A DNA stretch of 59,817 bases, the filler included. It is 5 parts of 5 records of this genome, joined end to end, with 100 filler letters (N's around TTAATTAATTAA, not from the genome) between each part and the next. Parts side by side here need not be neighbours in the genome. Positions count along the whole stretch, not along the records: positions 51,837 to 59,817 come from SRR31156797_15763; 4 more parts are not named here. The stretch is one strand, 5' to 3'. Positions within the stretch are counted from its first letter, which is position 1, and each line of letters begins with the position of its first letter. A model generated the notes under the pieces. It did no database searches, had not been told where the DNA came from, and saw nothing but the letters and a program-made list of their open reading frames with translations. Shown one piece after another: positions 1 to 59,817 of this stretch. A program made the position numbers and the translations under genes.

Positions 1-31
1 TTGAGAATATCGTCAAATAAGTTGAGAATAG
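1..31 (+). repeat. Left-end TnsB-binding-like repeats
   Basis: TTGAGAATA at 1-9 (truncated copy) and TCGTCAAATAAGTTGAGAATAG at 10-31, 21-bp period. Confidence 0.8.
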
Positions 32-33
32 AA

Positions 34-68
34 GAAGCAAGTACTTTATTGATATATGTACTTGCTTC
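34..68. repeat. Perfect 11-bp inverted repeat (hairpin) just inside the left end
   Basis: GAAGCAAGTAC (34-44), 13-nt spacer, GTACTTGCTTC (58-68), followed by ATTTTG. Confidence 0.6.
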
Positions 69-169
69 ATTTTGTATAGGGGAAGGTAATAAATTGAAAT
101 ATGTCAACACCGGAGAATAGATTATAAATATAGTTTGATTTCCTATTTATTTCAATATCAAAAGATAAC

Positions 170-1723
170 GTGGTAGAAACAAAAAGAAAACTAATAAGAT
201 ACATAAAGCCTATTAAAAATGAAAGTTTATTAAGCTTTTTGAATAGATTGAGCATTGTTAATAGAATTTCATTTTCTGTATTGCTAAGATTTATAGGGTA
301 TAACCATCATATCATAAACAATAAATATATTATCAATACACAAGATTACAATGAAGCAATTGATAATTATATCAATGTTGCTATTGTTAGTAATAATAGG
401 TTGGATGATATTTATAAAACATCCTTAGAAAATGCATTGAACTGGACTATTAGTAGTGAATACCAGGCACTAAGTCATTTGTTGAGAGTAGAGAATAAAA
501 GGTTTACTAAATTCTGCCCTTTATGTTTAAAGGAACAGTCAATACATAAGTTGTACTGGCAATATGAAGGGATGGTTTTTTGTGAAGAGCATGGAACAAA
601 ACTGCTTAACAAATGTACATATTGCAATAATAAAGCTCACGTAGAAGATATTATTATTGATCGTTGTAGAAAATGTGGAAATAGTTTTTCACAATCAGAA
701 ACAAGTAATAAACAGTACGAAATTGAATATTATAGAGAATTTGTTAAGGAAATTAGTGCTCGTAGTACTCTAAATAGAAGTAATGAATTATCTCTAAGTG
801 TTAAGAGATATGCATTTTGTGTTAAGTTTATAATTTCTAATTATGAAATTATTAAGGAAAGTATTAGATTGAATCAAGATTTTTATACGCTTTTAGAAAA
901 TGAACTGTCAGATGAGAAATTGATAAGGTTAATAGAATTGTTTTTAAAAGATCAAGGAGAGTTAATATTTCAAGTTATTATGCACGTAGCAATGAATAGT
1001 AAGCTAAATCAAACAGGAGATTTGCTTTCATACGGAAATAAAATTATACATTACAAAACAATTAATGACCAATCTGTTATTTTTACATTATTAGATGTAA
1101 ATTACGAACAACTGAAATTATTTGGAATACTAAATGATGAAAGATTAGATGAATACAACTATTGTTTTGCTAAAGCAGCCAATATTAGAGATAAGAAAAA
1201 GGATAACAAAAAGAAAATACAAAACAACAATTTCATGCAAATGAGGAATAAACATTATAGTGAAGTAGCGAAATTTAGATTTAAAGTAATTGAGCCTCTA
1301 TTATCAAGTGATAGTGACAGGAGCGCAACGGGAGCTAGAGTTAAAGAAGTAAATGATATTATTAATTCAGGCAATGAAGTAATGATAAAGCAATATTTTA
1401 GTAGCAATTTCTATTCAACTATTTCACGAAGTACTATTGGAAGGTGGGTAGGAAGGTATATCAATAGTAAAGGGGATATAAATAGCTTAATCCCTAATTA
1501 TCATAACTCAGGAGGGAGAGGGAAAATACGATTTGATAAACGGATAATAAAATACATATATGATGCAATGGAATCTAAGACAGACTATTCAAACGAGAGA
1601 ACAAAAAGAGTTATATATCAAGAAGTCAGTAACCAAGTAAAGGAATATAATATAACAGCCGATCAGCCGATAATAATGCCGTATTTAATTACCATCAGCA
1701 ACTATATAGATAGAATTGTTTAG
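170..1723 (+). CDS. tniQ: TniQ-family protein fused to a C-terminal TnsB-like DNA-binding region
   Basis: N-terminal TniQ signature (PxxxESLxSFLxRL; FCPLC..W..FCEEH..CxxC..CxxC); aa ~361-517 align collinearly with aa ~85-240 of the neighbouring TnsB. Confidence 0.85.
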   Translation: MVETKRKLIRYIKPIKNESLLSFLNRLSIVNRISFSVLLRFIGYNHHIINNKYIINTQDYNEAIDNYINVAIVSNNRLDDIYKTSLENALNWTISSEYQALSHLLRVENKRFTKFCPLCLKEQSIHKLYWQYEGMVFCEEHGTKLLNKCTYCNNKAHVEDIIIDRCRKCGNSFSQSETSNKQYEIEYYREFVKEISARSTLNRSNELSLSVKRYAFCVKFIISNYEIIKESIRLNQDFYTLLENELSDEKLIRLIELFLKDQGELIFQVIMHVAMNSKLNQTGDLLSYGNKIIHYKTINDQSVIFTLLDVNYEQLKLFGILNDERLDEYNYCFAKAANIRDKKKDNKKKIQNNNFMQMRNKHYSEVAKFRFKVIEPLLSSDSDRSATGARVKEVNDIINSGNEVMIKQYFSSNFYSTISRSTIGRWVGRYINSKGDINSLIPNYHNSGGRGKIRFDKRIIKYIYDAMESKTDYSNERTKRVIYQEVSNQVKEYNITADQPIIMPYLITISNYIDRIV

Positions 1724-1762
1724 TAGAATGTAACAATTTATCTAATATGGTCATAATAAAAA

Positions 1763-3607
1763 ATGAAATATTTATTATTGATCGGAGTTGAATTTACATT
1801 GGCATATTCTTTTAATTTGATGAAATGTTTTCTAAAAGAAGAAGAATGTTTTTCTAGTTATTTACAAAGGTTGGCTAAAATATATTATGCGAACAATCAT
1901 GATATTTGGAGAAAAATTGCACGGGAAGGAGTACATTATCCACAAGCACAAATCTCAAAATCAATAGATATTACCCCCCACACGATTATTGATTTAGCTA
2001 AAGTAGAAAAACTGCTGCACTTGACTGAAAACCAAGTCAATAGGGCTAGCTTTCATAAAGTATATAACTTATTTTCAATACCAAGAGATAAAATGGCTCA
2101 TAGTAATTTGTTGATAAAATGTGTAAATTCATATCGAAATTATTGTCCAATTTGTTTACAGGAAGAAGAAAAATATAAACTAATGTGGCAAGTTAAAGAA
2201 ATGAGTTTTTGTAATATACATCATGTAAAACTATATGATAGATGCTGGTACTGTAATAAACAGATTCCAATATTACCAGCTAACTCACAAATAGCTATTT
2301 GCCCTTATTGTAACAGTAAACTTTATATAGCTCCTATACATAGAGTGGAGATAGAGTTTGAAGATACGAAAAGAATAGAGGAAGATTGGGAGTATCTATT
2401 AGGTGATGAAATTGTAAAATTTCAACCTTTTAATGGTTGTAATGTGGGACAAACGATAGCATTAAAGTTGATGGCTATAAGCAATGATTCAAACAATGCT
2501 TATCTTCTACAGAAAGCAAGAAATACAAGTGTAAGCAATTCGGAATTTAGTTTAGTGAACTTATTAGGATTGGTTAGAAAGTATAAAGTTTCATTGAAGG
2601 CGTTTTTTAAGTTTCAATTACCAAATCAATTTGTTAACAAGGTTATATCACCGAATAAAATGAGTATAGAAAATTATTCTTGTTTAGCACCTTGGTGTAA
2701 GAATTATCAAAAGAAAGGTAAATTATGTAGAACATCTACATCAAGTAGAAAAAAGAAGGATGGAACAGTTGATAATTTCTACATGTATTGTCCGGAATGC
2801 AGTATAGAATATTGCGTATGCAATGGAGACAAACGTTTAAAAGAAAGAGGATATTTTATTGATCTAGCATGGCATAGTGTAAGAAATAGAATTGAAAATA
2901 CGGCTTCGATTAAACAACTTGCTGTTGATTTAGCATGTACAGAAGACATAATTAAGCGGTGCATTATTTTTTTGGCAACAAACAAGCTTATAGACCTTAA
3001 AGATTGTAAACTACCTTTAAAATTGCCTATAAAAACCGATGATTTAAAACTGAATGAATTTTGTGAGAACATCAAGAAAGTTAATAACATCAAAGAAATT
3101 AAGAAGTTAATGGGACTATATTATAATGAGTTTTTGTTTTACAGAATGAACGCAAAAGCTAGATTAGAGAATATTCGAAATAAAATAGCGAGACCAGATA
3201 AAAAGCAGGATAATTATCCTAAATATGCTAAGAAAATTCATGAGTCAATCAAGAAATGTAGAGTACGAAATATTCCAATCACTATAAATAGAATTTCTAT
3301 GATGACTAATATTTGCCCTGAAACTATCAGAAAATATGGATTTTTCAACACAATCAAAGAAGAAAAGAATATGCAAACTGAAGTTATACGAAATAAAGAA
3401 AGAGAAAAATTAAGAATTCTGGCTAAAGAGATTATAGATCAAGCAATTTCAACAGGACAAACAATTGATAGTACTGCGTTATACAAAAGATTAGGCTGTT
3501 CTAGAACGTTTTTAGCAAGAAAATATCCAGACTTAACAAAATATATATACGAATTACTAAAAGATTATAGGAGGAAAAAGACATGTATGTATCAGCTAGA
3601 AAAATAA
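1763..3607 (+). CDS. TnsD-like TniQ-family target selector with long C-terminal extension (real start possibly TTG at 1799)
   Basis: ECFSSYLQRL, YCPICL..W..FCNIH..CWYC..CPYC TniQ motifs; extra Cys cluster (CLAPWC..CPEC) and basic HTH-like C-terminus; GGAG upstream of TTG 1799. Confidence 0.85.
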   Translation: MKYLLLIGVEFTLAYSFNLMKCFLKEEECFSSYLQRLAKIYYANNHDIWRKIAREGVHYPQAQISKSIDITPHTIIDLAKVEKLLHLTENQVNRASFHKVYNLFSIPRDKMAHSNLLIKCVNSYRNYCPICLQEEEKYKLMWQVKEMSFCNIHHVKLYDRCWYCNKQIPILPANSQIAICPYCNSKLYIAPIHRVEIEFEDTKRIEEDWEYLLGDEIVKFQPFNGCNVGQTIALKLMAISNDSNNAYLLQKARNTSVSNSEFSLVNLLGLVRKYKVSLKAFFKFQLPNQFVNKVISPNKMSIENYSCLAPWCKNYQKKGKLCRTSTSSRKKKDGTVDNFYMYCPECSIEYCVCNGDKRLKERGYFIDLAWHSVRNRIENTASIKQLAVDLACTEDIIKRCIIFLATNKLIDLKDCKLPLKLPIKTDDLKLNEFCENIKKVNNIKEIKKLMGLYYNEFLFYRMNAKARLENIRNKIARPDKKQDNYPKYAKKIHESIKKCRVRNIPITINRISMMTNICPETIRKYGFFNTIKEEKNMQTEVIRNKEREKLRILAKEIIDQAISTGQTIDSTALYKRLGCSRTFLARKYPDLTKYIYELLKDYRRKKTCMYQLEK

Positions 3608-4254
3608 GCAATATTAGATCGAAAAAGAATACAGGGGCTTTTCCAAGCAAAAAAATGAAAATAAATATTGAGTATGAATCTTTACTTGAAAGAGATTATT
3701 TCTATTGGCTAGAATATGACAGACAGGTAAAACGATTTTCAGCGCAGCCAGTAACGATTGAGTATAAAGATTCAAATAAAAGGAAAAGAAGATATACTCC
3801 TGATTGCTATTTTGAGACTGTATATGGAAAAGAGTATCTAGTTGAGATTAAGCCTAGAGAAAAACTTGATAAAATTCTTTCAGATGAGTCAAAACGAATT
3901 AAGTATGATGCTGCATATACATATTGTAGCAATAATAACATGATGTTTATTATTGTTACGGAGAAAGAAATACATAAAAGTAGCATCCTTAAAAATATTA
4001 AATATTTACATGGTTTTTCTAATATAAGCGTTCCGGATGATTTTGTTGAAATGGTTGTTAGACATATTGATTTAAATACCCCATTGTGTATAGGTGAAAT
4101 AATGGAGATTAATAAAAGTTTCGATATGGACAAGGCATATCAATATATGATGAATATGATATATTTTGGAAAGTTATTTACAAACATGAGTAATTTATTG
4201 GCAGATAGTAGAGAAAAAACTATGGTGTATCTACGGGAGGATCAAATTGTATAG
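3583..4254 (+). CDS. tnsA: TnsA endonuclease (heteromeric transposase subunit)
   Basis: FPSxK..ESLLERD..QP..YTPD..VEIK pattern typical of TnsA; overlaps flanking genes. Confidence 0.92.
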   Translation: MYVSARKISNIRSKKNTGAFPSKKMKINIEYESLLERDYFYWLEYDRQVKRFSAQPVTIEYKDSNKRKRRYTPDCYFETVYGKEYLVEIKPREKLDKILSDESKRIKYDAAYTYCSNNNMMFIIVTEKEIHKSSILKNIKYLHGFSNISVPDDFVEMVVRHIDLNTPLCIGEIMEINKSFDMDKAYQYMMNMIYFGKLFTNMSNLLADSREKTMVYLREDQIV

Positions 4255-6424
4255 AGCACAGTTAAAGCCTAAATTAAGATTTAAGGTAGAAGATAAGGAA
4301 TATGAAATTGTAAAAATCAGCAATACCGGTTTAGTAGAGGTAGTGGATCTGAAGTATAATGATACGTTGCAGTATAAAGAGAAAGATTTAATATCACTTT
4401 GGGCACAAGAAAAATTGAGGTTTTCTGTAGAAGGTAAAAATACTAAAAAAGCAATAGGAATATCTACAGAATATGACTTTATAGATATTAGTGAGAATAA
4501 GCACTTAGAAGTTGCTAAATTTAGATATAATGTTATTTCACCACTTATAAATGCGAAGTATAGGGCTTTTGATGATATTTTAGATAGAGTCAATGAAATA
4601 AATAGTATTATAGAAAATAACTCTCAGGAAAAGGTATTTGAAGTATTAGAGTGCAATTACTATTCCAAGATTTCAAAAGCAAGCGTTTATAGATGGATTT
4701 CTGATTATCAGAAAGCGAATTGTGATATTAGAGGACTTTTTCCATCACATCATAAAAAGGGTGGGAAGAATAACAGACGTACAGACCCTATAGTAATTGC
4801 ATATATTGAAGAGGTTGTTGAGGAACGGTATAAGAAACTTAACAGAATTAATATGTCAGAAGTTCATCAGCTGGTTAGTGATAAAATAATAGAACATAAC
4901 TCTTATGCTTCAAGAAAAGTAACAAAGCCGTCTTTATCAACAGTCTCAAGATTCATAAGAAATCTTCCTGAATATGATTTAATGTGTGCAAGATATGGGA
5001 AGAGGACTGCTGACAATAAATTTAGTATGGTTGGTTCGGGGGTAGTAACCACAATTCCATTGGAAAGAGTAGAAATTGATGCAACACCAATAGATATAAT
5101 TTTAAAAATAGAAGGCGAAGAAAATATTGCAGAAAGACCCAAATTAGTAGCAGCTATAGACAAATATTCTCGAATGATTGTAGGTTTCAGCATTTGCTTG
5201 GGAAGCGTTGGATGGTCTGAAGTGATGCAATGCATGCGTCATATTATGATGGATAAAAGCTATATAAAAGATAAATATCCTGACATCGAAAATGAATGGA
5301 ATGTATTTGGAATACCTAAGACATTAGTTATTGATAATGGAAAGGAGTTCAAAAATAAAGCAATGAAAGATGCTGCTTTACAGTGTGGATTTGAACTGCA
5401 ATACTGTCCGCCTAGAACACCTGAGTGGAAAGCTTCAATAGAACGATACTTCGGTACAATGAATAAAAATTTAATTCATAACTTACCAGGCACAACTAGA
5501 TCAAATCCACAATGCTTATCAGAAGCTGAAAATCCAGTTAAGATGGCATCTATTGGATTCTGTACTTTTTTAGAGCTAGTCCATAAGTGGATAGTTGATG
5601 TGTATTCGCAGACTTACAATAAAGGACTAAAGGGAGTACCAGCAAAAGTATGGGATAAAGGAGTAGCTGAGCATCGACCTGCATGGCCTAATGATGCAAC
5701 AGAATTAGCAATTTTACTAGGAAAAGTAGAAGAAAGAAAGATAACCAGAAGGGGCATTCAATTAAATAATTTGTACTATAATTCAATAGAATTGAATCAG
5801 TTGTTACACAAACTTAACGAAAATGAGATTGATGTTAGAGTGAAAGTTAAGTACGACCCATATGATGTATCTCATGTGTATGTATTAGATAATTTTAATA
5901 ACAGCAGATGGCTCAAAATACCATCCACTAATTTAGAATATACAACTGATTTAACTGAAATGGAACACATTGAAATATGTAAGCTGACCAGAGATAGACT
6001 CGGTACGGTAGATGAAATAGGATTATCTAGGGCTAAGAGGTATATATATGATAAAGTCGATGATAATATAGAGTTTGTACAAAAAGCAAAAAAGAAAAGA
6101 GTTAATTCTAGCTCTGAAATATTGAAAGATACGGATACAAAGAAGTTTTTAAAGCCATTAGCTGATGAACAAGGAAATGGTAATAATATACTGAGCTTAG
6201 GTTATTATTATAATGCCACAATAAAAAACGAAGCAATTTTAATATCTGCAAAAGATACTAAGGAGGATATTAAAACTGAAAACACAATAAGTGGCACTAA
6301 ACAGAAAAGTGCTAAGGATAGGAATAGAAAAAAAGAAGACGACGATAATAGCAAACATAAAATAACTATAAATGATGAAAATTCTTTAGATGACGTGGAT
6401 TTGAACGATTTTCGTATTATATAG
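4247..6424 (+). CDS. tnsB: TnsB DDE transposase (Mu-like)
   Basis: VEIDAT, VIDNGKEF, IERYFGT catalytic triad motifs; N-terminal HTH domains; Mu-transposase C-terminal region (YDPYDVS); charged tail. Confidence 0.95.
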   Translation: MYRAQLKPKLRFKVEDKEYEIVKISNTGLVEVVDLKYNDTLQYKEKDLISLWAQEKLRFSVEGKNTKKAIGISTEYDFIDISENKHLEVAKFRYNVISPLINAKYRAFDDILDRVNEINSIIENNSQEKVFEVLECNYYSKISKASVYRWISDYQKANCDIRGLFPSHHKKGGKNNRRTDPIVIAYIEEVVEERYKKLNRINMSEVHQLVSDKIIEHNSYASRKVTKPSLSTVSRFIRNLPEYDLMCARYGKRTADNKFSMVGSGVVTTIPLERVEIDATPIDIILKIEGEENIAERPKLVAAIDKYSRMIVGFSICLGSVGWSEVMQCMRHIMMDKSYIKDKYPDIENEWNVFGIPKTLVIDNGKEFKNKAMKDAALQCGFELQYCPPRTPEWKASIERYFGTMNKNLIHNLPGTTRSNPQCLSEAENPVKMASIGFCTFLELVHKWIVDVYSQTYNKGLKGVPAKVWDKGVAEHRPAWPNDATELAILLGKVEERKITRRGIQLNNLYYNSIELNQLLHKLNENEIDVRVKVKYDPYDVSHVYVLDNFNNSRWLKIPSTNLEYTTDLTEMEHIEICKLTRDRLGTVDEIGLSRAKRYIYDKVDDNIEFVQKAKKKRVNSSSEILKDTDTKKFLKPLADEQGNGNNILSLGYYYNATIKNEAILISAKDTKEDIKTENTISGTKQKSAKDRNRKKEDDDNSKHKITINDENSLDDVDLNDFRII

Positions 6425-6428
6425 AAGT

Positions 6429-7331
6429 ATGTATATAAGGAGTTTTAGATTGAGTGATACAGCAATTAACTATAATGAAATGACAAAAAATCAAAAGCTG
6501 AAGTTTGTAGATGAATTAATAGTAGAATATCCGAAAATGAAACGAATACATCAGACTATGGAAGAATGTATTGTTAGTCCGCAGTATTCGGATTTACCTG
6601 AATGCATGAGCCTGTTAGGACCATCTAGAGCAGGAAAAACTACAACTTTAAGAAAGTTTATGGAGAGATACCCCGACACAGAGACAGAAGAAGGGCTTAC
6701 TAAGCAGATACTATATTGTGAAGTTCCTTGCCCACCAGCAATAAGTAGCTTGCCCACTTCATTGTTATATGCTTTAGGAGATCCTCTATATGATAAGGGT
6801 AGAAATATTGCACAAAGGACATTAAGGTTAGAGAATTTACTAATTGATTGTGGAGTTAAGATGATTATTTTGGATGAGGTACAACATCTTGTAGAGGGGA
6901 CAACTTCTAGGCAGCAAAGGCAAGCATCAGATTGGTTTAAGAACATTATTAATAAAACAAAGATACCTGTTGTGTTTTCAGGACTAGATAGTAGTTCCTT
7001 AATATTTGAGGTTAACAGTCAACTAAAAGCAAGAGTATTAAATAACTTCAGAATAGCACCATTCAGAATAACAGACAAAGAGTTTAAAGCAATTGTACAT
7101 GTAATAGATTCAAAGCTACCAATAAAAGGACAATCAGATTTTGTAGCTACAGGATTGTGGAAAGAGATATATGACGCTACAGAGGGACATTTAGGTTATT
7201 TGAAGGTGTTGATTAAGGAAAGTGTTAAAATAGCGATAGAAAAGGAATATGACGTTGTTACGAGACCTGTGTTAGCCAAGGCTTATCAAAATAAGTTGAC
7301 TAGAGTAATAAACAACAATCCCTTTTTGTAG
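6429..7331 (+). CDS. tnsC: TnsC/TniB AAA+ ATPase (short form)
   Basis: Walker A GPSRAGKT, Walker B IILDEVQH; directly follows tnsB. Confidence 0.93.
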   Translation: MYIRSFRLSDTAINYNEMTKNQKLKFVDELIVEYPKMKRIHQTMEECIVSPQYSDLPECMSLLGPSRAGKTTTLRKFMERYPDTETEEGLTKQILYCEVPCPPAISSLPTSLLYALGDPLYDKGRNIAQRTLRLENLLIDCGVKMIILDEVQHLVEGTTSRQQRQASDWFKNIINKTKIPVVFSGLDSSSLIFEVNSQLKARVLNNFRIAPFRITDKEFKAIVHVIDSKLPIKGQSDFVATGLWKEIYDATEGHLGYLKVLIKESVKIAIEKEYDVVTRPVLAKAYQNKLTRVINNNPFL

Positions 7332-7441
7332 TGAGTTTAATAAAGGTATTTATATATTAAATAACTTATTGACGTAACAACGAATAAGATAAGTATCAGC
7401 TAATAAACTTATATATTAATATCCTGACCATATACAAAGAG

Positions 7442-7585
7442 CCGTTGCTGTATGCTCAAGCTGATGATAGGATTCAGCCTGATAAGACATATTCTATTGA
7501 TAGGAATAAAACTATTGTTTGGGCATTAGATTTAAATGTTGATTTTTCTGAAATAAAAGCGTAATTAGATTAGCTAGTTTATTAG
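7442..7585 (+). pseudogene. Remnant of the C-terminus of an McrC-type restriction subunit
   Basis: Manual translation PLLYAQADDRIQPDKTYSIDRNKTIVWALDLNVDFSEIKA*LD*LVY* resembles the recalled McrC C-terminal pattern (LLYA..IQPD..Y..LDLN.DF.EI); no start, internal stops. Confidence 0.6.
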
Positions 7586-7613
7586 TGGCAAACATATTAT
7601 TAGTGTATTAGAA

Positions 7614-7806
7614 TGGCCTGACCCCATAAAAGCGATCCGGGTTGAAAGCACATAATTGTAGCTGATATAATAAAAAATAAGGAGCAACAATTATGCCAAG
7701 AAAGAATTATACTGCGAAACAAATTCTCAGCAAACTACGAGAAGCAAAAGCAAATTTATCACAAGGTATATCAGCATATTCAGGCGACACAACTAAGAGA
7801 GATTAG
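7614..7806 (+). pseudogene. IS3-family remnant (left inverted repeat plus truncated OrfA)
   Basis: TGGCCTGACCCC end-like sequence at 7614; AAGGAG RBS; ORF 7693-7806 MPRKNYTAKQILSKLREAKANLSQG resembles the IS3/IS407 OrfA N-terminus but stops after 37 aa. Confidence 0.7.
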
Positions 7807-7997
7807 GAATGCTATGGGGACAACGTATGATGAACTTTTGAAATGAAATATGCGAGGTATAATAAAGAACTTATTTACTTTAGTTCGTGAAGCAATGTTA
7901 CTATTATGTTAATTAAATGTTCTTCTAATTGAAAGAAATAGTTTATATTCAGTTGTGATATTGTGCCATGTGAAGTATAATTATTTTAAAAAGTAGA

Positions 7998-9770
7998 TTG
8001 GAGAAGATGATGAAAGATGGATATATAGTAGACTATATTTCAGGTAATAAAGTAAAAGTTACACCAGAAGAAGTAGAAGCTGTACAAGTATTTTCAGAGA
8101 TTCTAGTTGAAGATTATGGGTACCCTAAAGAATATATAAAAACACATCCACAACACAGAGTCAAAGTTAGACCAAGTGATGTAAACAAGGAGTATCCAAT
8201 TGATATTGGAGTTTTTAATAATGATACAAAATCAGATGACGATATTTATATAGTAGTTGAGTGTAAGAAAAAGACTAGAAAAGATGGACGTAGCCAATTA
8301 GAAGATTATCTTAGATTCTGTAAAGCACAGTTAGGTGTTTGGTTTAATGGTGAAGAAAGATTTTTCTTGCTTAAACAGGAAAAAGATGGTTTAGTTGAGT
8401 TTTTTGAAATACCAAATATTCCAAAATACGGACAAAGACTAGAAGATATTGGTAAGTTTAAAAGGTCTGATTTAAAACCAACACATAATTTGAAAGCTAC
8501 GTTTAAAGCAATTAGGAATCACTTAGCAGCAAATACAGTAGGAGCAACAAGAGATGAAGTTTTGGCTCAACAACTAATAAATATAATCTTTTGTAAGATA
8601 TATGATGAGCGTTTCACTGAACCTGAAAAAATTGTTACATTTAGAGCTGGTTACAATGAAGAACCAAGTAAGGTAAAAGAACGTCTACTAAAGTTATTTG
8701 AAAGAGTAAAAAGAAAGTATAAAGAGGTAATGGATCAAACCGATGCAATTACACTTGATGAAAATAGTATTGTATACGTTATTGGAGAACTTCAAAACTA
8801 TTGTTTAATTGAGGCTGAAAGAGATATGGTAGCTGACGCATTCGAAGTATTCATTGGACATGCGTTAAAAGGTGGACAAGGCCAATTCTTTACTCCTAGA
8901 AATGTTGTTAAAATGATAGTCGATATTCTTGATCCTACAGATGAAGACAATATTATTGACCCATCATGTGGTAGTGGTGGATTCTTAGTTGAATCATTAC
9001 GACATGTATGGAGCAAGCTGGATGAAGAGGGAAAGAAGTATCATTGGAATGCTGCAAATCTTAAAGAAGAAAAAATGGAAGTTGCATTGAATAAAATTTG
9101 CGGAATTGATAAGGACTATTTTTTGTCTAAAGTTGCTAAAGCATATATGGCTATATTAGGTGATGGGAAGAGTGGTATTTTCTGTGAAGATAGCTTGGAA
9201 AATCCCCATAACTGGAATGATAAAACCCGTATTAAAATAAATAAAGGAAAATTTTCTGTATTATTAACTAATCCTCCTTTTGGTTCAAAAATACCAGTAA
9301 GAGGAGAAGAAAAGTTAAAGCAATATGAGTTAGCTCATAAATGGAAATATGATAAGAAAATAAATGAGTGGGTGATGGGTAAGTTGAAAGAGAAAGAATC
9401 ACCTCAAGTACTGTTTATTGAAAGAAACTTAGAATTGTTAGCAGATAAAGGTCGAATGGGCATCGTATTACCAGATGGTGTGTTTGGGAATGATACATTT
9501 GGTTATATTAGAAATTGGTTAAAGAATAAAGGCAGAATTCTTGCGGTAATTGATATACCAATTGAAACTTTTCAGCCCAATACTTCTACAAAAACAACGG
9601 TCTTAATATTTCAAAAGTTACAAGAGAGTGAGATACCTGATGACTATGAAATATTTATGGCAATTGCTGAATCTTGTGGTCATGATAGACGTGGTAATGA
9701 AATAGCCAGTGATGATATTGCAAAAGTATCAGGAGCATATATAGAATGGTTAGCAAAACAGAAGATTTAG
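7998..9770 (+). CDS. Fused restriction endonuclease / N6-adenine methyltransferase (Type IIB/IIG-like RM subunit; real start probably ATG 8007 or 8010)
   Basis: N-terminal HsdR_N-like nuclease motif (IDI..VECKK); GQFFTPR, DPSCGSGGFL (motif I), NPPF (motif IV). Confidence 0.9.
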   Translation: MEKMMKDGYIVDYISGNKVKVTPEEVEAVQVFSEILVEDYGYPKEYIKTHPQHRVKVRPSDVNKEYPIDIGVFNNDTKSDDDIYIVVECKKKTRKDGRSQLEDYLRFCKAQLGVWFNGEERFFLLKQEKDGLVEFFEIPNIPKYGQRLEDIGKFKRSDLKPTHNLKATFKAIRNHLAANTVGATRDEVLAQQLINIIFCKIYDERFTEPEKIVTFRAGYNEEPSKVKERLLKLFERVKRKYKEVMDQTDAITLDENSIVYVIGELQNYCLIEAERDMVADAFEVFIGHALKGGQGQFFTPRNVVKMIVDILDPTDEDNIIDPSCGSGGFLVESLRHVWSKLDEEGKKYHWNAANLKEEKMEVALNKICGIDKDYFLSKVAKAYMAILGDGKSGIFCEDSLENPHNWNDKTRIKINKGKFSVLLTNPPFGSKIPVRGEEKLKQYELAHKWKYDKKINEWVMGKLKEKESPQVLFIERNLELLADKGRMGIVLPDGVFGNDTFGYIRNWLKNKGRILAVIDIPIETFQPNTSTKTTVLIFQKLQESEIPDDYEIFMAIAESCGHDRRGNEIASDDIAKVSGAYIEWLAKQKI

Positions 9771-9782
9771 TGGAGGCATAGT

Positions 9783-11186
9783 ATGAAACAATTCACAATT
9801 AAAAAAAGTGATTTGAAGTTTGGAGACAGGCTTGTACCAACATTTTATTATTATACTAAAGTAGTTATAAATGAATATGTAAAAAAAGGTGTTAGGTATG
9901 CTTGTCTAGGAGATCATTGTAATGTGTCAGATGGAGAACACTCACATATAAGTAGAAATGATAAATCTGGAATAAGATATCTTTACGGCAGAAATATTAA
10001 AGAAGGAGTAATTAACTTCGATCCAATTTCAGATGATTCCTTTATAACAGAAAGTGATTATGACGACAACAAGAGGTGTCATATTAATGAAAATGATGTT
10101 TTAATCGCAATTTATGGTACTATTGGTAAATCAGCAGTATATAAATCAAAATATGTTGGAGTAGCAGGAATACCAAGACATATATCAAATATTACAGTAA
10201 AAGAGAAGGCTGGATTCACACCTGAATATTTGTCTTCTTATTTTAGAAGTAGAGCAGGGAAGTGGCAACTATTTAGTGTTACAACAGGCAACATTCAACA
10301 ACTTCTATCACTAAAAAATATAAGAGCTCTTGATATACCTATTGCAGGAGATTCTTTCATTGATGAAATAACAAAGATAGAAAGGAATGCGATAAACCAT
10401 GAAATTAAAGCTTTGGAGAACATTGAAATAGCAAAAGATCTATTATACAATAACTTAAATTTTGGTATAAAAGATATTACTAGAGATTTTTCTTTTACTG
10501 TTAATAGTGAGGAGTTGTTTTACACTAATTACTGGTCAACTAGTTTTTATGATAAGTTATACATTAAAGTAGCTGACGAATTGGTCTGCAATAATGGAGC
10601 ACTTCAGCTGGGTAAAATCGCATCTGTTCAAAATGGAGATGAAGTAGGAAGTATAAACTATAATGAGTTTATACATAGACATAACGAGGATAAGTCATTT
10701 ATAAGAACATCAGATATTGTGAACTATGAAATGGATCTTTACCCAGACTATTATATTGAAGCAGAGGTTTCAAATGAAATAGTACAAGATATTCAACCTA
10801 GAGATATAGTTTTTACAAAAGATGGGAAAATAGCAAGTGTAGGTATGATAACTGATGAAGATAATGTTATTATTTCATCAGGTATTGCTCGGTTAAGATT
10901 AAAACAAGATGCAATTGATCTTGGTTGGACACAAGAATATTTATTTATTGCTCTGTCTATACCTGAAATTGGAAGATATGCTGCGATAAGAAGAACTGTG
11001 ATTGCTTCAACAATACCTCATTTAAGAGAGGCAAGGTTAAAAGAGATTGAAATACCTATTATTGAGAAAAAGTATGTTGATGAAATCACAAAACTAGTTG
11101 AAGAAGCATTTAGACTTAAAGGAAAAAGAAAAAAACTACTAAAGCAGTCAAACAATATGTTTGAAGAGTATTTCAATTTAACGTAG
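9783..11186 (+). CDS. Restriction-modification specificity (S) subunit with two TRDs
   Basis: Two repeated TRD plus helical units (ND VLIA..GTIG..IPI; RDIVF..DGKI..IPI); GGAGG RBS; follows the RM gene. Confidence 0.85.
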   Translation: MKQFTIKKSDLKFGDRLVPTFYYYTKVVINEYVKKGVRYACLGDHCNVSDGEHSHISRNDKSGIRYLYGRNIKEGVINFDPISDDSFITESDYDDNKRCHINENDVLIAIYGTIGKSAVYKSKYVGVAGIPRHISNITVKEKAGFTPEYLSSYFRSRAGKWQLFSVTTGNIQQLLSLKNIRALDIPIAGDSFIDEITKIERNAINHEIKALENIEIAKDLLYNNLNFGIKDITRDFSFTVNSEELFYTNYWSTSFYDKLYIKVADELVCNNGALQLGKIASVQNGDEVGSINYNEFIHRHNEDKSFIRTSDIVNYEMDLYPDYYIEAEVSNEIVQDIQPRDIVFTKDGKIASVGMITDEDNVIISSGIARLRLKQDAIDLGWTQEYLFIALSIPEIGRYAAIRRTVIASTIPHLREARLKEIEIPIIEKKYVDEITKLVEEAFRLKGKRKKLLKQSNNMFEEYFNLT

Positions 11187-11310
11187 AATATCATTTTATC
11201 AATATATTGAATGATGAAGGAAACATAACAATTTAATAGGTTGGTTTATAGTTTGACTTCTTTTTGATTTTATAAAAGATTGCATTGAAATCAATATCAG
11301 TAGTAAACAA

Positions 11311-11673
11311 ATGAAGAAAACAATCTTGACCGAAGCAATATTACTTGTAAATTCAAAACAAGCACTTGATTTGTTAACTGAGAGAGTTGAGAGATACTCA
11401 AATATGATAGGTACAACTGCAGATTCAATAAAAATTACTGAGGCTAAATCAAGATGGGGATCTTGTAGTTTTAAGAATAATCTGAATTTTGCATGGAGAT
11501 TAATTCTTTGTCCATTGCCAGTGATTGATTATGTAGTCGTACATGAATTGTGTCATATAGAGTATAAAAATCATAATAATAAGTTTTGGACAAAAGTGAG
11601 AACAGTACTACCTAAATATCAAGAAGAGCAAAACTGGTTGAAGGCTAACAAAAGAGTGATGGAGATAATTTGA
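11311..11673 (+). CDS. M48/YgjP (DUF45)-like zinc metallopeptidase, N-terminally truncated
   Basis: SRWGSCS and IDYVVVHELCH..H..FW motifs; only 120 aa. Confidence 0.8.
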   Translation: MKKTILTEAILLVNSKQALDLLTERVERYSNMIGTTADSIKITEAKSRWGSCSFKNNLNFAWRLILCPLPVIDYVVVHELCHIEYKNHNNKFWTKVRTVLPKYQEEQNWLKANKRVMEII

Positions 11674-11731
11674 ACGCACTAAAAGCGAATGGATTATCAG
11701 CTTGAGATTGTTAGAAGCTTGTTACAGTGAG

Positions 11732-11829
11732 ATTTCTCAATGGTGTGTTTTATTCTCAACTTCTATGAATAATAAGAGATAAAGTTCTTATTTTAAGGCA
11801 ACTCTATTCTCAACTTTTATGACGACTTA
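11732..11829 (-). repeat. Right-end TnsB-binding-like repeats
   Basis: Reverse complement of 11804-11825 is TCGTCATAAAAGTTGAGAATAG (20/22 match to 10-31); second copy at 11751-11768; weak third copy near 11732-11741. Confidence 0.85.
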
Positions 11830-11929
11830 NNNNNNNNNNNNNNNNNNNNNNNNNNNNNNNNNNNNNNNNNNNNTTAATTAATTAANNNNNNNNNNNNNNN
11901 NNNNNNNNNNNNNNNNNNNNNNNNNNNNN
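11830..11929. other. Artificial contig spacer
   Basis: N runs flanking TTAATTAATTAA; base composition changes across it. Confidence 0.99.
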
Positions 11930-12675
11930 AGAAGGCTGCAAAGAATTTCGACCGCAACGATCAGTCCCCAGCCCTTGTGCCCGCCGATCGGCAAAATCCA
12001 ACCGCCGTTCTTGATTTGATTGGGATCGTTTGTTGGTTGACCTTCGGCATCGACAAGCCAGCCGTCCGGCAGGGACATTCCTTTTTCGGCAAAATACAGG
12101 ATCTTGCCCCGGGAACTCATGCCCAGGGCGACGTCCAACAGGATCGGCCGTTCTTCATCGGCCGGTGCCCCGACGGTGATCGGAAGGGGACCGGTTATCT
12201 TGGTCTTGCCGCCCCAACCCGGCATGTTTGGAGAGCCGTTCGTGGTGGCGATTCCAACCATATCGGCTTCGATGGCGCGCTTGACGTAGTAGGCCCCCTC
12301 GCCGTTGTGGTTGCTGTTGAAAACGCCGATTGCTCCGACACCGGTTTCACGTGCCTTGGCGATTGCCGCATCCATGGCGACACAACTGAGAACGGCACCC
12401 AGCCCGTTTCCGCCATCGATAAGCATGGTGGACGCGGTGTCCCGTATCACCTTGCCATGGGTATCGGCCTTGAATCCGCCGGCTTTCAACCGCTCGATAT
12501 AGACCGGCAGGCGCAACATGCCGTGCGAATTCATCCCTCGAAGATCCGCGGACACCAAGGCCCCTGCCACGAGTTTCGCGTCGTTTCCCGGCACGCCAAC
12601 CCGTTCGAACATCATGCGGACCAAATTTTCCAATTTGGTTACGTCGATTTTCCGTCCCTGATTGCTGTCCGTCAT
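11930..12675 (-). CDS. Ldh_2 family (type 2 malate/lactate/ureidoglycolate dehydrogenase-like) oxidoreductase, 3' truncated
   Basis: ADLRGMNSHG, NSNHNG, PIGGHKGWGL motifs. Confidence 0.9.
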
Positions 12676-12718
12676 CTCCCAAATCCTTTCTTTTGCATTT
12701 CTTGGAGCGAACGAATGA

Positions 12719-13480
12719 TCAGTCCGTTTCGCGATGCATGATGGTTGGGCCTGGATGTTGTTGAACGGGAAACAGAACCATCAGGTCGACGTTCACTCTC
12801 GCCGGTTGGGATGCGCAGAAATAGATGGATTCTGCGATGTCCTCGGCGGTCATCACATCCATGCCGCTGTAGGTCTGGTTGATGCTGGTTTCGTCGCCGC
12901 GGTAACGTGTTTCTGAAAACTTCGTATTCTGCACCATGCCCGGAGCGATTTCCGTGACCCGGATGAGCGTTCCTCCGACATCGTTGCGCAAGTTTTCGCA
13001 AAGCATATGAACCGCTGCTTTGGACGGGCCGTAAGCGCCCGCACCTCTATAGGGATTGAATGCGGCGACGGAGCTGATGTTAAAGATGTGTCCGGTGCCG
13101 CGCGCTCTCATACCCTTCAGGACATGGCGGCATGTGTACATCGTGCCATTAACATTGGTCTCCAGAACCTCGGCGATATCGGCGACGGGGGATTCATCCA
13201 GGGGATCGCGACCCCGAGCCAAGCCGGCGGCATTCAACAGCATATCGGGTGTCGGAAATCGGCTCAGAACGGCATCGACGCCATCGGCGTCACGGACATT
13301 CAATTGTGTCCCTTCCGATCCGTTGCCAAGGTCTTTGGCGAAATCGGATGCCGCGGCCCCATCGAGATCAAGAACGATGATTTGCGCGCCTTGCGATGCG
13401 AAACGTTTGGCCGTCGCTGCGCCGATGCCGCTGGCGCCACCGGTGATCATGACAGTCTTTCCCGACCAATCCGTTGTCAT
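12719..13480 (-). CDS. Short-chain dehydrogenase/reductase
   Basis: TGGASGIG, NAAG, YGPSK motifs; GAAGGAG RBS before ATG 13480. Confidence 0.92.
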   Translation of the reverse strand: MTTDWSGKTVMITGGASGIGAATAKRFASQGAQIIVLDLDGAAASDFAKDLGNGSEGTQLNVRDADGVDAVLSRFPTPDMLLNAAGLARGRDPLDESPVADIAEVLETNVNGTMYTCRHVLKGMRARGTGHIFNISSVAAFNPYRGAGAYGPSKAAVHMLCENLRNDVGGTLIRVTEIAPGMVQNTKFSETRYRGDETSINQTYSGMDVMTAEDIAESIYFCASQPARVNVDLMVLFPVQQHPGPTIMHRETD

Positions 13481-13555
13481 ACAAGTCTCCTTCATTTTCA
13501 AAACCCTTCCCCCTGGTCTGAGGCAAACGTTCGGGTTATAACTCTTTGTTTCATG

Positions 13556-13620
13556 GTGATGAGCGCTATCATAGAAGAAATGCAATACGCTAACATTTGC
13601 CAAATGTTATGCGCTAACAT
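13556..13620. promoter_or_regulatory. Three LacI/GntR-type operator-like sites
   Basis: GTGATGAGCGCTATCAT (13556-13572), ATGCAATACGCTAACAT (13580-13596), ATGTTATGCGCTAACAT (13604-13620); 24-bp period, between divergent SDR and LacI genes. Confidence 0.65.
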
Positions 13621-13659
13621 AACTTCGATGTCAATCGGTTTTTGACGCTTGGAGAAAAA

Positions 13660-14691
13660 ATGAACCAACAGATGCGCAAAAAGCGGCGGCAGGCCCCGGG
13701 TGTCCGGATGGACGATGTCGCCCGCCGTGCTGGCGTTTCGGCGATTACGGTATCCCGTGCATTGCATCAACCGGACAAGGTTTCGCCGGCGACACATAAA
13801 AAAATCGAAGACGCCATGCGTGCCCTCGGCTATGTGCCCAATTTGCTGGCCGGTGGTTTGGCCTCGACTCACACACAGGTAATCGCGGCGATCATGCCCT
13901 ATCTGCGCAACGGCATTTTCGCCGATATCGTGCAAGGTCTATCGGATGTGCTGCGGAAGGACGGCTTTTCCCTTCTTTTGGGAAGCAGTGGCGGCGCGCC
14001 GGAAGAAGAGGAAACCCTTCTCCGGCGTTTGCTTGGACAACGCCCTGCGGGTGTGGTGCTGCATGGCGGAAACCATACCGAGGCGACCAGGACCATGCTG
14101 GCGAATGCCGGCGTCCCCGTAATTGAAACCGGCAATCTGGTGGCGGACCCTATCGATGCCGTTGTCGGCTATTCCAACTACGAAGCGGCCCGCTCGATGA
14201 CCGGCCATCTATTCAAGCAGGGGTTCAAAAGCATCGGGTTCGTAACCACCGATCCCGAAAACAACGACCGGGCGGCAAACCGCCTGGCCGGGTATCGTTC
14301 CGCCGTCAACGAATTCGGTTTGCCGGACCGTCAAGACCTGACCGTTCAGACGACCTTCGGCCTGTCCCAGGGGGCGGAGGCCCTTCGCTATCTGATCGAA
14401 CGGAATCCCGATTTGGATGCCGTCTTTTTTGCCGGCGATGTATGGGCGATCGGGGGCATACTCGAATGCCAGCGTCAAAAGATACCCGTCCCCGGCCGCA
14501 TTGCCATTGCCGGTTTCGATGATCAGGAAATGGCGGCGCAAGTTGTGCCGTCGCTGACCACGGTTCAGGTTCCGCGATATGACATGGGAGGCATTGCCGC
14601 GCAAATCATGCTGGACCGCATGAAAAACCAACCCGCCGAAAACAACATTCACGATGTCGGATTTCAGATCGTCGAAAGAGAGAGCACTTAG
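13660..14691 (+). CDS. LacI-family transcriptional regulator (E. coli GntR/IdnR-like)
   Basis: MDDVARRAGVSAITVSRAL HTH, YVPN hinge, IAGFDD..PSLTTV; GGAG RBS. Confidence 0.95.
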   Translation: MNQQMRKKRRQAPGVRMDDVARRAGVSAITVSRALHQPDKVSPATHKKIEDAMRALGYVPNLLAGGLASTHTQVIAAIMPYLRNGIFADIVQGLSDVLRKDGFSLLLGSSGGAPEEEETLLRRLLGQRPAGVVLHGGNHTEATRTMLANAGVPVIETGNLVADPIDAVVGYSNYEAARSMTGHLFKQGFKSIGFVTTDPENNDRAANRLAGYRSAVNEFGLPDRQDLTVQTTFGLSQGAEALRYLIERNPDLDAVFFAGDVWAIGGILECQRQKIPVPGRIAIAGFDDQEMAAQVVPSLTTVQVPRYDMGGIAAQIMLDRMKNQPAENNIHDVGFQIVEREST

Positions 14692-14992
14692 GTACCTGCC
14701 CTGCCGGATCCGCATTCCGCCGCCGAAACAAAGATTCGACGCGCCAACCTATCGACCCCGGATCTACTGCCCCAGCGGACTGGCGGCACCGAAGGGAATG
14801 AATCCGTCGGGAGCCCACTTTCGTTTCAGCAGGCGCATGCGGCGCGGTCCGGCGGGCGGATCGTCAATCCGGTGAATGATCTGGTGCCGCTGAGGCGACC
14901 TGACCGCACGCTGGACGCGGATTTCCGGACGGCGATCGCCGCCAATTGCCTTATGCTAGGTAAATTTCAGGTGGCAATAAGCGGGGGAGGAA

Positions 14993-15622
14993 ATGTTCGG
15001 GAAATATAGCGCCCTCTTATTCTGTGCCATGGGTGCGCTAAAGCCGCGCATGAACCTGGCCATGCAGGCCGATGGCTGTCGGGAAAACTGGCTCCAGGCA
15101 GAAATCATGATGCATGCAAAGAACCATCATGAGGAAGACGTCTGGACGAATTGTGAACCCATTCTGCGGCCAGACGGAAAGCCGCTGAAGGGGCAAAAGT
15201 ACGATTTTGCCGCATATGACAATGACGACAACCCCGTGATGGTGGCCGAACTCAAGATCATGTCCGGTCACTTTCTGCCAAAATGCCTATTCGGCGCCAG
15301 GGCTAAATTGTGGCGGACATTTGGAACCGAGGTTGCCGGCAAGCGGGTCATCAATCGGGACGAAATCGAATCCGCGGCCCTCAATGATTGGGGATTGATT
15401 CCCGATGCCGCCCGTCTCCTGCGCGGCCCCGCCATCCCGGAGCGCTATCTCATGATGGTTCTGCTCGATCTCGTTCACTGGGAGTGCGATTCTGAAAGGG
15501 TGCGATCGCGAAAAAATCAGCTGCATGACGTCATGGATCGCATCACCTTTGACTTTGCACGCTGCGAAAAGGAGAAGACGTATCGCGATCATGGCTTCAA
15601 AGTGAGAATGTGGAGGCTGTAG
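14993..15622 (+). CDS. Hypothetical protein with a PD-(D/E)XK-like motif
   Basis: GGAGG RBS; ENWLQAE..YDF..AELK pattern. Confidence 0.6.
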   Translation: MFGKYSALLFCAMGALKPRMNLAMQADGCRENWLQAEIMMHAKNHHEEDVWTNCEPILRPDGKPLKGQKYDFAAYDNDDNPVMVAELKIMSGHFLPKCLFGARAKLWRTFGTEVAGKRVINRDEIESAALNDWGLIPDAARLLRGPAIPERYLMMVLLDLVHWECDSERVRSRKNQLHDVMDRITFDFARCEKEKTYRDHGFKVRMWRL

Positions 15623-15711
15623 GGGCGCATATCCAACCGGATCGAAGACGCGTTGGTCTTACCCCGAGTTTCCGGCTTCGAAGGCCCTACCGACTGTGCC
15701 GGATTGGAATT

Positions 15712-16263
15712 TCATTGCCGGCTCTGTTCTTCCCCTGATCCGCAGTCTCCAATATCGGACTTGCACCGCTTGACGATGTCCAGATACAGGCTGCCTCCGT
15801 CCGTCCGTGCGGAAACCTCGGCTGCGGGAACCGCGCGTTCGGCGGCTTCCGGGAAAAGGTCGCGTAGGATATCGGTCAGCCAATCCAGATAGAGTGCCGT
15901 CAATGCCCGTTCCGCCTGCCGGATTTCCGGGAGGTAGCGCCGTGACGTCGCTTCCCACGAATCTTGGGTTGAATAGGTCAGGAACACGTCGCCAAAGCGC
16001 TGGAATTCGCCGGCAAGGGCCGCAAGATGCGGGGCGGCGGCAGGGCATCGCGAGCGTTCCGCCGCCTTTGTCACCGCGCGTGGCGAGATGTCGAATAGTT
16101 CGAACAAGGCGGTCGCCTGCTGCCGAACGCGCCGAATGTCGTTTTGGTCCAGGATGCAGGTGTCACATTCTGCCCATCCTACGGCGATCCAGGCGGCGGC
16201 TACATCCTCGACGGTCAAGGAACGATCGCTCCCCGTGCCGCAACGAATTCCATTTCCCGTCAT
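15712..16263 (-). CDS. Hypothetical protein
   Basis: 183-aa ORF, GAGG upstream, plausible composition; no family recognised. Confidence 0.5.
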   Translation of the reverse strand: MTGNGIRCGTGSDRSLTVEDVAAAWIAVGWAECDTCILDQNDIRRVRQQATALFELFDISPRAVTKAAERSRCPAAAPHLAALAGEFQRFGDVFLTYSTQDSWEATSRRYLPEIRQAERALTALYLDWLTDILRDLFPEAAERAVPAAEVSARTDGGSLYLDIVKRCKSDIGDCGSGEEQSRQ

Positions 16264-16299
16264 TCCGTGCCGTCCTCGTCTTCTTAATAAGTTCTGACC

Positions 16300-16965
16300 C
16301 TAGGTGACGACCAATTCCCAAGGCCGTCGGATGACGCGCGCCAACAACGCCTGTGCCGTCGCGTTCTCCTTAGGTGCCCATAGTTCCGATCTCGTCATGG
16401 ACAGCGACACCGCCCCCCGGAAATCGCCGGCGGCCAGCTTTTTCTCGATGTACCCAAGAAGGCATGTCGCCTCCGCAGAACCGGTAATCTCGCTGTCGAT
16501 CCGATACGCAAAATCGCGCTCCCGGATGCGCTTGGCGGACCGCGCCAGCATTCGGGATTCCGGCCGTGATCCGTTGCTCCAGACCAGAATATCAGCGCGG
16601 GAAAGACACTGGTGGCTTAGGGATCGGTCGCTAATATAGGCTGCGGCCCACGCCAGTTTTCCCATCATGTGGCTGACGCCCCAGGAAGAACCGGCGGCAA
16701 TCCGCCATCCGGAAGAAAGCGAACCGGCGGCCCTTTCATGCTCCCCCACCGCTTCCAGCGCCATTGCCACGTGGGCAAGGGCCTGCGGCCGCGTATCCAA
16801 CCAGGGTTCCGGCGGGTCGGATGCCAAGACCAGATCGGCCGCCGATTGCGCAAGGCGCGAGGGAAGATCGCGGCTCACCCCGGCAGCCAGCCAATGCCAT
16901 CCTCCTGTGGCAACGACGCCAAGACAACTCCCGCACAGAACAATCGCATTTCTTCGTGAAATCAT
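16300..16965 (-). CDS. Hypothetical exported protein (twin-arginine-like N-terminus)
   Basis: MISRRNAIVLCGSCLGVVATGG; GAAGGA RBS. Confidence 0.5.
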   Translation of the reverse strand: MISRRNAIVLCGSCLGVVATGGWHWLAAGVSRDLPSRLAQSAADLVLASDPPEPWLDTRPQALAHVAMALEAVGEHERAAGSLSSGWRIAAGSSWGVSHMMGKLAWAAAYISDRSLSHQCLSRADILVWSNGSRPESRMLARSAKRIRERDFAYRIDSEITGSAEATCLLGYIEKKLAAGDFRGAVSLSMTRSELWAPKENATAQALLARVIRRPWELVVT

Positions 16966-17085
16966 GTCCTTCTCCGGTCCGCGCGGCGATTTCCTGACGG
17001 CGTCGGCGATGATCGCCGGTAGCCATGCCTATGCCAGATGCAGACGTACTTTAGACCAATACCTGCGCCCGCATGAGGCAAGTCG

Positions 17086-17844
17086 TCAGGAAAGGTATTC
17101 CTGCCATTTTTCGCCGAAGGTGGCGTCCAGCGTCAGGCAAACCTTCTTCGAAACATCCCGCTTTTTCATCAGATAAACCCATAAAAAGGGGCGTATGTCG
17201 GTCGCCCGCCGCAGCATTCCTTCAACACCGTAGCGGTCAAAAAGATCGAGGATGGCACGGCGCTGAATCCACAAATCACAGCCATCGAAATCCGGAACGC
17301 CCGGCGGCGCATTAGCGACGATATTGAACAGAAGGGATTCACCTTTCGGGTCGGGGGCGCCGTATCGGCGCAAGGCTGCCAGTGAAGCCATTGTCGCCGG
17401 TGTCATCGCTCTCAATTGCTCGAAATCCGACATTGAAATCGATGTGATCGGATCAAAAACACCGTTTACCATTTCAATCTCGCGTTCCACGACCCCGCCG
17501 CCGAACCACCAATTCGAGAACTCGTCGAGATAGTCGCCGGCCGCCTCGAACAGGGCGGTCTTGTCTACCTGCGGATAAAGCGCCGAAAGAAGCCTCGGTT
17601 GCGATTCCGACAACGCGGCGGTCACCATTTCTCGATGGCGCGCCGCAACGGGAAGTCCGTTGATGACAGCTTCCGCCATGCGCGCGAGAGCCGCAGGAGT
17701 TTCCTCGAAGCCGTGCTCGACGGCGACGGCGATTGCGCAACCCGGATCAACCTCCTCCTGTATGAGCATATCGATGCCCAAGTTGCCCGCGTCCTCACAA
17801 ACGGAAAGATCCAAGGCCATACGCTCGACGCAAAAACCACACAT
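17086..17844 (-). CDS. Hypothetical protein
   Basis: Long ORF; likely start ATG 17844 (MCGFCVERM) after AGAGGG. Confidence 0.6.
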   Translation of the reverse strand: MCGFCVERMALDLSVCEDAGNLGIDMLIQEEVDPGCAIAVAVEHGFEETPAALARMAEAVINGLPVAARHREMVTAALSESQPRLLSALYPQVDKTALFEAAGDYLDEFSNWWFGGGVVEREIEMVNGVFDPITSISMSDFEQLRAMTPATMASLAALRRYGAPDPKGESLLFNIVANAPPGVPDFDGCDLWIQRRAILDLFDRYGVEGMLRRATDIRPFLWVYLMKKRDVSKKVCLTLDATFGEKWQEYLS

Positions 17845-18186
17845 CTGTATCCCTCTGATTCTTCTTTGGGTTGACCTTAAAAAAGGATTTCGGCAATCGG
17901 TTGGGCTTGTCCGGTACTTCCTGCGCGGTTTGCGGTTATAACCGCATCGCATCCCCAGCTGTTGCCGCCGTCCGACCTCATATTGTCCATTTCGGTAATG
18001 GCAGGTTTAGCGGGCCTATTGGGAAATTCACGGAAATGACGATTGATGACGAGCAATGATAATAATGCGTTCACGCCCGTCGCCATTCCCCTTTTGATTT
18101 CAAGGGATTGACCGATATTCGCGAGGTCGGAAAATCGTCATTTCCGTTGGGGGCGGACGCCCCGCCTGCCCCGGGATTCAAGGCTC

Positions 18187-19380
18187 TCAGACGGTAAGGA
18201 CTTCCTCGTGCTCGATCTTGTCCGGGTCGAGCGCCATGTTCAGGCCCGCTGCTTCAGGTGCCTTGTATATGCCGTCGATCGGCCGAATCGGATCGGCGAG
18301 AAAGTGCATGTAGATTTCATTCCATTTCACGAGGTCCTCCTGAAAGGGCGTATGAATTGGGGACTGTGTGGCGGAGAAATGAATCGTGGCCGGTGACGAA
18401 TTACCGTGCGGAACGGTGATCAGGTCATGAACCGTGGCATAGGCCGAAATTTTCAGGATTTCCGACAAGCCGCCGCACCAGTAGATGTCGGGCTGGATGA
18501 TATCCAGCGCATCCTTTTCGATGAACCGTTTAAATCCCCATCGTGTGTACTCATGCTCGGCACCGGAAAGCGGGATGGTCGTCTTCGCCTTCAGTTTCAC
18601 GTAGGTGTCAATTCTGTCCGGCATGAAGCACTCTTCGATCCAACGCGGGCGGAACTCCTCGATGCGCGTGCAAAGATCCACGGCGTAATCGAGGTTCAGG
18701 CTCTGCCAAGCGTCGAACATGATGTCATAGTCCTCGCCGACGGCTTCACGGACCGTCCGGACCAACGCCACGTTTTTGCGCAGGCCTTCATGGCCGCTCA
18801 TGGGCCCATGACGGAAGAACCACTTCTGACCGGTATATCCTTGATTTTTGAACTCCTTGGCGCGATCGCTGACGAGATCCAGATCGTCCACCGCAAACCC
18901 GAGTGTGCTGGCGTAGGCGGGGATCGGAAATTGGCCGGAACCGCCCAGGATTCGCCACACCGGTTGTCCGAATGCCTGTCCCTTGATGTCCCACAACGCG
19001 CAGTCGACGGCCGACAGCGCGATCATCGGATCGCCTTGGCGGCCATGCACCTGGAAACGGTGCATTTGATCCCAAAGGATTTCGATGGCCAGGGGATCGT
19101 GGCCGAGCAAACGTGGCGCAAGTTGATTAAGGACGATATGCGCGGAATCGAGTCGGACTGGCCCTGCGGTTCCCACAATGCCGTCGTCAGTGGATATCTC
19201 GAGAAAATACTGTTTTATTTCCAGGTGCGTATCGTCGACTTGGCGCCCACCCTCTTCCCAGCATTCGTTTCTGTAGTCCGGATAAATATCGACCGGACGG
19301 ACGAGGCGTTCCTCCCAGAAAATACCGTCAGTGGGCACAGTTCCCGTGAGGTGGCGCACTCGGACTCCATCGACCTTCAT
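18187..19380 (-). CDS. Mandelate racemase/muconate lactonizing enzyme family dehydratase (RhmD-like sugar-acid dehydratase)
   Basis: SAVDCALWDIKG, MFDAW, WIEE, AEHEYTRWGF, IIQPD motifs. Confidence 0.92.
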   Translation of the reverse strand: MKVDGVRVRHLTGTVPTDGIFWEERLVRPVDIYPDYRNECWEEGGRQVDDTHLEIKQYFLEISTDDGIVGTAGPVRLDSAHIVLNQLAPRLLGHDPLAIEILWDQMHRFQVHGRQGDPMIALSAVDCALWDIKGQAFGQPVWRILGGSGQFPIPAYASTLGFAVDDLDLVSDRAKEFKNQGYTGQKWFFRHGPMSGHEGLRKNVALVRTVREAVGEDYDIMFDAWQSLNLDYAVDLCTRIEEFRPRWIEECFMPDRIDTYVKLKAKTTIPLSGAEHEYTRWGFKRFIEKDALDIIQPDIYWCGGLSEILKISAYATVHDLITVPHGNSSPATIHFSATQSPIHTPFQEDLVKWNEIYMHFLADPIRPIDGIYKAPEAAGLNMALDPDKIEHEEVLTV

Positions 19381-19410
19381 TTTACTCCCCCTAAAGGGCT
19401 AATGTTGCGT

Positions 19411-19709
19411 TTAACTGGCGTACATTTCGACCAATCCGAAGACGTGCCGCTTCAATTGTTCTTCGGCAAGGTTGTCGTCCCGGTTCTCGATGCTTTGCAC
19501 GATGGCCGAATGGGCCCGTAGGGATCCGGCGATTTCTTCGTTGGTTCGGGTGAGTCTATTGAGCAGGGCTCGTATCCGATGGGAAATTCTGTCGTAGGCC
19601 TCGATCAGATCCTGGTTGCCGCTTGCCTGGACAATCTCCGTATGGAAGGCCGCGTCGGTCGGCCTGAAAGCGTCAACTCCTTTCGGCAATGCTTCTTCGG
19701 AAGCGCGCA
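19411..19709 (-). CDS. GntR-family regulator, FCD domain (5' truncated)
   Basis: DAAFHTEIVQASGN..H..I..A...H pattern; runs into the contig gap. Confidence 0.8.
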
Positions 19710-19809
19710 NNNNNNNNNNNNNNNNNNNNNNNNNNNNNNNNNNNNNNNNNNNNTTAATTAATTAANNNNNNNNNNNNNNNNNNNNNNNNNNNNNNNNNNN
19801 NNNNNNNNN
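19710..19809. other. Artificial contig spacer
   Basis: N runs flanking TTAATTAATTAA. Confidence 0.99.
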
Positions 19810-22800
19810 CGATACGATTCGTATGCTGGATCTGTTTATTGAGCCAATGGAGCAAGACACCAGCTTTGTTAGTTTATGTTCAAACGAACTTCCATATAAC
19901 TGGAATGGCAATTCAATCGTTGTTTCCGGCGAATACAACGATACAGTAGCAGGAATTATTGGAATTGGTTGCGACACGGTATTGACTTTATTTGTTGAAA
20001 TACATGAACCTGATACGATTGTTTTAGATACTTCCATTTGTCAGGGGGCACCAACTTTTGCCTGGAATAGCCATACGGTGTTAACAGATGCGGATGGAAC
20101 TTACCTTGACACCCTTACCAATATTCATGGTTGCGATTCCTTCTTAACTCTGAATGTAACCATTATCCCTCCACGCATTACAAACGAGTCGATGGAGCTT
20201 TGCCTCGGAGATCCGGCAGTAGCCTGGAACGGTTATTCGATAGTAAGTACCGTGGATAGCATTTATACCGCAACTTTGACCGATGTCTTTGGTTGTGATT
20301 CAATTGTAAGTATGGATGTAAGCATTTTAATGCCTACATACAGCGATGAATTTATGCAGATTTGTGAGAATGAACCGAATACCAGCTGGAATGGACTAAC
20401 AGTAGTTAGTGATAGGGACAGTGTTTATAATACCACATTGGTGAATGCGGTAGGCTGTGATTCAATCCTCACTTTAACGGTTGAATCCCTACCAATCAGC
20501 GAGTTTGAGATAGATACCATTTTATGCGTTGGAGCTCCTGGCTTTGTGTGGAACGGGTTATCTGTTTCAACGATAATTGATGATACCTACCAGACAACAC
20601 TAACTAATTCAGTTGGTTGCGACTCCATTGTTACACTTGACGTAACCCTGGTACCAACAGATACAACAATAGTTGATACAAGTATTTGCGAAGGGGAGCC
20701 TGCCTTTGTATGGGAAGGCCTGACTATAGAAACGTTATTTGACAGTACCTATGAAGCACGTTTAACTAATCAATATGGTTGTGATTCGATACTTAATCTG
20801 GAAGTAAGAATCCTTCCTTCAACTGATACCCTTATCGATACAATCTTATGTTACGGTACTCCGGCTTACGCATGGAACAATCGGGTAATAATATCTGATT
20901 TTGATAGTACTTATCTTGATACTTTAGTAAATGCTGCAGGATGTGATTCCTTATTAACCCTGAATGTAAACATCGTTTATCCTGACACGGTGAACATAGA
21001 TACTACTATTTGTGAAGGTGAACCGATATTTGCCTGGGGGGTGAACACCGTCCATCAGGTTGATTCCTATATCGACAGTAGCTATACCGACATTCAGCAA
21101 AATCGTTTTGGCTGCGACTCAGTTATTTATTTGAATGTGGATATTCTTCGCCCTGCTTACGATCTGGATACAGTGTCGCTTTGTGAAAATGAGGCCTCGT
21201 ATGCCTGGTATAGTCACACCATTTTACCTGACAGGGATAGCATCTACTACGATACACTTTATTATGCAGCCGGCTGTGATTCGCTTCGTTTGCAACTGGA
21301 AGTGATTTCATTACCTGTATCTGATACCATTATGGATACTACCATTTGCGAAGGTAGTCCGGCATTTGTATGGAACAGCCATACCATTTCTTCTTTCACC
21401 GATGGTGTATATCGCGATACATTAACCAACGTTTGGGGTTGCGATTCAACCTTAACTTTAAATGTATTTATTACCCCAACATATAAAGACACTACCAGCC
21501 TCGATATTTGCTTCAATGATCCACCGGTTATCTGGTATGGTCAGACACTAAGTTCGGTTAACGATAGCATGTACATGGCATCCTTGTCAACTGCGGTTGG
21601 TTGCGATTCGTTGTTATTCCTTGATGTAACCATTCTTCCGGTGAGCGATACGGTGATCGATACCTTAATTTGCGAAGACGAACCAACGTTTGTATGGAAC
21701 GGAAATACAGTACAAACCCAAAACGACAGCAGTTACTTTGCAACATTAACCAATGTTTATGGTTGCGACTCGAGTCTGACTTTAAATGTTGAAATTTTAA
21801 GAAAATCGTACAGCTTCACTATCGATACCATTTACGATACAGATGCCCCTTATGCCTGGAACGATTCCTTGTACTATGTGGGTGGAGTTTATGTGGATAC
21901 CCTTATCAATGCTGTAGGATGCGATTCTGTTTTAACGCTCGATCTTACCATAATTGGTCTGGTTATTACCGAAGTATACGATACCATTTGTGCACCTGAC
22001 GGGCCTTATGCCTGGAACGGTAACCTTTATGATACTAGCGGAATGTATGCTGATACTTTATCACGAGCTGGTGGAGGTGATTCCATTGTTAACTTATATC
22101 TGACAATTTTTGAAGAAACATACAGCACACTCGATACCTTGATATGTGCTACCGATGCACCGTTTATTTGGCAGTCGACTCCTTATAGCTCGAGTGGAAC
22201 TTACTACGATACGATACCTAACGCGGTAGGTTGCGATTCCTTATTAACGCTTAACCTGACCATTATTGACGGTGTATTAAGAGATACTTTTGTGGAAGCT
22301 TGCGAAGAATATACATGGCTTGAAGGAACAGGAATTACTTATACCAGCTCGGGAACTTACGATTACCTGACTGGAAATGTGGTTTGTTCAGATACCTTCC
22401 GGTTGCACTTGCTGATTAGTCCACCAATACTATTGTCCGACTCAACCGTTGATGTTTTGTGTTACGGAGATAGTACGGGTTCCATCGATCTTTCCATTTC
22501 CGGAGGAATTGAACCATTTAAAATTACCTGGAATACGGGAGATACAACTGACGATCTTTCGAACTTACCGGCTGGAATCTATTCAGTTTGGGTAAGCGAT
22601 TCATTGGGTTGTAGCGATAGCCTCGAAGTAGAAATACTACAACCGGATTCACTGATGATTTCGGAAACTCATATTGATCTGGGAAATACTTTAGATCCAA
22701 TTGGAAGCATTGATCTTACCATCACCGGAGGTACTGCACCATACGACATCCTATGGAGTAATGGTGAAACCTCAGAAGATCTTTTCAATTTGCCAGCTGG

Positions 22801-25800
22801 TAATTACACTGTAATTGTTAACGATGCTAATAACTGTCCGGCAACATTAACAGTAACATTAACCTCAGATCTTAAAGGATACATGGATTGTTTAGAGGAC
22901 ACCATATTTAGCTGTTATGAAGATTTGAATGGTTACTCAATGTATACTTCATTAACGGCGTATCTTGATACACTGAGGAACATTTACAGCGACTGTGGAG
23001 TGGATACAAGTACCTTTACTGCTGTTGATTCGGTAGTGAGTGCCAGTATTTATTGTTACGAAGAATTGCGTACATACAGCGTAACCGATTCATGTGGAGA
23101 TGAGATTACCTGTGTACAGCGTGTAATTGTAGATGACCAAGAGGCTCCTGTAATTACCTGTCCTCCAACAATAGTGATTACCAACGATGTAGTACCAGGT
23201 GCTTATGCCGATACCTTGGAATTTATTGCTGCAGGAGGACTGTTTAATGATAATTGTGGTGTGGTAAGTTTTACATTTGTGGGTGAAACGTCTGATGGAG
23301 GTTCCGATCCTGAAACAATTACCCGCACCTATGAAGTGGTTGATTATTGTGGAAATACATCAACATGTACACAGCAAATAGAACTATATCTGAGTGCAGA
23401 ATTTACAATCGACTGTAGCGGATTGCCTTCTGAGAATTTTGAGTGTGTTGGCGATTTGCCTCGATACATAACACTCGAAGAGTTCAGGAATGCTGGCGGA
23501 TATGCTTTTAGTTATCCATTTAATATTACCGACTTTGATGTAACCGATGATATTGGAAGTAATCGTTGTCCTGAAGTTGTTATTTATACTTACACAATTA
23601 CCAATTCGAACGGCGAAACTGCAAGTTGTACACAGCGTTTTGAAGTGAATGATGAAACACCACCAACTTTAATATTGCCAGACAAACACATTTACTGTAA
23701 CGAAAGCTGGCCTACTTATTCAAATTACGTTGACGTTTTACAATTCCAAACATCGCATGGTAACGATGCATTTGATAATTGTGGTAACAGGTCTATTCGT
23801 TTTGTGAGCTTGCTGAGTTATAGTGAGTCAGGTAGTTGTCCGGTAGTTCAGGAAAGAGTTTATCGAATTGAGGATTGGTGTGGTAATCGTTCAGAAGAAA
23901 CTGAATTGGTTTATGTGCACGATACCGTTCCTCCGGTTGTAACCAATTTCCCAACCGAAATTACAGCCGATTGTGAGGTTCCAACACCAATTGCTGATGC
24001 CTCGCTATATGCTTCTGATGATTGTGCTACCGTTGAATTAACTTACCGCGATTCTTTGGCAGGATCCGACGAACCTGGTGTAGTATATCGTTTCTATACC
24101 TTTACAGATGGTTGTAATCCGGTTGAGGTAGTTCAGAAAATAACTATTGTGTTAACCGAAGTTCCGGAACTGGCTGCTGTCGCTCCAATTTGTCAGTTTA
24201 GTACCGTTCCGGCGTTGCCAACAACCTCATTAAATGGTATTACCGGAACATGGATTCCTGACAGCATTTTATCTGATGTACCAGGAACGTTTGATTATAT
24301 TTTCTATCCGGACTCAGGACAATGTGCGGGACCTGCTGCTTTAAGTATTGTTGTTGTTCCTGCTATAGAGTTAAGTGAAACACACATTGATCAGGCCTAT
24401 AATCCTAATCCGGTTGGAAGTATTGACCTTGAGATCTTTGGTGGTGCAAGTCCATATGATATAACCTGGACTGGCCCGAATGGTATTAATGAATCCATAG
24501 AAGATCTTTATAATCTGCCTGCTGGACAGTATCGGGTAGAAGTTAGTGATTCTGCAGGCTGTTATGATAGTCTTACGGTTACCTTAGTTGCAAGCTTGCC
24601 AGAATTTAGCTGTCCTCCGGATACTTTAATTGAATGCCCGGATATTACAGCATATGCTGCCTTTGATAATATCAGCGACTTTATTGCGGGTGGAGGATAT
24701 TATAATCCGGTTGACATTGTGGCCGATTTGTATAGTTTCGACGATACGGTCTCCAGCGAACATTGTTTAAGCATAGATCGGACATATGTGGTTCAGGATA
24801 TTTATGGAAGAGTAGACTCTTGCACCCAAAGAATTGATTTCTTCGATTTAATTCCTCCGGTAATAACCTGTATGGCAGATACAAGTTCAGAATGTTTATC
24901 GGATGTGGTAGCTGATATTGAGACTTATGCTGATTTTGTTGCTGCCGGTGGTAGTGCAACAGATAACTGTGGTATCGATCCAGAATCATTCTGGTTTAAC
25001 CAAACTAGCAATAGAACAATAAATACAACTGAAATAATAACTGTCTACGGTATTGCCGATAAGTGTGGAAATCTGGATTCCTGTGTTCAGGTAATTATCT
25101 TAACCGATACTATTCCTCCGGAAGCAATTTGTAACAGTATTACTGTTCAATTGGATGATGAAGGACGATATGTATTAACCGACATCGATATGCGGACTAT
25201 TTCGCAAGGTTCGAACGATAATTGTACTGCCGAAGAAGACCTGATCATTGAAATAGACGAAGTAGAGTTTACTTGCGAAGATGTAGAAGAAGGTAGGTTG
25301 GTGAATGTTGTAGTAACCGACGAAGCTGGAAATTCAACCGTTTGTATGGCAGAAATCAGTGTTGAAGATATGGTGCCACCAACAGCAATTTGTCAAAACA
25401 TTACTGTTTATCTCGATGAAACCGGAGTGGTATTTATCGATCCTTCTATGATTAATAACGGATCTTTCGACAATTGTAAGATTGAGGCTATGCAACTTTC
25501 ACGTAACCGTTTTGACTGTTTTGATGTAGGTGAAAACCTTGTTGAGTTGTACGTTATTGATCTTTACGATTTACGAGATACCTGTGAAGCGATTGTAACT
25601 GTTATTGACCCTGTGGATCCTTATATCTCTTGCCTTCCGAAACAAACCATTCAGCTGGATGAATACGGCAAACTTGCATTGAGTTGGGATATGGTTACTG
25701 ATAGTGTTTCAGATGCTTGTGGTATTGATACGATATTACTGGATCAATATGAATTGGATTGTGATAACATTGGAACAACCTTTATAACGGCTACTGCTTA

Positions 25801-27406
25801 CGATGTAAATGGTAATTCAAGTTCTTGTACGGCAGAATTTGAGATATATGGAAATGTGCCGCCAAATGTGATAAACGACTCGGCAGTAACAGCAATGAAT
25901 GTTGCCATTGATATTCCGGTAACTAATAACGATTACGATCTGAAGACGAATATTAATTTATCAACTCTTGGTGTTGTAATTGATCCAAGTCATGGTTTTG
26001 TTATGGTGAACAATGAAACAGGTGTTGTAACCTATACTCCGGAGCAGGATTACGTAGGTCCGGATATTTTCAGATATATTATTTATGATGACGGTATTCC
26101 ATGTGAACCTATGCCAGGTGAAGCTATTGTATTTATTACTGTTCGTCCGGCTAACGATCCACCGGTAGCAGTTGATGATTACTTTGAGGTACCATGTGGC
26201 GACTTGTTTGGAAGTGTAATTCTAAATGATTCTGATCCGGATGGTGATGAGATATCAGTTAATCCGATACCGGTTACACCACCTGACAGTGGCATGCTAA
26301 CTTTGTACTCGAATGGTAACTTTGAATACATACCTTTCGAAGGATTCTTTGGTACCGATAGTTTCCAATATGTAATCTGTGATAATGGTATTCCGTCGCT
26401 TTGTGATACGGCCTGGGTGTATATTACGCGTGTACCGGATAATGATTGTGATGGAATAGCCGATGTTGATGACATTGATGATGATAATGATGGAATTCTT
26501 GATGTTGTTGAGGGAGATCGGGCTATCGATTCCGACCACGATGGTATCCCGGATAGTTACGATATCGATTCTGATAATGACGGCATTCCGGATAATATCG
26601 AGGGTCAGGGAGAACACAACTACATTCCTCCAACAGGAAGAGATGGCAATGGAAATGGATGGGATGATGCTTACGATCCTGAAAACGGAGGCTATCCATT
26701 TACTCCGGAAGATACTGATGGTGATTCGATGCCAGACTACCTGGATATTGATTCTGATAATGATGGAGTATTCGACTTGATTGAAGGACACGATGACGAT
26801 AACAACGGTATTGCAGATGTTCTGAGATGGTACAGCGATGAAGACCAGGATGGATTGGATGATGCGTATGATACTTATTCCGGTTGGGCTGACTATGGTA
26901 ACGAAACTGCCAGCAATGCTCCACTTCAGGACTTTGATGGAGATGGAACCCGTGATTGGCGCGACACCAACGACGAAGATGATGAATACCAAACAGTTGA
27001 TGAGGATCTGAATGGTGACGGTGATTATAGTAATGACGACCTTGATTTGGATGGTTATCCTGAATATTTAGATACAGAAATGGATTGTGAGTTGTTTATA
27101 CCGGAAGGATTCTCACCAAACGATGATGGTGTTCACGACTTCTTCCAGATTCTTTGTATCCAAAAGTATCCGAATGCCAAGTTGATGATTTTCAACAGAA
27201 ATGGTATTAAACTTTGGGAGAAAGAACATTACGGTAACCTCGATGTTTGGGGAACCTACGAAGATGCCTGGTGGTGGGGTAACACCGAACATACCCTTAC
27301 AATTGGTAGATCTGGAGGATTACCAGCTGGTAACTATATTTATGTACTCATCTTAAACGATGGATTGGGTACTGTGAAGAATGGTACGGTAATGTTGGCA
27401 TACTAA
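19810..27406 (+). CDS. Giant repetitive surface protein with T9SS type-B (gliding-motility-associated) C-terminal domain, 5' truncated
   Basis: About 15 tandem repeats with C..W..GCDS, SprB-like repeats (GSIDL..GG..PY..W), HYR-like and Ig-like units, Asp-rich DxDxDG repeats, C-terminal IPEGFSPNDDG..LPAGNYIY. Confidence 0.9.
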
Positions 27407-27544
27407 AAGAAAAGAATTGGTGGAAATGAGGGAGTCATAAAAGTGAGATCCTAACTAAATGTCGGTTTTGCAATATTAGCGTATTAAACATTTTTCAAAG
27501 TGGCATGATATTTGTAACTAGCTGGTAAACAAAAAACTAACCCT

Positions 27545-30010
27545 ATGTTAAAGCTAATTTCTCCATTCGTAATCCTGTTGTCATTATCATTTCTGTCAAA
27601 GGCGCAAAACATTCAATCGTATATCCAAACACAGGAAACAACTTCAGGTCAGAAACTGTACTTACATACCGATCGTGAGTTTTATTTTTTTGGAGATACG
27701 CTTTGGTTCTCGGCTTACCTGTTAAATGCTCAAAGTCATACTTACATTCTTGATTCTTGCAATATGTACGTGGAATTGATTGATAATAACAAAAACATTG
27801 TTTGTAAAGAAATGATTTTGATGTTTAGTGGCTTTGGTGCAGGATTTCTGAATCTAGACGATATCGCTTTGGAAGGAGGAAGCTATAAGTTTCGGGCTTT
27901 TACCGATTTTATGCAAGAATATGACAATGAGAATATATTTTGCAAAGATATTACTGTCAGTCATGTCAAAAATCAGGCGCATCAAACGGTCGATAAAAAA
28001 AATCAAAAAGAAAAACTGCATATCGATTTGCTTCCCGAAGGGGGTGCTCTGTTAAAAGATAATATTAATCGTGTTGCCTTTCATGTTTATAATCAGGAAG
28101 GAAAGCCTGTTGATGCCAAAGGGAGTCTATTTTCTGCTTCCGGGAGTAAATTGTTAGATTTTGAAACCTCCTATAGAGGATTGGGTGAGATGTATTTAAT
28201 TCCGGAAAAGGGAGAAAAATACCGCATTACACTTGAAGGTAAGAAAAGGGTTAACTACAGTATCCCAGAAGTAAAGGACAAAGGAATTATTTTGTCGTTT
28301 GTTGCACAAAAAGAGGATGGAATTTTATTTCGTTTGATTTCAGAGAACATGCAGAAACAGGATTATTATCTGGTAACAATGCACAGGGGGCGCTTAAGTG
28401 ACTATTTGAAGTTTGAATCGGTTAGCGATGATAAGCTTATAAAAGTGAGTACCGACATCTTATACCCGGGTATTAATAGAATTATATTGCTCAACCAGAA
28501 CTTGGAACCTTTATCGGAACGTCAGTACTTTTATAATTCAAAAAAAGATATTTTAACGATTCCTGTTAATGCCGATAAAACCGATTTTCGTACGAGAGAA
28601 GAGATAAGCTTGAATCTTCAAACACCAGATGGTTTGAAAGAAAACTTTTTGTGCAGGGCGTCAGTAACGGTATTTAATTACGATTTAATACCCGAAACCG
28701 GAATAGCGCAAGATGTGCGGTCATATCTACTGTTAGACTCAGAATTAAAAGGAACAATTGCAGATGTTGCTGATTTTTTTACGGATTCAGACAGTATATC
28801 TGCAGAAAAAAAACTGGATCTTTTATTATTAACACATGGCTGGAGTACTTATGTTTGGCCAAAATACGCAGCTAAGGAACCTGAAAAACCGGAATATCCT
28901 GGTCCGGGATTTCAATTTAATGGAAACGTTAAAAGATTGGTGTTGAATAAGCCATTTGTGAATACCCAAGTTTTATTAAATGTGTTAAATGATTTTGATG
29001 AACGATTGGTTACTAAGCAAACAGATGATCAAGGTAATTTTCGGTTTAGTAATGTAGAATTTTATGACACTTCAGTAGTATATATACACGCTCTAAATTA
29101 TAGAAATAGAAACAATACCAGACTTGAGCTTTCTTATACAGGACAAGAAAGTTTTCCGGTTAAAGAATCAGAACTGTCGACCGATGGTGTGAAAAGAAAG
29201 ATCTCATTGGGCATGTATCGCCAGCAATACGTTAATGAATTGAAACTGGATGAATATTATCCTGATCGGAAAAGCCGTATTTTGGAAGAAATTACGGTTG
29301 TTGAGCAGCGACTGGAAAAGGATGATGGTCATTATCGGATATATGGCAATCCGAGTCATTCAGTCAAGGTTGAAAAGCAACATTATGCATACTTAAATGT
29401 GTTCCAGTTCTTACAAGGGCGTATTGCGGGGGTGTATGCATCGCCAGAACATAATTACGTTTTAATAAGAGGTGGTTTCCCTTCGCTTACGGGTTTTAAA
29501 GGAGCTTTGTTTCTTCTCGATGGCATGAAAGTGGATGCTGAAATTATTATGTCAATTCCGATGCCAGATATAGATAAAGTTGAGATTCTAAAAGGTCCGG
29601 ATGCAGCTATATTTGGAATGGAAGGTAGTGGTGGAGTGGTATCCGTTTTTACAAAGACTTGGATTATGGATGAATTTGAGGAATTAGAATTAAAAGGAAT
29701 CTTTGCACAAAAAATCAAAGGATTTCAGAAGTACCGATCATTCTATTCTCCAAAATATACCCGTAAAAAGCTTCAATCGCCAATTCCGGACTTTAGGCAA
29801 ACACTTTATTGGAACCCTTATGTGATCCTGAATGGAAAGGACCAGGAGTTATCGTTTTATTCGTGCGATAACCTGGCTACCTACAAAGTTATTGTAGAAG
29901 GTGTAAGCACAAGTGGAAGAATTTGTTTGGGAGAAACTTCGTTTGTTGTTAATAAGCGAAACAAAAAAGTTAACACAATGCCTGTTTCATATCAGCAATC
30001 AGGTCGGTAA
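27545..30010 (+). CDS. Bacteroidota secreted protein with macroglobulin-like N-terminus and TonB-dependent receptor plug domain
   Basis: Signal peptide; KLYLHTDR..GDTLWF; LLLLTHGW; IDKVEILKGPDAAIFG plug motif; DFRQTLYWNP. Confidence 0.8.
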   Translation: MLKLISPFVILLSLSFLSKAQNIQSYIQTQETTSGQKLYLHTDREFYFFGDTLWFSAYLLNAQSHTYILDSCNMYVELIDNNKNIVCKEMILMFSGFGAGFLNLDDIALEGGSYKFRAFTDFMQEYDNENIFCKDITVSHVKNQAHQTVDKKNQKEKLHIDLLPEGGALLKDNINRVAFHVYNQEGKPVDAKGSLFSASGSKLLDFETSYRGLGEMYLIPEKGEKYRITLEGKKRVNYSIPEVKDKGIILSFVAQKEDGILFRLISENMQKQDYYLVTMHRGRLSDYLKFESVSDDKLIKVSTDILYPGINRIILLNQNLEPLSERQYFYNSKKDILTIPVNADKTDFRTREEISLNLQTPDGLKENFLCRASVTVFNYDLIPETGIAQDVRSYLLLDSELKGTIADVADFFTDSDSISAEKKLDLLLLTHGWSTYVWPKYAAKEPEKPEYPGPGFQFNGNVKRLVLNKPFVNTQVLLNVLNDFDERLVTKQTDDQGNFRFSNVEFYDTSVVYIHALNYRNRNNTRLELSYTGQESFPVKESELSTDGVKRKISLGMYRQQYVNELKLDEYYPDRKSRILEEITVVEQRLEKDDGHYRIYGNPSHSVKVEKQHYAYLNVFQFLQGRIAGVYASPEHNYVLIRGGFPSLTGFKGALFLLDGMKVDAEIIMSIPMPDIDKVEILKGPDAAIFGMEGSGGVVSVFTKTWIMDEFEELELKGIFAQKIKGFQKYRSFYSPKYTRKKLQSPIPDFRQTLYWNPYVILNGKDQELSFYSCDNLATYKVIVEGVSTSGRICLGETSFVVNKRNKKVNTMPVSYQQSGR

Positions 30011-31202
30011 CATTCTCAATTCCAACCGAAAGTCGAAGCATCCGATTATTAATGCCAGCCTTTTGTCGTTCATCCTCAGTAAACTCGGCATAAATGGTAG
30101 AGTGCGGATGAATGATTAAGGTTTTATTGTCGTTTAGGTTGGTTGCACGGCGTATAACCTGAAGCTTATTCATAAAATTATAACAAGCTCTTTTAGATTT
30201 CAATTCAAAACCCATAATGGTTCCTGGTATTCCGTTAAAATACTTTTGCGCCGAATCGAAGTTTTCATTCACCTTTAATCCCGGGTAGTTTACTTTTTTA
30301 ATTTCCGGATGGTTGCTTAAGAATGCTCCCAAATCCAAACAGTTTTGATAACATTTTTCAACACGTAACTCCAAAATATCCAATCCCAGAATCATGTTAC
30401 GTGCCGTTTGTGGAGCCATGCTTCCACCGGTATTTCTGTAAACATTTTTCCGGATTTTGGTAACAAATGCATCCTGTCCAAATTGTTCGGAATAATTATC
30501 AAAATTAGGATTCAAACTCCAGTTAAAATTTCCATGATCAATAATGGCCCCACCAAACGAAGTTGCGCCACCTGAAATATATTTTGTAGTTGATAATACT
30601 TCTATATTTACTCCAAATTTTGAGGCCGCAAAAACGTTCGGAGGAGTAATCGTACTATCGGCAATAAGTAATAAATTATATTTACGGGCAATTCTTGATA
30701 ACATTTCAATATCTGCAATTTCAAGCTGAGGATTGGTTACCGTTTCAAAATAAATGGCACGTGTTTTTTTGTCGATAAATTTTTCAATTTCAGTTTCCGA
30801 ATCAAGATTGGAGAAACGGGTTTCCAGCCCAAATTCTTTAAGTGTTTGATTAAATAATGCAAAGGTATGGCCAAACAAACGGTTTCCTGAGATTATATTA
30901 TCGCCGGATTTTGTTATTGCCATTATAGTGTTTGATATTGCAGTCATTCCCGAACTAACAGCAATAACCTTCTGGCTGTTGGTAAGTGTTTTTAGTTTCA
31001 GCTCAAAGTATTCTACTGTTGGGCTTGATGAACGCGAATAAACATGGGACATATAATCACCTTTAAAATTCGCTTCAATTTGTTCGGCAGAATCAAACTC
31101 AAAGGCAACAGCTTCATATAAGGGCATTTGTAATGCTTTGTGTGGGTCGGCTTTTACATATGGTACATTTAAAGCGGTTGTTGTAAATCCTCTTTTATTC
31201 AT
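29970..31202 (-). CDS. Cys/Met metabolism PLP-dependent enzyme (O-acetyl/O-succinylhomoserine sulfhydrylase-like)
   Basis: YSRSSSPT, SSGMTAI, STTKY (PLP lysine), LRLSVGIE. Confidence 0.9.
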   Translation of the reverse strand: MNKRGFTTTALNVPYVKADPHKALQMPLYEAVAFEFDSAEQIEANFKGDYMSHVYSRSSSPTVEYFELKLKTLTNSQKVIAVSSGMTAISNTIMAITKSGDNIISGNRLFGHTFALFNQTLKEFGLETRFSNLDSETEIEKFIDKKTRAIYFETVTNPQLEIADIEMLSRIARKYNLLLIADSTITPPNVFAASKFGVNIEVLSTTKYISGGATSFGGAIIDHGNFNWSLNPNFDNYSEQFGQDAFVTKIRKNVYRNTGGSMAPQTARNMILGLDILELRVEKCYQNCLDLGAFLSNHPEIKKVNYPGLKVNENFDSAQKYFNGIPGTIMGFELKSKRACYNFMNKLQVIRRATNLNDNKTLIIHPHSTIYAEFTEDERQKAGINNRMLRLSVGIENVTDLIADMKQALC

Positions 31203-31373
31203 GAAAAATTGGTTTTTATAAATTTTGGTAAGAAATATTCTGATATTTCTTACGTAGAAAACAATTATACAACATAAAAAGTTTTGTTTTATAAATCTTA
31301 TTGTGGTACGAAAATTGTTACAATGCCACCAGTTTTAAGTTAATAATTAAAACAGCAATTAGTTAAAACTATA

Positions 31374-31407
31374 GAGCCATGGCGTCCCCCGTCATGGCTC
31401 CCTTTTT
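31374..31407 (+). repeat. GC-rich hairpin with C-rich loop and T tail (terminator-like)
   Basis: GAGCCATGGCG-TCCCC-CGTCATGGCTC followed by CCTTTTT. Confidence 0.55.
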
Positions 31408-31507
31408 ATGCTTTTAAGCATATGTCGGAAATATAAAAGATTTTTTGTATTTCCTTAATTTTGGTTGGGTTTTTAATTAATCAATTAAATCCATTTATAG
31501 TAAATCA

Positions 31508-31535
31508 AGGCCATGATGCCCCCGCATCATGGCCT
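31508..31535 (+). repeat. Perfect 12-bp hairpin related to the one at 31374
   Basis: AGGCCATGATGC-CCCC-GCATCATGGCCT. Confidence 0.6.
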
Positions 31536-31642
31536 GTTTAAATAAAGTTTCAAGTAATTTTTTTCTCTGCATGTAGTTTTAACTACTGATTCTGTATCTT
31601 TATAAAAACTAATATCAAGACAAAATCATAGAAAAGAAGCAA

Positions 31643-33667
31643 ATGGGCAAAAAAAAATATTTACCAAAACTGGTACAAAACGATAAGTGGCTTGAACCTT
31701 ATTCAGGAGTAATTTCCGACAGGATAATTGTTGCAGAAAAAAAGGAAAAGGAAATTACAAACGGCTATTCGCTTTCTGAATTTGCAAGTGGTCATTTGTA
31801 TTTTGGATTACATAAAACAGATGAAGGTTGGATAATTCGCGAATGGGCACCCAATGCCACACACATTTATTTAATCGGAACTTTTAATAACTGGGAAGAG
31901 GGAGCACCCTGGTCGTTTACCCATATGGAGAATGGTGTTTGGGAACTTAAATTGAAACACGATGCTATTGCTCACGGCGATTTGTACGCATTAAATATTC
32001 ATTGGCCGGTTAATTTTGGAAAACGAATTCCAGCCTGGGCAACCCGGGTTGTTCAGGATGAAGAGACAAAAGTGTTTAATGCTCAGGTTTGGGCTTCGGG
32101 GAATGAATATCAGTGGGAAAATCCTGACTTTGTTCGGGCAGATGAACCACCTTTAATTTATGAAGGGCATATTGGAATGGCAGGAGAAGAGGCCAGAGTA
32201 CATACTTATGCTGAATTTCGAGAGCAAATGCTTCCGCGGATTAAGGAAAACGGATATAATACCATTCAATTAATGGCCATACCGGAACATCCTTACTACG
32301 GTAGTTTTGGTTATCATGTATCCAGTTTTTTTGCTGCTTCTTCGCGTTTTGGTACCCCGGAAGAGTTAAAGCAACTTATTGATGAAGCACATGGAATGGG
32401 CATTGCAGTAATAATGGATTTGGTGCATTCGCATGCTGTAAAAAATGAGGTTGAAGGACTCGGAAGTTACGATGGTACCCGTTATCAGTTTTTTCACGAA
32501 GGAGCAAAAGGAGAGCATCCTGCATGGGATTCTTACTGTTTCAACTATGGAAAAAATGAAGTTTTGCACTTCTTGTTATCAAATATAAAGTATTGGCTTA
32601 CCGAATATAAATTTGATGGTTTCCGTTTCGATGGAGTTACCAGTATGTTATATTTTAATCATGGATTGGAGATTGCTTTCACCAGTTATGAAGATTACTT
32701 TGGAGCAAATGTCGACCACGAAGCAACAACTTATCTGAAACTGGCCAATAAACTAATAAAAGAGATAAATCCGAATGCCATCTCGGTTGCTGAAGATATG
32801 AGTGGTATGCCCGGATTAGCAACTCCGATTGAAGATGGTGGCCTTGGTTTTGATTTTCGAATGGCGATGGGGATGCCCGATTTCTGGATAAAAACAATTA
32901 AAGAAAAATTGGATGATGAGTGGGATATGGCTGAAATATTTTACCAGCTTACATCAAAGCGACTGGATGAAAAAGTGGTAAGCTATGCCGAATCCCATGA
33001 CCAGGCTCTGGTGGGCGACAAAACGATTATTTTCCGTTTAATTGATAAGGAAATGTATTTCAGTATGCGCAAAGATCAATCCAACCTTATTGTGGAAAGG
33101 GGTATTGCGCTTCATAAGATGATTCGCCTGGCAACTGTTGCTGCTGCCGGAGGGGCTTACCTCAATTTTATGGGTAACGAATTTGGGCATCCGGAATGGA
33201 TCGATTTTCCCCGCGATGGAAATGACTGGTCGTACAGTCATGCCCGCCGAATATGGAGCATCGCCAACGATCCCGAACTAAAATTTCATTGGCTTTACGA
33301 TTTTGACAAAGAAATGATGCAATTGATAAACCAGAACCATTTGCTGACAGTACCTTCGGTTGATTTGGTGTTCGAACACAAACCGGATAAAGTATTGGCA
33401 TTTCACAGGGGCTTGTTTTTATTTGTATTCAACTTTAGTCCTACTCAGTCTTTTACCGATTATGGAATTCCATTAGGAGCCGGAAAATATAAGATTGTAT
33501 TAAACACCGATTCCGGACGATTTGGCGGACACGATAATGTGGATGAAGAAATAAGTTATTATACCATGCCAAGTCAGGGATTCGACAGCCAGCATTATCT
33601 GAAGTTGTATTTGCCGTCACGTACAGCCATAGTCCTAAAAAAAGTAGACATTCCAAAAGTGAAATAA
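31643..33667 (+). CDS. glgB: 1,4-alpha-glucan branching enzyme (GH13)
   Basis: EWAPNA, GSFGYHVS, DLVHSHA, DGFRFDGVTSM, AEDMSG, YAESHDQ. Confidence 0.95.
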   Translation: MGKKKYLPKLVQNDKWLEPYSGVISDRIIVAEKKEKEITNGYSLSEFASGHLYFGLHKTDEGWIIREWAPNATHIYLIGTFNNWEEGAPWSFTHMENGVWELKLKHDAIAHGDLYALNIHWPVNFGKRIPAWATRVVQDEETKVFNAQVWASGNEYQWENPDFVRADEPPLIYEGHIGMAGEEARVHTYAEFREQMLPRIKENGYNTIQLMAIPEHPYYGSFGYHVSSFFAASSRFGTPEELKQLIDEAHGMGIAVIMDLVHSHAVKNEVEGLGSYDGTRYQFFHEGAKGEHPAWDSYCFNYGKNEVLHFLLSNIKYWLTEYKFDGFRFDGVTSMLYFNHGLEIAFTSYEDYFGANVDHEATTYLKLANKLIKEINPNAISVAEDMSGMPGLATPIEDGGLGFDFRMAMGMPDFWIKTIKEKLDDEWDMAEIFYQLTSKRLDEKVVSYAESHDQALVGDKTIIFRLIDKEMYFSMRKDQSNLIVERGIALHKMIRLATVAAAGGAYLNFMGNEFGHPEWIDFPRDGNDWSYSHARRIWSIANDPELKFHWLYDFDKEMMQLINQNHLLTVPSVDLVFEHKPDKVLAFHRGLFLFVFNFSPTQSFTDYGIPLGAGKYKIVLNTDSGRFGGHDNVDEEISYYTMPSQGFDSQHYLKLYLPSRTAIVLKKVDIPKVK

Positions 33668-34687
33668 ATGGTAAAATCAAAGTTCCAAACCATTGTTAAT
33701 GTACCTGATTTTCGGTGGAAGACTGGCTATACTGCCCAAAATATGTTTTTGGGTTCATGTTTTACCGAAAACGTTGGAAACAAGATGGCTGGTTTGAAAT
33801 ATGATGTTGATATTAATCCTTTTGGAATTTTGTACAATCCCTTGTCTGTGGCTAATGGATTGGAAATTTTGCTGAAGCAAAAGGTATTTACAGACAAGGA
33901 TCTTAAACAGCACAATGGGGTATGGCATAGCTTTAGCCATCATGGCCGGTTCTCAGCTATTGAGAAGGAATATACCTTAAAAAGGATTAATAGCCGAATA
34001 AATACCTCAGCGGACTATCTGAGAAGTGCAGATTTTTTGTTTATTACTTTCGGAACAGCCTGGGTATATCGTTTGAAAAAGTCGGGAGAGGTGGTTGCAA
34101 ATTGCCATAAGATACCGGCAAAAGCTTTTTTGCGCGAAAGGATCTCGGTACAAACAATAGCTGAAACATATAAAGAATTACTTTCCCGGATTTGGTGTAA
34201 AAATCCAAAACTAAAAGTACTTTTTACCGTAAGTCCAATCAGACACTGGAAGGATGGGGCTATTGAAAACCAGCGAAGCAAGTCGACTTTGCTTTTGGCA
34301 ATTGATGAGCTGATAAAAGAATTTGGGAGCGAAAAATGTGCTTACTTTCCATCGTACGAAATAGTAATGGATGAATTACGCGATTACCGTTTTTACGGGG
34401 AAGATATGTTGCACCTTACAGACGTTGCTGTTAACCATATTTGGGAACGTTTTGAGCAATGCCTGGTTAATGCTGAAAGTACAAAAACTTCTAAAGAAAT
34501 CGTAAAAATTATCAATGCTGTAAAGCATCGGCCAATCAATAAAAAATCGCTGGAATATTCTAAATTTCTCCTTAGCTTTCAGGTGAAAACAAAGGAACTG
34601 GAGCAGAAATATCCATTTCTTAATTTAAAGTTAGAAAAAGAATATTTTAATGTTGAGATAAAAAAAATTGAAGCAGAGCAAAGGTGA
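33668..34687 (+). CDS. GSCFA domain-containing protein
   Basis: LGSCFTEN, NPFGILYNP, TVSPIRH, YFPSYEI..DELRDYRFY. Confidence 0.92.
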   Translation: MVKSKFQTIVNVPDFRWKTGYTAQNMFLGSCFTENVGNKMAGLKYDVDINPFGILYNPLSVANGLEILLKQKVFTDKDLKQHNGVWHSFSHHGRFSAIEKEYTLKRINSRINTSADYLRSADFLFITFGTAWVYRLKKSGEVVANCHKIPAKAFLRERISVQTIAETYKELLSRIWCKNPKLKVLFTVSPIRHWKDGAIENQRSKSTLLLAIDELIKEFGSEKCAYFPSYEIVMDELRDYRFYGEDMLHLTDVAVNHIWERFEQCLVNAESTKTSKEIVKIINAVKHRPINKKSLEYSKFLLSFQVKTKELEQKYPFLNLKLEKEYFNVEIKKIEAEQR

Positions 34688-34699
34688 ACATGATTTAAA

Positions 34700-34799
34700 N
34701 NNNNNNNNNNNNNNNNNNNNNNNNNNNNNNNNNNNNNNNNNNNTTAATTAATTAANNNNNNNNNNNNNNNNNNNNNNNNNNNNNNNNNNNNNNNNNNNN
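34700..34799. other. Artificial contig spacer
   Basis: N runs flanking TTAATTAATTAA. Confidence 0.99.
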
Positions 34800-34920
34800 A
34801 ATCCTGCACCTTGAAGTCACTTAGGTATAGGTTTGAATATTTAGACCACGCTTTTACAACCGTATGTATGCTACTATTAGCGCAGATAAATTAAGCAAAA
34901 TTAATATTCAAGGACACATG

Positions 34921-35787
34921 ATGATTTACAGTATGACGGCGTACGCACGCAAAGAAGTCAAAGGCGACTGGGGCAGTGCTGTATGGGAAATTCGTTCGGT
35001 TAATCAACGTTATCTCGAAACATACTTCCGCTTACCTGAGCAATTTCGAAGCTTAGAGCCTGTGTTACGCGAGCGTTTTCGTAAGCGCTTAGCTCGCGGT
35101 AAAGTCGAGTGTCATCTGCGTTTTGAAGCAAACCCTGCTGCACAAAGCGAGCTTAAAATCAACGAAACATTAGCAAACCAGGTCATTAAAGCGGCAGGTC
35201 AGGTCATGCACATGACTGGCGAACTAACCCGCATTAACCCATTTCAGGTAATGCAGTGGCCTGGCGTCATGGAAACCCCTGAGCAAGATATGGATGCGAT
35301 CAACAAAACGCTACTGGAAGCTTTTGATGAAGCAATATCTGAATTCATTGATGCTCGTGGTCGCGAAGGCGAAAACATGAAGGCTCTGATTGAACAGCGT
35401 CTTGAAGCTATTGGTGACGAAGTGGTTAAAGTTCGTGCTCGTATGCCTGAAATTCTTCAGTGGCAACGTGACCGCCTGTTCACTAAGTTTGAAGAAGCAA
35501 AAGTTGAACTCGACCCAACTCGTATCGAACAAGAATTAATTCTTCTGGCACAGAAATCTGACGTTGCTGAAGAACTGGATCGTTTAGACTCTCATATCAA
35601 AGAAGCGCGTAATGTGATGAAGAAAGGCGGCGCATGCGGTCGTAAACTCGACTTTATGATGCAAGAGTTCAACCGTGAATCAAACACGCTTGCTTCTAAA
35701 TCAATCAGCACAGACATCACCGCATCCGGTGTCGAACTTAAAGTGCTTATCGAGCAGATGAGAGAACAAATTCAGAATATCGAATAA
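34921..35787 (+). CDS. yicC: YicC/YloC family endoribonuclease
   Basis: MIYSMTAYAR start; GRKLDFMMQEFNRESNTLASK..EQMREQIQNIE end. Confidence 0.97.
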   Translation: MIYSMTAYARKEVKGDWGSAVWEIRSVNQRYLETYFRLPEQFRSLEPVLRERFRKRLARGKVECHLRFEANPAAQSELKINETLANQVIKAAGQVMHMTGELTRINPFQVMQWPGVMETPEQDMDAINKTLLEAFDEAISEFIDARGREGENMKALIEQRLEAIGDEVVKVRARMPEILQWQRDRLFTKFEEAKVELDPTRIEQELILLAQKSDVAEELDRLDSHIKEARNVMKKGGACGRKLDFMMQEFNRESNTLASKSISTDITASGVELKVLIEQMREQIQNIE

Positions 35788-35812
35788 TTGTTTTTCTTGT
35801 TCACTTAAACAC

Positions 35813-35840
35813 AAAAACGAGCCTTATAGGCTCGTTTTTT
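35813..35840. terminator. Bidirectional intrinsic terminator between yicC and yijD
   Basis: AAAAACGAGCCT-TAT-AGGCTCGTTTTT. Confidence 0.85.
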
Positions 35841-35862
35841 ATTGTTCATAGATAATCGTCAA

Positions 35863-36237
35863 TTAGTCAGAACGACCGATAAAGCCTAGTTTCTTACCAA
35901 TCCAAACCATCAGTAATAAAACAACGATAATGGAGAAGAAGTTAGAGCCGGCGTCTGGGTACTGCGCTTTGACAAATGCAGAATGACCAAACGCGCCCAC
36001 GAAAAAGCAAGCCAAGCCAACCAGCGGGATGTCTTCTGCAACCGGGTGGCGTAAGTATTCCTGATACAGCGCTTGTACTGATAGCACGAGCGCAATCACA
36101 GGGAAAATAGAGAAAGACACTTGGCTAATTGTCACCCAAGACAATAAAGCGTCCCCACACATACCGGCAATTAAAGCCAGTACCAATGTTTTACGTTCTG
36201 AACCATGATTGTTGGTGTTAATACTTTCATTCGACAT
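35863..36237 (-). CDS. yijD: YijD family membrane protein
   Basis: FSIFP and YPDAGSNFF motifs; coupled to fabR. Confidence 0.9.
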   Translation of the reverse strand: MSNESINTNNHGSERKTLVLALIAGMCGDALLSWVTISQVSFSIFPVIALVLSVQALYQEYLRHPVAEDIPLVGLACFFVGAFGHSAFVKAQYPDAGSNFFSIIVVLLLMVWIGKKLGFIGRSD

Positions 36238-36878
36238 TAATTCAATCCGCCTTTTAGTCGATTACGTTCACGTTCTTTGCGATACCAGAAAGCACCTTTT
36301 GCTATCATACGCAATTGCATTATGAGACGTTCTGCGAGGACATCGCGATCACGCCTTTCAAGATCCAGCGCTTCTGCGCCAGAGCTAAATACTAATGTGA
36401 CTGAGGCTTCCGCTTGTGTAATGGCTTCTTCACGATTCATTCCGGTGGCAATCAGATATTCAGACAATTCCGCAGAAAAGTGCTGAATCTCACGAGCGAC
36501 TGCAGTACGAAACTCAAACGATGTACCCGATCGCTCACGAAGCAACAAACGAAACACGTTTGGGCTGCTCTCAATAAACTCCATGAATGTTTCCACTGAA
36601 GTTCGAATCACACTGCCCTCTTTCACAATACGCTGCCGAGCTTGCCTCATTAGCTGACGAAGTAACAAACCGCCTTCATCAACCATAGTCAAACCCAGTT
36701 CATCCATATCTTTAAAGTGACGGTAGAAAGAGGTTGGTGCAATGCCAGCTTCGCGGGCAACTTCTCGTAAGCTTAAGTTTGAAAAACTGCGATCAGCACT
36801 TAGTTGGCTAAACGCCGCATCAATCAGCGAACGACGTGTTTTCTCTTTCTGTTGTGCGCGAATTCCCGTGGATTTCAT
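36237..36878 (-). CDS. fabR: TetR-family repressor FabR
   Basis: [48 protein letters not shown]. Confidence 0.97.
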
Positions 36879-37149
36879 GTAAGCCAAGCCCTGCCAAGTC
36901 ACTAAAGTCGCCTACTATAACGCGATTACCCCACATTACTAAGAGGCAAAGCAGACCATTTTGAAGCACGAGACAATTTTCTAACATAAGAGTTGCACTT
37001 TTCAGCAATAGCTTGAACTCAAATAGTCGATATACCCTGGATTCTCGTGATCGCCTCCACTCTATAGTTGCTTGACGATATTACGAGCCATAAAAATAAG
37101 TTAAAATCTCGATAAAGCAATGTTAAACAATCTATAACAAGGATCATTT

Positions 37150-38550
37150 ATGGCACAGAATAACCACTTTGACGTTATCGTAATTGGTAGTGGGCCCGGC
37201 GGCGAAGGTGCAGCCATGGGGCTGACCAAAGCGGGATTGAATGTCGCCATTATTGAGAAAGAAGCGAGTGTCGGTGGTGGTTGTACCCACTGGGGAACCA
37301 TTCCATCGAAAGCATTACGCCACGCGGTTAGCCGTATCATCGAGTTCAACAGTAATCCGCTGTTCTGCAATAATAACAAGAGCCTGCACTCCACGTTTTC
37401 ATCGATTTTAGGACATGCTAAAAGTGTTATCGACAAACAGACTCGTCTGCGTCAGGGCTTTTATGACCGCAACCAATGCAGCTTAATCTTCGGTACCGCT
37501 CAGTTTATTGATGCGAATACTGTGGCTGTCACTAAGAGCGATCACACCGTCGAGAACTACACTGCAGATAAGTTTGTCATTGCTACGGGTTCACGCCCAT
37601 ATCGTCCAGCAGATGTCGATTTCAACCATTCTCGCGTATACGACAGCGACTCTATTTTGAACCTTAAACACGACCCACAGCACATCATCATTTACGGTGC
37701 AGGTGTTATTGGCTGTGAATATGCCTCAATTTTCCGTGGCTTAGGCGTGAAAACAGATCTAATCAATACCCGTGACCGACTGCTTTCCTTCCTAGACAAC
37801 GAAACCTCCGATGCCCTTTCATACCATTTCTGGAACAGTGGTGTGGTTATCCGTAATGATGAAACGTACAGCAAAATTGAAGGGACGGAAGACGGCGTAA
37901 TCATGCACCTGAATTCAGGTAAGAAAATGAAAGCGGATTGCATCCTATATGCCAACGGTCGCACCGGTAATACCGATAAACTGAACTTAGAAGTGGTTGG
38001 TCTGATTCCTGACTCTCGTGGTCAGCTATCGGTAAACAGTAACTATCAAACCGAAGTTAATCATATTTATGCTGTGGGTGACGTGATTGGTTACCCGAGC
38101 TTAGCAAGTGCGGCTTATGATCAGGGACGTTTTACCGCTCAAGCGATTTCTCAGGGTGATGCGACCAACAAGCTGATCGAAGACATCCCAACCGGTATTT
38201 ATACCATTCCAGAAATCAGCTCAGTGGGTAAAACTGAACAAGAGTTGACGGCAGCAAAAGTGCCTTACGAAGTTGGGCGATCTTCCTTTAAACACCTAGC
38301 TCGAGCACAGATTGCAGGTAAAGACGTCGGTAGTTTGAAGATTTTATTCCATCGTGAAACCAAAGAGATTTTAGGTATCCATTGTTTTGGTGAGCGTGCT
38401 GCTGAAATCATCCATATCGGCCAAGCGATTATGGAACAGAAAGGCGAAGCGAATACCATCGAGTACTTTGTAAACACGACTTTCAACTATCCAACCATGG
38501 CTGAGGCTTATCGTGTTGCGGCTCTCAATGGTTTGAATCGTCTGTTTTAA
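37150..38550 (+). CDS. sthA: Soluble pyridine nucleotide transhydrogenase
   Basis: [17 protein letters not shown]-terminal [10 protein letters not shown]; divergent from fabR. Confidence 0.98.
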
Positions 38551-38570
38551 TTAGTGCTTCTAATAACTAT

Positions 38571-38596
38571 AAACGGGGGTAGATACCCCCGTTTTT
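38571..38596. terminator. Intrinsic terminator between sthA and dinF
   Basis: AAACGGGGGTA-GA-TACCCCCGTTTTT. Confidence 0.85.
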
Positions 38597-38617
38597 TATT
38601 CTGCTGCTTGTTCATTG

Positions 38618-39958
38618 TCAGGCAAAGAAAACACCACGTCGCCACTGGTTAAACATCACCACACCTAAACTGATTCCACGCATCAGCATGAAGCTCAACA
38701 TCGCCAACCACAAAGCGTGATTTCCATAGTGTGAGAACAGATAAAACATCGCAAAAAACGTACTGGTCGCAACCACCATTCCATTACGCATCTCTTTACC
38801 CTTGGTGGCTCCAATAAAGATACCATCCAGTAAGAAACACCACATTGAAGTTAATGGCATCGCCACTAACCAAGGTAAATACTGATAAGCTTCGTTCTGT
38901 ACACTTGGAATATCTGAGATCAAACGGATCAGCTCCGATCCCCATAAACCAAATCCAATCGTTAACAGAGTACAGATGATCACACACCAGAAAGCACTAC
39001 CGACCATCGCAGCTTTAAGCTGAGTTTCACTTTTCGCACCTATCGCCTTACCAACCATGGCTTCCATCGCATAAGCAAACCCATCCATTCCATACGAAAT
39101 CAGCATCAAAAAACTCATTAACACCGCATTCGCGGCAACAGTGTGGTCACCAAATGCTGCGCCCTGAAAAGTCATAAAGCTAAAAGCGGCCTGCAAACAG
39201 AGCGAGCGTAAAAAGATATCTCTGTTCAGTTTTACAAATCGGCTCAGCCCTTCACTGCTGCCACTTATCTTACTCCACAGACCGGGTAGCTGATGAGTGC
39301 GCCAATATTTCCATACGCACAACAAACCAAAGCTCATACCGGCATAATCGGCAATCACTGAGGCTGATGCGGCACCTTGTACTTTCCAATCAAACCCCAC
39401 AACAAACAGTAAATCTAAAGCAATGTTTGTTACGTTGGTAATAATCACCATCCACATCGGTGCTTTTGAATTCTGTGTGCCGAGCAACCAGCCTAATAAA
39501 ACGAAGTTCATCAGCGCGGCCGGAGCACTCCATGCCCTAATCAGAAAATATTGCTGCCCATAAAACTTTACCTGCTCACTGGCATCACTGAACGAAAATA
39601 TGCCCTGAACAATAAATCGATGCATTAGCAGGAAAATAGCCGCGAAACCCAATGCCATTAGGCTACCTTGCACCAACACTCGAACCAGTTTTTGGGGATC
39701 ATCAGCGCCGAATGCCTGTGCTGTTAAACCAGTGGTAGACATACGTAAAAAGCCAAGCAGCCAGAAGGTGACACTCAGCATTGTGCTCCCTAGCGCTACG
39801 CCACCTAAATACCAAGCATGATCTAAATGACCAATGACAGCAGCATCGACTAAGCCTAATAAAGGAACGGTAATATTGGATAGCACCATCGGTATTGCCA
39901 ACAGCAAAACCTGTCGATGCATGGAACGATCTGACAGCGTTTGAATTAAGAATTGCAC
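38618..39958 (-). CDS. dinF: MATE family efflux transporter DinF
   Basis: LSNITVPLLGLVDAAVIGHL, FLRMSTTGLTAQA; lexA neighbourhood. Confidence 0.95.
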   Translation of the reverse strand: MQFLIQTLSDRSMHRQVLLLAIPMVLSNITVPLLGLVDAAVIGHLDHAWYLGGVALGSTMLSVTFWLLGFLRMSTTGLTAQAFGADDPQKLVRVLVQGSLMALGFAAIFLLMHRFIVQGIFSFSDASEQVKFYGQQYFLIRAWSAPAALMNFVLLGWLLGTQNSKAPMWMVIITNVTNIALDLLFVVGFDWKVQGAASASVIADYAGMSFGLLCVWKYWRTHQLPGLWSKISGSSEGLSRFVKLNRDIFLRSLCLQAAFSFMTFQGAAFGDHTVAANAVLMSFLMLISYGMDGFAYAMEAMVGKAIGAKSETQLKAAMVGSAFWCVIICTLLTIGFGLWGSELIRLISDIPSVQNEAYQYLPWLVAMPLTSMWCFLLDGIFIGATKGKEMRNGMVVATSTFFAMFYLFSHYGNHALWLAMLSFMLMRGISLGVVMFNQWRRGVFFA

Positions 39959-40007
39959 ACTCAGCCCTCTGATTATGAGAGCAAAGTGTAACTAAGTTAG
40001 TGATTAT

Positions 40008-40823
40008 CTACCATTGCATATGTACAACGATAGGGGTCACACGTTGCTTGAAGCCAGTCAACTTCAATAGCTTATGCCAAAACTTCCAGCGACCACAATT
40101 GCTATCTAGTGGAGAGAATGTCGTAGTTTGACGTACCCAAGGTAGGCAGTTCATTACGGCATTTTTAGGAGAGGAAAAGCCATGAGCGTAGTTTCCTGAA
40201 CCCATTCTTTGCCCAAACTGGGTGTGGGTTTTATCTCCAGCCAATACAATACAAGCATTCGCATTGGTAAAAGCTAATCCGATCGAACGAATAAATCGCG
40301 CAGTTTGCCCCGCATCGCAATCAAGCAATGCGTGCTCACATAAGATCAGCACAGGAGCATATTCAGGAATGGGTAGTTGATCTAACCAATCGATCTCTTT
40401 CACGCTGCCACATAAATGCTGGTAACGTTCACTACGATGAAACAGCTTTTGTCGCCAAAGCAGGTTTTCAGTTACATCCAACTCTATCCAGTGACAACGA
40501 CCATTATCGACACGATAAAAACGTGTATCTAAACCAGCGCCAACATTCACTATCCAACCATCAGGATGCGTTTCCAAGAACTGGTGCACCTGTCTGTCGC
40601 ACAATTGGGTTAAGGTCGCGTGGAGGAGTTGTTTTTGATCGATATCCCCACTTAAACATTCGGCGGCGAGGTGACATCGCAGGCATGCTTTAGCTGCAAT
40701 CGGGTCATACACTAGACCGTTATCAACCAAACTTTCACGGCTACGAAGCCAGAGTGGTTGAACCAAATTGGAGGGTATCTGATAACGTTGTGGTGTTTGT
40801 GAATGAGAAGGGCGCATTATCAT
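40008..40823 (-). CDS. Class I SAM-dependent O-methyltransferase-like protein (LCM/TcmP-like)
   Basis: VNVGAGLDTRFYRVDNG..WIELD motif. Confidence 0.85.
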   Translation of the reverse strand: MIMRPSHSQTPQRYQIPSNLVQPLWLRSRESLVDNGLVYDPIAAKACLRCHLAAECLSGDIDQKQLLHATLTQLCDRQVHQFLETHPDGWIVNVGAGLDTRFYRVDNGRCHWIELDVTENLLWRQKLFHRSERYQHLCGSVKEIDWLDQLPIPEYAPVLILCEHALLDCDAGQTARFIRSIGLAFTNANACIVLAGDKTHTQFGQRMGSGNYAHGFSSPKNAVMNCLPWVRQTTTFSPLDSNCGRWKFWHKLLKLTGFKQRVTPIVVHMQW

Positions 40824-40846
40824 CTTCCTTGAATTGCAGCTAGAAA

Positions 40847-40865
40847 GATGATAATGAATATCAAT
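40847..40865. promoter_or_regulatory. Fur box
   Basis: GATGATAATGAATATCAAT matches the AATGATAATnATTATCATT palindrome at 15 of 18 defined positions; just upstream of the methyltransferase gene. Confidence 0.7.
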
Positions 40866-40960
40866 TAGATTTGCAAATTATTAACCGCCGAAAAAATAAT
40901 TACCTAGTGGGCATCAAGACTTACCTTTTTGCCGCATTCAGAATTACGTCAATCAGATCA

Positions 40961-41578
40961 TCACATCCAATCGGTATTACGAATAATGCCGACCGCAATA
41001 CCTTCAATAGAAAGCTCTTGGCTAGTTAAATCAACTTCGATTGGTGAAAACTCTTCATTTTCTGCATGTAGCAGCACTTTAGAGCCTTTGCGCTCTAGAC
41101 GTTTAACCGTCACATCATCTTCAACACGAGCGACGACAACTTGGCCGTTACGCACATCTTGAGTTTTATGCACAGCAAGTAAATCACCATCCATAATACC
41201 AATATCTTTCATACTCTCGCCTTGCACGCGCAATAAGAAATCAGCTTGCGGACGAAACATGGAAGGATCGACCTGGTAGTGAGATTCAACATGTTCCTGA
41301 GCTAAAATCGGCTCACCTGCCGCAACTCGACCAATCAAAGGTAAACCCTGATCATCATTTGCCGCGTCCAATAAAATACGAATACCACGAGATGCTCCCG
41401 GTACAATTTCAATCGCTTGCTTACGAGCGAGTGCTTTCAAATGCTCTTCAGCAGCATTCGCAGAACGGAAACCCAATTCACGAGCAATTTCTGCACGTGT
41501 TGGTGGCATACCTGTTTCATCTATTTTGCTTTTAATTAAATCAAAAACTTGTTGCTGGCGTGGCGTTAACGGCTTCAT
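40961..41578 (-). CDS. lexA: SOS repressor LexA
   Basis: [21 protein letters not shown] cleavage site, GESM, VTVKR. Confidence 0.99.
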
Positions 41579-41585
41579 AATTCAC

Positions 41586-41621
41586 CTGTTTTTTTATACA
41601 GTTAACTGTGAGTATATCCAG
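41586..41621. promoter_or_regulatory. Two tandem LexA (SOS) boxes
   Basis: CTGTTTTTTTATACAG (41586-41601) and CTGTGAGTATATCCAG (41606-41621), both CTG-N10-CAG. Confidence 0.92.
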
Positions 41622-41908
41622 TGTTGGATAAAAAGCAAAGCAATTGCTTATTTTTTATATAAAAATGGGTTTATCCCTCAAGTCACTCAGCAGATGTCGC
41701 CATGTTTAAAACAGCAGAAAATTCAGAAAAAGTGACGGCATTGAAGCCACTGGCTTAATAAAATTAAAAGGTTCGACCAGTTTCTGGTATTCTTGCATCT
41801 CGAAAAATAAAGACCGACTTAGGTGTATCTCCATTTTCCTTTCTAAATCAGCTAGGAACACGGAAATACACTTCAGTTTTTGTACTGATTTTTGAGGCTT
41901 TGAACTCT

Positions 41909-44332
41909 ATGTCTTCTGGACAATCTTTTTCACGCTCACTTTTAAAGTTACCAGCGACCTTGCTGGTAAAAGGCACGGCTATTCCATCTAATCCAATCGA
42001 AGATATTGGTATTGATACAAACAAACCGATCGTTTACGTTCTGCCTTTCCGTTCGAACATTGATTTACTCACCTTACAAACCCATGCGAAAGAAGCTGGC
42101 TTACCTGACCCACTCTCTCCATTAGAAATAGAAGGTAAGAGTTTAAAACGCTATGTGTTCATCTCGTCTCGCCCGACGTTATTACAAGATGATAATCATG
42201 TTCCCGGTGATTCAATTGAAACCTTTAAAGAGCTGTTAGCCCTGCACCATGATAACCATGATCTCGATGTACAGGTCATTCCGACTTCGGTTCTTTGGGG
42301 ACGTAAGCCGGGTAAAGAAGGAAGCCAAAAGCCTTATCTTCAAGCAATGAATGGCCTACAAAAAGCTCAAGCTGTTGTCTTATCGGGTCGTGATTGTTTA
42401 GTTCGTTTTAGCCCTGTGGTATCACTGCGCTACATGGCAGACTCACACGGTACGGACGAATCTATCGCTCATAAGCTGGCCCGTGTGGCGCGCATTCACT
42501 TCTCTCGCCAGAAACTTGCGGCATCAGGCCCTAACCTACCAGACCGTGCGGTACTGTTTCAGCGTTTGATGAACTCCCCAGCGATTGACAAAGCGATTCA
42601 CGAAGAGGCTGAAGCGAAAAACATCTCGCTTGATAAAGCTCGTAAAGCCGCACATGACATCCTTGATGAAGTGGCTGCAAACTTCTCTTATTCTTTGATA
42701 AAGAAAGGCAATAGTGTCTTAGGTTGGCTGTGGAACCGACTCTATCAAGGCCTGAACATCAATAACGCCTCGACGGTACGTCGACTGGCGCAAGATGGCC
42801 ATGAGATTGTTTATGTTCCTTGTCACCGCAGCCATATGGACTACCTATTACTATCCTACGTGCTTTACAACGAAGGCTTAGTGCCACCTCACATTGCCGC
42901 GGGTATTAACCTAAACTTCTTCCCAGCAGGTCCTATTTTCCGCCGTGGTGGTGCTTTCTTCATTCGCCGCAGCTTTAAAGGCAATAAGCTCTACTCAACT
43001 ATTTTCCGCGAGTACCTTGCTGAACTGTTCTCAAAAGGTTATTCGGTCGAGTATTTCAGTGAAGGGGGACGCTCACGCACTGGTCGACTGTTGACGGCGA
43101 AAACAGGCATGTTAGCCATGACGATTCAAGCAATGCTGCGAGGCTTAAACCGCCCTGTAACACTAGTTCCGGTTTACATTGGCTACGAACATGTAATGGA
43201 AGTAAGCACTTACGCAAAAGAGCTACGTGGTAAACAAAAAGAAAAAGAGAATGCGGGCCTAGTATTACGCACCATTCGTAAACTGCGTAACTTTGGTAAA
43301 GGCTACGTTAACTTCGGTGAACCCATTCCTCTAAACCAATATTTAAACGAACAAGTGCCAAGTTGGACGCAAGACATTGATCCAATGGGTGCTAACCGAC
43401 CTCAATGGATAACACCAGTGGTCAATCAGTTAGCTACCAAAATGATGACCCATATTAATGACGCAGCAGCAGCCAACGCATTGACTTTAAGTGCAACAGC
43501 ATTGCTTGCTTCACGTCAAAGAGCTTTATCGCGTGATACTTTAATTAATCAAATCGATTGTTATCTGGATCTTCTGCGTAATGTCCCGTACTCAGGTACC
43601 TGTACGGTTCCTAACGACAGCGCAGAGAGCTTGGTTAATCACGCAATCTCATTAGATAAATTCGTGGTTGAGTCGGACACGATGGGCGATATTATTTCTC
43701 TGGATCGTAATCAATCGATTCTGATGACATACTACCGCAACAACATCATTCATTTGCTTGCCCTGCCTTCACTGATCGCGCAAATGTTGATTCGCCAACA
43801 AACGCTTTCTGTTACCAAGATTCAGGAAAACGTAGCTCTCATCTATCCTTTCTTGAAGCAAGAGCTTTTCCTAAGCCATGAAGCTGAACAATTGACGGAA
43901 GTGGTGAATCATTACCTTGCAGAGTTGCAGCGTCAGGATCTGATCACCATCAATGACGATATCGCAACCATTAATCAGGCGAAAACGCAGTTATTGATGC
44001 TATTGGGTCGCACGATTTCAGAAACCTTACAACGCTATGCTATCGCCCTTAACTTACTGGTTGAGAATCCAGAGTTAGGCAAATCTGATCTTGAAGCGAA
44101 GAGTCAGGAGATTGCGCAGCGTCTAGGACGCTTACATGGTATCAATGCACCTGAGTTCTTTGATAAAGGCGTCTTCTCCGCCATGTTTGTGACCTTAAAA
44201 ACACAGGGTTACTTAAATAGTGAAGGTGATTGTCAGGTCGATATTACTGAACGCTTGGCCCGCAAGCTCTATAGCATGCTATATCCTGAAGTACGGCTAA
44301 CAATTCAGGAAAGTATCTATCAATACGAATAG
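41909..44332 (+). CDS. plsB: Glycerol-3-phosphate 1-O-acyltransferase
   Basis: [26 protein letters not shown] motifs; divergent from lexA. Confidence 0.98.
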
Positions 44333-44339
44333 CAGTAAC

Positions 44340-44366
44340 AAAAAGGCATCCAATGGATGCCTTTTT
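44340..44366. terminator. Bidirectional terminator between plsB and ubiA
   Basis: AAAAAGGCATCC-AAT-GGATGCCTTTTT. Confidence 0.85.
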
Positions 44367-44370
44367 AAAT

Positions 44371-45225
44371 TTAGAGATAAGAGACGAGTAACCCAATCGC
44401 AATAACCATTCCCACATAGTTATTGTTCAAGAAAGCTTGAAAACATGGTTGTCTTTCGCGGTGGCGAATTAAATGCTGCTGGTAAACAAACAACGCTCCA
44501 GCAATAAGCAATCCCCAGTAATAACTATTGTTCAGTTGATAGTGGTAACCCAGCGCAATCAGCATCGCGATAGTGATCAGTTGCAAAACACCAATGATCA
44601 TTTTGTCATAGCGACCAAACAGAATCGCGGTCGACTTAATTCCTATCTGTAAATCGTCATCCCTGTCTACCATGGCATATTGAGTGTCGTAAGCAATCGT
44701 CCAAAGCACATTTATCACAAACACAAACCACACTACCCATGGCAGATCATTAGCTTGAGCTGCCCAAGCCATTGGAATGGACCAACTGAACGCTAACCCC
44801 AAGAATAGCTGAGGCAAATGCGTAAAACGCTTCATAAAAGGATAGATAAACGCTAAAACGATACCAGCAAAAGAAAGTTTCACCGTTAGCGGATTCATAG
44901 TTAAAACCAGCAAAAATGACGCTATTGAGAGTACCAGAAAAAGGGCGATAGCCTCTTTCGCCGTTACCGCTCCTGACGGGAGAGGACGTCCTGCGGTACG
45001 TTTTACATGTCCATCGACTTTACGATCAGCAAAGTCGTTAATCACACATCCCGCTGAGCGCATCATGAAAACACCCGCAACGAAAACAATCAGTACTTTG
45101 ACATCCGGTAAGCCTTGAGCAGAAAGAATCAACGCCCAAATCGTTGGCCACATTAAAAGCAAAGAACCGATTGGTCGATTCATTCGCATTAATTGCCAAT
45201 ACGCTTTTGCCTTAACCGCACTCAT
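44371..45225 (-). CDS. ubiA: 4-hydroxybenzoate octaprenyltransferase
   Basis: [27 protein letters not shown]. Confidence 0.98.
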
Positions 45226-45764
45226 TTAACTTGCTCCTTCAGATACACCGGAGAATTAGAAAGAAATAACTCAGCCACCAGCATCGGTTTATCATTCATC
45301 CATAATCTAGAACGACGAGCTAACAATCGCCCATCAGAAGTCTCAACCCATCCCACTTGTAACGCATCACGTTTTACCTTCTCGGCACTGAAAACAGTGA
45401 CGCCAAGAGGTACTTCTCCTTGCTGTTGCAAATCATGGGGCTGGCCATCAACCGACGATTGTGGAATTAAAGTTCTTCCGACTACCCAAGAGTGCCCATC
45501 CCCCTGTAGAATCACTTTGCGTAGTAAACACTTTTCCAAATTCAACAGGCTCGATTCACTTTCTGTTAATGAAGAAGCATCAACCCAATGATTATACTGC
45601 AGATCGACGGTCAAACTTTGACAATATGCAGATAACCGATGAGATAATGATTCCTGTTCCAACAGCCAGGATTTCGCATTACTATTCGGAAAATTAAATT
45701 CTTCTGGTGCTAGCCAGTTCACCTGACCTAACGCAGTCAGATACAGCGAAATTGATTGATTCAT
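45222..45764 (-). CDS. ubiC: Chorismate pyruvate-lyase
   Basis: [29 protein letters not shown]; overlaps ubiA start. Confidence 0.95.
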
Positions 45765-45935
45765 ACTAGTATTCTGTATAGCTCTTGATGTTAGCTATAC
45801 CACATAAGCCCGCTTTCGGTCTCAAACTAAACAATTGAAACCATTGTAGGTATTTTTATTTACAAATAGATGGTCTATTGTAACAAGACTCGGGCAGTTC
45901 GAGTATCTTGAAGATAGAAAAGAATTGATAGCCAT

Positions 45936-46340
45936 ATGCTTAAACAACACTTAGCCCATATTTTTATAATATTTAGTTTCCTGTTTTCTTCTTTCACGCT
46001 AGCGGAAGAAGAAACTACACAATTTGCTTACTTTACCCTTGAACCCGATGTAACAACGAATTTCTTCACCAACGGTAAAAAACTAGGCTATATCCAAGTT
46101 CGTATTGATGTCATGGTCAGTAGCAGTGCCGATCTACCACTGATTGAACTGCACCAACCTCTTATTCGAGATGCTGTCGTTGAACTGCTAGGTAAACAAA
46201 ATGAAGATACGATTAAGTCTTTAGCAGGACGTGAAGATCTCCGAAAAACTCTGGTCGAGCAATTGAACAATACGTTATTACCAGAAACCGGACGTACCAT
46301 TATTGCTGATTTACTGTTTACCAAATATCTCTATCAGTAA
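45936..46340 (+). CDS. fliL: FliL-family protein (stand-alone paralog)
   Basis: Signal/TM segment; HQPLIRDA..LL; LLFTKYLYQ end. Confidence 0.85.
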   Translation: MLKQHLAHIFIIFSFLFSSFTLAEEETTQFAYFTLEPDVTTNFFTNGKKLGYIQVRIDVMVSSSADLPLIELHQPLIRDAVVELLGKQNEDTIKSLAGREDLRKTLVEQLNNTLLPETGRTIIADLLFTKYLYQ

Positions 46341-46379
46341 CGGTTGAAAACGGATTCATCACTTCCAAAAAACGGCCTT

Positions 46380-47234
46380 TTAGCCGTTTTTTTCGTTTAT
46401 GGACTGGTAACGACTTGCGTCATTTAATCCCATTAATACCCCTGCCACTAATCCAGCCAAATGGGCCGTATTAGCAATAGCGATAAATGGCTGGACGAAA
46501 CCTAGTACTAACCACACCAGCATAAAAGCCACTAACGGTTTTGCGATTCCTATCCCAGCTTGTGGGGCTTTAACACTAAACATCCACAAATAGCCAACTA
46601 AGGCGTACACGACACCGGACAAACCACCAAAGTTTGCACCTTCAACCCAAAACTGCCCAGCACCTGATAGCGCCGCTGAGACAACAAAGATTTGTAATAG
46701 TTTAAAGCTGCCTAAGCGTTTTTCTATATCGCCACCAAACTCCCACCACCATAAAAGATTAAAAACGATATGTAACACCGAGAAATGCAACAATGCATGA
46801 CTGATCCAACGCCAAAGCTGCCACTGCTGACCTGGTTGTGCTGGGAAGTGAAGAGATGAAAAGATGGTATTCATCATACCAAACTGGAGTAATCCAAAAA
46901 TAATCACACAAACGGCCATCACCATCAGAGTCAATGGTCCAGCTTTGGATTTCAACATGGCCATAAGGCCCGGAGAACCGGAGTGATAACGGAATTGCGG
47001 TTGACGAGTATCAGCCATATCCCATGATGCTGCTTGGTATTTCTTATCGTTGGGATTTTCAAGAAACTGGTTGATCTCGGTTTCGACTTCAAGCTGATGT
47101 TCATCATTCATCAACCATAAAACAAACTGACCACTTCCTTCCGGCATCATTTTTATTTCAATTTGGCGAGACGCCATATAATCAATAAAGGCTTGCGCCA
47201 TACGCGGATTGTTCAATGTGATCAGTCTAATCAT
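46380..47234 (-). CDS. glpG: Rhomboid intramembrane serine protease
   Basis: WRWISHALLHF, GGLSGVVY, AHLAG. Confidence 0.96.
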   Translation of the reverse strand: MIRLITLNNPRMAQAFIDYMASRQIEIKMMPEGSGQFVLWLMNDEHQLEVETEINQFLENPNDKKYQAASWDMADTRQPQFRYHSGSPGLMAMLKSKAGPLTLMVMAVCVIIFGLLQFGMMNTIFSSLHFPAQPGQQWQLWRWISHALLHFSVLHIVFNLLWWWEFGGDIEKRLGSFKLLQIFVVSAALSGAGQFWVEGANFGGLSGVVYALVGYLWMFSVKAPQAGIGIAKPLVAFMLVWLVLGFVQPFIAIANTAHLAGLVAGVLMGLNDASRYQSINEKNG

Positions 47235-47271
47235 TACAGCTCACTTATGGTTATAAGATGTTCTTGCCGAG

Positions 47272-47592
47272 TTAGTTCGCTTCAACAGGCAAATTCGCTC
47301 GATGCCAGGCTTCGAAGCCACCATCAACACTATACACCTGTTCAAACCCTTGGTTAACTAAGTATTGTGCCGCGCCCTGACTACTGACACCGTGATAACA
47401 CATCACCAGTACCGGTTCATCGAACTCAGCTTGCTCCATAAAAGAAACGATACTGTCGTTAGTTAGATGGAAGGCTGTTTTTGCATGAGCCGTTGCGAAA
47501 GATTGCGGATCGCGAATATCCACAAGCTTGGCATTATTCTGTTCAATTAGGGTTTGAGCGCCCGCGACATCAATGTGCTGAAATTGGTCCAT
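47272..47592 (-). CDS. glpE: Thiosulfate sulfurtransferase (rhodanese)
   Basis: CYHGVSS active site, SVDGGFEAW. Confidence 0.96.
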
Positions 47593-47674
47593 GATTTACT
47601 CTCACTTTAATAATAATTTTACTGTACCCATTGTAACCTATCCAGTGTTGAACAAGTACACGACAACTCTATGG

Positions 47675-47901
47675 TTATCCACCAGTGATCATTTGTTCAT
47701 CAATTGTGGATAATTCTGTGGATTGCGTTGATAAAGTGTTTTATTAAAGATCGATCCACAACATCTAGTGATGATCCTGTTTTTTCTGTGTGTATTTCTA
47801 AAACTATCCCCAAATAAAAAACAGCGTTCATACCTTTATTTACCCGACTTGATGACAGTGAGTAAATAAATTTACCACAGAGTTATCCACAGATATTCAC
47901 A
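47675..47901. promoter_or_regulatory. Cluster of DnaA boxes with interspersed GATC sites
   Basis: Perfect boxes at 47705-47713 (TGTGGATAA) and 47883-47891 (TTATCCACA); 8/9 matches at 47675, 47871, 47893; 7/9 matches at 47717, 47726, 47752, 47789, 47804. Confidence 0.8.
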
Positions 47902-47931
47902 ACAAAGCTTTGATAATTTTCGATCCGGCAT

Positions 47932-47960
47932 AAAAAAACCGAGATCCATTGATCTCGGTT
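47932..47960 (-). terminator. rpoH intrinsic terminator
   Basis: AACCGAGATC-CATT-GATCTCGGTT with a T run on the minus strand. Confidence 0.85.
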
Positions 47961-47991
47961 CTTAACATTCTTGAAGCTGATTTATTTGCGA

Positions 47992-48849
47992 TTACAGATC
48001 GCCAACCGCTTCTTTTAGTTTCTTCATTGCATTCTTTTCGAGCTGTCGAATTCGCTCTGCAGAAACACTGTACATGTCTGCCAACTCTTGCAATGTCGCT
48101 TTTTGGTCGTCTAACCAACGAGAACGAACAATGTGCTGACTGCGCTCATCCAAACTCGATAATGCATAACCCAAACGTTGAGAAGTGTGGTTTTCCCAGT
48201 TTTGCGCTTCAACATTATCAGCCAAGTCCGAATGCTTATCTTCGAGATAAAGCATTGGAGCTGCGTATGAGTTACCGCTGTCTTCATCGTCGGCTGAAAG
48301 CTCAAACGTCGCATCTTGCGCCGCCAAGCGAGATTCCATCTCACGAACTTCTGAAGGTTCTACACCTAATTCGCGAGCAACGGTCTCAACTTCACCGTTA
48401 TTAAACCAGCCAAGACGTTTCTTAGACTTGCGAAGATTGAAGAACAACTTACGTTGCGCTTTAGTGGTCGCAATCTTAACGATACGCCAGTTACGCAATA
48501 CGTACTCATGAATCTCAGCTTTAATCCAGTGAACAGCGAAAGACACCAGTCTTACCCCCACTTCTGGATTGAAGCGCTTCACCGCTTTCATCAAGCCGAT
48601 GTTGCCTTCCTGAACCAAGTCAGCTAATGGCAAGCCATAGCCAGAATAACCGCGAGCAACGTGAACAACGAAACGAAGGTGCGATAGAATCAAGCCTTTA
48701 GCCGCTTCAATATCACCTTCATAATGCAACTTCTCAGCAAGCTCACGCTCTTCCTCTGCCGTTAGCATCGGATAACTGTTCGCCGTGCGGATGTAACTAT
48801 CTAAGCTATCTTGTGAAACAAGCGCTAATTGATATGTAGAAGTAGCCAT
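47992..48849 (-). CDS. rpoH: RNA polymerase sigma-32 factor
   Basis: RpoH box QRKLFFNLR; downstream of ftsX. Confidence 0.99.
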
Positions 48850-49020
48850 TCAATTCCTCATCAATCTCTGATCTGGACTTTCTAATCTGAAACTCAGATT
48901 ATTTAATCTATCAATCTTGAACCTAAACTGAGCAGGTTTCAAGACCGATTGGTTATTATGCATAAACAAATGCCGCTGACAAGTTAACACTCGCCATTGC
49001 CAGAGTAAGACAAAAAAATA

Positions 49021-49989
49021 TTACACAGGTTCAATTTCTTTTAGATGACGTTGAGCTGCGCTCTTCGCGGCAACACATCCAAGGAAGGTTCCTAACATCA
49101 ACAGCAGCAGAGATTCGTCCCAACTTAAGCCAATCAACCTAAACTGACTGTCATAAAGCATCGCCAAGTCTTCTACTGCACCATTCAAAACGATGGTAAT
49201 CAAAGCCGTCAATAACCACGCAGAGACTGCACCCAAAACACCAAACCACATACCTACATAGACATAAGGACGCAGGATAAAACCGTCTGTGGCGCCTATC
49301 AACTTCATGGTTTGGATTTCATCTTTATTGGCTTGAACATTAAAACGAAGCGTATTGCCAATAATCAGAAATACTGACGCCAGCATCAATGTTGATAAAC
49401 TAATAACAACAATTGTCGCGAGGTTACGAATCGCATCTAATCGAGCAAGCCAGTCTTCATCTAACCTGACGTCAGTAACCTCTTCTTCGCTGCGAATTGA
49501 CGCCGCGATTTGCTTAATTTCTTGGTCGGTTTCCACATTGGGTGAAACCACCAACACACCAGGCAGAGAATACTCATCTAACAAGCTGATTGCTTGGTCA
49601 AAGCCTGAATGCTCACTGAGATCAGACAACCCTTGTTGAGGGGAAATATACTCCACTTTATCAACATCACTACGACTCTCAATTTCATCTTTAAGAACCA
49701 TAATGCGAGGCTCTGGTGTCCCTTCCTGAATATAAACGCTGACTTGAGAAGGGCTAACGACGTTATCAGCAACCGAGGCAATGTTCTTACTCAACAAGTA
49801 CAAACACGCAGGTAACGTTAGCGCCATCGAAATCACAGCCAGAGTAAGAATGTTACCCATAGGGCGATGCCATAAGCTGGAAAAAGAGGCTTTCGCTTGT
49901 TTGATATGAATAGTGAAGAAATTATCGGTTTTCAATCGTTTTGCATCGCGAGATTTGTTGATCTTTTTATTGTTTGGCTTAGTGGCCAT
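49021..49989 (-). CDS. ftsX: Cell division permease FtsX
   Basis: IGNTLR..MKLIGATDGFILRP; within ftsYEX operon. Confidence 0.97.
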   Translation of the reverse strand: MATKPNNKKINKSRDAKRLKTDNFFTIHIKQAKASFSSLWHRPMGNILTLAVISMALTLPACLYLLSKNIASVADNVVSPSQVSVYIQEGTPEPRIMVLKDEIESRSDVDKVEYISPQQGLSDLSEHSGFDQAISLLDEYSLPGVLVVSPNVETDQEIKQIAASIRSEEEVTDVRLDEDWLARLDAIRNLATIVVISLSTLMLASVFLIIGNTLRFNVQANKDEIQTMKLIGATDGFILRPYVYVGMWFGVLGAVSAWLLTALITIVLNGAVEDLAMLYDSQFRLIGLSWDESLLLLMLGTFLGCVAAKSAAQRHLKEIEPV

Positions 49990-50653
49990 AGTCATCAACC
50001 TCGCTCAAAAAACCCTGATTTAACTCTAAGTGGCGATACTGAGGGCGCGAGTTCACCAAACCTATATCGTGCGTCGCCAACAAAATGGAGACACCAGCAC
50101 GGTTAAACTCTTCAAATAACTTAATGATTCGATTCGATAGCTCAGGGTCTAGGTTACCTGTCGGCTCATCGGCTAACAGTAGTGTTGGACGATTCACAAC
50201 GGCGCGTGCAATCCCAACTCGCTGCTGTTCACCACCGGATAGCTGGCTAGGCAAGCTACGAGCTTTATCTAACAAACCTGTTTTATCCAACGCTGCAGAA
50301 ACACGACGTTTAATATCATTTTCAGAGATAGATTCAATTCGCATTGGCAGCGCAACGTTGTCAAACACAGAGCGGTCCATCAGTAACCGGTGATCTTGAA
50401 ATACAATGCCAATATTACGGCGCAGAAAAGGAATGTCTTTGTTGGGGATACGGGTAACATCATGACCGTTAAAGCTAATTTTGCCATCACTAGGACGTTC
50501 CATAGCACAAATCAGTTTAAGCAGAGTACTTTTACCCGCACCGGAGTGACCACCAAGAAATGTCATTTCACCACGACGAAGATGAAAGTCGACTTTCTGC
50601 AGCGCCTGACGACCACCTCGATAAACTTTACTCACCTGTTGAAACTTGATCAC
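49979..50653 (-). CDS. ftsE: Cell division ATP-binding protein FtsE
   Basis: [28 protein letters not shown]. Confidence 0.98.
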
Positions 50654-50717
50654 ACATCATTCCTTTTTTACACCGGAATACTATCCATCTATTGGACGGA
50701 TAGTCCCTCGTGAAAAC

Positions 50718-51736
50718 TTATTCTTCGCGGCTAAATAGCGCGTCAATAAACTCTTGGGTTTCGAATGGGCGAAGATCTTCGATACCTTCACCAACACCAA
50801 TAAAGCGGATTGGGATTTGGAACTGGTCTGCAATCGCAAAAATAACACCGCCTTTCGCCGTACCATCCAGTTTGGTCAGAGTAATACCGGTAATCGGTGC
50901 AACATCGCTGAATAACTTCGCTTGGCTAATCGCGTTTTGACCTGTGCCAGCATCTAATGTCAGCATGATTTCATGAGGTGCAGAATCGTCAATCTTCTTC
51001 ATCACACGCACAATCTTACGCAGCTCTTCCATTAGATTAGCTTTATTTTGCAGACGACCTGCGGTATCTGCGATCACCACATCAACACCACGTGCTTTTG
51101 CGGCTTCAATCGCATCGTAAATAACAGAAGCACTGTCGGCACCTGTATGCTGAGCAATAACAGGGACGTTATTGCGCTCACCCCATACCTGAAGCTGTTC
51201 AACTGCCGCTGCACGGAAGGTATCGCCCGCAGCCAGCATCACTTTCTTACCTTGTGACTGGAACTGTTTGGCCAACTTACCGATGGTAGTGGTCTTACCC
51301 ACACCGTTTACACCCACCATCAGAATGACATAAGGTGTTTTTTCGGTATCGACAACCAAAGGCTTCTCAACAGTAGCGAGAATTTCCGCCATTTCTCCTT
51401 TCAGCAGATCATAAAGTGCTTCACCATCCTTAAGGTCTTGGCGGGATGCTTTTTCTGTTAAGTTGTTGATAATTTTTACCGTCGTGTCCATACCGACATC
51501 GGCAATCAGTAGCTGCTCTTCTAGCTCTTCAAACAGGTCATCATCGATTTTTTTACCTTTAAACAGGCCAAAAAAACCAGCACCAATATTGGCTTTAGTG
51601 CGACTTAAGCTACGTTTCAGACGCGCGAAAAAGCTTTCTGTCGGCTTTTCTTGCTCTTGTACTCGAGGAGCTTCCGGCTGAGGTTCTTCTTCAACTTCAA
51701 CGACATCTTCTGCTTCTGCTTCTGCTTCTGCTTCTG
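50718..51736 (-). CDS. ftsY: Signal recognition particle receptor FtsY (5' truncated in the acidic region)
   Basis: GVNGVGKTTT, DTAGR, TKLDGTAKGG; frame stays open upstream to AEAEAE repeats at the contig edge. Confidence 0.97.
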
Positions 51737-51836
51737 NNNNNNNNNNNNNNNNNNNNNNNNNNNNNNNNNNNNNNNNNNNNTTAATTAATTAANNNNNNNN
51801 NNNNNNNNNNNNNNNNNNNNNNNNNNNNNNNNNNNN
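51737..51836. other. Artificial contig spacer
   Basis: N runs flanking TTAATTAATTAA. Confidence 0.99.
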
Positions 51837-52208
51837 GGGGTCCCCGGCAATCAACGCCAGGACCGGGTCGAGCTCAAACCGGAACGCTTTTCTGCCAAAG
51901 GGATAGAGCTCCACCAGAAAGAGATCGGGCCGTTCCGTCAGGAAAAGCCGTTCCAGGATCTGTTGACGCTCTTTTTTGACATCTTTCACCCTTTTGCCCG
52001 GATCAACGCTGTAAAGTCCGTTGAACCCTTCATCCATCATCAATCCCGGCAGTTGCACCTGCCGCACATGGCCGGGAAGCTGCGCCGGAAGGGAATCCCC
52101 CCCGGTCACCAGGAGGATGTCGTGGGCATCCAGGGCCTTGACGATCTCCAGGGTTCGGAAAAAATGTCCCACACCCAGCACATGCTGGCAATAGACGATG
52201 ATCTTCAT
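51837..52208 (-). CDS. GT-B glycosyltransferase (GT28-like), 3' truncated
   Basis: YCQHVLGVGHFFR, VELYPFGRKAFRFEL. Confidence 0.85.
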
Positions 52209-52816
52209 TTTTCCTCCTGATTCAGGTTGACGGCGTTCAGTTGTTCCAGGACCAGGCCGTTATCCCAGGTGAATTTGTGCAGATATCCCTGCCGGATCAC
52301 CCCTTTCTCTTCGGGCAGGAACGCCCTGCCAAGGGCATGATAGGCAAGGGCTTTGATCACGCCGTTGTGGGTGACCACAAGGATGCGGCGGTCTTTGAAC
52401 CGGACGGCCGCCGCCTCCAGGGCTGAAAGGGAGCGGTCCAGCACGCCATGGCGGGCCTCGCCGCCGGGGGGGCAGAAGTCCCAGCCCAGGCGCTCCTGAA
52501 ACGCCACGGTGCCGGGGGCCGTCCGGCGCAGATCCTGGAGCCGTTTGCCCTGCCAGCGCCCAAAGGCCTGTTCCCGCAGCTTTTCCTCCGTCATCACCTC
52601 CAGGCCAAGGTGCCGGCCGATGATTTCCGCCGTGGCCCTGGCCCGGGCCAGGGGGCTTGAGAGGATAAGGTCCAGGGGGATCGTTCCAAGGACGGCGCAC
52701 CAGGACGCCACCTCCAGCCGTCCCTGGGCGGACAGGGGAAGATCCGCTTCCCCCTGGAGGCGCTTCTCAAGGTTCCACCGGGTCTTGCCATGTCGTATCA
52801 GGTTGAAGCTAACCAT
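52205..52816 (-). CDS. Histidine phosphatase (phosphoglycerate mutase family)
   Basis: LIRHGKTRWN, SSPLARA, VVTHNG. Confidence 0.93.
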   Translation of the reverse strand: MVSFNLIRHGKTRWNLEKRLQGEADLPLSAQGRLEVASWCAVLGTIPLDLILSSPLARARATAEIIGRHLGLEVMTEEKLREQAFGRWQGKRLQDLRRTAPGTVAFQERLGWDFCPPGGEARHGVLDRSLSALEAAAVRFKDRRILVVTHNGVIKALAYHALGRAFLPEEKGVIRQGYLHKFTWDNGLVLEQLNAVNLNQEEK

Positions 52817-53924
52817 TCAAAACCACCTTTTTCAATATTGCCTCCAGATGGAGATAATTGCGGTCAAGGTCGTGGCGCTGCCGGATGTAGGCAGCGGCCC
52901 TCTCTCCCATCCCGGATCGAAGGCCCTTGTCCCGTATCAGCCGTGCCAGGGCGTTGACAAAGGCGGATTCCCGGAACAGGGGAACGAGCAGGCCTGTCTT
53001 GCCATTGTCCACCACCTCGGGAATGCCGCCGTTGTCAAAGGCGACCACGGGCAGGGAACAGGATTGGGCCTCCAGGAAAACCATGCCCAGGGATTCCCGG
53101 ATGCCGGGAAACGCGAACAGATCTCCCGCACTGTAAAAGCGGTACATCTCTTTTCGCTCGATCCTGCCCACAAACCGGTAACGGCCCGGGATGCAGCGTT
53201 CGGCCAGGGCCCGCAATTCTTTTTCCATGGGACCGCTGCCCGCGATCACCAGGAGGAATGGCACATCCGTCCGGGCAAGCTTGGCGCAGCATTGGATGAG
53301 CCAGGCCAGCCCCCGGCTTTTGACATCATTTCTGAACATGGCCGCCGTCAGGATCACCGGTATCGACCCGGCTCCCCATTGGCGCCGTAAGGCAGCGCCC
53401 TCCCGGCCGCTTCGCCGGAACTCCCCGGGATAGATGCCCGGGGCGATATGGGAGAGCCTGTGTTCCGGGAGCAGCCGTTTCAGATTCTTAAGATCTTCAA
53501 GCTTGTTGGTGATCACATGGTCCGCCCGGACCAGGGAGGCCCGGTTCAGGAGAAAGCCGGGCAGGGTCTTGGGGCGTCGGCGCCGCTTTGTGGAATAGAT
53601 GCCCTGGAAGATCACATACTTGATGCCGAGCACCCTGCACACCCAGGGACCCAGCAGATCCGGGGCCTTGTAATAGGCGTGGTAGGTCAGCCAGAGGTCC
53701 GGGGGGGAGGCGGCAAGGGTCCTCACCGACCTCACAAAATCCCGGATCAGCCCGGGCCAGAGCCAGGGCCGGTGGGTGATCCACCGGGCCCGAACCCGGC
53801 CCTGGACCGTGACGTCATGGCCCCGGCCCTCGAGGAAGGCCACGATGCCGCCCGCAATGACCAGATCCCCGGAGGGGGTGCCATGGCCCAGGGGCTTGAA
53901 CGGGGCGTAAAAGGCGATTTTCAT
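52809..53924 (-). CDS. Glycosyltransferase family 4
   Basis: FYAPFKP..PSGD, ESLGMVFLEAQ (E-X7-E). Confidence 0.92.
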   Translation of the reverse strand: MKIAFYAPFKPLGHGTPSGDLVIAGGIVAFLEGRGHDVTVQGRVRARWITHRPWLWPGLIRDFVRSVRTLAASPPDLWLTYHAYYKAPDLLGPWVCRVLGIKYVIFQGIYSTKRRRRPKTLPGFLLNRASLVRADHVITNKLEDLKNLKRLLPEHRLSHIAPGIYPGEFRRSGREGAALRRQWGAGSIPVILTAAMFRNDVKSRGLAWLIQCCAKLARTDVPFLLVIAGSGPMEKELRALAERCIPGRYRFVGRIERKEMYRFYSAGDLFAFPGIRESLGMVFLEAQSCSLPVVAFDNGGIPEVVDNGKTGLLVPLFRESAFVNALARLIRDKGLRSGMGERAAAYIRQRHDLDRNYLHLEAILKKVVLNG

Positions 53925-55189
53925 CCCTGTCCGATCTCCGGAATCATGGCCTTGTAGGTACGGGCAAGTTCCCTGACCAATCTCTTGTTATCAAAATCCC
54001 GCTCCACCCGTTTTCGTGCCTCCCGTGTCACCCGCCTGCGAAGCGCCTCATCCGTCAGCAGTGTCTCCATGGCGTCGGCCAGCTTTGCCGGGTTCTTGGG
54101 CGGCACCATCCGCCCTGTGACACCGTCCTCCAGGAACTCCGGCAAACCGGACACATCGGTTGCCACCACGGGAAGATTCATGGCCATGCTCTCGGCCATG
54201 ACATTGGGAATGCCGTCCCTGTCCCCGTTCCTGGCGATCTGGCATCCCAGGACAAAGAGATCCGATTCCGCGTAATGGGAGATCACCTCTTCATGGGTCA
54301 GGGTGCCGCAGAGCCGGGTCGTGTCGCCAAGTGCCAGCTCGTTGATCAGGTCCAGGATCTTCTCTCGGTCGTCCCCTTCGCCGATGAGGGTGTGCCTGAA
54401 ATCGATTCCCCGGTCCCTCAGGATGGCCAGGGCCCGGTAAACCGTTTCAAGGCCCTTTTTTTCCGTGATCCGTGCCACGGTGATGATCCTGTAGGGGGGA
54501 ACCGCGGACAGGCGCTTTCCGTCCGAAGAGAAATAGTCCAGGTTGATCCCGTGGTAGACGCAGAAGAGAGGGGTGGTGCTTGCGGCCGAGAGCGTGGAGA
54601 GATATCGCTGGTTGTACCGGGTGCAGGTCACGACAAAGCGCGCCATGTCGATCTTCTCCCTCAGCTGCCTTGTGTCCGAGGTGTAGATATCCTTTGCATG
54701 GGCAAAGAAACTGAAGGGCAGCCCGGTCAAGAGGCTGGCAAACATGGCCACCGAGGTGGGGGAGTGGGCAAAGTGGGCATGGAAATGAACGATGCCCTTT
54801 CCCGGCAAAAACCGATGGACCAGGACCCCTGCCTGGAGCAGATGCTTCACGGTGGCCGACCGCCGGGTCCTGAACCACCGCTGCACCGCTTTTTTCATGG
54901 CCTTGAAGTAGGGCCGGGGCCGTTTCAGGGCCAGCAGCAGGTTGTGGTACAAAAGCATATGCAGATGGGGCAGGATGCTGGAGGGAAGATAATCCACCCC
55001 GGCCCGGATCGCCTTGACGCTGGCATGGGTGAACGGCTCCCGGGGATGCCGCATGGAGATGATGTGAATCCTGTACCCAAGGGATTCAAGAATAAGTATT
55101 TCGTTGGAGATAAAGGTTTCCGATATCCTGGGATATCCTTTCAAAACCATACAAAGGGTCGCTGGTGATCTGTTTTCCGCTGTTTTCAT
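53921..55189 (-). CDS. Glycosyltransferase family 4 (WcaL-like)
   Basis: KGYPRISETFI, HFHAHFAH, DRDGIPNVMAESMA. Confidence 0.92.
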   Translation of the reverse strand: MKTAENRSPATLCMVLKGYPRISETFISNEILILESLGYRIHIISMRHPREPFTHASVKAIRAGVDYLPSSILPHLHMLLYHNLLLALKRPRPYFKAMKKAVQRWFRTRRSATVKHLLQAGVLVHRFLPGKGIVHFHAHFAHSPTSVAMFASLLTGLPFSFFAHAKDIYTSDTRQLREKIDMARFVVTCTRYNQRYLSTLSAASTTPLFCVYHGINLDYFSSDGKRLSAVPPYRIITVARITEKKGLETVYRALAILRDRGIDFRHTLIGEGDDREKILDLINELALGDTTRLCGTLTHEEVISHYAESDLFVLGCQIARNGDRDGIPNVMAESMAMNLPVVATDVSGLPEFLEDGVTGRMVPPKNPAKLADAMETLLTDEALRRRVTREARKRVERDFDNKRLVRELARTYKAMIPEIGQG

Positions 55190-56411
55190 CTTTTTCGCTC
55201 CTGAATATCGATATCCGTTTACTGATCGCATCTGTTCCCGTCATCCTGAAATGGTCCATGGCCTCTTGAAACGGCTTTTGAAAAGCCAGCATCTCGCCGA
55301 TTTTCTCCTTCAACCCTGCCGGATTCACCCGGCTCCAGGCAATGTAGTCGAGAAGATGACACCCCTTCATGGCCCTTGCCCGGATGAGCTGCTCCTGCCT
55401 CGGGGTCTCCCGGGGAATCACCAAAGCAAGGGTCTTCTGGGAAAGGAGTTCGCATACGGTGTTGTAGCCCCCCATGGAGATGACAAGGTCCGAGGCCGAA
55501 ATGAGCACCTCCATATCCGTGACAAAGCGCCACACCGTTACGCCAAGGTCCCTGGCGCGCCTTTCTATGGCCCCATGGTCCTTCCGGGAGAGAAAGGGGC
55601 CGGTAACCATCAGGCTTTTAAAGGAGGAAGGGGCGTTCGCCGCCTTCATCCCCTCGAGCATGGTAAGGAAAGCATCCAGCACATGGAAACCGTCCCCTCC
55701 CCCGCCCGTGGTCACGGAGACAAGGTGCTCATGGTCGGCCATCCCAAGTTTCCTTCTCATTTCAACGACCCGGGATGCCGGGGGCCGGTTTCGTGAAATG
55801 TATCCGGTGAAACGCACTTTTTCGGCAATGTCCGGAGGGATTGCATACTCCTTCACCGGATCGTACAGCGCCTTGTCCCCGTACACCCAGACTTCGCTGT
55901 AGAGCTGCTGAATGGCCGAATAGACCCCCTTTGTTTGCCAGTCCGTCCGAACGGTCCCGGCATCGTCCATCACATCCCTCAGCCCCAGCACCGTTCTGCA
56001 CGTTTTTAAATGGCGCTGCATCCATTCCAGGGTCGGCATCACTTCCTGTTTCAGGCCCAGGGGCTCCTTGTCCACGATAAAGAGATCCGGCTTAAACGTG
56101 GCCGCGGTGGCCAGGATGATATTCTTCCTGATCTCCATGGCATGCCCGGAATCGATTTTGATGGACAAAGGCGCGTAGTCGTCATTGCCCTTCTTGATCA
56201 TGCCCGGGATGCGCACAAAATCCACAAACCCGGGTAACTTGAACCTGCCTGCCAGGGGAGAGCCGGTCAGGATCAGGATATTGGTCCCGGGCCGGCTCAG
56301 GTGGCCGGCAATGGCCAGGGTCCGCCGTATGTGCCCAAGGCCGTATGTATCGTGGGAATACATGAGGATATTGAACGTCGGTTTCGCTTCCATGGGCCGC
56401 TTTCTATTCAT
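55086..56411 (-). CDS. GT-B glycosyltransferase (GT28-like)
   Basis: YSHDTYGLGHIRR, TTGGGGDG, SMGGYNT, PRQEQLIRA; start overlaps the cytochrome stop. Confidence 0.9.
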   Translation of the reverse strand: MNRKRPMEAKPTFNILMYSHDTYGLGHIRRTLAIAGHLSRPGTNILILTGSPLAGRFKLPGFVDFVRIPGMIKKGNDDYAPLSIKIDSGHAMEIRKNIILATAATFKPDLFIVDKEPLGLKQEVMPTLEWMQRHLKTCRTVLGLRDVMDDAGTVRTDWQTKGVYSAIQQLYSEVWVYGDKALYDPVKEYAIPPDIAEKVRFTGYISRNRPPASRVVEMRRKLGMADHEHLVSVTTGGGGDGFHVLDAFLTMLEGMKAANAPSSFKSLMVTGPFLSRKDHGAIERRARDLGVTVWRFVTDMEVLISASDLVISMGGYNTVCELLSQKTLALVIPRETPRQEQLIRARAMKGCHLLDYIAWSRVNPAGLKEKIGEMLAFQKPFQEAMDHFRMTGTDAISKRISIFRSEKDENSGKQITSDPLYGFERISQDIGNLYLQRNTYS

Positions 56412-57789
56412 GGTTAAACCGTCCTCCCGTGTCCGCCGGATCCCCATCATATCCCAGGGCCTTGAAATCGATCACCCCGGCGGGCCGGTGGCAATCCAGG
56501 CAGGACAGGGCCGCCTCCTTTGGAACCACCCCATGGTTCAGGCGCCAGTACATGGATGTCATGGCAAAATCGACCTTGCCGCTGAACTTGAGTCCCGCCG
56601 CCTTCATGCCCTTTTCCGCCGCTGTTTTCCAGTCCCGGGTGGCAAGGAAACCGTCCGGCCCGATCAAATGGGGAACAATAAGGGTCCGGTTTTCAGGGTC
56701 CATTGCCTGGCGGCTCTTCACCACCTTGTAGGGGGTGATCTTTGCCAACGGGTCCTTGATGCCGCCCTCGGGCGGGTTCAGCTCGGTGACGCCGCCGGAT
56801 GCGATGGGATCGCCCTTGAGATATCTGCGGTGTTTTCCATTATACCAGGCATAGGACGGCCGTAAATTCCTTTCTTTGATGGACAGGCCCAGCTTACTAT
56901 ACATCTCTATCCGATTTTCATTTTTTTTCAAGACCTTGATTGTGCCATCGCCCCTGGAGTTGTCCCTGTATGTCAACGTATGCTTTTTTTTCGCAAAGGT
57001 TGGAATATGACAGGTCTGGCACGCAATGGCACTGCAATGGTCATTCAGCTGTCCCAACAGCGGGGCGGAGCTGTCATGGGGATTTTCATCATGACAATCG
57101 ATGCAGGATACAACGCCCTCGCTCACCGATGAGGTTGTGCTGCTGCCCGCGATCCTGTGCCGATCCGTGGTATGGCACTCCTGGCAGGTAAAATCCTCCC
57201 CTCCCATATGGACATCAAAGGCGGCGGAAGGATTCAGCAATTCGCTGCTGAGGTCGCCATGCTTGATGTTGTCACCGCCTCCGCCATACCAGTGGCAGGT
57301 GCCGCAATTGGCTCTTCCGGGGGATCCCACATTCCTGGCGATTTCCCCAAGGTCAATCCCTTTATCCGGATACCCGCATCGATTCTTTTTCTTGGCATAT
57401 TTCCCGGTGGTATCATGGCAGATGAGGCAATCGACATTGGCCATATCCGTAAAATCAAACGATTCGTCCTTCCAGCCATAACCGGCATGGCATTTGGTGC
57501 ACCCGCACCAATTGGATTCAATGCTCACTCAGTAGTCGTTCATCAGATTTATCTTGCCCAGATCGGCCCGGTTCTCATGGCCTTTCAAAAACGGCGTCTC
57601 CCCCTTCCAGCGCCAATGGGCTGTTTTCATGAAATCCCGGCCCTCCTTGGCATGGCATTCCACGCATTGCCGGGTCACCTCCCGGGCATCGGCATAGGAT
57701 GCTTTCATCAATTTAGAGTGATCCTCCCGGCCATGGGACGGAGCGCTGAACAACATAAGAACCGCCAAAACACAGATTGTCCGAATCAT
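56404..57789 (-). CDS. Octaheme tetrathionate reductase (Otr)-family cytochrome c, 461 aa, with in-frame UGA at codon 87 (probable selenocysteine)
   Basis: AAGGAGG RBS, signal peptide, eight CxxCH motifs across the two in-frame ORFs; HWRW..GK..NDY-UGA..SN..CTKCHAGYGW matches the Otr pattern. Confidence 0.88.
57490..57531 (-). promoter_or_regulatory. UGA plus bacterial SECIS-like stem-loop
   Basis: Minus strand TGA GTGAGCATTGAATCCAA TTGGTGC-GGGT-GCACCAA ATGC: 7-bp stem, G-rich loop 25-28 nt after UGA, extra GCAT/ATGC pairing. Confidence 0.75.
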
Positions 57790-57881
57790 GATACCTCCTT
57801 TTGCGGCATTCCCCTGGCACAGAACAATGCCGCTTCTTTCGTTTAAAGACCGGTCTGTACCGCCATCGTCATTCTCTCCAT

Positions 57882-57897
57882 AGCAGGATTCGTGCCA
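57882..57897 (-). promoter_or_regulatory. Sigma54 (-24/-12) promoter for the cytochrome/glycosyltransferase operon
   Basis: TGGCACGAATCCTGCT versus consensus TGGCACG-N4-TTGCW. Confidence 0.75.
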
Positions 57898-58009
57898 TCC
57901 GGATATTCTTTGATCGCTTTGCCGTTTCATGGGGGGCAGATTCCTTTGGAATGGGGTATAGGCGATGGCAGATGTTTGGATCTCCCTCCCCGTGTCGTTC
58001 TGTTTGTTG

Positions 58010-58053
58010 CGTTACTGAGCGTTACTAAACGTTACGTAACGTTAGGTTGCGTT
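58010..58053. promoter_or_regulatory. Five CGTT motifs at 10-bp phasing containing a perfect 16-bp palindrome (candidate activator binding site)
   Basis: CGTT at 58010, 58020, 58030, 58040, 58050; AACGTTACGTAACGTT at 58028-58043. Confidence 0.6.
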
Positions 58054-58138
58054 GTGCCTCCGGGCCTGGGAAGCTGTTTGAGCGGGTGCAGGGAGGATAA
58101 TTGCACCTATATAAGGCGCCAATCGGCTTTTTAGTGTG

Positions 58139-58154
58139 TGGCATCAATATTGCT
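58139..58154 (+). promoter_or_regulatory. Sigma54 (-24/-12) promoter for the DUF1638 gene
   Basis: TGGCATCAATATTGCT, correct GG-N10-GC spacing. Confidence 0.7.
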
Positions 58155-58232
58155 AATCGTTGGATCAAGAGGCCCATGGCATGGTTTTGTCATATGCTTA
58201 TTCTCAATAACTTAAAGGAGGGCTGTTTTACA

Positions 58233-58886
58233 ATGGGTAAACGATCTTTTTCAGATACGGCTATTGTGGCCTGCGGCACCATGGGGCTTGAGATCCATCA
58301 CCTGAGAGCGGAGGGCTTTCTGGATACGGATCATCTTTTTTTCACCACCCCGGGGCTTCACCAGGATATCCGGGTCCTGGAGAAGCAGCTGGTGGCCAGG
58401 ATCGGAAAGGCGAAAGTCGTTGCCAATGGGGTGATCGTGGTTTACGGAGGCAAGTTTTGCTATGTGAACCCGGATAATCCGACACGGCTCATGAAGCACA
58501 TTATTGAAGAGCAGGGGCCTAAGGTGACAAGGGTTAACGCGACCCATTGCATGGGGATGCTGGCCACGGAGCAGGAGATGAAAATGATTGCCGATGTTGT
58601 TTCAGGCGGAGAACCGGTCTGGTGGATGACACCGGGGTGGGTGAAATACAGGAAACAGGTGTTCAAGGGATGGGACAAAGGGGTGGCCAACGAGAATTTT
58701 CCGAGGCATACCGGTGGTGCCGTCGTTCTTGATGGCATCGGCTACCTTGATCGCTACATGGCTGAGGACCCCGAGGGATTCCTTGAATATTGCGACTGGA
58801 TGGGGATTTCCATGCAGGCTTATCCCATCACCCTTGACCGGTTCAAGGGACTGCTGGTCGAAGCGTTAAATAATTTGAATGGTTGA
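58233..58886 (+). CDS. DUF1638 domain-containing protein
   Basis: IVACG..E, PGLH, VVYG..C, HC, WMTPGW pattern; AAGGAGG RBS. Confidence 0.75.
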   Translation: MGKRSFSDTAIVACGTMGLEIHHLRAEGFLDTDHLFFTTPGLHQDIRVLEKQLVARIGKAKVVANGVIVVYGGKFCYVNPDNPTRLMKHIIEEQGPKVTRVNATHCMGMLATEQEMKMIADVVSGGEPVWWMTPGWVKYRKQVFKGWDKGVANENFPRHTGGAVVLDGIGYLDRYMAEDPEGFLEYCDWMGISMQAYPITLDRFKGLLVEALNNLNG

Positions 58887-58902
58887 TTAGGAGAACTGTT
58901 AG

Positions 58903-59817
58903 ATGAAAAGAAAGGTTGTACTGGCGCATGATTCAGGTTTGGGACATAAAATCTCCATGGGAATGGGGTATTTCAAGAAAACAATGAAGGTCGGTTTCTG
59001 GATCTTGGGCCTGGTGGGCGTTTTTCTCGCTTTCGCACCTGCCTCGGTGAAAGCTGGGGTCTCTTTGCTGGATAAAGGGGGCTTTAAGGCCGACCTCTCC
59101 CTGGAGATGGCTGCCGGCGTATTCGCCATCCAGAACGCCCATTGGGGGGATCCGGAAGAGAACAAAGGGTATGCTGACGGGTATATTAAACCGGTCGTGA
59201 ATGTCTCCTATGATCTTGGCAATGCGGGAAGCCTTTACGGAGGACTCAGCTATGCCGCTTCTTTCAGCTATGGTGATGACGGCGGCTGGGGAATGTGGGA
59301 AGGTGATACCGAGGAGATCGAATCTGAGCAAGCCTATATCGGATGGAAATCAGGGACGTTGTTCAGCTCCTTGGGAAGGGATTTCCTGGATATCTCTTTG
59401 GGTGAACAGGAGTTTCAAATCGGCGATGGTTTTTTACTCTATGACGGAGAATCCGACGGCCGGTACGGCGCTTTCTGGACCGCCCCCCACAAGTCGTTTG
59501 ATTTTTCCGCCATTGTTCGCCTGAACGCCAGGCCGGTCCGGGCCGATCTCTTCTATCTTGAGACGGACAAGGACAAGGACAACACGGATCTTTACGGTGT
59601 CAATATTGAGTATATCAACGAAACCCTCGGTACTGTCGGTGCAACATGGATGTTGATCAGCGATGTTGACAAGGATGGTTCAGGCGGATATGGCAGCCGT
59701 GACGGCATGAATGTCTACAGCATCCGGGGACAAGGTTCCCCCCTGGCTTCCCTGGGCCTTGAGAATCTTTTTCTCTCCTTTGAGTATGCCCTGGAAACAG
59801 ATGGCGACCGTGTTGAA
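58903..59817 (+). CDS. Outer-membrane beta-barrel (alginate export/AlgE-like), runs off the window end; absent from the ORF track
   Basis: AGGAG RBS, open frame to the end; signal peptide; EQAYIGWKSG..DISLGEQEFQIGDGFLLYDG and alternating beta-strand pattern. Confidence 0.7.
   Translation, partial: MKRKVVLAHDSGLGHKISMGMGYFKKTMKVGFWILGLVGVFLAFAPASVKAGVSLLDKGGFKADLSLEMAAGVFAIQNAHWGDPEENKGYADGYIKPVVNVSYDLGNAGSLYGGLSYAASFSYGDDGGWGMWEGDTEEIESEQAYIGWKSGTLFSSLGRDFLDISLGEQEFQIGDGFLLYDGESDGRYGAFWTAPHKSFDFSAIVRLNARPVRADLFYLETDKDKDNTDLYGVNIEYINETLGTVGATWMLISDVDKDGSGGYGSRDGMNVYSIRGQGSPLASLGLENLFLSFEYALETDGDRVE

What the first reader, a model, noticed from the sequence alone, without database searches (positions are those of the whole stretch)
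170..1723. TniQ target selector fused to a paralog of the element's own TnsB end-binding domains
Seen: the last ~157 aa of this TniQ protein (nt ~1250-1720; EVAKFRFKVIEPL..RVKEVNDII..NFYSTISRSTIGRW..DINSLIPNYHNSGG..PYLITISNYI) align almost without gaps, about 30% identity by my hand count, to aa ~85-240 of the adjacent TnsB (EVAKFRYNVISPL..RVNEINSII..NYYSKISKASVYRW..DIRGLFPSHHKKGG..PSLSTVSRFI). The copy stops before the DDE core. Established: this TnsB region holds the HTH domains that read transposon-end repeats; TniQ recruits TnsC and gets its specificity from a partner (TnsD C-terminus, Cascade/Cas12k, or the recombinase-derived domain of TnsF). Inference: this may be a distinct target selector that recognises TnsB-box-like DNA and directs insertion beside ends of related transposons. 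Alternatives are tethering its own ends to the target complex or regulating transposition/immunity. I do not recall this fusion being described.
Basis: partly seen in the sequence, partly recalled or inferred. Interest (0 to 1): 0.92.

Follow-up and report, generated by a model that had tools for sequence, protein, structure and literature searches.

The report
TniQ selector carrying captured TnsB end-readers
A small Tn7-like transposon encodes a second target-choosing protein (TniQ) whose DNA-reading tail was copied from the part of a transposase that normally recognises transposon ends, a rare and apparently undescribed fusion whose target is still unknown.

Summary
TniQ1 (170-1723, 517 aa) has a Pfam TniQ domain. 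Its aa 354-513 align to aa 77-237 of the element's TnsB at 31% identity with one gap, E 1e-22. An AF2 model of this tail has TnsB N-terminal DNA-binding regions as its four best structural matches. The copy is DBD1-linker-DBD2 only. It lacks the TnsB N-terminal ~85 aa, the segment that grips the transposon terminus, the DDE core and the C-terminal tail.

It is not an assembly chimera: an independent 236-aa metagenome fragment (P0151) spans the junction at 68% identity with no gaps and stops at the same place. The fusion is very rare. No other protein combines both halves among the 150 hits listed from 1.84 billion representatives, or in 63 related loci.

Contig 1-11829 is a nearly whole Tn7-like element. 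In relatives that sit beside glmS, TniQ2-like proteins look like the TnsD analogue, so TniQ1 is the accessory selector.

My best reading (0.38) is that it binds TnsB-box-like DNA and loads TnsC there. No flanks were recovered, so the target is untested. Novelty: new variant of a known kind.

The parts
1..31 (+). Transposon end next to tniQ1. Nt 1-9 are the last 9 nt of a terminal TnsB box cut by the contig edge; 10-31 is a complete 22-bp box, TCGTCAAATAAGTTGAGAATAG, directly abutting it.
   Evidence: inverted repeats I3 and I9 with 11803-11825 and 11748-11768. Comparison with the L007 terminus TGTAAGTTCCCATAAAGTTTGAGAATGG suggests about 19 nt are missing.
99..120 (+). Degenerate third box (..GTCAACACCGGAGAATAG), overlapped by a promoter-like site at 94-123.
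   Evidence: Read. The promoter scan found 6 sites against 4.1 +/- 1.9 in shuffles, so this is not above chance.
170..1198 (+). tniQ1, TniQ core (aa 1-343): Hel1, zinc finger and a helical region.
   Evidence: Pfam PF06527 on aa 12-145. Invariant C116, C119, C138, H141, C149, C152, C166 and C169 in alignment A3. In the full-length AF2 model, the 10-residue blocks of aa 11-80 and 111-180 average pLDDT 81-96. The 18 best listed Foldseek rows are all TniQ/TnsD entries (8bd5_Q E 2.3e-5, TMt 0.72).
1199..1255 (+). Lys/Asn-rich linker (aa 344-362), predicted with low confidence.
   Evidence: pLDDT below 50 for aa 321-359. This is the least conserved segment against the sister P0151: aa 331-362 is 17/32 identical (53%).
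1256..1723 (+). tniQ1 TnsB-derived tail (aa 363-517 plus the stop codon): DBD1, a minor-groove linker (LIPNYHNSGGRGKIR) and DBD2, ending just after the DBD2 recognition helix.
   Evidence: By the alignment of the own TnsB to the PseTnsAB chain, the tail ends near PseTnsB residue 183. That is before F195, Q199 and H207, which hold the terminal repeat (bioRxiv 10.64898/2026.05.05.722991, section 8, read).
1763..3607 (+). tniQ2 (614 aa), a TnsD-like selector and probable glmS-homing protein.
   Evidence: Pfam TniQ. Homologues at E 1e-91 to 1e-114 lie directly upstream of tnsA in L001, L002, L004, L007, L008 and L010. L002 and L004 sit next to glmS with no second TniQ detected within the locus.
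3583..4254 (+). tnsA
   Evidence: Pfam PF08722, E 3.4e-16.
4247..6424 (+). tnsB (725 aa). Nt 4475-4957 (aa 77-237) are the region homologous to the TniQ1 tail.
   Evidence: Pfam Mu-transpos_C, and rve at 29.1 bits, below its 32.6 cut-off. PDB: PseCAST TnsAB E 1.5e-65, Tn6677 TnsB E 1.8e-49. BLASTP.
6429..7331 (+). tnsC (TniB-type AAA+ ATPase)
   Evidence: Pfam PF05621, E 4e-30.
7998..11673 (+). Cargo: MAD2-like DNA methyltransferase (7998-9770), HsdS/MAD5-like specificity subunit (9783-11186) and a 120-aa ORF (11311-11673). No restriction subunit is present.
   Evidence: NCBIfam NF047738 (422.8 bits, below its cut-off of 720) and NF047740 (102.3 bits, below 400).
11748..11829 (-). Opposite transposon end: boxes at 11748-11768 and 11804-11825. 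The contig stops 4 nt past the outer box, probably 2 nt short of the terminal TG.
   Evidence: Compared with the L007 termini.

Best explanation
TniQ1 is a working accessory target selector of a compact Tn7-like element whose relatives home to glmS. Its TniQ core (aa 1-343) would engage TnsC, as in TnsD and other TniQ proteins. The small C-terminal domain seen in the second TniQ of related elements is replaced here by the DBD1-linker-DBD2 end-reading module captured long ago from a TnsB of the same Bacillota transposon family. I think this tail most likely still binds a ~22-bp TnsB-box-like sequence (family type TCnTCAAAnAGTTTGAGAAT), without gripping the terminal TGT. TnsC would then be loaded beside DNA that carries ends of family-type Tn7-like elements, and TnsAB would insert next to them. 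It could also compete with TnsB at those boxes and so blunt target immunity. Shown here: the homology, the domain limits, the intact TniQ core, conservation in a sister lineage, the rarity, and the element's anatomy. Inferred: DNA binding, which sequence is bound, TnsC recruitment and where insertion occurs.
For: Homology: E 1e-22. Structure: the four best matches of the tail model are TnsB DNA-binding regions (7pik_C Z 8.1, 8aa5 6.5, 8rdu 6.3, 9bw1_M 5.8). The core is TniQ by Pfam, zinc ligands and fold. Selection: sister P0151 is 159/233 identical with no gaps. By segment, the core tail is 38/46 (83%), the linker 17/32 (53%) and the TnsB-like part 104/155 (67%), and the stop is at the same place. 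DNA-binding hallmarks are kept: W, D, L, P, G, R and P are invariant across tail and TnsBs, and so are the RW of the DBD1 helix and the linker Arg matching PseTnsB R93 and R121. The tail keeps 22 of 27 positions that are at least 85% conserved in 17 family TnsBs. The own TnsB and L010 keep 24; four outgroup TnsBs keep 17-21, and three of those have different boxes (TTTTGAGACTG, TTTTTGATTCC). Box sequences are shared by the window, L001, L005, L007, L009 and L010, although the own TnsB's DBD region is only 31-40% identical to those of the family-locus TnsBs. So 26-35% identity does not imply a new specificity. Two TniQs for two pathways is the usual Tn7-like layout (PMC11406308, passages). A second, independent DBD1-DBD2-only paralogue with the same C-terminal limit exists in L018, so the module can stand alone.
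Against: There are no flanks, so no insertion site has been seen for this element or its sister. The Tyr of the YRW motif, invariant in the 17 family TnsBs, is Gly or Ser in the two fusion sequences. Positions matching the PseTnsB base contacts R89, M115 and N173 differ from the own TnsB (S, S, I against A, K, S), though they also vary among TnsBs that share the box. If the tail read the element's own boxes, TnsB-mediated target immunity should oppose insertion there; this rests on established Tn7 biology (passages) and is my inference. Only one full-length example exists. P0151 starts with M at the position of L285, so whether the sister keeps a full TniQ core is unknown.
Confidence: 0.38

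Rival explanations
1. An exapted reader with a new address. TniQ1 is an ordinary TnsD-style selector whose tail merely descends from TnsB and now recognises an unrelated attachment site, such as a plasmid, phage or chromosomal sequence, not transposon ends.
For: TniQ C-termini are known to be modular and captured from many sources: AcrR, CI, HA, HTH and XRE are listed in the Figure 4 legend of PMC11406308, and HA domains like those of TtrA appear in Streptomyces telomeric elements. The capture is old: the stem branch is 1.24 substitutions per site, and the tail is only 26-35% identical to any TnsB. The invariant Tyr of YRW is lost, and several contact-equivalent positions differ from the own TnsB.
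Against: The tail keeps 22 of 27 family-conserved positions, more than outgroup TnsBs that read different boxes. Its root-to-tip length (1.75-1.82) lies within the range of genuine TnsBs (0.5-2.05), so there is no sign of a burst of change. A fusion must have been useful on the day it formed, when it necessarily read a TnsB box (inference).
Confidence: 0.22
2. It acts on the element's own ends and does not choose targets. The tail binds the element's own TnsB boxes. The protein then regulates transposition by competing with TnsB or repressing the end-embedded promoter of the tniQ1-tniQ2-tnsABC operon, modulates immunity, or tethers TnsC to the donor ends.
For: tniQ1 is the first gene inside the end, and a box (99-120) lies 50 nt upstream of its start under a promoter-like site. 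Transposase-derived DNA-binding-only proteins that regulate their element are well known: Mu repressor and the MuA N-terminal domain, IS1 InsA, Tn5 inhibitor (recalled, not checked here). The stand-alone L018 paralogue sits between the end boxes and tnsA, as a regulator might. The tail lacks the parts of TnsB needed for catalysis and terminus gripping, so it could occupy boxes without cutting.
Against: A simple repressor would not need an intact 343-aa TniQ core with all its zinc ligands, and that core's tail is the most conserved segment against the sister (83%). The promoter match is at chance level. Loading TnsC on one's own ends risks self-insertion (inference).
Confidence: 0.2
3. A non-functional or decaying chimera, made by recombination between a second tniQ and a tnsB 5' fragment, or an assembly artefact.
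For: There is only one full-length example. Three word-index searches found no relative. Searches for DNA encoding TniQ1 or P0151 found none in genome contigs, metagenome contigs or viral contigs, and 400 further genomes sampled from the phylum of G001 had no match to the tail. The sister is known only from fragments.
Against: An independent fragment from another data set spans the junction with 68% identity, no gaps and the same stop. The domains are more conserved than the linker. The frame stays open in 30% GC DNA where the other frames carry 8-28 stops per ~163 codons.
Confidence: 0.06

Closest known systems
TnsD / TniQ-family target selectors with fused C-terminal DNA-binding domains (Tn7 TnsD; survey in Faure et al. 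2023, PMC10293859; review PMC11406308)
   Same: N-terminal TniQ domain with a zinc finger, a C-terminal DNA-binding module, encoded in the tnsABC operon, and two TniQ paralogues per element for two pathways.
   Different: The DNA-binding module is homologous to the transposase's own end-binding DBD1-DBD2. The TniQ tail types named in the passages I read were HTH, AcrR, CI, XRE, HA and the TnsF partner, and none was TnsB-derived.
TnsB / MuA transposase N-terminal end-binding domains (Tn7 TnsB 7pik, ShCAST TnsB 8aa5 and 8rdu, PseCAST TnsAB)
   Same: Sequence homology (E 1e-22), the same two helical domains joined by a GG-K/R-x-K-x-R linker, and conserved RW and Arg contacts.
   Different: It has no N-terminal domain, no helix or linker that holds the terminal TGT, no DDE core, no beta-barrel and no TnsC-binding tail. 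It cannot be a transposase.
Streptomyces telomeric Tn7-like elements (bioRxiv 10.1101/2024.11.13.623437, passages read)
   Same: A TniQ that captured the DNA-reading domains (HA) of another DNA-end-recognition protein (TtrA). Some of these elements also carry a second, catalytically dead TnsB paralogue.
   Different: There the captured domain comes from a telomere protein, and the dead TnsB is a separate full-length gene. Here a TnsB fragment is fused to TniQ itself.
   Same: A copy of the transposase's DNA-binding part without catalysis, expected to recognise the same sites as the transposase.
   Different: Those are stand-alone repressors or inhibitors. TniQ1 couples the copy to a TnsC-recruiting TniQ core. 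The stand-alone L018 ORF is the closer analogue of this class.
   Same: TniQ-dependent insertion aimed at a functional site of other mobile elements.
   Different: There targeting goes through resolvase-bound res sites, with no DNA-binding domain fused to TniQ.

Membership tests
TniQ/TnsD target-selector family (PF06527) | N-terminal TniQ domain above Pfam's gathering score | tested here: met
   48.8 bits against a cut-off of 27, aa 12-145, E 1.5e-12.
TniQ/TnsD target-selector family (PF06527) | Zinc-finger Cys/His ligands | tested here: met
   C116, C119, C138, H141, C149, C152, C166 and C169 are invariant in 7 of 7 sequences of A3.
TniQ/TnsD target-selector family (PF06527) | TniQ fold | tested here: met
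   In the full-length AF2 model (mean pLDDT 71.6), the 18 best listed Foldseek rows are all TniQ or TnsD entries; 8bd5_Q E 2.3e-5, TMt 0.72, rmsd 3.5.
TniQ/TnsD target-selector family (PF06527) | Encoded with tnsA, tnsB and tnsC between Tn7-type ends | tested here: met
   Gene order tniQ1-tniQ2-tnsA-tnsB-tnsC, with inverted 22-bp boxes at both contig ends.
TniQ/TnsD target-selector family (PF06527) | Binds TnsC and directs insertion at a fixed offset from a recognised site | not testable with these tools
   No flanks were recovered, and no complex job was run.
TnsB/MuA DDE transposase | End-binding DBD1-DBD2 region | tested here: met
   E 1e-22 to the own TnsB. TnsB regions are the top structural matches: 7pik_C Z 8.1, 129 aligned, rmsd 12.6.
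TnsB/MuA DDE transposase | DDE (rve) catalytic core and Mu-transposase C-terminal domain | tested here: not met
   No rve or Mu-transpos_C hit in TniQ1. The ORF ends at the column just before the IPEY..GKR..ERVEID catalytic entry of the TnsBs.
TnsB/MuA DDE transposase | Residues that hold the terminal repeat (PseTnsB F195, Q199, H207) | tested here: not met
   By the alignment, TniQ1 ends near PseTnsB residue 183. The residue roles come from section 8 of 10.64898/2026.05.05.722991.
Transposase-derived DNA-binding-only regulators | Small stand-alone protein consisting of the transposase's DNA-binding part | tested here: not met
   The tail is fused to a 343-aa TniQ core. The 230-aa L018 ORF does meet this feature.
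Transposase-derived DNA-binding-only regulators | Binds the same sites as the transposase and lowers transposition | not testable with these tools
   Needs EMSA and transposition assays.

The most novel reading that the evidence does not exclude
A transposon that homes on other transposons. By grafting a rival or ancestral transposase's end-reading domains onto TniQ, the element would recognise arrays of TnsB boxes as an attachment site. It would load TnsC there while masking the boxes from TnsB, turning what is normally an immune region into a preferred landing pad. That would let it pile onto resident Tn7-like elements at occupied glmS sites or on plasmids.
Probability: 0.28. Interest if true: 0.85.

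Novelty: new variant of a known kind. Interest (0 to 1): 0.62.

Why it matters
TniQ proteins are the adaptors that decide where Tn7-like and CRISPR-associated transposons land, and their captured DNA readers define each element's lifestyle. A TniQ that re-uses the transposase's own end-recognition module would be a new source of targeting domains. If it reads TnsB boxes, it would be the first natural selector aimed at transposon ends. That bears directly on target immunity, on competition between elements for the glmS site and on how islands build up. It also suggests a simple design for stacking insertions next to an existing one. The independent stand-alone paralogue in L018 suggests that DBD1-DBD2 of TnsB is a reusable module.

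Tried and rejected
**Searches for relatives that found nothing**
- Word-index protein searches with TniQ1 (whole protein at near lengths, whole protein at shorter lengths, region 340-517): no hit, and they did not even return the known sister cluster, so this tool was insensitive here.
- DNA of relatives: genome contigs, metagenome contigs (twice, once with TniQ1 and once with P0151) and viral contigs found nothing. So there is no sister DNA, no dN/dS and no flanks.
- Plasmid tblastn: 3 records, all partial TniQ-only matches.
- The genome search with the tail in 401 genomes of the phylum of G001: only G001's own TnsB matched (1 of 401). The five genomes holding L001, L005, L007, L008 and L009 have separate TniQ and TnsB matches only.

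**Sequencing runs**
- X1 holds 63% of the sampled words of nt 1-4300. Its Logan contigs are short and shallow. No piece spans the element, and only 6 of 25 loose ends were shown, so flanks were not recovered. X2 gave no cover.

**Readings considered and rejected**
- Assembly chimera: rejected, because P0151 spans the junction.
- Recent duplicate of the own TnsB: rejected by the identity matrix and tree.
- The tails of the second TniQs in relatives are decayed TnsB domains: no HMM hit and no visible similarity. The best TniQ in the 152-protein set scored E 0.018 on a 35-residue stretch.

**Weak or unavailable results**
- Foldseek on the tail alone gave no match at E <= 0.001. The best was 7pik_C at 5e-3 with rmsd 13.0, as expected for two domains on a flexible linker.
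- The promoter and terminator scan of 1-400 was at chance level.
- No complex-prediction job was sent.
Full report
**What the window is.** The 59,817-base window is five unrelated contigs joined by N44-TTAATTAATTAA-N44 linkers, with GC contents of 31, 57, 39, 44 and 57%. Only contig 1-11829 matters here. It carries, all on the + strand:
- tniQ1 (170-1723)
- tniQ2 (1763-3607)
- tnsA (3583-4254)
- tnsB (4247-6424)
- tnsC (6429-7331)
- a methyltransferase, a specificity subunit and a small-ORF cargo

A further box lies at 11748-11768. The contig starts inside a terminal box and stops 4 nt past the outer box at the other end. So it is an almost complete Tn7-like element of about 11.85 kb, with no flanking DNA.

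**The observation.** BLASTP aligns TniQ1 aa 354-513 with TnsB aa 77-237: 50/161 identical, one gap, E 1e-22. Pfam places a TniQ domain on aa 12-145 (48.8 bits, cut-off 27).

In a 12-sequence alignment the tail ends at the column just before the catalytic entry of the TnsBs. It shares invariant W, D, L, P, G, R and P with them.

An AF2 model of aa 338-517 (mean pLDDT 78.7) is all-helical, with two domains.
- Foldseek's best matches are Tn7 TnsB (7pik_C, E 5e-3, probability 1.00) and ShCAST TnsB. None reaches E 1e-3, and the rmsd is high, as expected for two domains on a flexible linker.
- The second-look aligner gives 7pik_C Z 8.1, 8aa5 6.5, 8rdu 6.3 and 9bw1_M 5.8. After that come only generic homeodomain-type folds at Z <= 5.0.

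A full-length model (mean pLDDT 71.6) is confident for most of aa 10-180 and 360-517 and poor for 278-359. Its 18 best listed Foldseek rows are all TniQ or TnsD entries, followed by TnsB and MuA.

**What exactly was copied.** The element's TnsB is closest to type I-F3 CAST TnsBs (PseCAST TnsAB E 1.5e-65). I combined that alignment with the contact map in section 8 of bioRxiv 10.64898/2026.05.05.722991.
- The tail covers the equivalents of the PseTnsB residues that read the internal binding site: R89 and R93 in DBD1; M115, N117 and R121 in the linker; N173 in DBD2.
- It ends near residue 183, before F195, Q199 and H207, which hold the flipped terminal base and the 8-bp terminal repeat.
- It also lacks the first ~85 residues of TnsB.

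So it is a box reader that cannot grip a terminus or cut DNA.

**Is it real and selected?** The exact protein is not in the 15-billion-protein collection. A phmmer scan of 1.84 billion representatives gave 611 hits at E <= 1e-3. Of the 150 listed, 140 match only the TniQ part. Nine match only the tail, at residues ~33-242 of proteins that are TnsB-like by length and match position. One (P0001, 84 aa, 64% identical) matches aa 437-516 and ends where TniQ1 ends.

Its cluster mate P0151 (236 aa, from another metagenome contig) aligns to TniQ1 285-517 at 159/233 identity with no gaps. It crosses the junction and stops 3 residues later. Identity by segment is 83% in the core tail, 53% in the linker and 67% in the TnsB-like part. 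The other five frames of this AT-rich stretch carry 8-28 stops. This rules out an assembly chimera and argues for purifying selection on both domains. One caveat: P0151 begins with M at the position of L285, so I cannot say whether the sister has a complete TniQ core.

**Rarity.**
- None of the 150 listed hits combines both halves. A DBD1-DBD2 HMM run over all 152 stored proteins finds no significant tail on any other TniQ (best E 0.018).
- A scan of 185,579 species genomes with a TnsB alignment returned 63 loci. In their six-frame ORFs the HMM hits only TnsBs, the window's TniQ1, one 230-aa ORF in L018 and one weak 449-aa ORF in L038 (E 4.4e-4, no Pfam family).
- In 401 genomes of the phylum of G001, only G001's own TnsB matches the tail.

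**The family and the role of each TniQ.** The nearest TnsBs (36-45% identity) are in Bacillota metagenome-assembled genomes and isolates (L001-L010). Their layout is tniQ2-like, tnsA, tnsB, tnsC, often a second tniQ of 410-493 aa on the opposite strand, then the end.

L007 is a complete element (133-14765) with TGT termini and a 5-bp duplication, CGAAC. Its end next to the second tniQ lies about 30 bp from the 3' end of a gene whose product ends ...DKPRNLAKSVTV. I recognise that as GlmS from memory; no family scan was run. The same gene follows the module in L002, L003 and L004 (53-55% identity). L002 and L004 have no second TniQ within the locus. So TniQ2-like proteins are the probable TnsD analogue.

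TniQ1's core is closer to the variable second TniQs (E 1e-14 to 1e-15) than to TniQ2-likes (E 1e-8 to 1e-14, most near 1e-10). Those relatives have short, unrelated tails. Two TniQs serving two pathways is the general rule (PMC11406308, passages). TniQ1 is therefore the accessory selector, and its tail has been swapped for a TnsB module.

**Origin of the tail.** Over 155 aligned columns the tail is 32% identical to its own TnsB and 26-35% to other family TnsBs. The own TnsB itself is only 31-40% identical to the family-locus TnsBs in this region.

In an LG+G4 tree:
- The tail and P0151 group together (support 100) on a 1.24 substitutions-per-site stem.
- They nest inside the Bacillota family clade (support 80). 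Their position inside it is unresolved (52, 33), and they are not sister to the own TnsB.
- Root-to-tip length (1.75-1.82) is within the TnsB range of 0.5-2.05.

I dropped two rows from the tree, P0005 and P0101, because they were identical to L008 and L010. This points to an old capture from a family TnsB, not a recent self-duplication.

The L018 ORF (a 4-Cys N-terminus plus DBD1-DBD2, 33% identical to L018's TnsB, E 3e-25) groups with L018's own TnsB (support 84). It ends at the same domain limit, so it is an independent second birth of a DBD-only paralogue.

**What DNA does it read?** This could not be tested directly. The indirect evidence is as follows.
- The family box is conserved. The window has TCGTCAwAwAAGTTGAGAATAG and L007 has TCTCAAAwAGTTTGAGAATr. 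Similar boxes occur in L001, L005, L009 and L010, despite the low DBD identity. No box cluster was found in the L008 region searched.
- Outgroup Chloroflexi-type elements have visibly different boxes: TTTTGAGACTG in L013 and L026, TTTTTGATTCC in L018.
- Of 27 columns that are at least 85% conserved in 17 family TnsBs, the tail keeps 22 and P0151 keeps 21. The own TnsB and L010 keep 24, four outgroup TnsBs keep 17-21, and the L018 paralogue keeps 15. One of the five losses is simply past the tail's end.
- Against this: the family-invariant Tyr of YRW is Gly or Ser in the fusions, and contact-equivalent positions differ from the own TnsB, though they also vary among box-sharing TnsBs.

I conclude that box-like binding is more likely than not given that the tail binds DNA, but it is not shown.

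**Mechanism and rivals.**
1. My best single reading (0.38) is an accessory selector that binds TnsB-box-like DNA and nucleates TnsC there. That would aim insertion at DNA carrying family-type ends, possibly while masking the boxes from TnsB and so weakening immunity.
2. An exapted reader with a new, unknown address (0.22).
3. Action on the element's own ends as a regulator, immunity modulator or tether (0.20).
4. A decaying chimera (0.06).

The remaining ~0.14 is left for readings I have not formulated.

The origin argument favours readings 1 and 3 over 2, because a new fusion necessarily read a TnsB box on the day it formed. The intact, conserved TniQ core favours 1 over a pure repressor. The expected clash with TnsB-driven immunity is the main argument against 1 if the boxes recognised are the element's own.

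**Comparison with what is known.** I found no description of this fusion.
- Full-text searches found no TniQ fused to TnsB domains.
- The passages I read in Faure et al. 2023 (PMC10293859; section 10 and 12 hits) name HTH-type tails, TnsF and a TniQ-TnsF fusion.
- The Annual Review figure legend lists AcrR, CI, HA, HTH and XRE.
- The telomeric-transposon preprint reports TniQ with TtrA-like HA domains and a separate inactive TnsB paralogue.
- The archaeal Tn7 preprint reports TniQ-HTH_17 fusions.

**Verdict.** The protein passes every testable TniQ criterion and fails the catalytic criteria of TnsB. I rate it a new variant of a known kind, with interest 0.62. It is real, conserved, very rare and conceptually provocative, but it rests on one full-length example with no insertion site.

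Noticed in passing
window 11830-11929, 19710-19809, 34700-34799, 51737-51836: The window is five contigs of very different GC content (31, 57, 39, 44, 57%) joined by N44-TTAATTAATTAA-N44 linkers. Neighbouring contigs give no context for the transposon.
   Followed up: yes
L018:4221-4913 (+): In an Anaerolineae MAG Tn7-like element, a 230-aa stand-alone ORF lies between the right-end boxes (3918-4063) and tnsA. It has a 4-Cys N-terminus followed by a DBD1-DBD2 paralogue of that element's own TnsB (33% identity, E 3e-25). It ends at the same domain limit as the TniQ1 tail and is an independent duplication (tree support 84).
   Followed up: partly
L007:133-14765: A complete 14.6-kb relative with TGT termini and a 5-bp target duplication (CGAAC). 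It is inserted about 30 bp downstream of a gene ending ...DKPRNLAKSVTV (glmS by recall). The same gene follows the transposition module in L002, L003 and L004.
   Followed up: yes
window 10-31 and 11804-11825; L001, L005, L007, L009, L010 ends: The family TnsB box is a near-palindrome: TCTCAAA-N4-TTTGAGA. L009 shows one box in the opposite orientation (4400, +) inside a run of minus-strand boxes.
   Followed up: no
window 36-68: An 11-bp perfect inverted repeat (GAAGCAAGTAC ... GTACTTGCTTC) lies between the second and third boxes of the end next to tniQ1. It could be an operator or an RNA hairpin.
   Followed up: no
window 7998-11673: The cargo is a MAD2-like methyltransferase, an HsdS/MAD5-like specificity subunit and a 120-aa ORF with an HExxH motif. 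No restriction subunit lies on the element. Both NCBIfam hits are below their curated cut-offs.
   Followed up: partly
window 1-395 in run X1: The summed Logan-contig depth is higher over the first 395 nt (11.2) than in 25 of the other 29 bins (0.85-5.8; two bins reach 35-38). One contig shares nt 1-30 and then continues with different sequence that starts like another degenerate box. This hints at a second locus with the same boxes in that sample. Depth from contigs is not a copy number.
   Followed up: no
L038:551-1897 (-): A 449-aa ORF with a weak match to the DBD1-DBD2 HMM (E 4.4e-4) and no Pfam family lies upstream of a TnsAB-like gene in a Sandaracinobacter MAG.
   Followed up: no
window 1-31 versus 11748-11829; L007 ends: The end next to tniQ1 has two directly abutting boxes, like the glmS-proximal end next to the second tniQ in L007. 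This suggests tniQ1 keeps the family position ('first gene inside the att-proximal end') and that the tniQ2-tnsABC block is inverted relative to L007.
   Followed up: partly

Follow-up and report, generated by a model that had tools for sequence, protein, structure and literature searches.

An octahaem cytochrome c of the tetrathionate reductase family with a probable in-frame selenocysteine codon

The gene described here very probably encodes a periplasmic octahaem cytochrome c of the octahaem tetrathionate reductase (Otr) family in which codon 87, a UGA, specifies selenocysteine (Sec). It was found in a window (i.e., the whole stretch of DNA analysed, 59,817 nt) made up of five pieces that are unrelated to one another and are separated by N linkers, and is located on a piece of 7,981 nt (51837..59817). 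The features of the gene and its surroundings are listed in Table 1.

Table 1. Positions of the Otr-family gene, its proposed decoding elements and the adjoining gene in the window
Feature	Position	Strand	Remarks
Complete CDS, Sec-type Otr-family octahaem cytochrome c	57789..56404	minus	461 aa with TGA read as U
Shine-Dalgarno-like AGGAGG	57799..57794	minus	4 nt upstream of ATG 57789; direct reading
Signal-peptide-like N-terminus, MIRTICVLAVLMLFSAPSHG	57789..57730	minus	judged by eye
Lys79 codon (LGK)	57555..57553	minus	8 codons before TGA; aligned with Lys56 of 1sp3
In-frame TGA, proposed Sec87	57531..57529	minus	sole in-frame TGA, codon 87; aligned with Cys64 of 1sp3
Candidate SECIS hairpin	57514..57491	minus	stem 57511..57505 with 57500..57494; loop GGGU 57504..57501
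Cys95 codon UGC, clade-specific	57507..57505	minus	supplies one side of the three apical pairs in the stem
Haem-2 binding motif CTKCH, residues 97-101	57501..57487	minus	overlaps the hairpin 3' arm
Cys138 codon, second clade-specific Cys	57378..57376	minus	outside the hairpin; Ala115 in 1sp3
Downstream glycosyltransferase-like gene	55086..56411	minus	PF04101, E 4.5e-10

Direct reading of the minus strand places the start codon ATG at 57789..57787 and the stop codon TAG at 56406..56404. The original prediction had described two ORFs that are separated by one in-frame TGA and join into 461 residues with exactly eight CxxCH motifs, the TGA standing eight codons after the lysine of LGK and being followed by a 7-bp stem with a GGGT loop; each of these elements is present, the lysine being Lys79 and the TGA codon 87. 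In the translation, the CxxCH motifs start at residues 42, 97, 121, 162, 202, 229, 257 and 430.

The gene product is a full-length member of the TIGR04315 (Otr) family, which agrees with the family assignment first proposed. The NCBIfam scan yielded a score of 485 bits (cut-off 375) over profile positions 2-440 of 440 and protein residues 23-447, and the only models matching at E<=0.01 were TIGR04315, TIGR04314 and TIGR03153. Comparison with the structure of Shewanella OTR using HMMER (1sp3_A, E 5.1e-120) aligned each of the eight CxxCH motifs with a motif of 1sp3 and placed K79 and U87 opposite residues 56 and 64 (motif GKKNSINNFC), which is the Lys56/Cys64 pairing that had been suggested. 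The AF2 model of the protein (pLDDT 91.8, pTM 0.89) was matched by Foldseek to 1sp3 with E 1.1e-44, TM scores of 0.85/0.90 and an rmsd of 2.3 A, and this was the sole match with E<=0.001. Within protein alignment A2 the Lys79 column is Lys in 71 of the 71 rows covering it. As reportedly described by Mowat et al. in 2004, Lys56 of 1sp3 serves haem 2, the catalytic one, as an unusual axial ligand; Cys64 of Shewanella OTR is presumably the catalytic, active-site cysteine.

The column that holds the TGA is Cys in all 70 full-length homologues of alignment A2. At the nucleotide level, at least 79 genome loci and the window together provided 82 sites for the same column, comprising seven TGA and 75 TGC or TGT codons. 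Besides the window, TGA was found in the six closest loci among the matches listed (L001-L006), which come from six different species-level genomes (54-65% identity). All seven genes contain exactly one TGA in frame, together with eight CxxCH motifs, and in L001-L006 a hydrophobic, signal-peptide-like N-terminus lies in the same frame upstream of the TGA. The seven TGA rows form one clade (SH-aLRT 100), and one change on the tree accounts for them. The nucleotide identities at the three codon positions are 0.62/0.72/0.42 upstream and 0.70/0.77/0.45 downstream of the TGA; judged by these values, the same coding-type constraint is present on both sides. The closest relatives among the matches listed belong to the Desulfobacterales, the Desulfatiglandales and NaphS2; strain NaphS2 and Desulfocicer niacini are relatives available in culture. 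The proposed pairing of UGA with a conserved Cys and the occurrence of the same UGA in relatives were thus both found, and the confinement of the TGA to one well-supported clade, at an invariant-Cys column, upholds the proposal that Sec stands in place of that Cys.

The candidate SECIS hairpin consists of the arms TTGGTGC (+18 to +24 after the TGA) and GCACCAA (+29 to +35) around the loop GGGT (+25 to +28), to which RNAalifold added two outer pairs (57514/57491 and 57513/57492). It is found in 7/7 Sec-type genes at an equal distance from the TGA, with the loops GGGU, AGUU or AGGU. Pairwise codon identity at invariant residues was 0.83 for residues 92-98 vs. 0.50 for 154 columns (permutation p ~0.002), and the top five sliding windows of codon identity were all located within residues 82-103. 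The mean minimum free energy of 30-nt segments was -11.2 for the Sec-type (n=7) vs. -6.0 (sd 3.3) for the Cys-type sites (n=71), with six of the 71 Cys-type sites at least as stable as the weakest Sec-type hairpin. Compared with shuffled sequences, the hairpin of the window was not unusually stable (z = -0.74; an equal or greater stability was reached by 42 of 200 shuffles). One compensatory change, U-A to C-G, occurs in two closely related sequences (L004 and L005), and the pair at this position is broken in L006; the covariation, which concerns one pair in seven similar sequences, was matched by 68 of 500 shuffles and is not significant. A search of Rfam found no family at the gathering score, and around the site only a chance snoRNA match at E<=10.

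In the bSECISearch model the loop lies 16-37 nt after the UGA, and the SECIS of Escherichia coli fdhF begins 11 nt after the UGA. With classical bacterial SECIS elements of the fdhF type, the present hairpin shares the position directly 3' of the UGA and within the coding sequence, as well as the small apical loop with G(U), and its loop falls inside the bSECISearch range. Unlike the fdhF element, it has a short stem (7 bp, or 9 bp with the outer pairs) that starts 18 nt after the UGA, and a bulged U is not evident.

The Sec-type genes differ from the Cys-type genes in further residues. Cys95 occurs in 22/22 Sec-type and 0/70 Cys-type rows (the latter mostly with Pro), and in the genome set in 7/7 TGA genes vs. 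0/75 other sites, the codon being UGC in all seven. Cys138 is similarly restricted (23/23 Sec-type vs. 0/70 Cys-type rows; 7/7 vs. 0/75 in the genome set), and W167 and H320 are further clade-specific residues. Relative to 1sp3, Cys64 is replaced by the UGA codon, Pro72 by Cys95, Ala115 by Cys138 and Phe144 by Trp167. The codons of Trp94-Cys95 (UGG UGC) pair with those of Cys97-Thr98 (uGC ACC) and are identical in the seven genes. Built from the codons of Trp94-Cys95-x-Cys97-Thr98, the hairpin therefore overlaps the haem-2 attachment motif, of which the first five bases after the U are part of the 3' arm, so that a candidate SECIS and a haem-attachment motif would impose RNA and protein constraints on the same codons.

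The earlier suggestion that the atypical residues WCG were shaped by the hairpin is plausible as regards Trp94 and Cys95, whose codons take part in the pairing, but it does not extend to Cys138, which lies outside the hairpin; for Cys95 and Cys138, the additional cysteines, a function in the protein itself may therefore be equally possible. A reading to which somewhat less than an even chance is given, and which survives best among the alternatives, accepts the insertion of Sec and regards Cys95 as a mere by-product of the hairpin, the enzyme working as Cys-type Otr does, though with a somewhat stronger nucleophile, and having no Sec-Cys pair and no new chemistry. UGC(95) pairs with the GCA of Cys97-Thr98, a change of the usual Pro95 codon to UGC suffices to make the stem perfect, its other codons being conserved, and codons 95, 97 and 98 are identical in 7/7 genes, all of which would follow from this reading; Cys138, W167 and H320, however, are beyond a hairpin explanation, and equally stable hairpins exist in some Cys-type genes that do not have Cys95, which is therefore not strictly required by the hairpin. 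Since the clade-specific traits arose on one branch, their association represents one event.

It is very unlikely that the UGA is read as a standard amino acid instead of Sec, be it Cys or Trp by a near-cognate tRNA or by a reassigned code. The weak statistics of the single-sequence hairpin (the z value and the covariation shuffles given above) would fit such a reading, but on this piece TGA serves four nearby genes as their ordinary stop codon, and the code is therefore not reassigned. A UGA at a Cys column followed by a downstream hairpin whose loop contains G constitutes the classical signature of Sec, and the present UGA stands at an invariant Cys column next to a G-loop hairpin. Leaky decoding would furthermore be inefficient for a respiratory enzyme and would leave the conservation throughout the clade unexplained. 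The relatives also belong to a selenoprotein-rich phylum: in the available text of a 2026 review, the Thermodesulfobacteriota are counted among the organisms richest in selenoproteins, and Sec in TIGR04315 is entered as annotated by GenBank (PMC13188914).

Scans for the Sec machinery covered the window and the neighbourhoods of the related loci. ARAGORN detected no tRNA in the five-piece window, a result that is uninformative on the rest of the genome. Genes for selA, selB or selD were not detected with Pfam and NCBIfam among the 44 ORFs of the window, where the piece carrying the gene is a mere 7,981 nt and does not cover the genome, nor among 41 neighbouring ORFs of L001-L006 within ~6 kb of the gene. 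The literature found for NaphS2 contained no direct statement on its Sec machinery.

The candidate ATG of the downstream glycosyltransferase-like gene, at 56411, overlaps the stop codon of the Otr gene (ATGAATAG), and the two genes are probably co-transcribed. The gene neighbourhood in the window is not common to L001-L006, and no conserved redox partner or neighbourhood is common to the seven Sec-type loci. A link to a porin was considered and rejected, as the DESULF_POR1 porin that adjoins the gene in L001 is not homologous to the ORF at 58903.. of the window.

Protein relatives were obtained from a database of 5.8 billion proteins. Among the 120 matches listed, all 45 with an identity of >=56% lack the N-terminal part (length 345-392 aa, coverage 73-81%). 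Several of them bear NCBI names, and for 23 of the 42 truncated relatives in alignment A1 the first residue is precisely residue 88, which is encoded directly after the TGA. These entries support the expectation that standard annotation splits the gene, and the part missing from them carries the signal peptide as well as haem 1 and the Lys ligand. As the close relatives listed are all truncated, metabolic reconstructions of Desulfobacterales-type genomes miss or misdescribe the enzyme.

The same entries could be taken to indicate a genuinely split gene, in which the N-terminal peptide (86 residues, one haem) and the remaining protein (374 residues, seven haems) are separate products that assemble, a reading considered more improbable still than decoding of the UGA as a standard amino acid. 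A GTG directly after the TGA opens an ORF of 374 aa, and many such truncated predictions exist in databases. This GTG (57528), the start that gene callers would choose, is not preceded by a motif comparable to AGGAGG, so that the 374-aa part would be made without a Shine-Dalgarno sequence. Attachment of c-type haem requires export, and the presence of seven CxxCH motifs in a part that has no signal peptide therefore argues against a split gene. The haem-2 lysine and haem 2 would moreover reside on different chains, the break falls exactly at the invariant Cys column where there is no domain boundary, and after it comes a conserved hairpin whose synonymous sites are fixed.

Least credible of all, and close to refuted, is the view that the TGA is a true stop produced by a nonsense mutation, pseudogene formation or an assembly error in a Cys-type Otr gene: a single change from TGC or TGT to TGA would suffice, and gene callers do take TGA as a stop, but the TGA recurs in six further species-level genomes, in each at this very column and between intact frames on both sides, the closest database proteins often begin at the very next codon (23 of 42 in A1), coding-type constraint is evident upstream of the TGA, and the TGA genes constitute one deep clade whose members are just 54-65% identical.

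Under the preferred reading, i.e., Sec insertion at codon 87, decoding would be directed by the candidate hairpin 18-35 nt downstream of the UGA, with SelB and Sec-tRNA(Sec) binding the hairpin while the UGA is occupied by the ribosome. Sec87 would replace the invariant Cys (Cys64 in Shewanella OTR) eight residues past the presumed Lys ligand of haem 2. The selenolate would then act beside haem 2 as a nucleophile or as a handler of leaving groups, in a reaction that may cleave S-S, S-SO3 or similar chalcogen bonds by reduction; candidate substrates are tetrathionate, thiosulfate and polysulfide, possibly also selenium oxyanions or nitrite. The resolving thiol could be provided by Cys95 and/or Cys138. 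Electrons could be delivered via the other seven haems from periplasmic cytochromes of the c3 type. In favour of such a donor, two related Cys-type forms (P0079 and P0050) are fused at the N-terminus to a cytochrome c domain of class III (PF02085, residues 118-208).

A more far-reaching proposal is put forward tentatively and is regarded as rather unlikely: the Sec-type Otr clade could be a distinct catalytic subtype in which Sec87 forms a selenenylsulfide redox pair with Cys95 and/or Cys138 beside the Lys-ligated haem, within a pocket reshaped by Trp167 and His320, and which serves sulfate reducers as a haem-driven chalcogen-bond reductase (of polysulfide, thiosulfate, tetrathionate or selenite). 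If true, one Pro-to-Cys substitution would have given both the SECIS and the partner thiol, and the chemistry of Sec, Cys and haem found in the polysulfide reductase MccSep (see below) would have been invented a second time, independently, on another multihaem scaffold.

Published information on Sec-type Otr was limited to one table row in the available text of the 2026 review, where TIGR04315 is entered as a "GenBank annotated" selenoprotein family with one Sec per protein, the motif given as '-' and no study cited (PMC13188914). The Sec-type TIGR04315 genes are hence already flagged in GenBank and are unstudied in the literature found; because the review already lists the family, the kind is known and the present gene is a further example of it, sharing, according to the table row, TIGR04315 and the single Sec with the listed family. 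On the role of Cys64 in OTR, the literature found did no more than cite the 2004 paper of Mowat et al. Sec-type Otr could help to settle the function of Otr in sulfur-cycling anaerobes, and it is structurally tractable because a Cys-type structure, 1sp3, exists.

Compared with OTR of Shewanella oneidensis (1sp3), the protein has the same family and fold at about 43% identity; the eight CxxCH motifs are common to both, as are the GK lysine and, at the same spacing, NNF(C/U). The host lineage, however, is sulfate-reducer-like and not Shewanella. The activities of OTR named in titles and reference lists are those with tetrathionate, nitrite and hydroxylamine. Multihaem selenoenzymes have only newly been characterised, and MccSep (2026) is the sole example found; if Sec occupies the active-site Cys position of a Lys-ligated octahaem reductase, a second example would be available. 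According to the accessible text of its description, MccSep of Geobacter sulfurreducens (GSU2937-2936) is a periplasmic, pentahaem selenoprotein polysulfide reductase with one Sec by the catalytic haem, with a partner Cys and with a SECIS-like hairpin no more than ~30 nt from the UGA, has Sec- and Cys-type homologues with a distribution in the Desulfobacterota, and is inactive with tetrathionate, thiosulfate and nitrite (PMC13510729). Membership of the present protein in the MccSep/ExtKL family, which is marked by five haems, a His/Cys-ligated haem 2 and a Sec close to the C-terminus, was rejected, as the NCBIfam scan gave no match to an ExtKL or MccSep model (E<=0.01) and eight haems are present; by this comparison it would be a functional analogue at most. 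Both would be periplasmic multihaem cytochromes c with a single Sec, a hairpin, Sec- and Cys-type homologues and a candidate partner Cys, features that are predicted from the sequence in the present case, whereas MccSep, as far as the text of its description goes, is a tetramer with five haems and a His/Cys-ligated catalytic haem, and the protein described here has eight haems, the catalytic one presumably ligated by Lys.

The Otr gene lies on the last piece of the window (51837..59817, 7,981 nt). The five pieces have GC contents of 0.31, 0.57, 0.39, 0.44 and 0.57 in order, differ taxonomically in gene content and are separated by four 100-nt linkers (11830-11929, 19710-19809, 34700-34799 and 51737-51836), each composed of 44 N, TTAATTAATTAA and 44 N. 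Because the pieces were joined artificially, only 51837..59817 is usable as genomic context of the Otr gene; ORFs spanning a linker, e.g. 51789..52208, are artefacts. Features are summarized in the table.

Features of the window, with positions along the whole stretch
Feature	Positions	Strand	Remark
Two TniQ-domain genes	170-1723, 1763-3607		piece 1
TnsA-like gene	3583-4254		piece 1
TnsB-like rve/Mu-transposase gene	4247-6424		piece 1
TniB/TnsC-like ATPase	6429-7331		piece 1
Type I restriction-modification M and S subunits	7998-9770, 9783-11186		piece 1
SprB-repeat protein gene	19823-27406		piece 3
Otr coding sequence	ATG 57789 to TAG 56406..56404	-	read from sequence
AGGAGG	57799..57794	-	upstream of ATG 57789
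In-frame TGA, codon 87	57531..57529	-	sole interruption of the Otr frame
Cys138 codon	57378-57376		
Trp167 codon	57291-57289		
His320 codon	56832-56830		
DUF1638 protein gene	58101-58886	+	divergent from Otr gene
Gly/Asp/Tyr-rich ORF	58903-59817	+	divergent from Otr gene; runs off end

With the TGA read as U, the Otr product has 461 residues, a hydrophobic N-terminus that by eye resembles a signal peptide (MIRTICVLAVLMLFSAPSHG), and eight CxxCH motifs, one before the TGA and seven after it. The TGA follows Lys79 of LGK by eight codons and is itself followed by a hairpin in which TTGGTGC (+18..+24 after the TGA) pairs with GCACCAA (+29..+35) around the loop GGGT (+25..+28). The original prediction had described the joined ORFs, the TGA, the protein length, the haem motifs, the Lys spacing and the hairpin, all correctly. 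The product scored 485 bits against TIGR04315 (cut-off 375) over the whole profile and matched chain 1sp3_A, the octahaem cytochrome OTR of Shewanella oneidensis, with an E-value of 5.1e-120. An AlphaFold2 model (93-row alignment, mean pLDDT 91.8) superimposed on 1sp3 with TM-scores of 0.85/0.90 and an rmsd of 2.3 Å, the sole PDB match with E ≤ 0.001. In the HMMER alignment, K79 and U87 are paired with residues 56 and 64 of 1sp3_A, within GKKNSINNFC; these are the same Lys56 and Cys64 that had been named from the sequence, and we take them to be the Lys that ligates haem 2 and a Cys close by. These comparisons show the gene product to be an octahaem cytochrome of the Otr family, predicted to be exported, in which UGA occupies the position of the conserved Cys next to the Lys of the catalytic haem.

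Regarding the TGA column, Cys was found in all 70 full-length homologues of protein alignment A2. A scan of GTDB species genomes yielded at least 79 loci; among the 82 Otr sites from the listed loci and the window, seven carried TGA (the window and loci L001-L006), whereas all 75 others carried TGC or TGT (42 TGC and 29 TGT among 71 scored together, the other four being checked separately). L001-L006 belong to strain NaphS2 and to MAGs of Desulfobacterium, Desulfobacterales and Desulfatiglandales. Their proteins are 54-65% identical to the window protein; every one of these genes contains a single in-frame TGA and eight CxxCH motifs and opens, in that frame, with a signal-peptide-like stretch. 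Nucleotide identity among the Sec-type (TGA-bearing) genes by codon position was 0.62/0.72/0.42 upstream of the TGA and 0.70/0.77/0.45 downstream; both sides show the same coding signature, so translation in this frame includes the N-terminal part. In a maximum-likelihood tree of 82 proteins the seven TGA rows formed one clade (SH-aLRT 100), nested among Cys-type rows five nodes below a midpoint root that is not an established root, with low support (34) for the branch joining it to its nearest Cys-type neighbours; this position fits a Cys-to-Sec change. Since four neighbouring genes of the last piece end in TGA, UGA is not reassigned. Four lines of comparative evidence indicate that the TGA is a selenocysteine codon. 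The invariant Cys column and the clade-wide TGA, both of which had been proposed as checks, support the proposal that Sec replaces the family Cys, and the gene very probably encodes a Sec-containing Otr-family cytochrome. What doubt remains about this reading stems from the hairpin, whose statistics are weak when taken alone, and from the Sec machinery, which is presumed.

The hairpin, (U/C)UGGUGC-loop-GCACCA(A/G), was present in 7/7 Sec-type genes at equal distance from the UGA, with GGGU, AGUU or AGGU as the loop; RNAalifold added two outer pairs. Pairwise codon identity at invariant residues of the seven genes averaged 0.50 over 154 columns, whereas for residues 92-98 it was 0.83 (permutation p about 0.002), and the five top sliding windows all lay between residues 82 and 103. 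Cys95, Cys97 and Thr98 each used one and the same codon throughout the seven genes; of the invariant columns, only 5/18 for Cys and 1/8 for Thr did so. The mean 30-nt fold was -11.2 kcal/mol in Sec-type genes, compared with -6.0 (sd 3.3) at the 71 Cys-type sites. The window hairpin alone gave an unremarkable z = -0.74 (42/200 shuffles equally good), and the covariation score was reached by 68/500 shuffles. The only compensatory change was one pair, U-A to C-G, in the close relatives L004 and L005; L006 breaks this pair. Six of the 71 Cys-type genes (L016, L011, L013, L054, L049, L033) had a hairpin at the same place at least as stable as the weakest Sec-type one, down to -16.4 kcal/mol, because the Asn-Trp codons are partly complementary to the Thr-Ser codons; the region after the Cys codon may be predisposed to become a SECIS. 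An Rfam scan of the window gave no family match for the hairpin (at E ≤ 10 around the site, just a chance snoRNA match). The hairpin is the probable SECIS; its conservation and constrained synonymous sites carry this call, whereas folding energy and covariation do not.

In the stem, the Trp94-Cys95 codon pair makes up the 5' arm; the 3' arm runs from the end of the Cys97 codon through Thr98 into the first base of the codon that follows. Cys97 and Thr98, both in the haem-2 motif, hardly vary across the family, and Trp94 is also common, so that changing the usual Pro95 codon to UGC suffices to complete a perfect stem. Cys95 occurred in 22/22 Sec-type but 0/70 Cys-type rows, in 24/24 short relatives covering the site, and in 7/7 versus 0/75 sites of the genome set (at least 79 loci). 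This distribution and the completion of the stem favour the earlier idea that the odd 'WCG' mirrors an RNA constraint. Cys138 occurred in 23/23 Sec-type rows but in 0/70 others, and Cys-type proteins have Ala there (Ala115 in 1sp3); it lies some 150 nt past the hairpin, which cannot explain it. Trp167 is invariant in the Sec clade, whereas Phe is found in 70/70 Cys-type rows; His320 is likewise clade-specific, and the genome set (at least 79 loci) adds Ser220, Leu245 and Tyr354. All these changes fall on one tree branch, so their co-occurrence counts as a single evolutionary event and gives no statistical proof. The two extra thiols, Cys95 and Cys138, invite reading as partners of Sec in a redox pair.

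SelB-dependent insertion of Sec would be directed by the hairpin, and at haem 2 the selenolate would be the nucleophile that attacks S-S, S-SO3 or Se-containing substrates, with Cys95 and/or Cys138 possibly resolving a selenenylsulfide. Electrons would arrive via the haem chain from periplasmic c3-type cytochromes. This choice of donor gains some support from related Cys-type proteins in which an N-terminal class III cytochrome c (c3) domain is fused to the Otr module (database proteins P0079, P0050 and P0074, 712-764 aa; loci L007-L009, L013, L014, L016, L025 and L065; Desulfatibacillum and relatives); such fusions are found among the Cys-type proteins closest to the Sec clade. Tetrathionate, nitrite and hydroxylamine are named in the titles of the original publications on the Shewanella enzyme.

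A glycosyltransferase-like gene has a candidate start that overlaps the Otr stop codon (ATGAATAG, 56411..56404), an arrangement absent from the compared neighbourhoods of L001-L006; among these and the window, no conserved partner gene accompanied all seven Sec-type genes. The Gly/Asp/Tyr-rich ORF has a signal-peptide-like start and resembles an outer-membrane beta-barrel; at a cut-off as loose as E ≤ 1 it matched no family, and it is not similar to the DESULF_POR1 porin adjoining the L001 orthologue. In L004 (NaphS2, 6650-9965) and L005 (Desulfatiglandales, 6982-9992), a same-strand pair encoding a CDF cation-efflux transporter and a peptide/nickel-type ABC substrate-binding protein lies upstream of the Otr gene; it is missing from other Sec-type loci. 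Two Otr paralogues a few kb apart were seen in a Desulfuromonadales MAG (L053, sites near 8412 and 10214) and an Anaerolineales MAG (L054, near 5341 and 10235). Elsewhere in the window, positions 170-11186 hold a Tn7-like transposition module of unusual gene order followed by type I restriction-modification genes, and piece 3 encodes a Bacteroidota-type gliding or adhesin protein of 2,527 aa, with SprB repeats, Big_9 and cadherin-like domains and a CHU_C signal for type IX secretion.

Among the best 120 matches to the Otr protein in a large protein database, the 45 with at least 56% identity were all 345-392 aa long (query coverage 73-81%), whereas the other 75 had 92-100% coverage and 43-49% identity. 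Of the 42 short proteins in alignment A1, 23 start directly after the TGA (residue 88), two start at residue 90 and the remaining 17 use start codons further downstream; gene callers, NCBI-named records included, thus systematically cut the clade there. The expected splitting by standard annotation is borne out by all 45 close matches among the best 120, which are N-terminally short. As a kind, the Sec-type Otr is already present in a database and in one table row: a review lists TIGR04315 (WP_331457571.1) as a selenoprotein family with the source 'GenBank annotated', an entry that itself gives no motif and no study (PMC13188914). No further mention of a Sec-type Otr was found in the literature searched, nor any description of its Sec position, SECIS, clade or signature residues.

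A Sec-type Otr is unsurprising to a selenoproteome specialist, yet it is a good and timely target, given the very recent characterisation of the first multihaem selenoenzyme. In function, the closest analogue of the Sec-type Otr is MccSep from Geobacter sulfurreducens, which showed no activity on tetrathionate, thiosulfate or nitrite (PMC13510729). The Otr protein belongs to a different family, with no match to MccSep in its family-model scan. MccSep is a polysulfide reductase, a selenoprotein with five haems whose Sec works together with a Cys that ligates a haem (PMC13510729).
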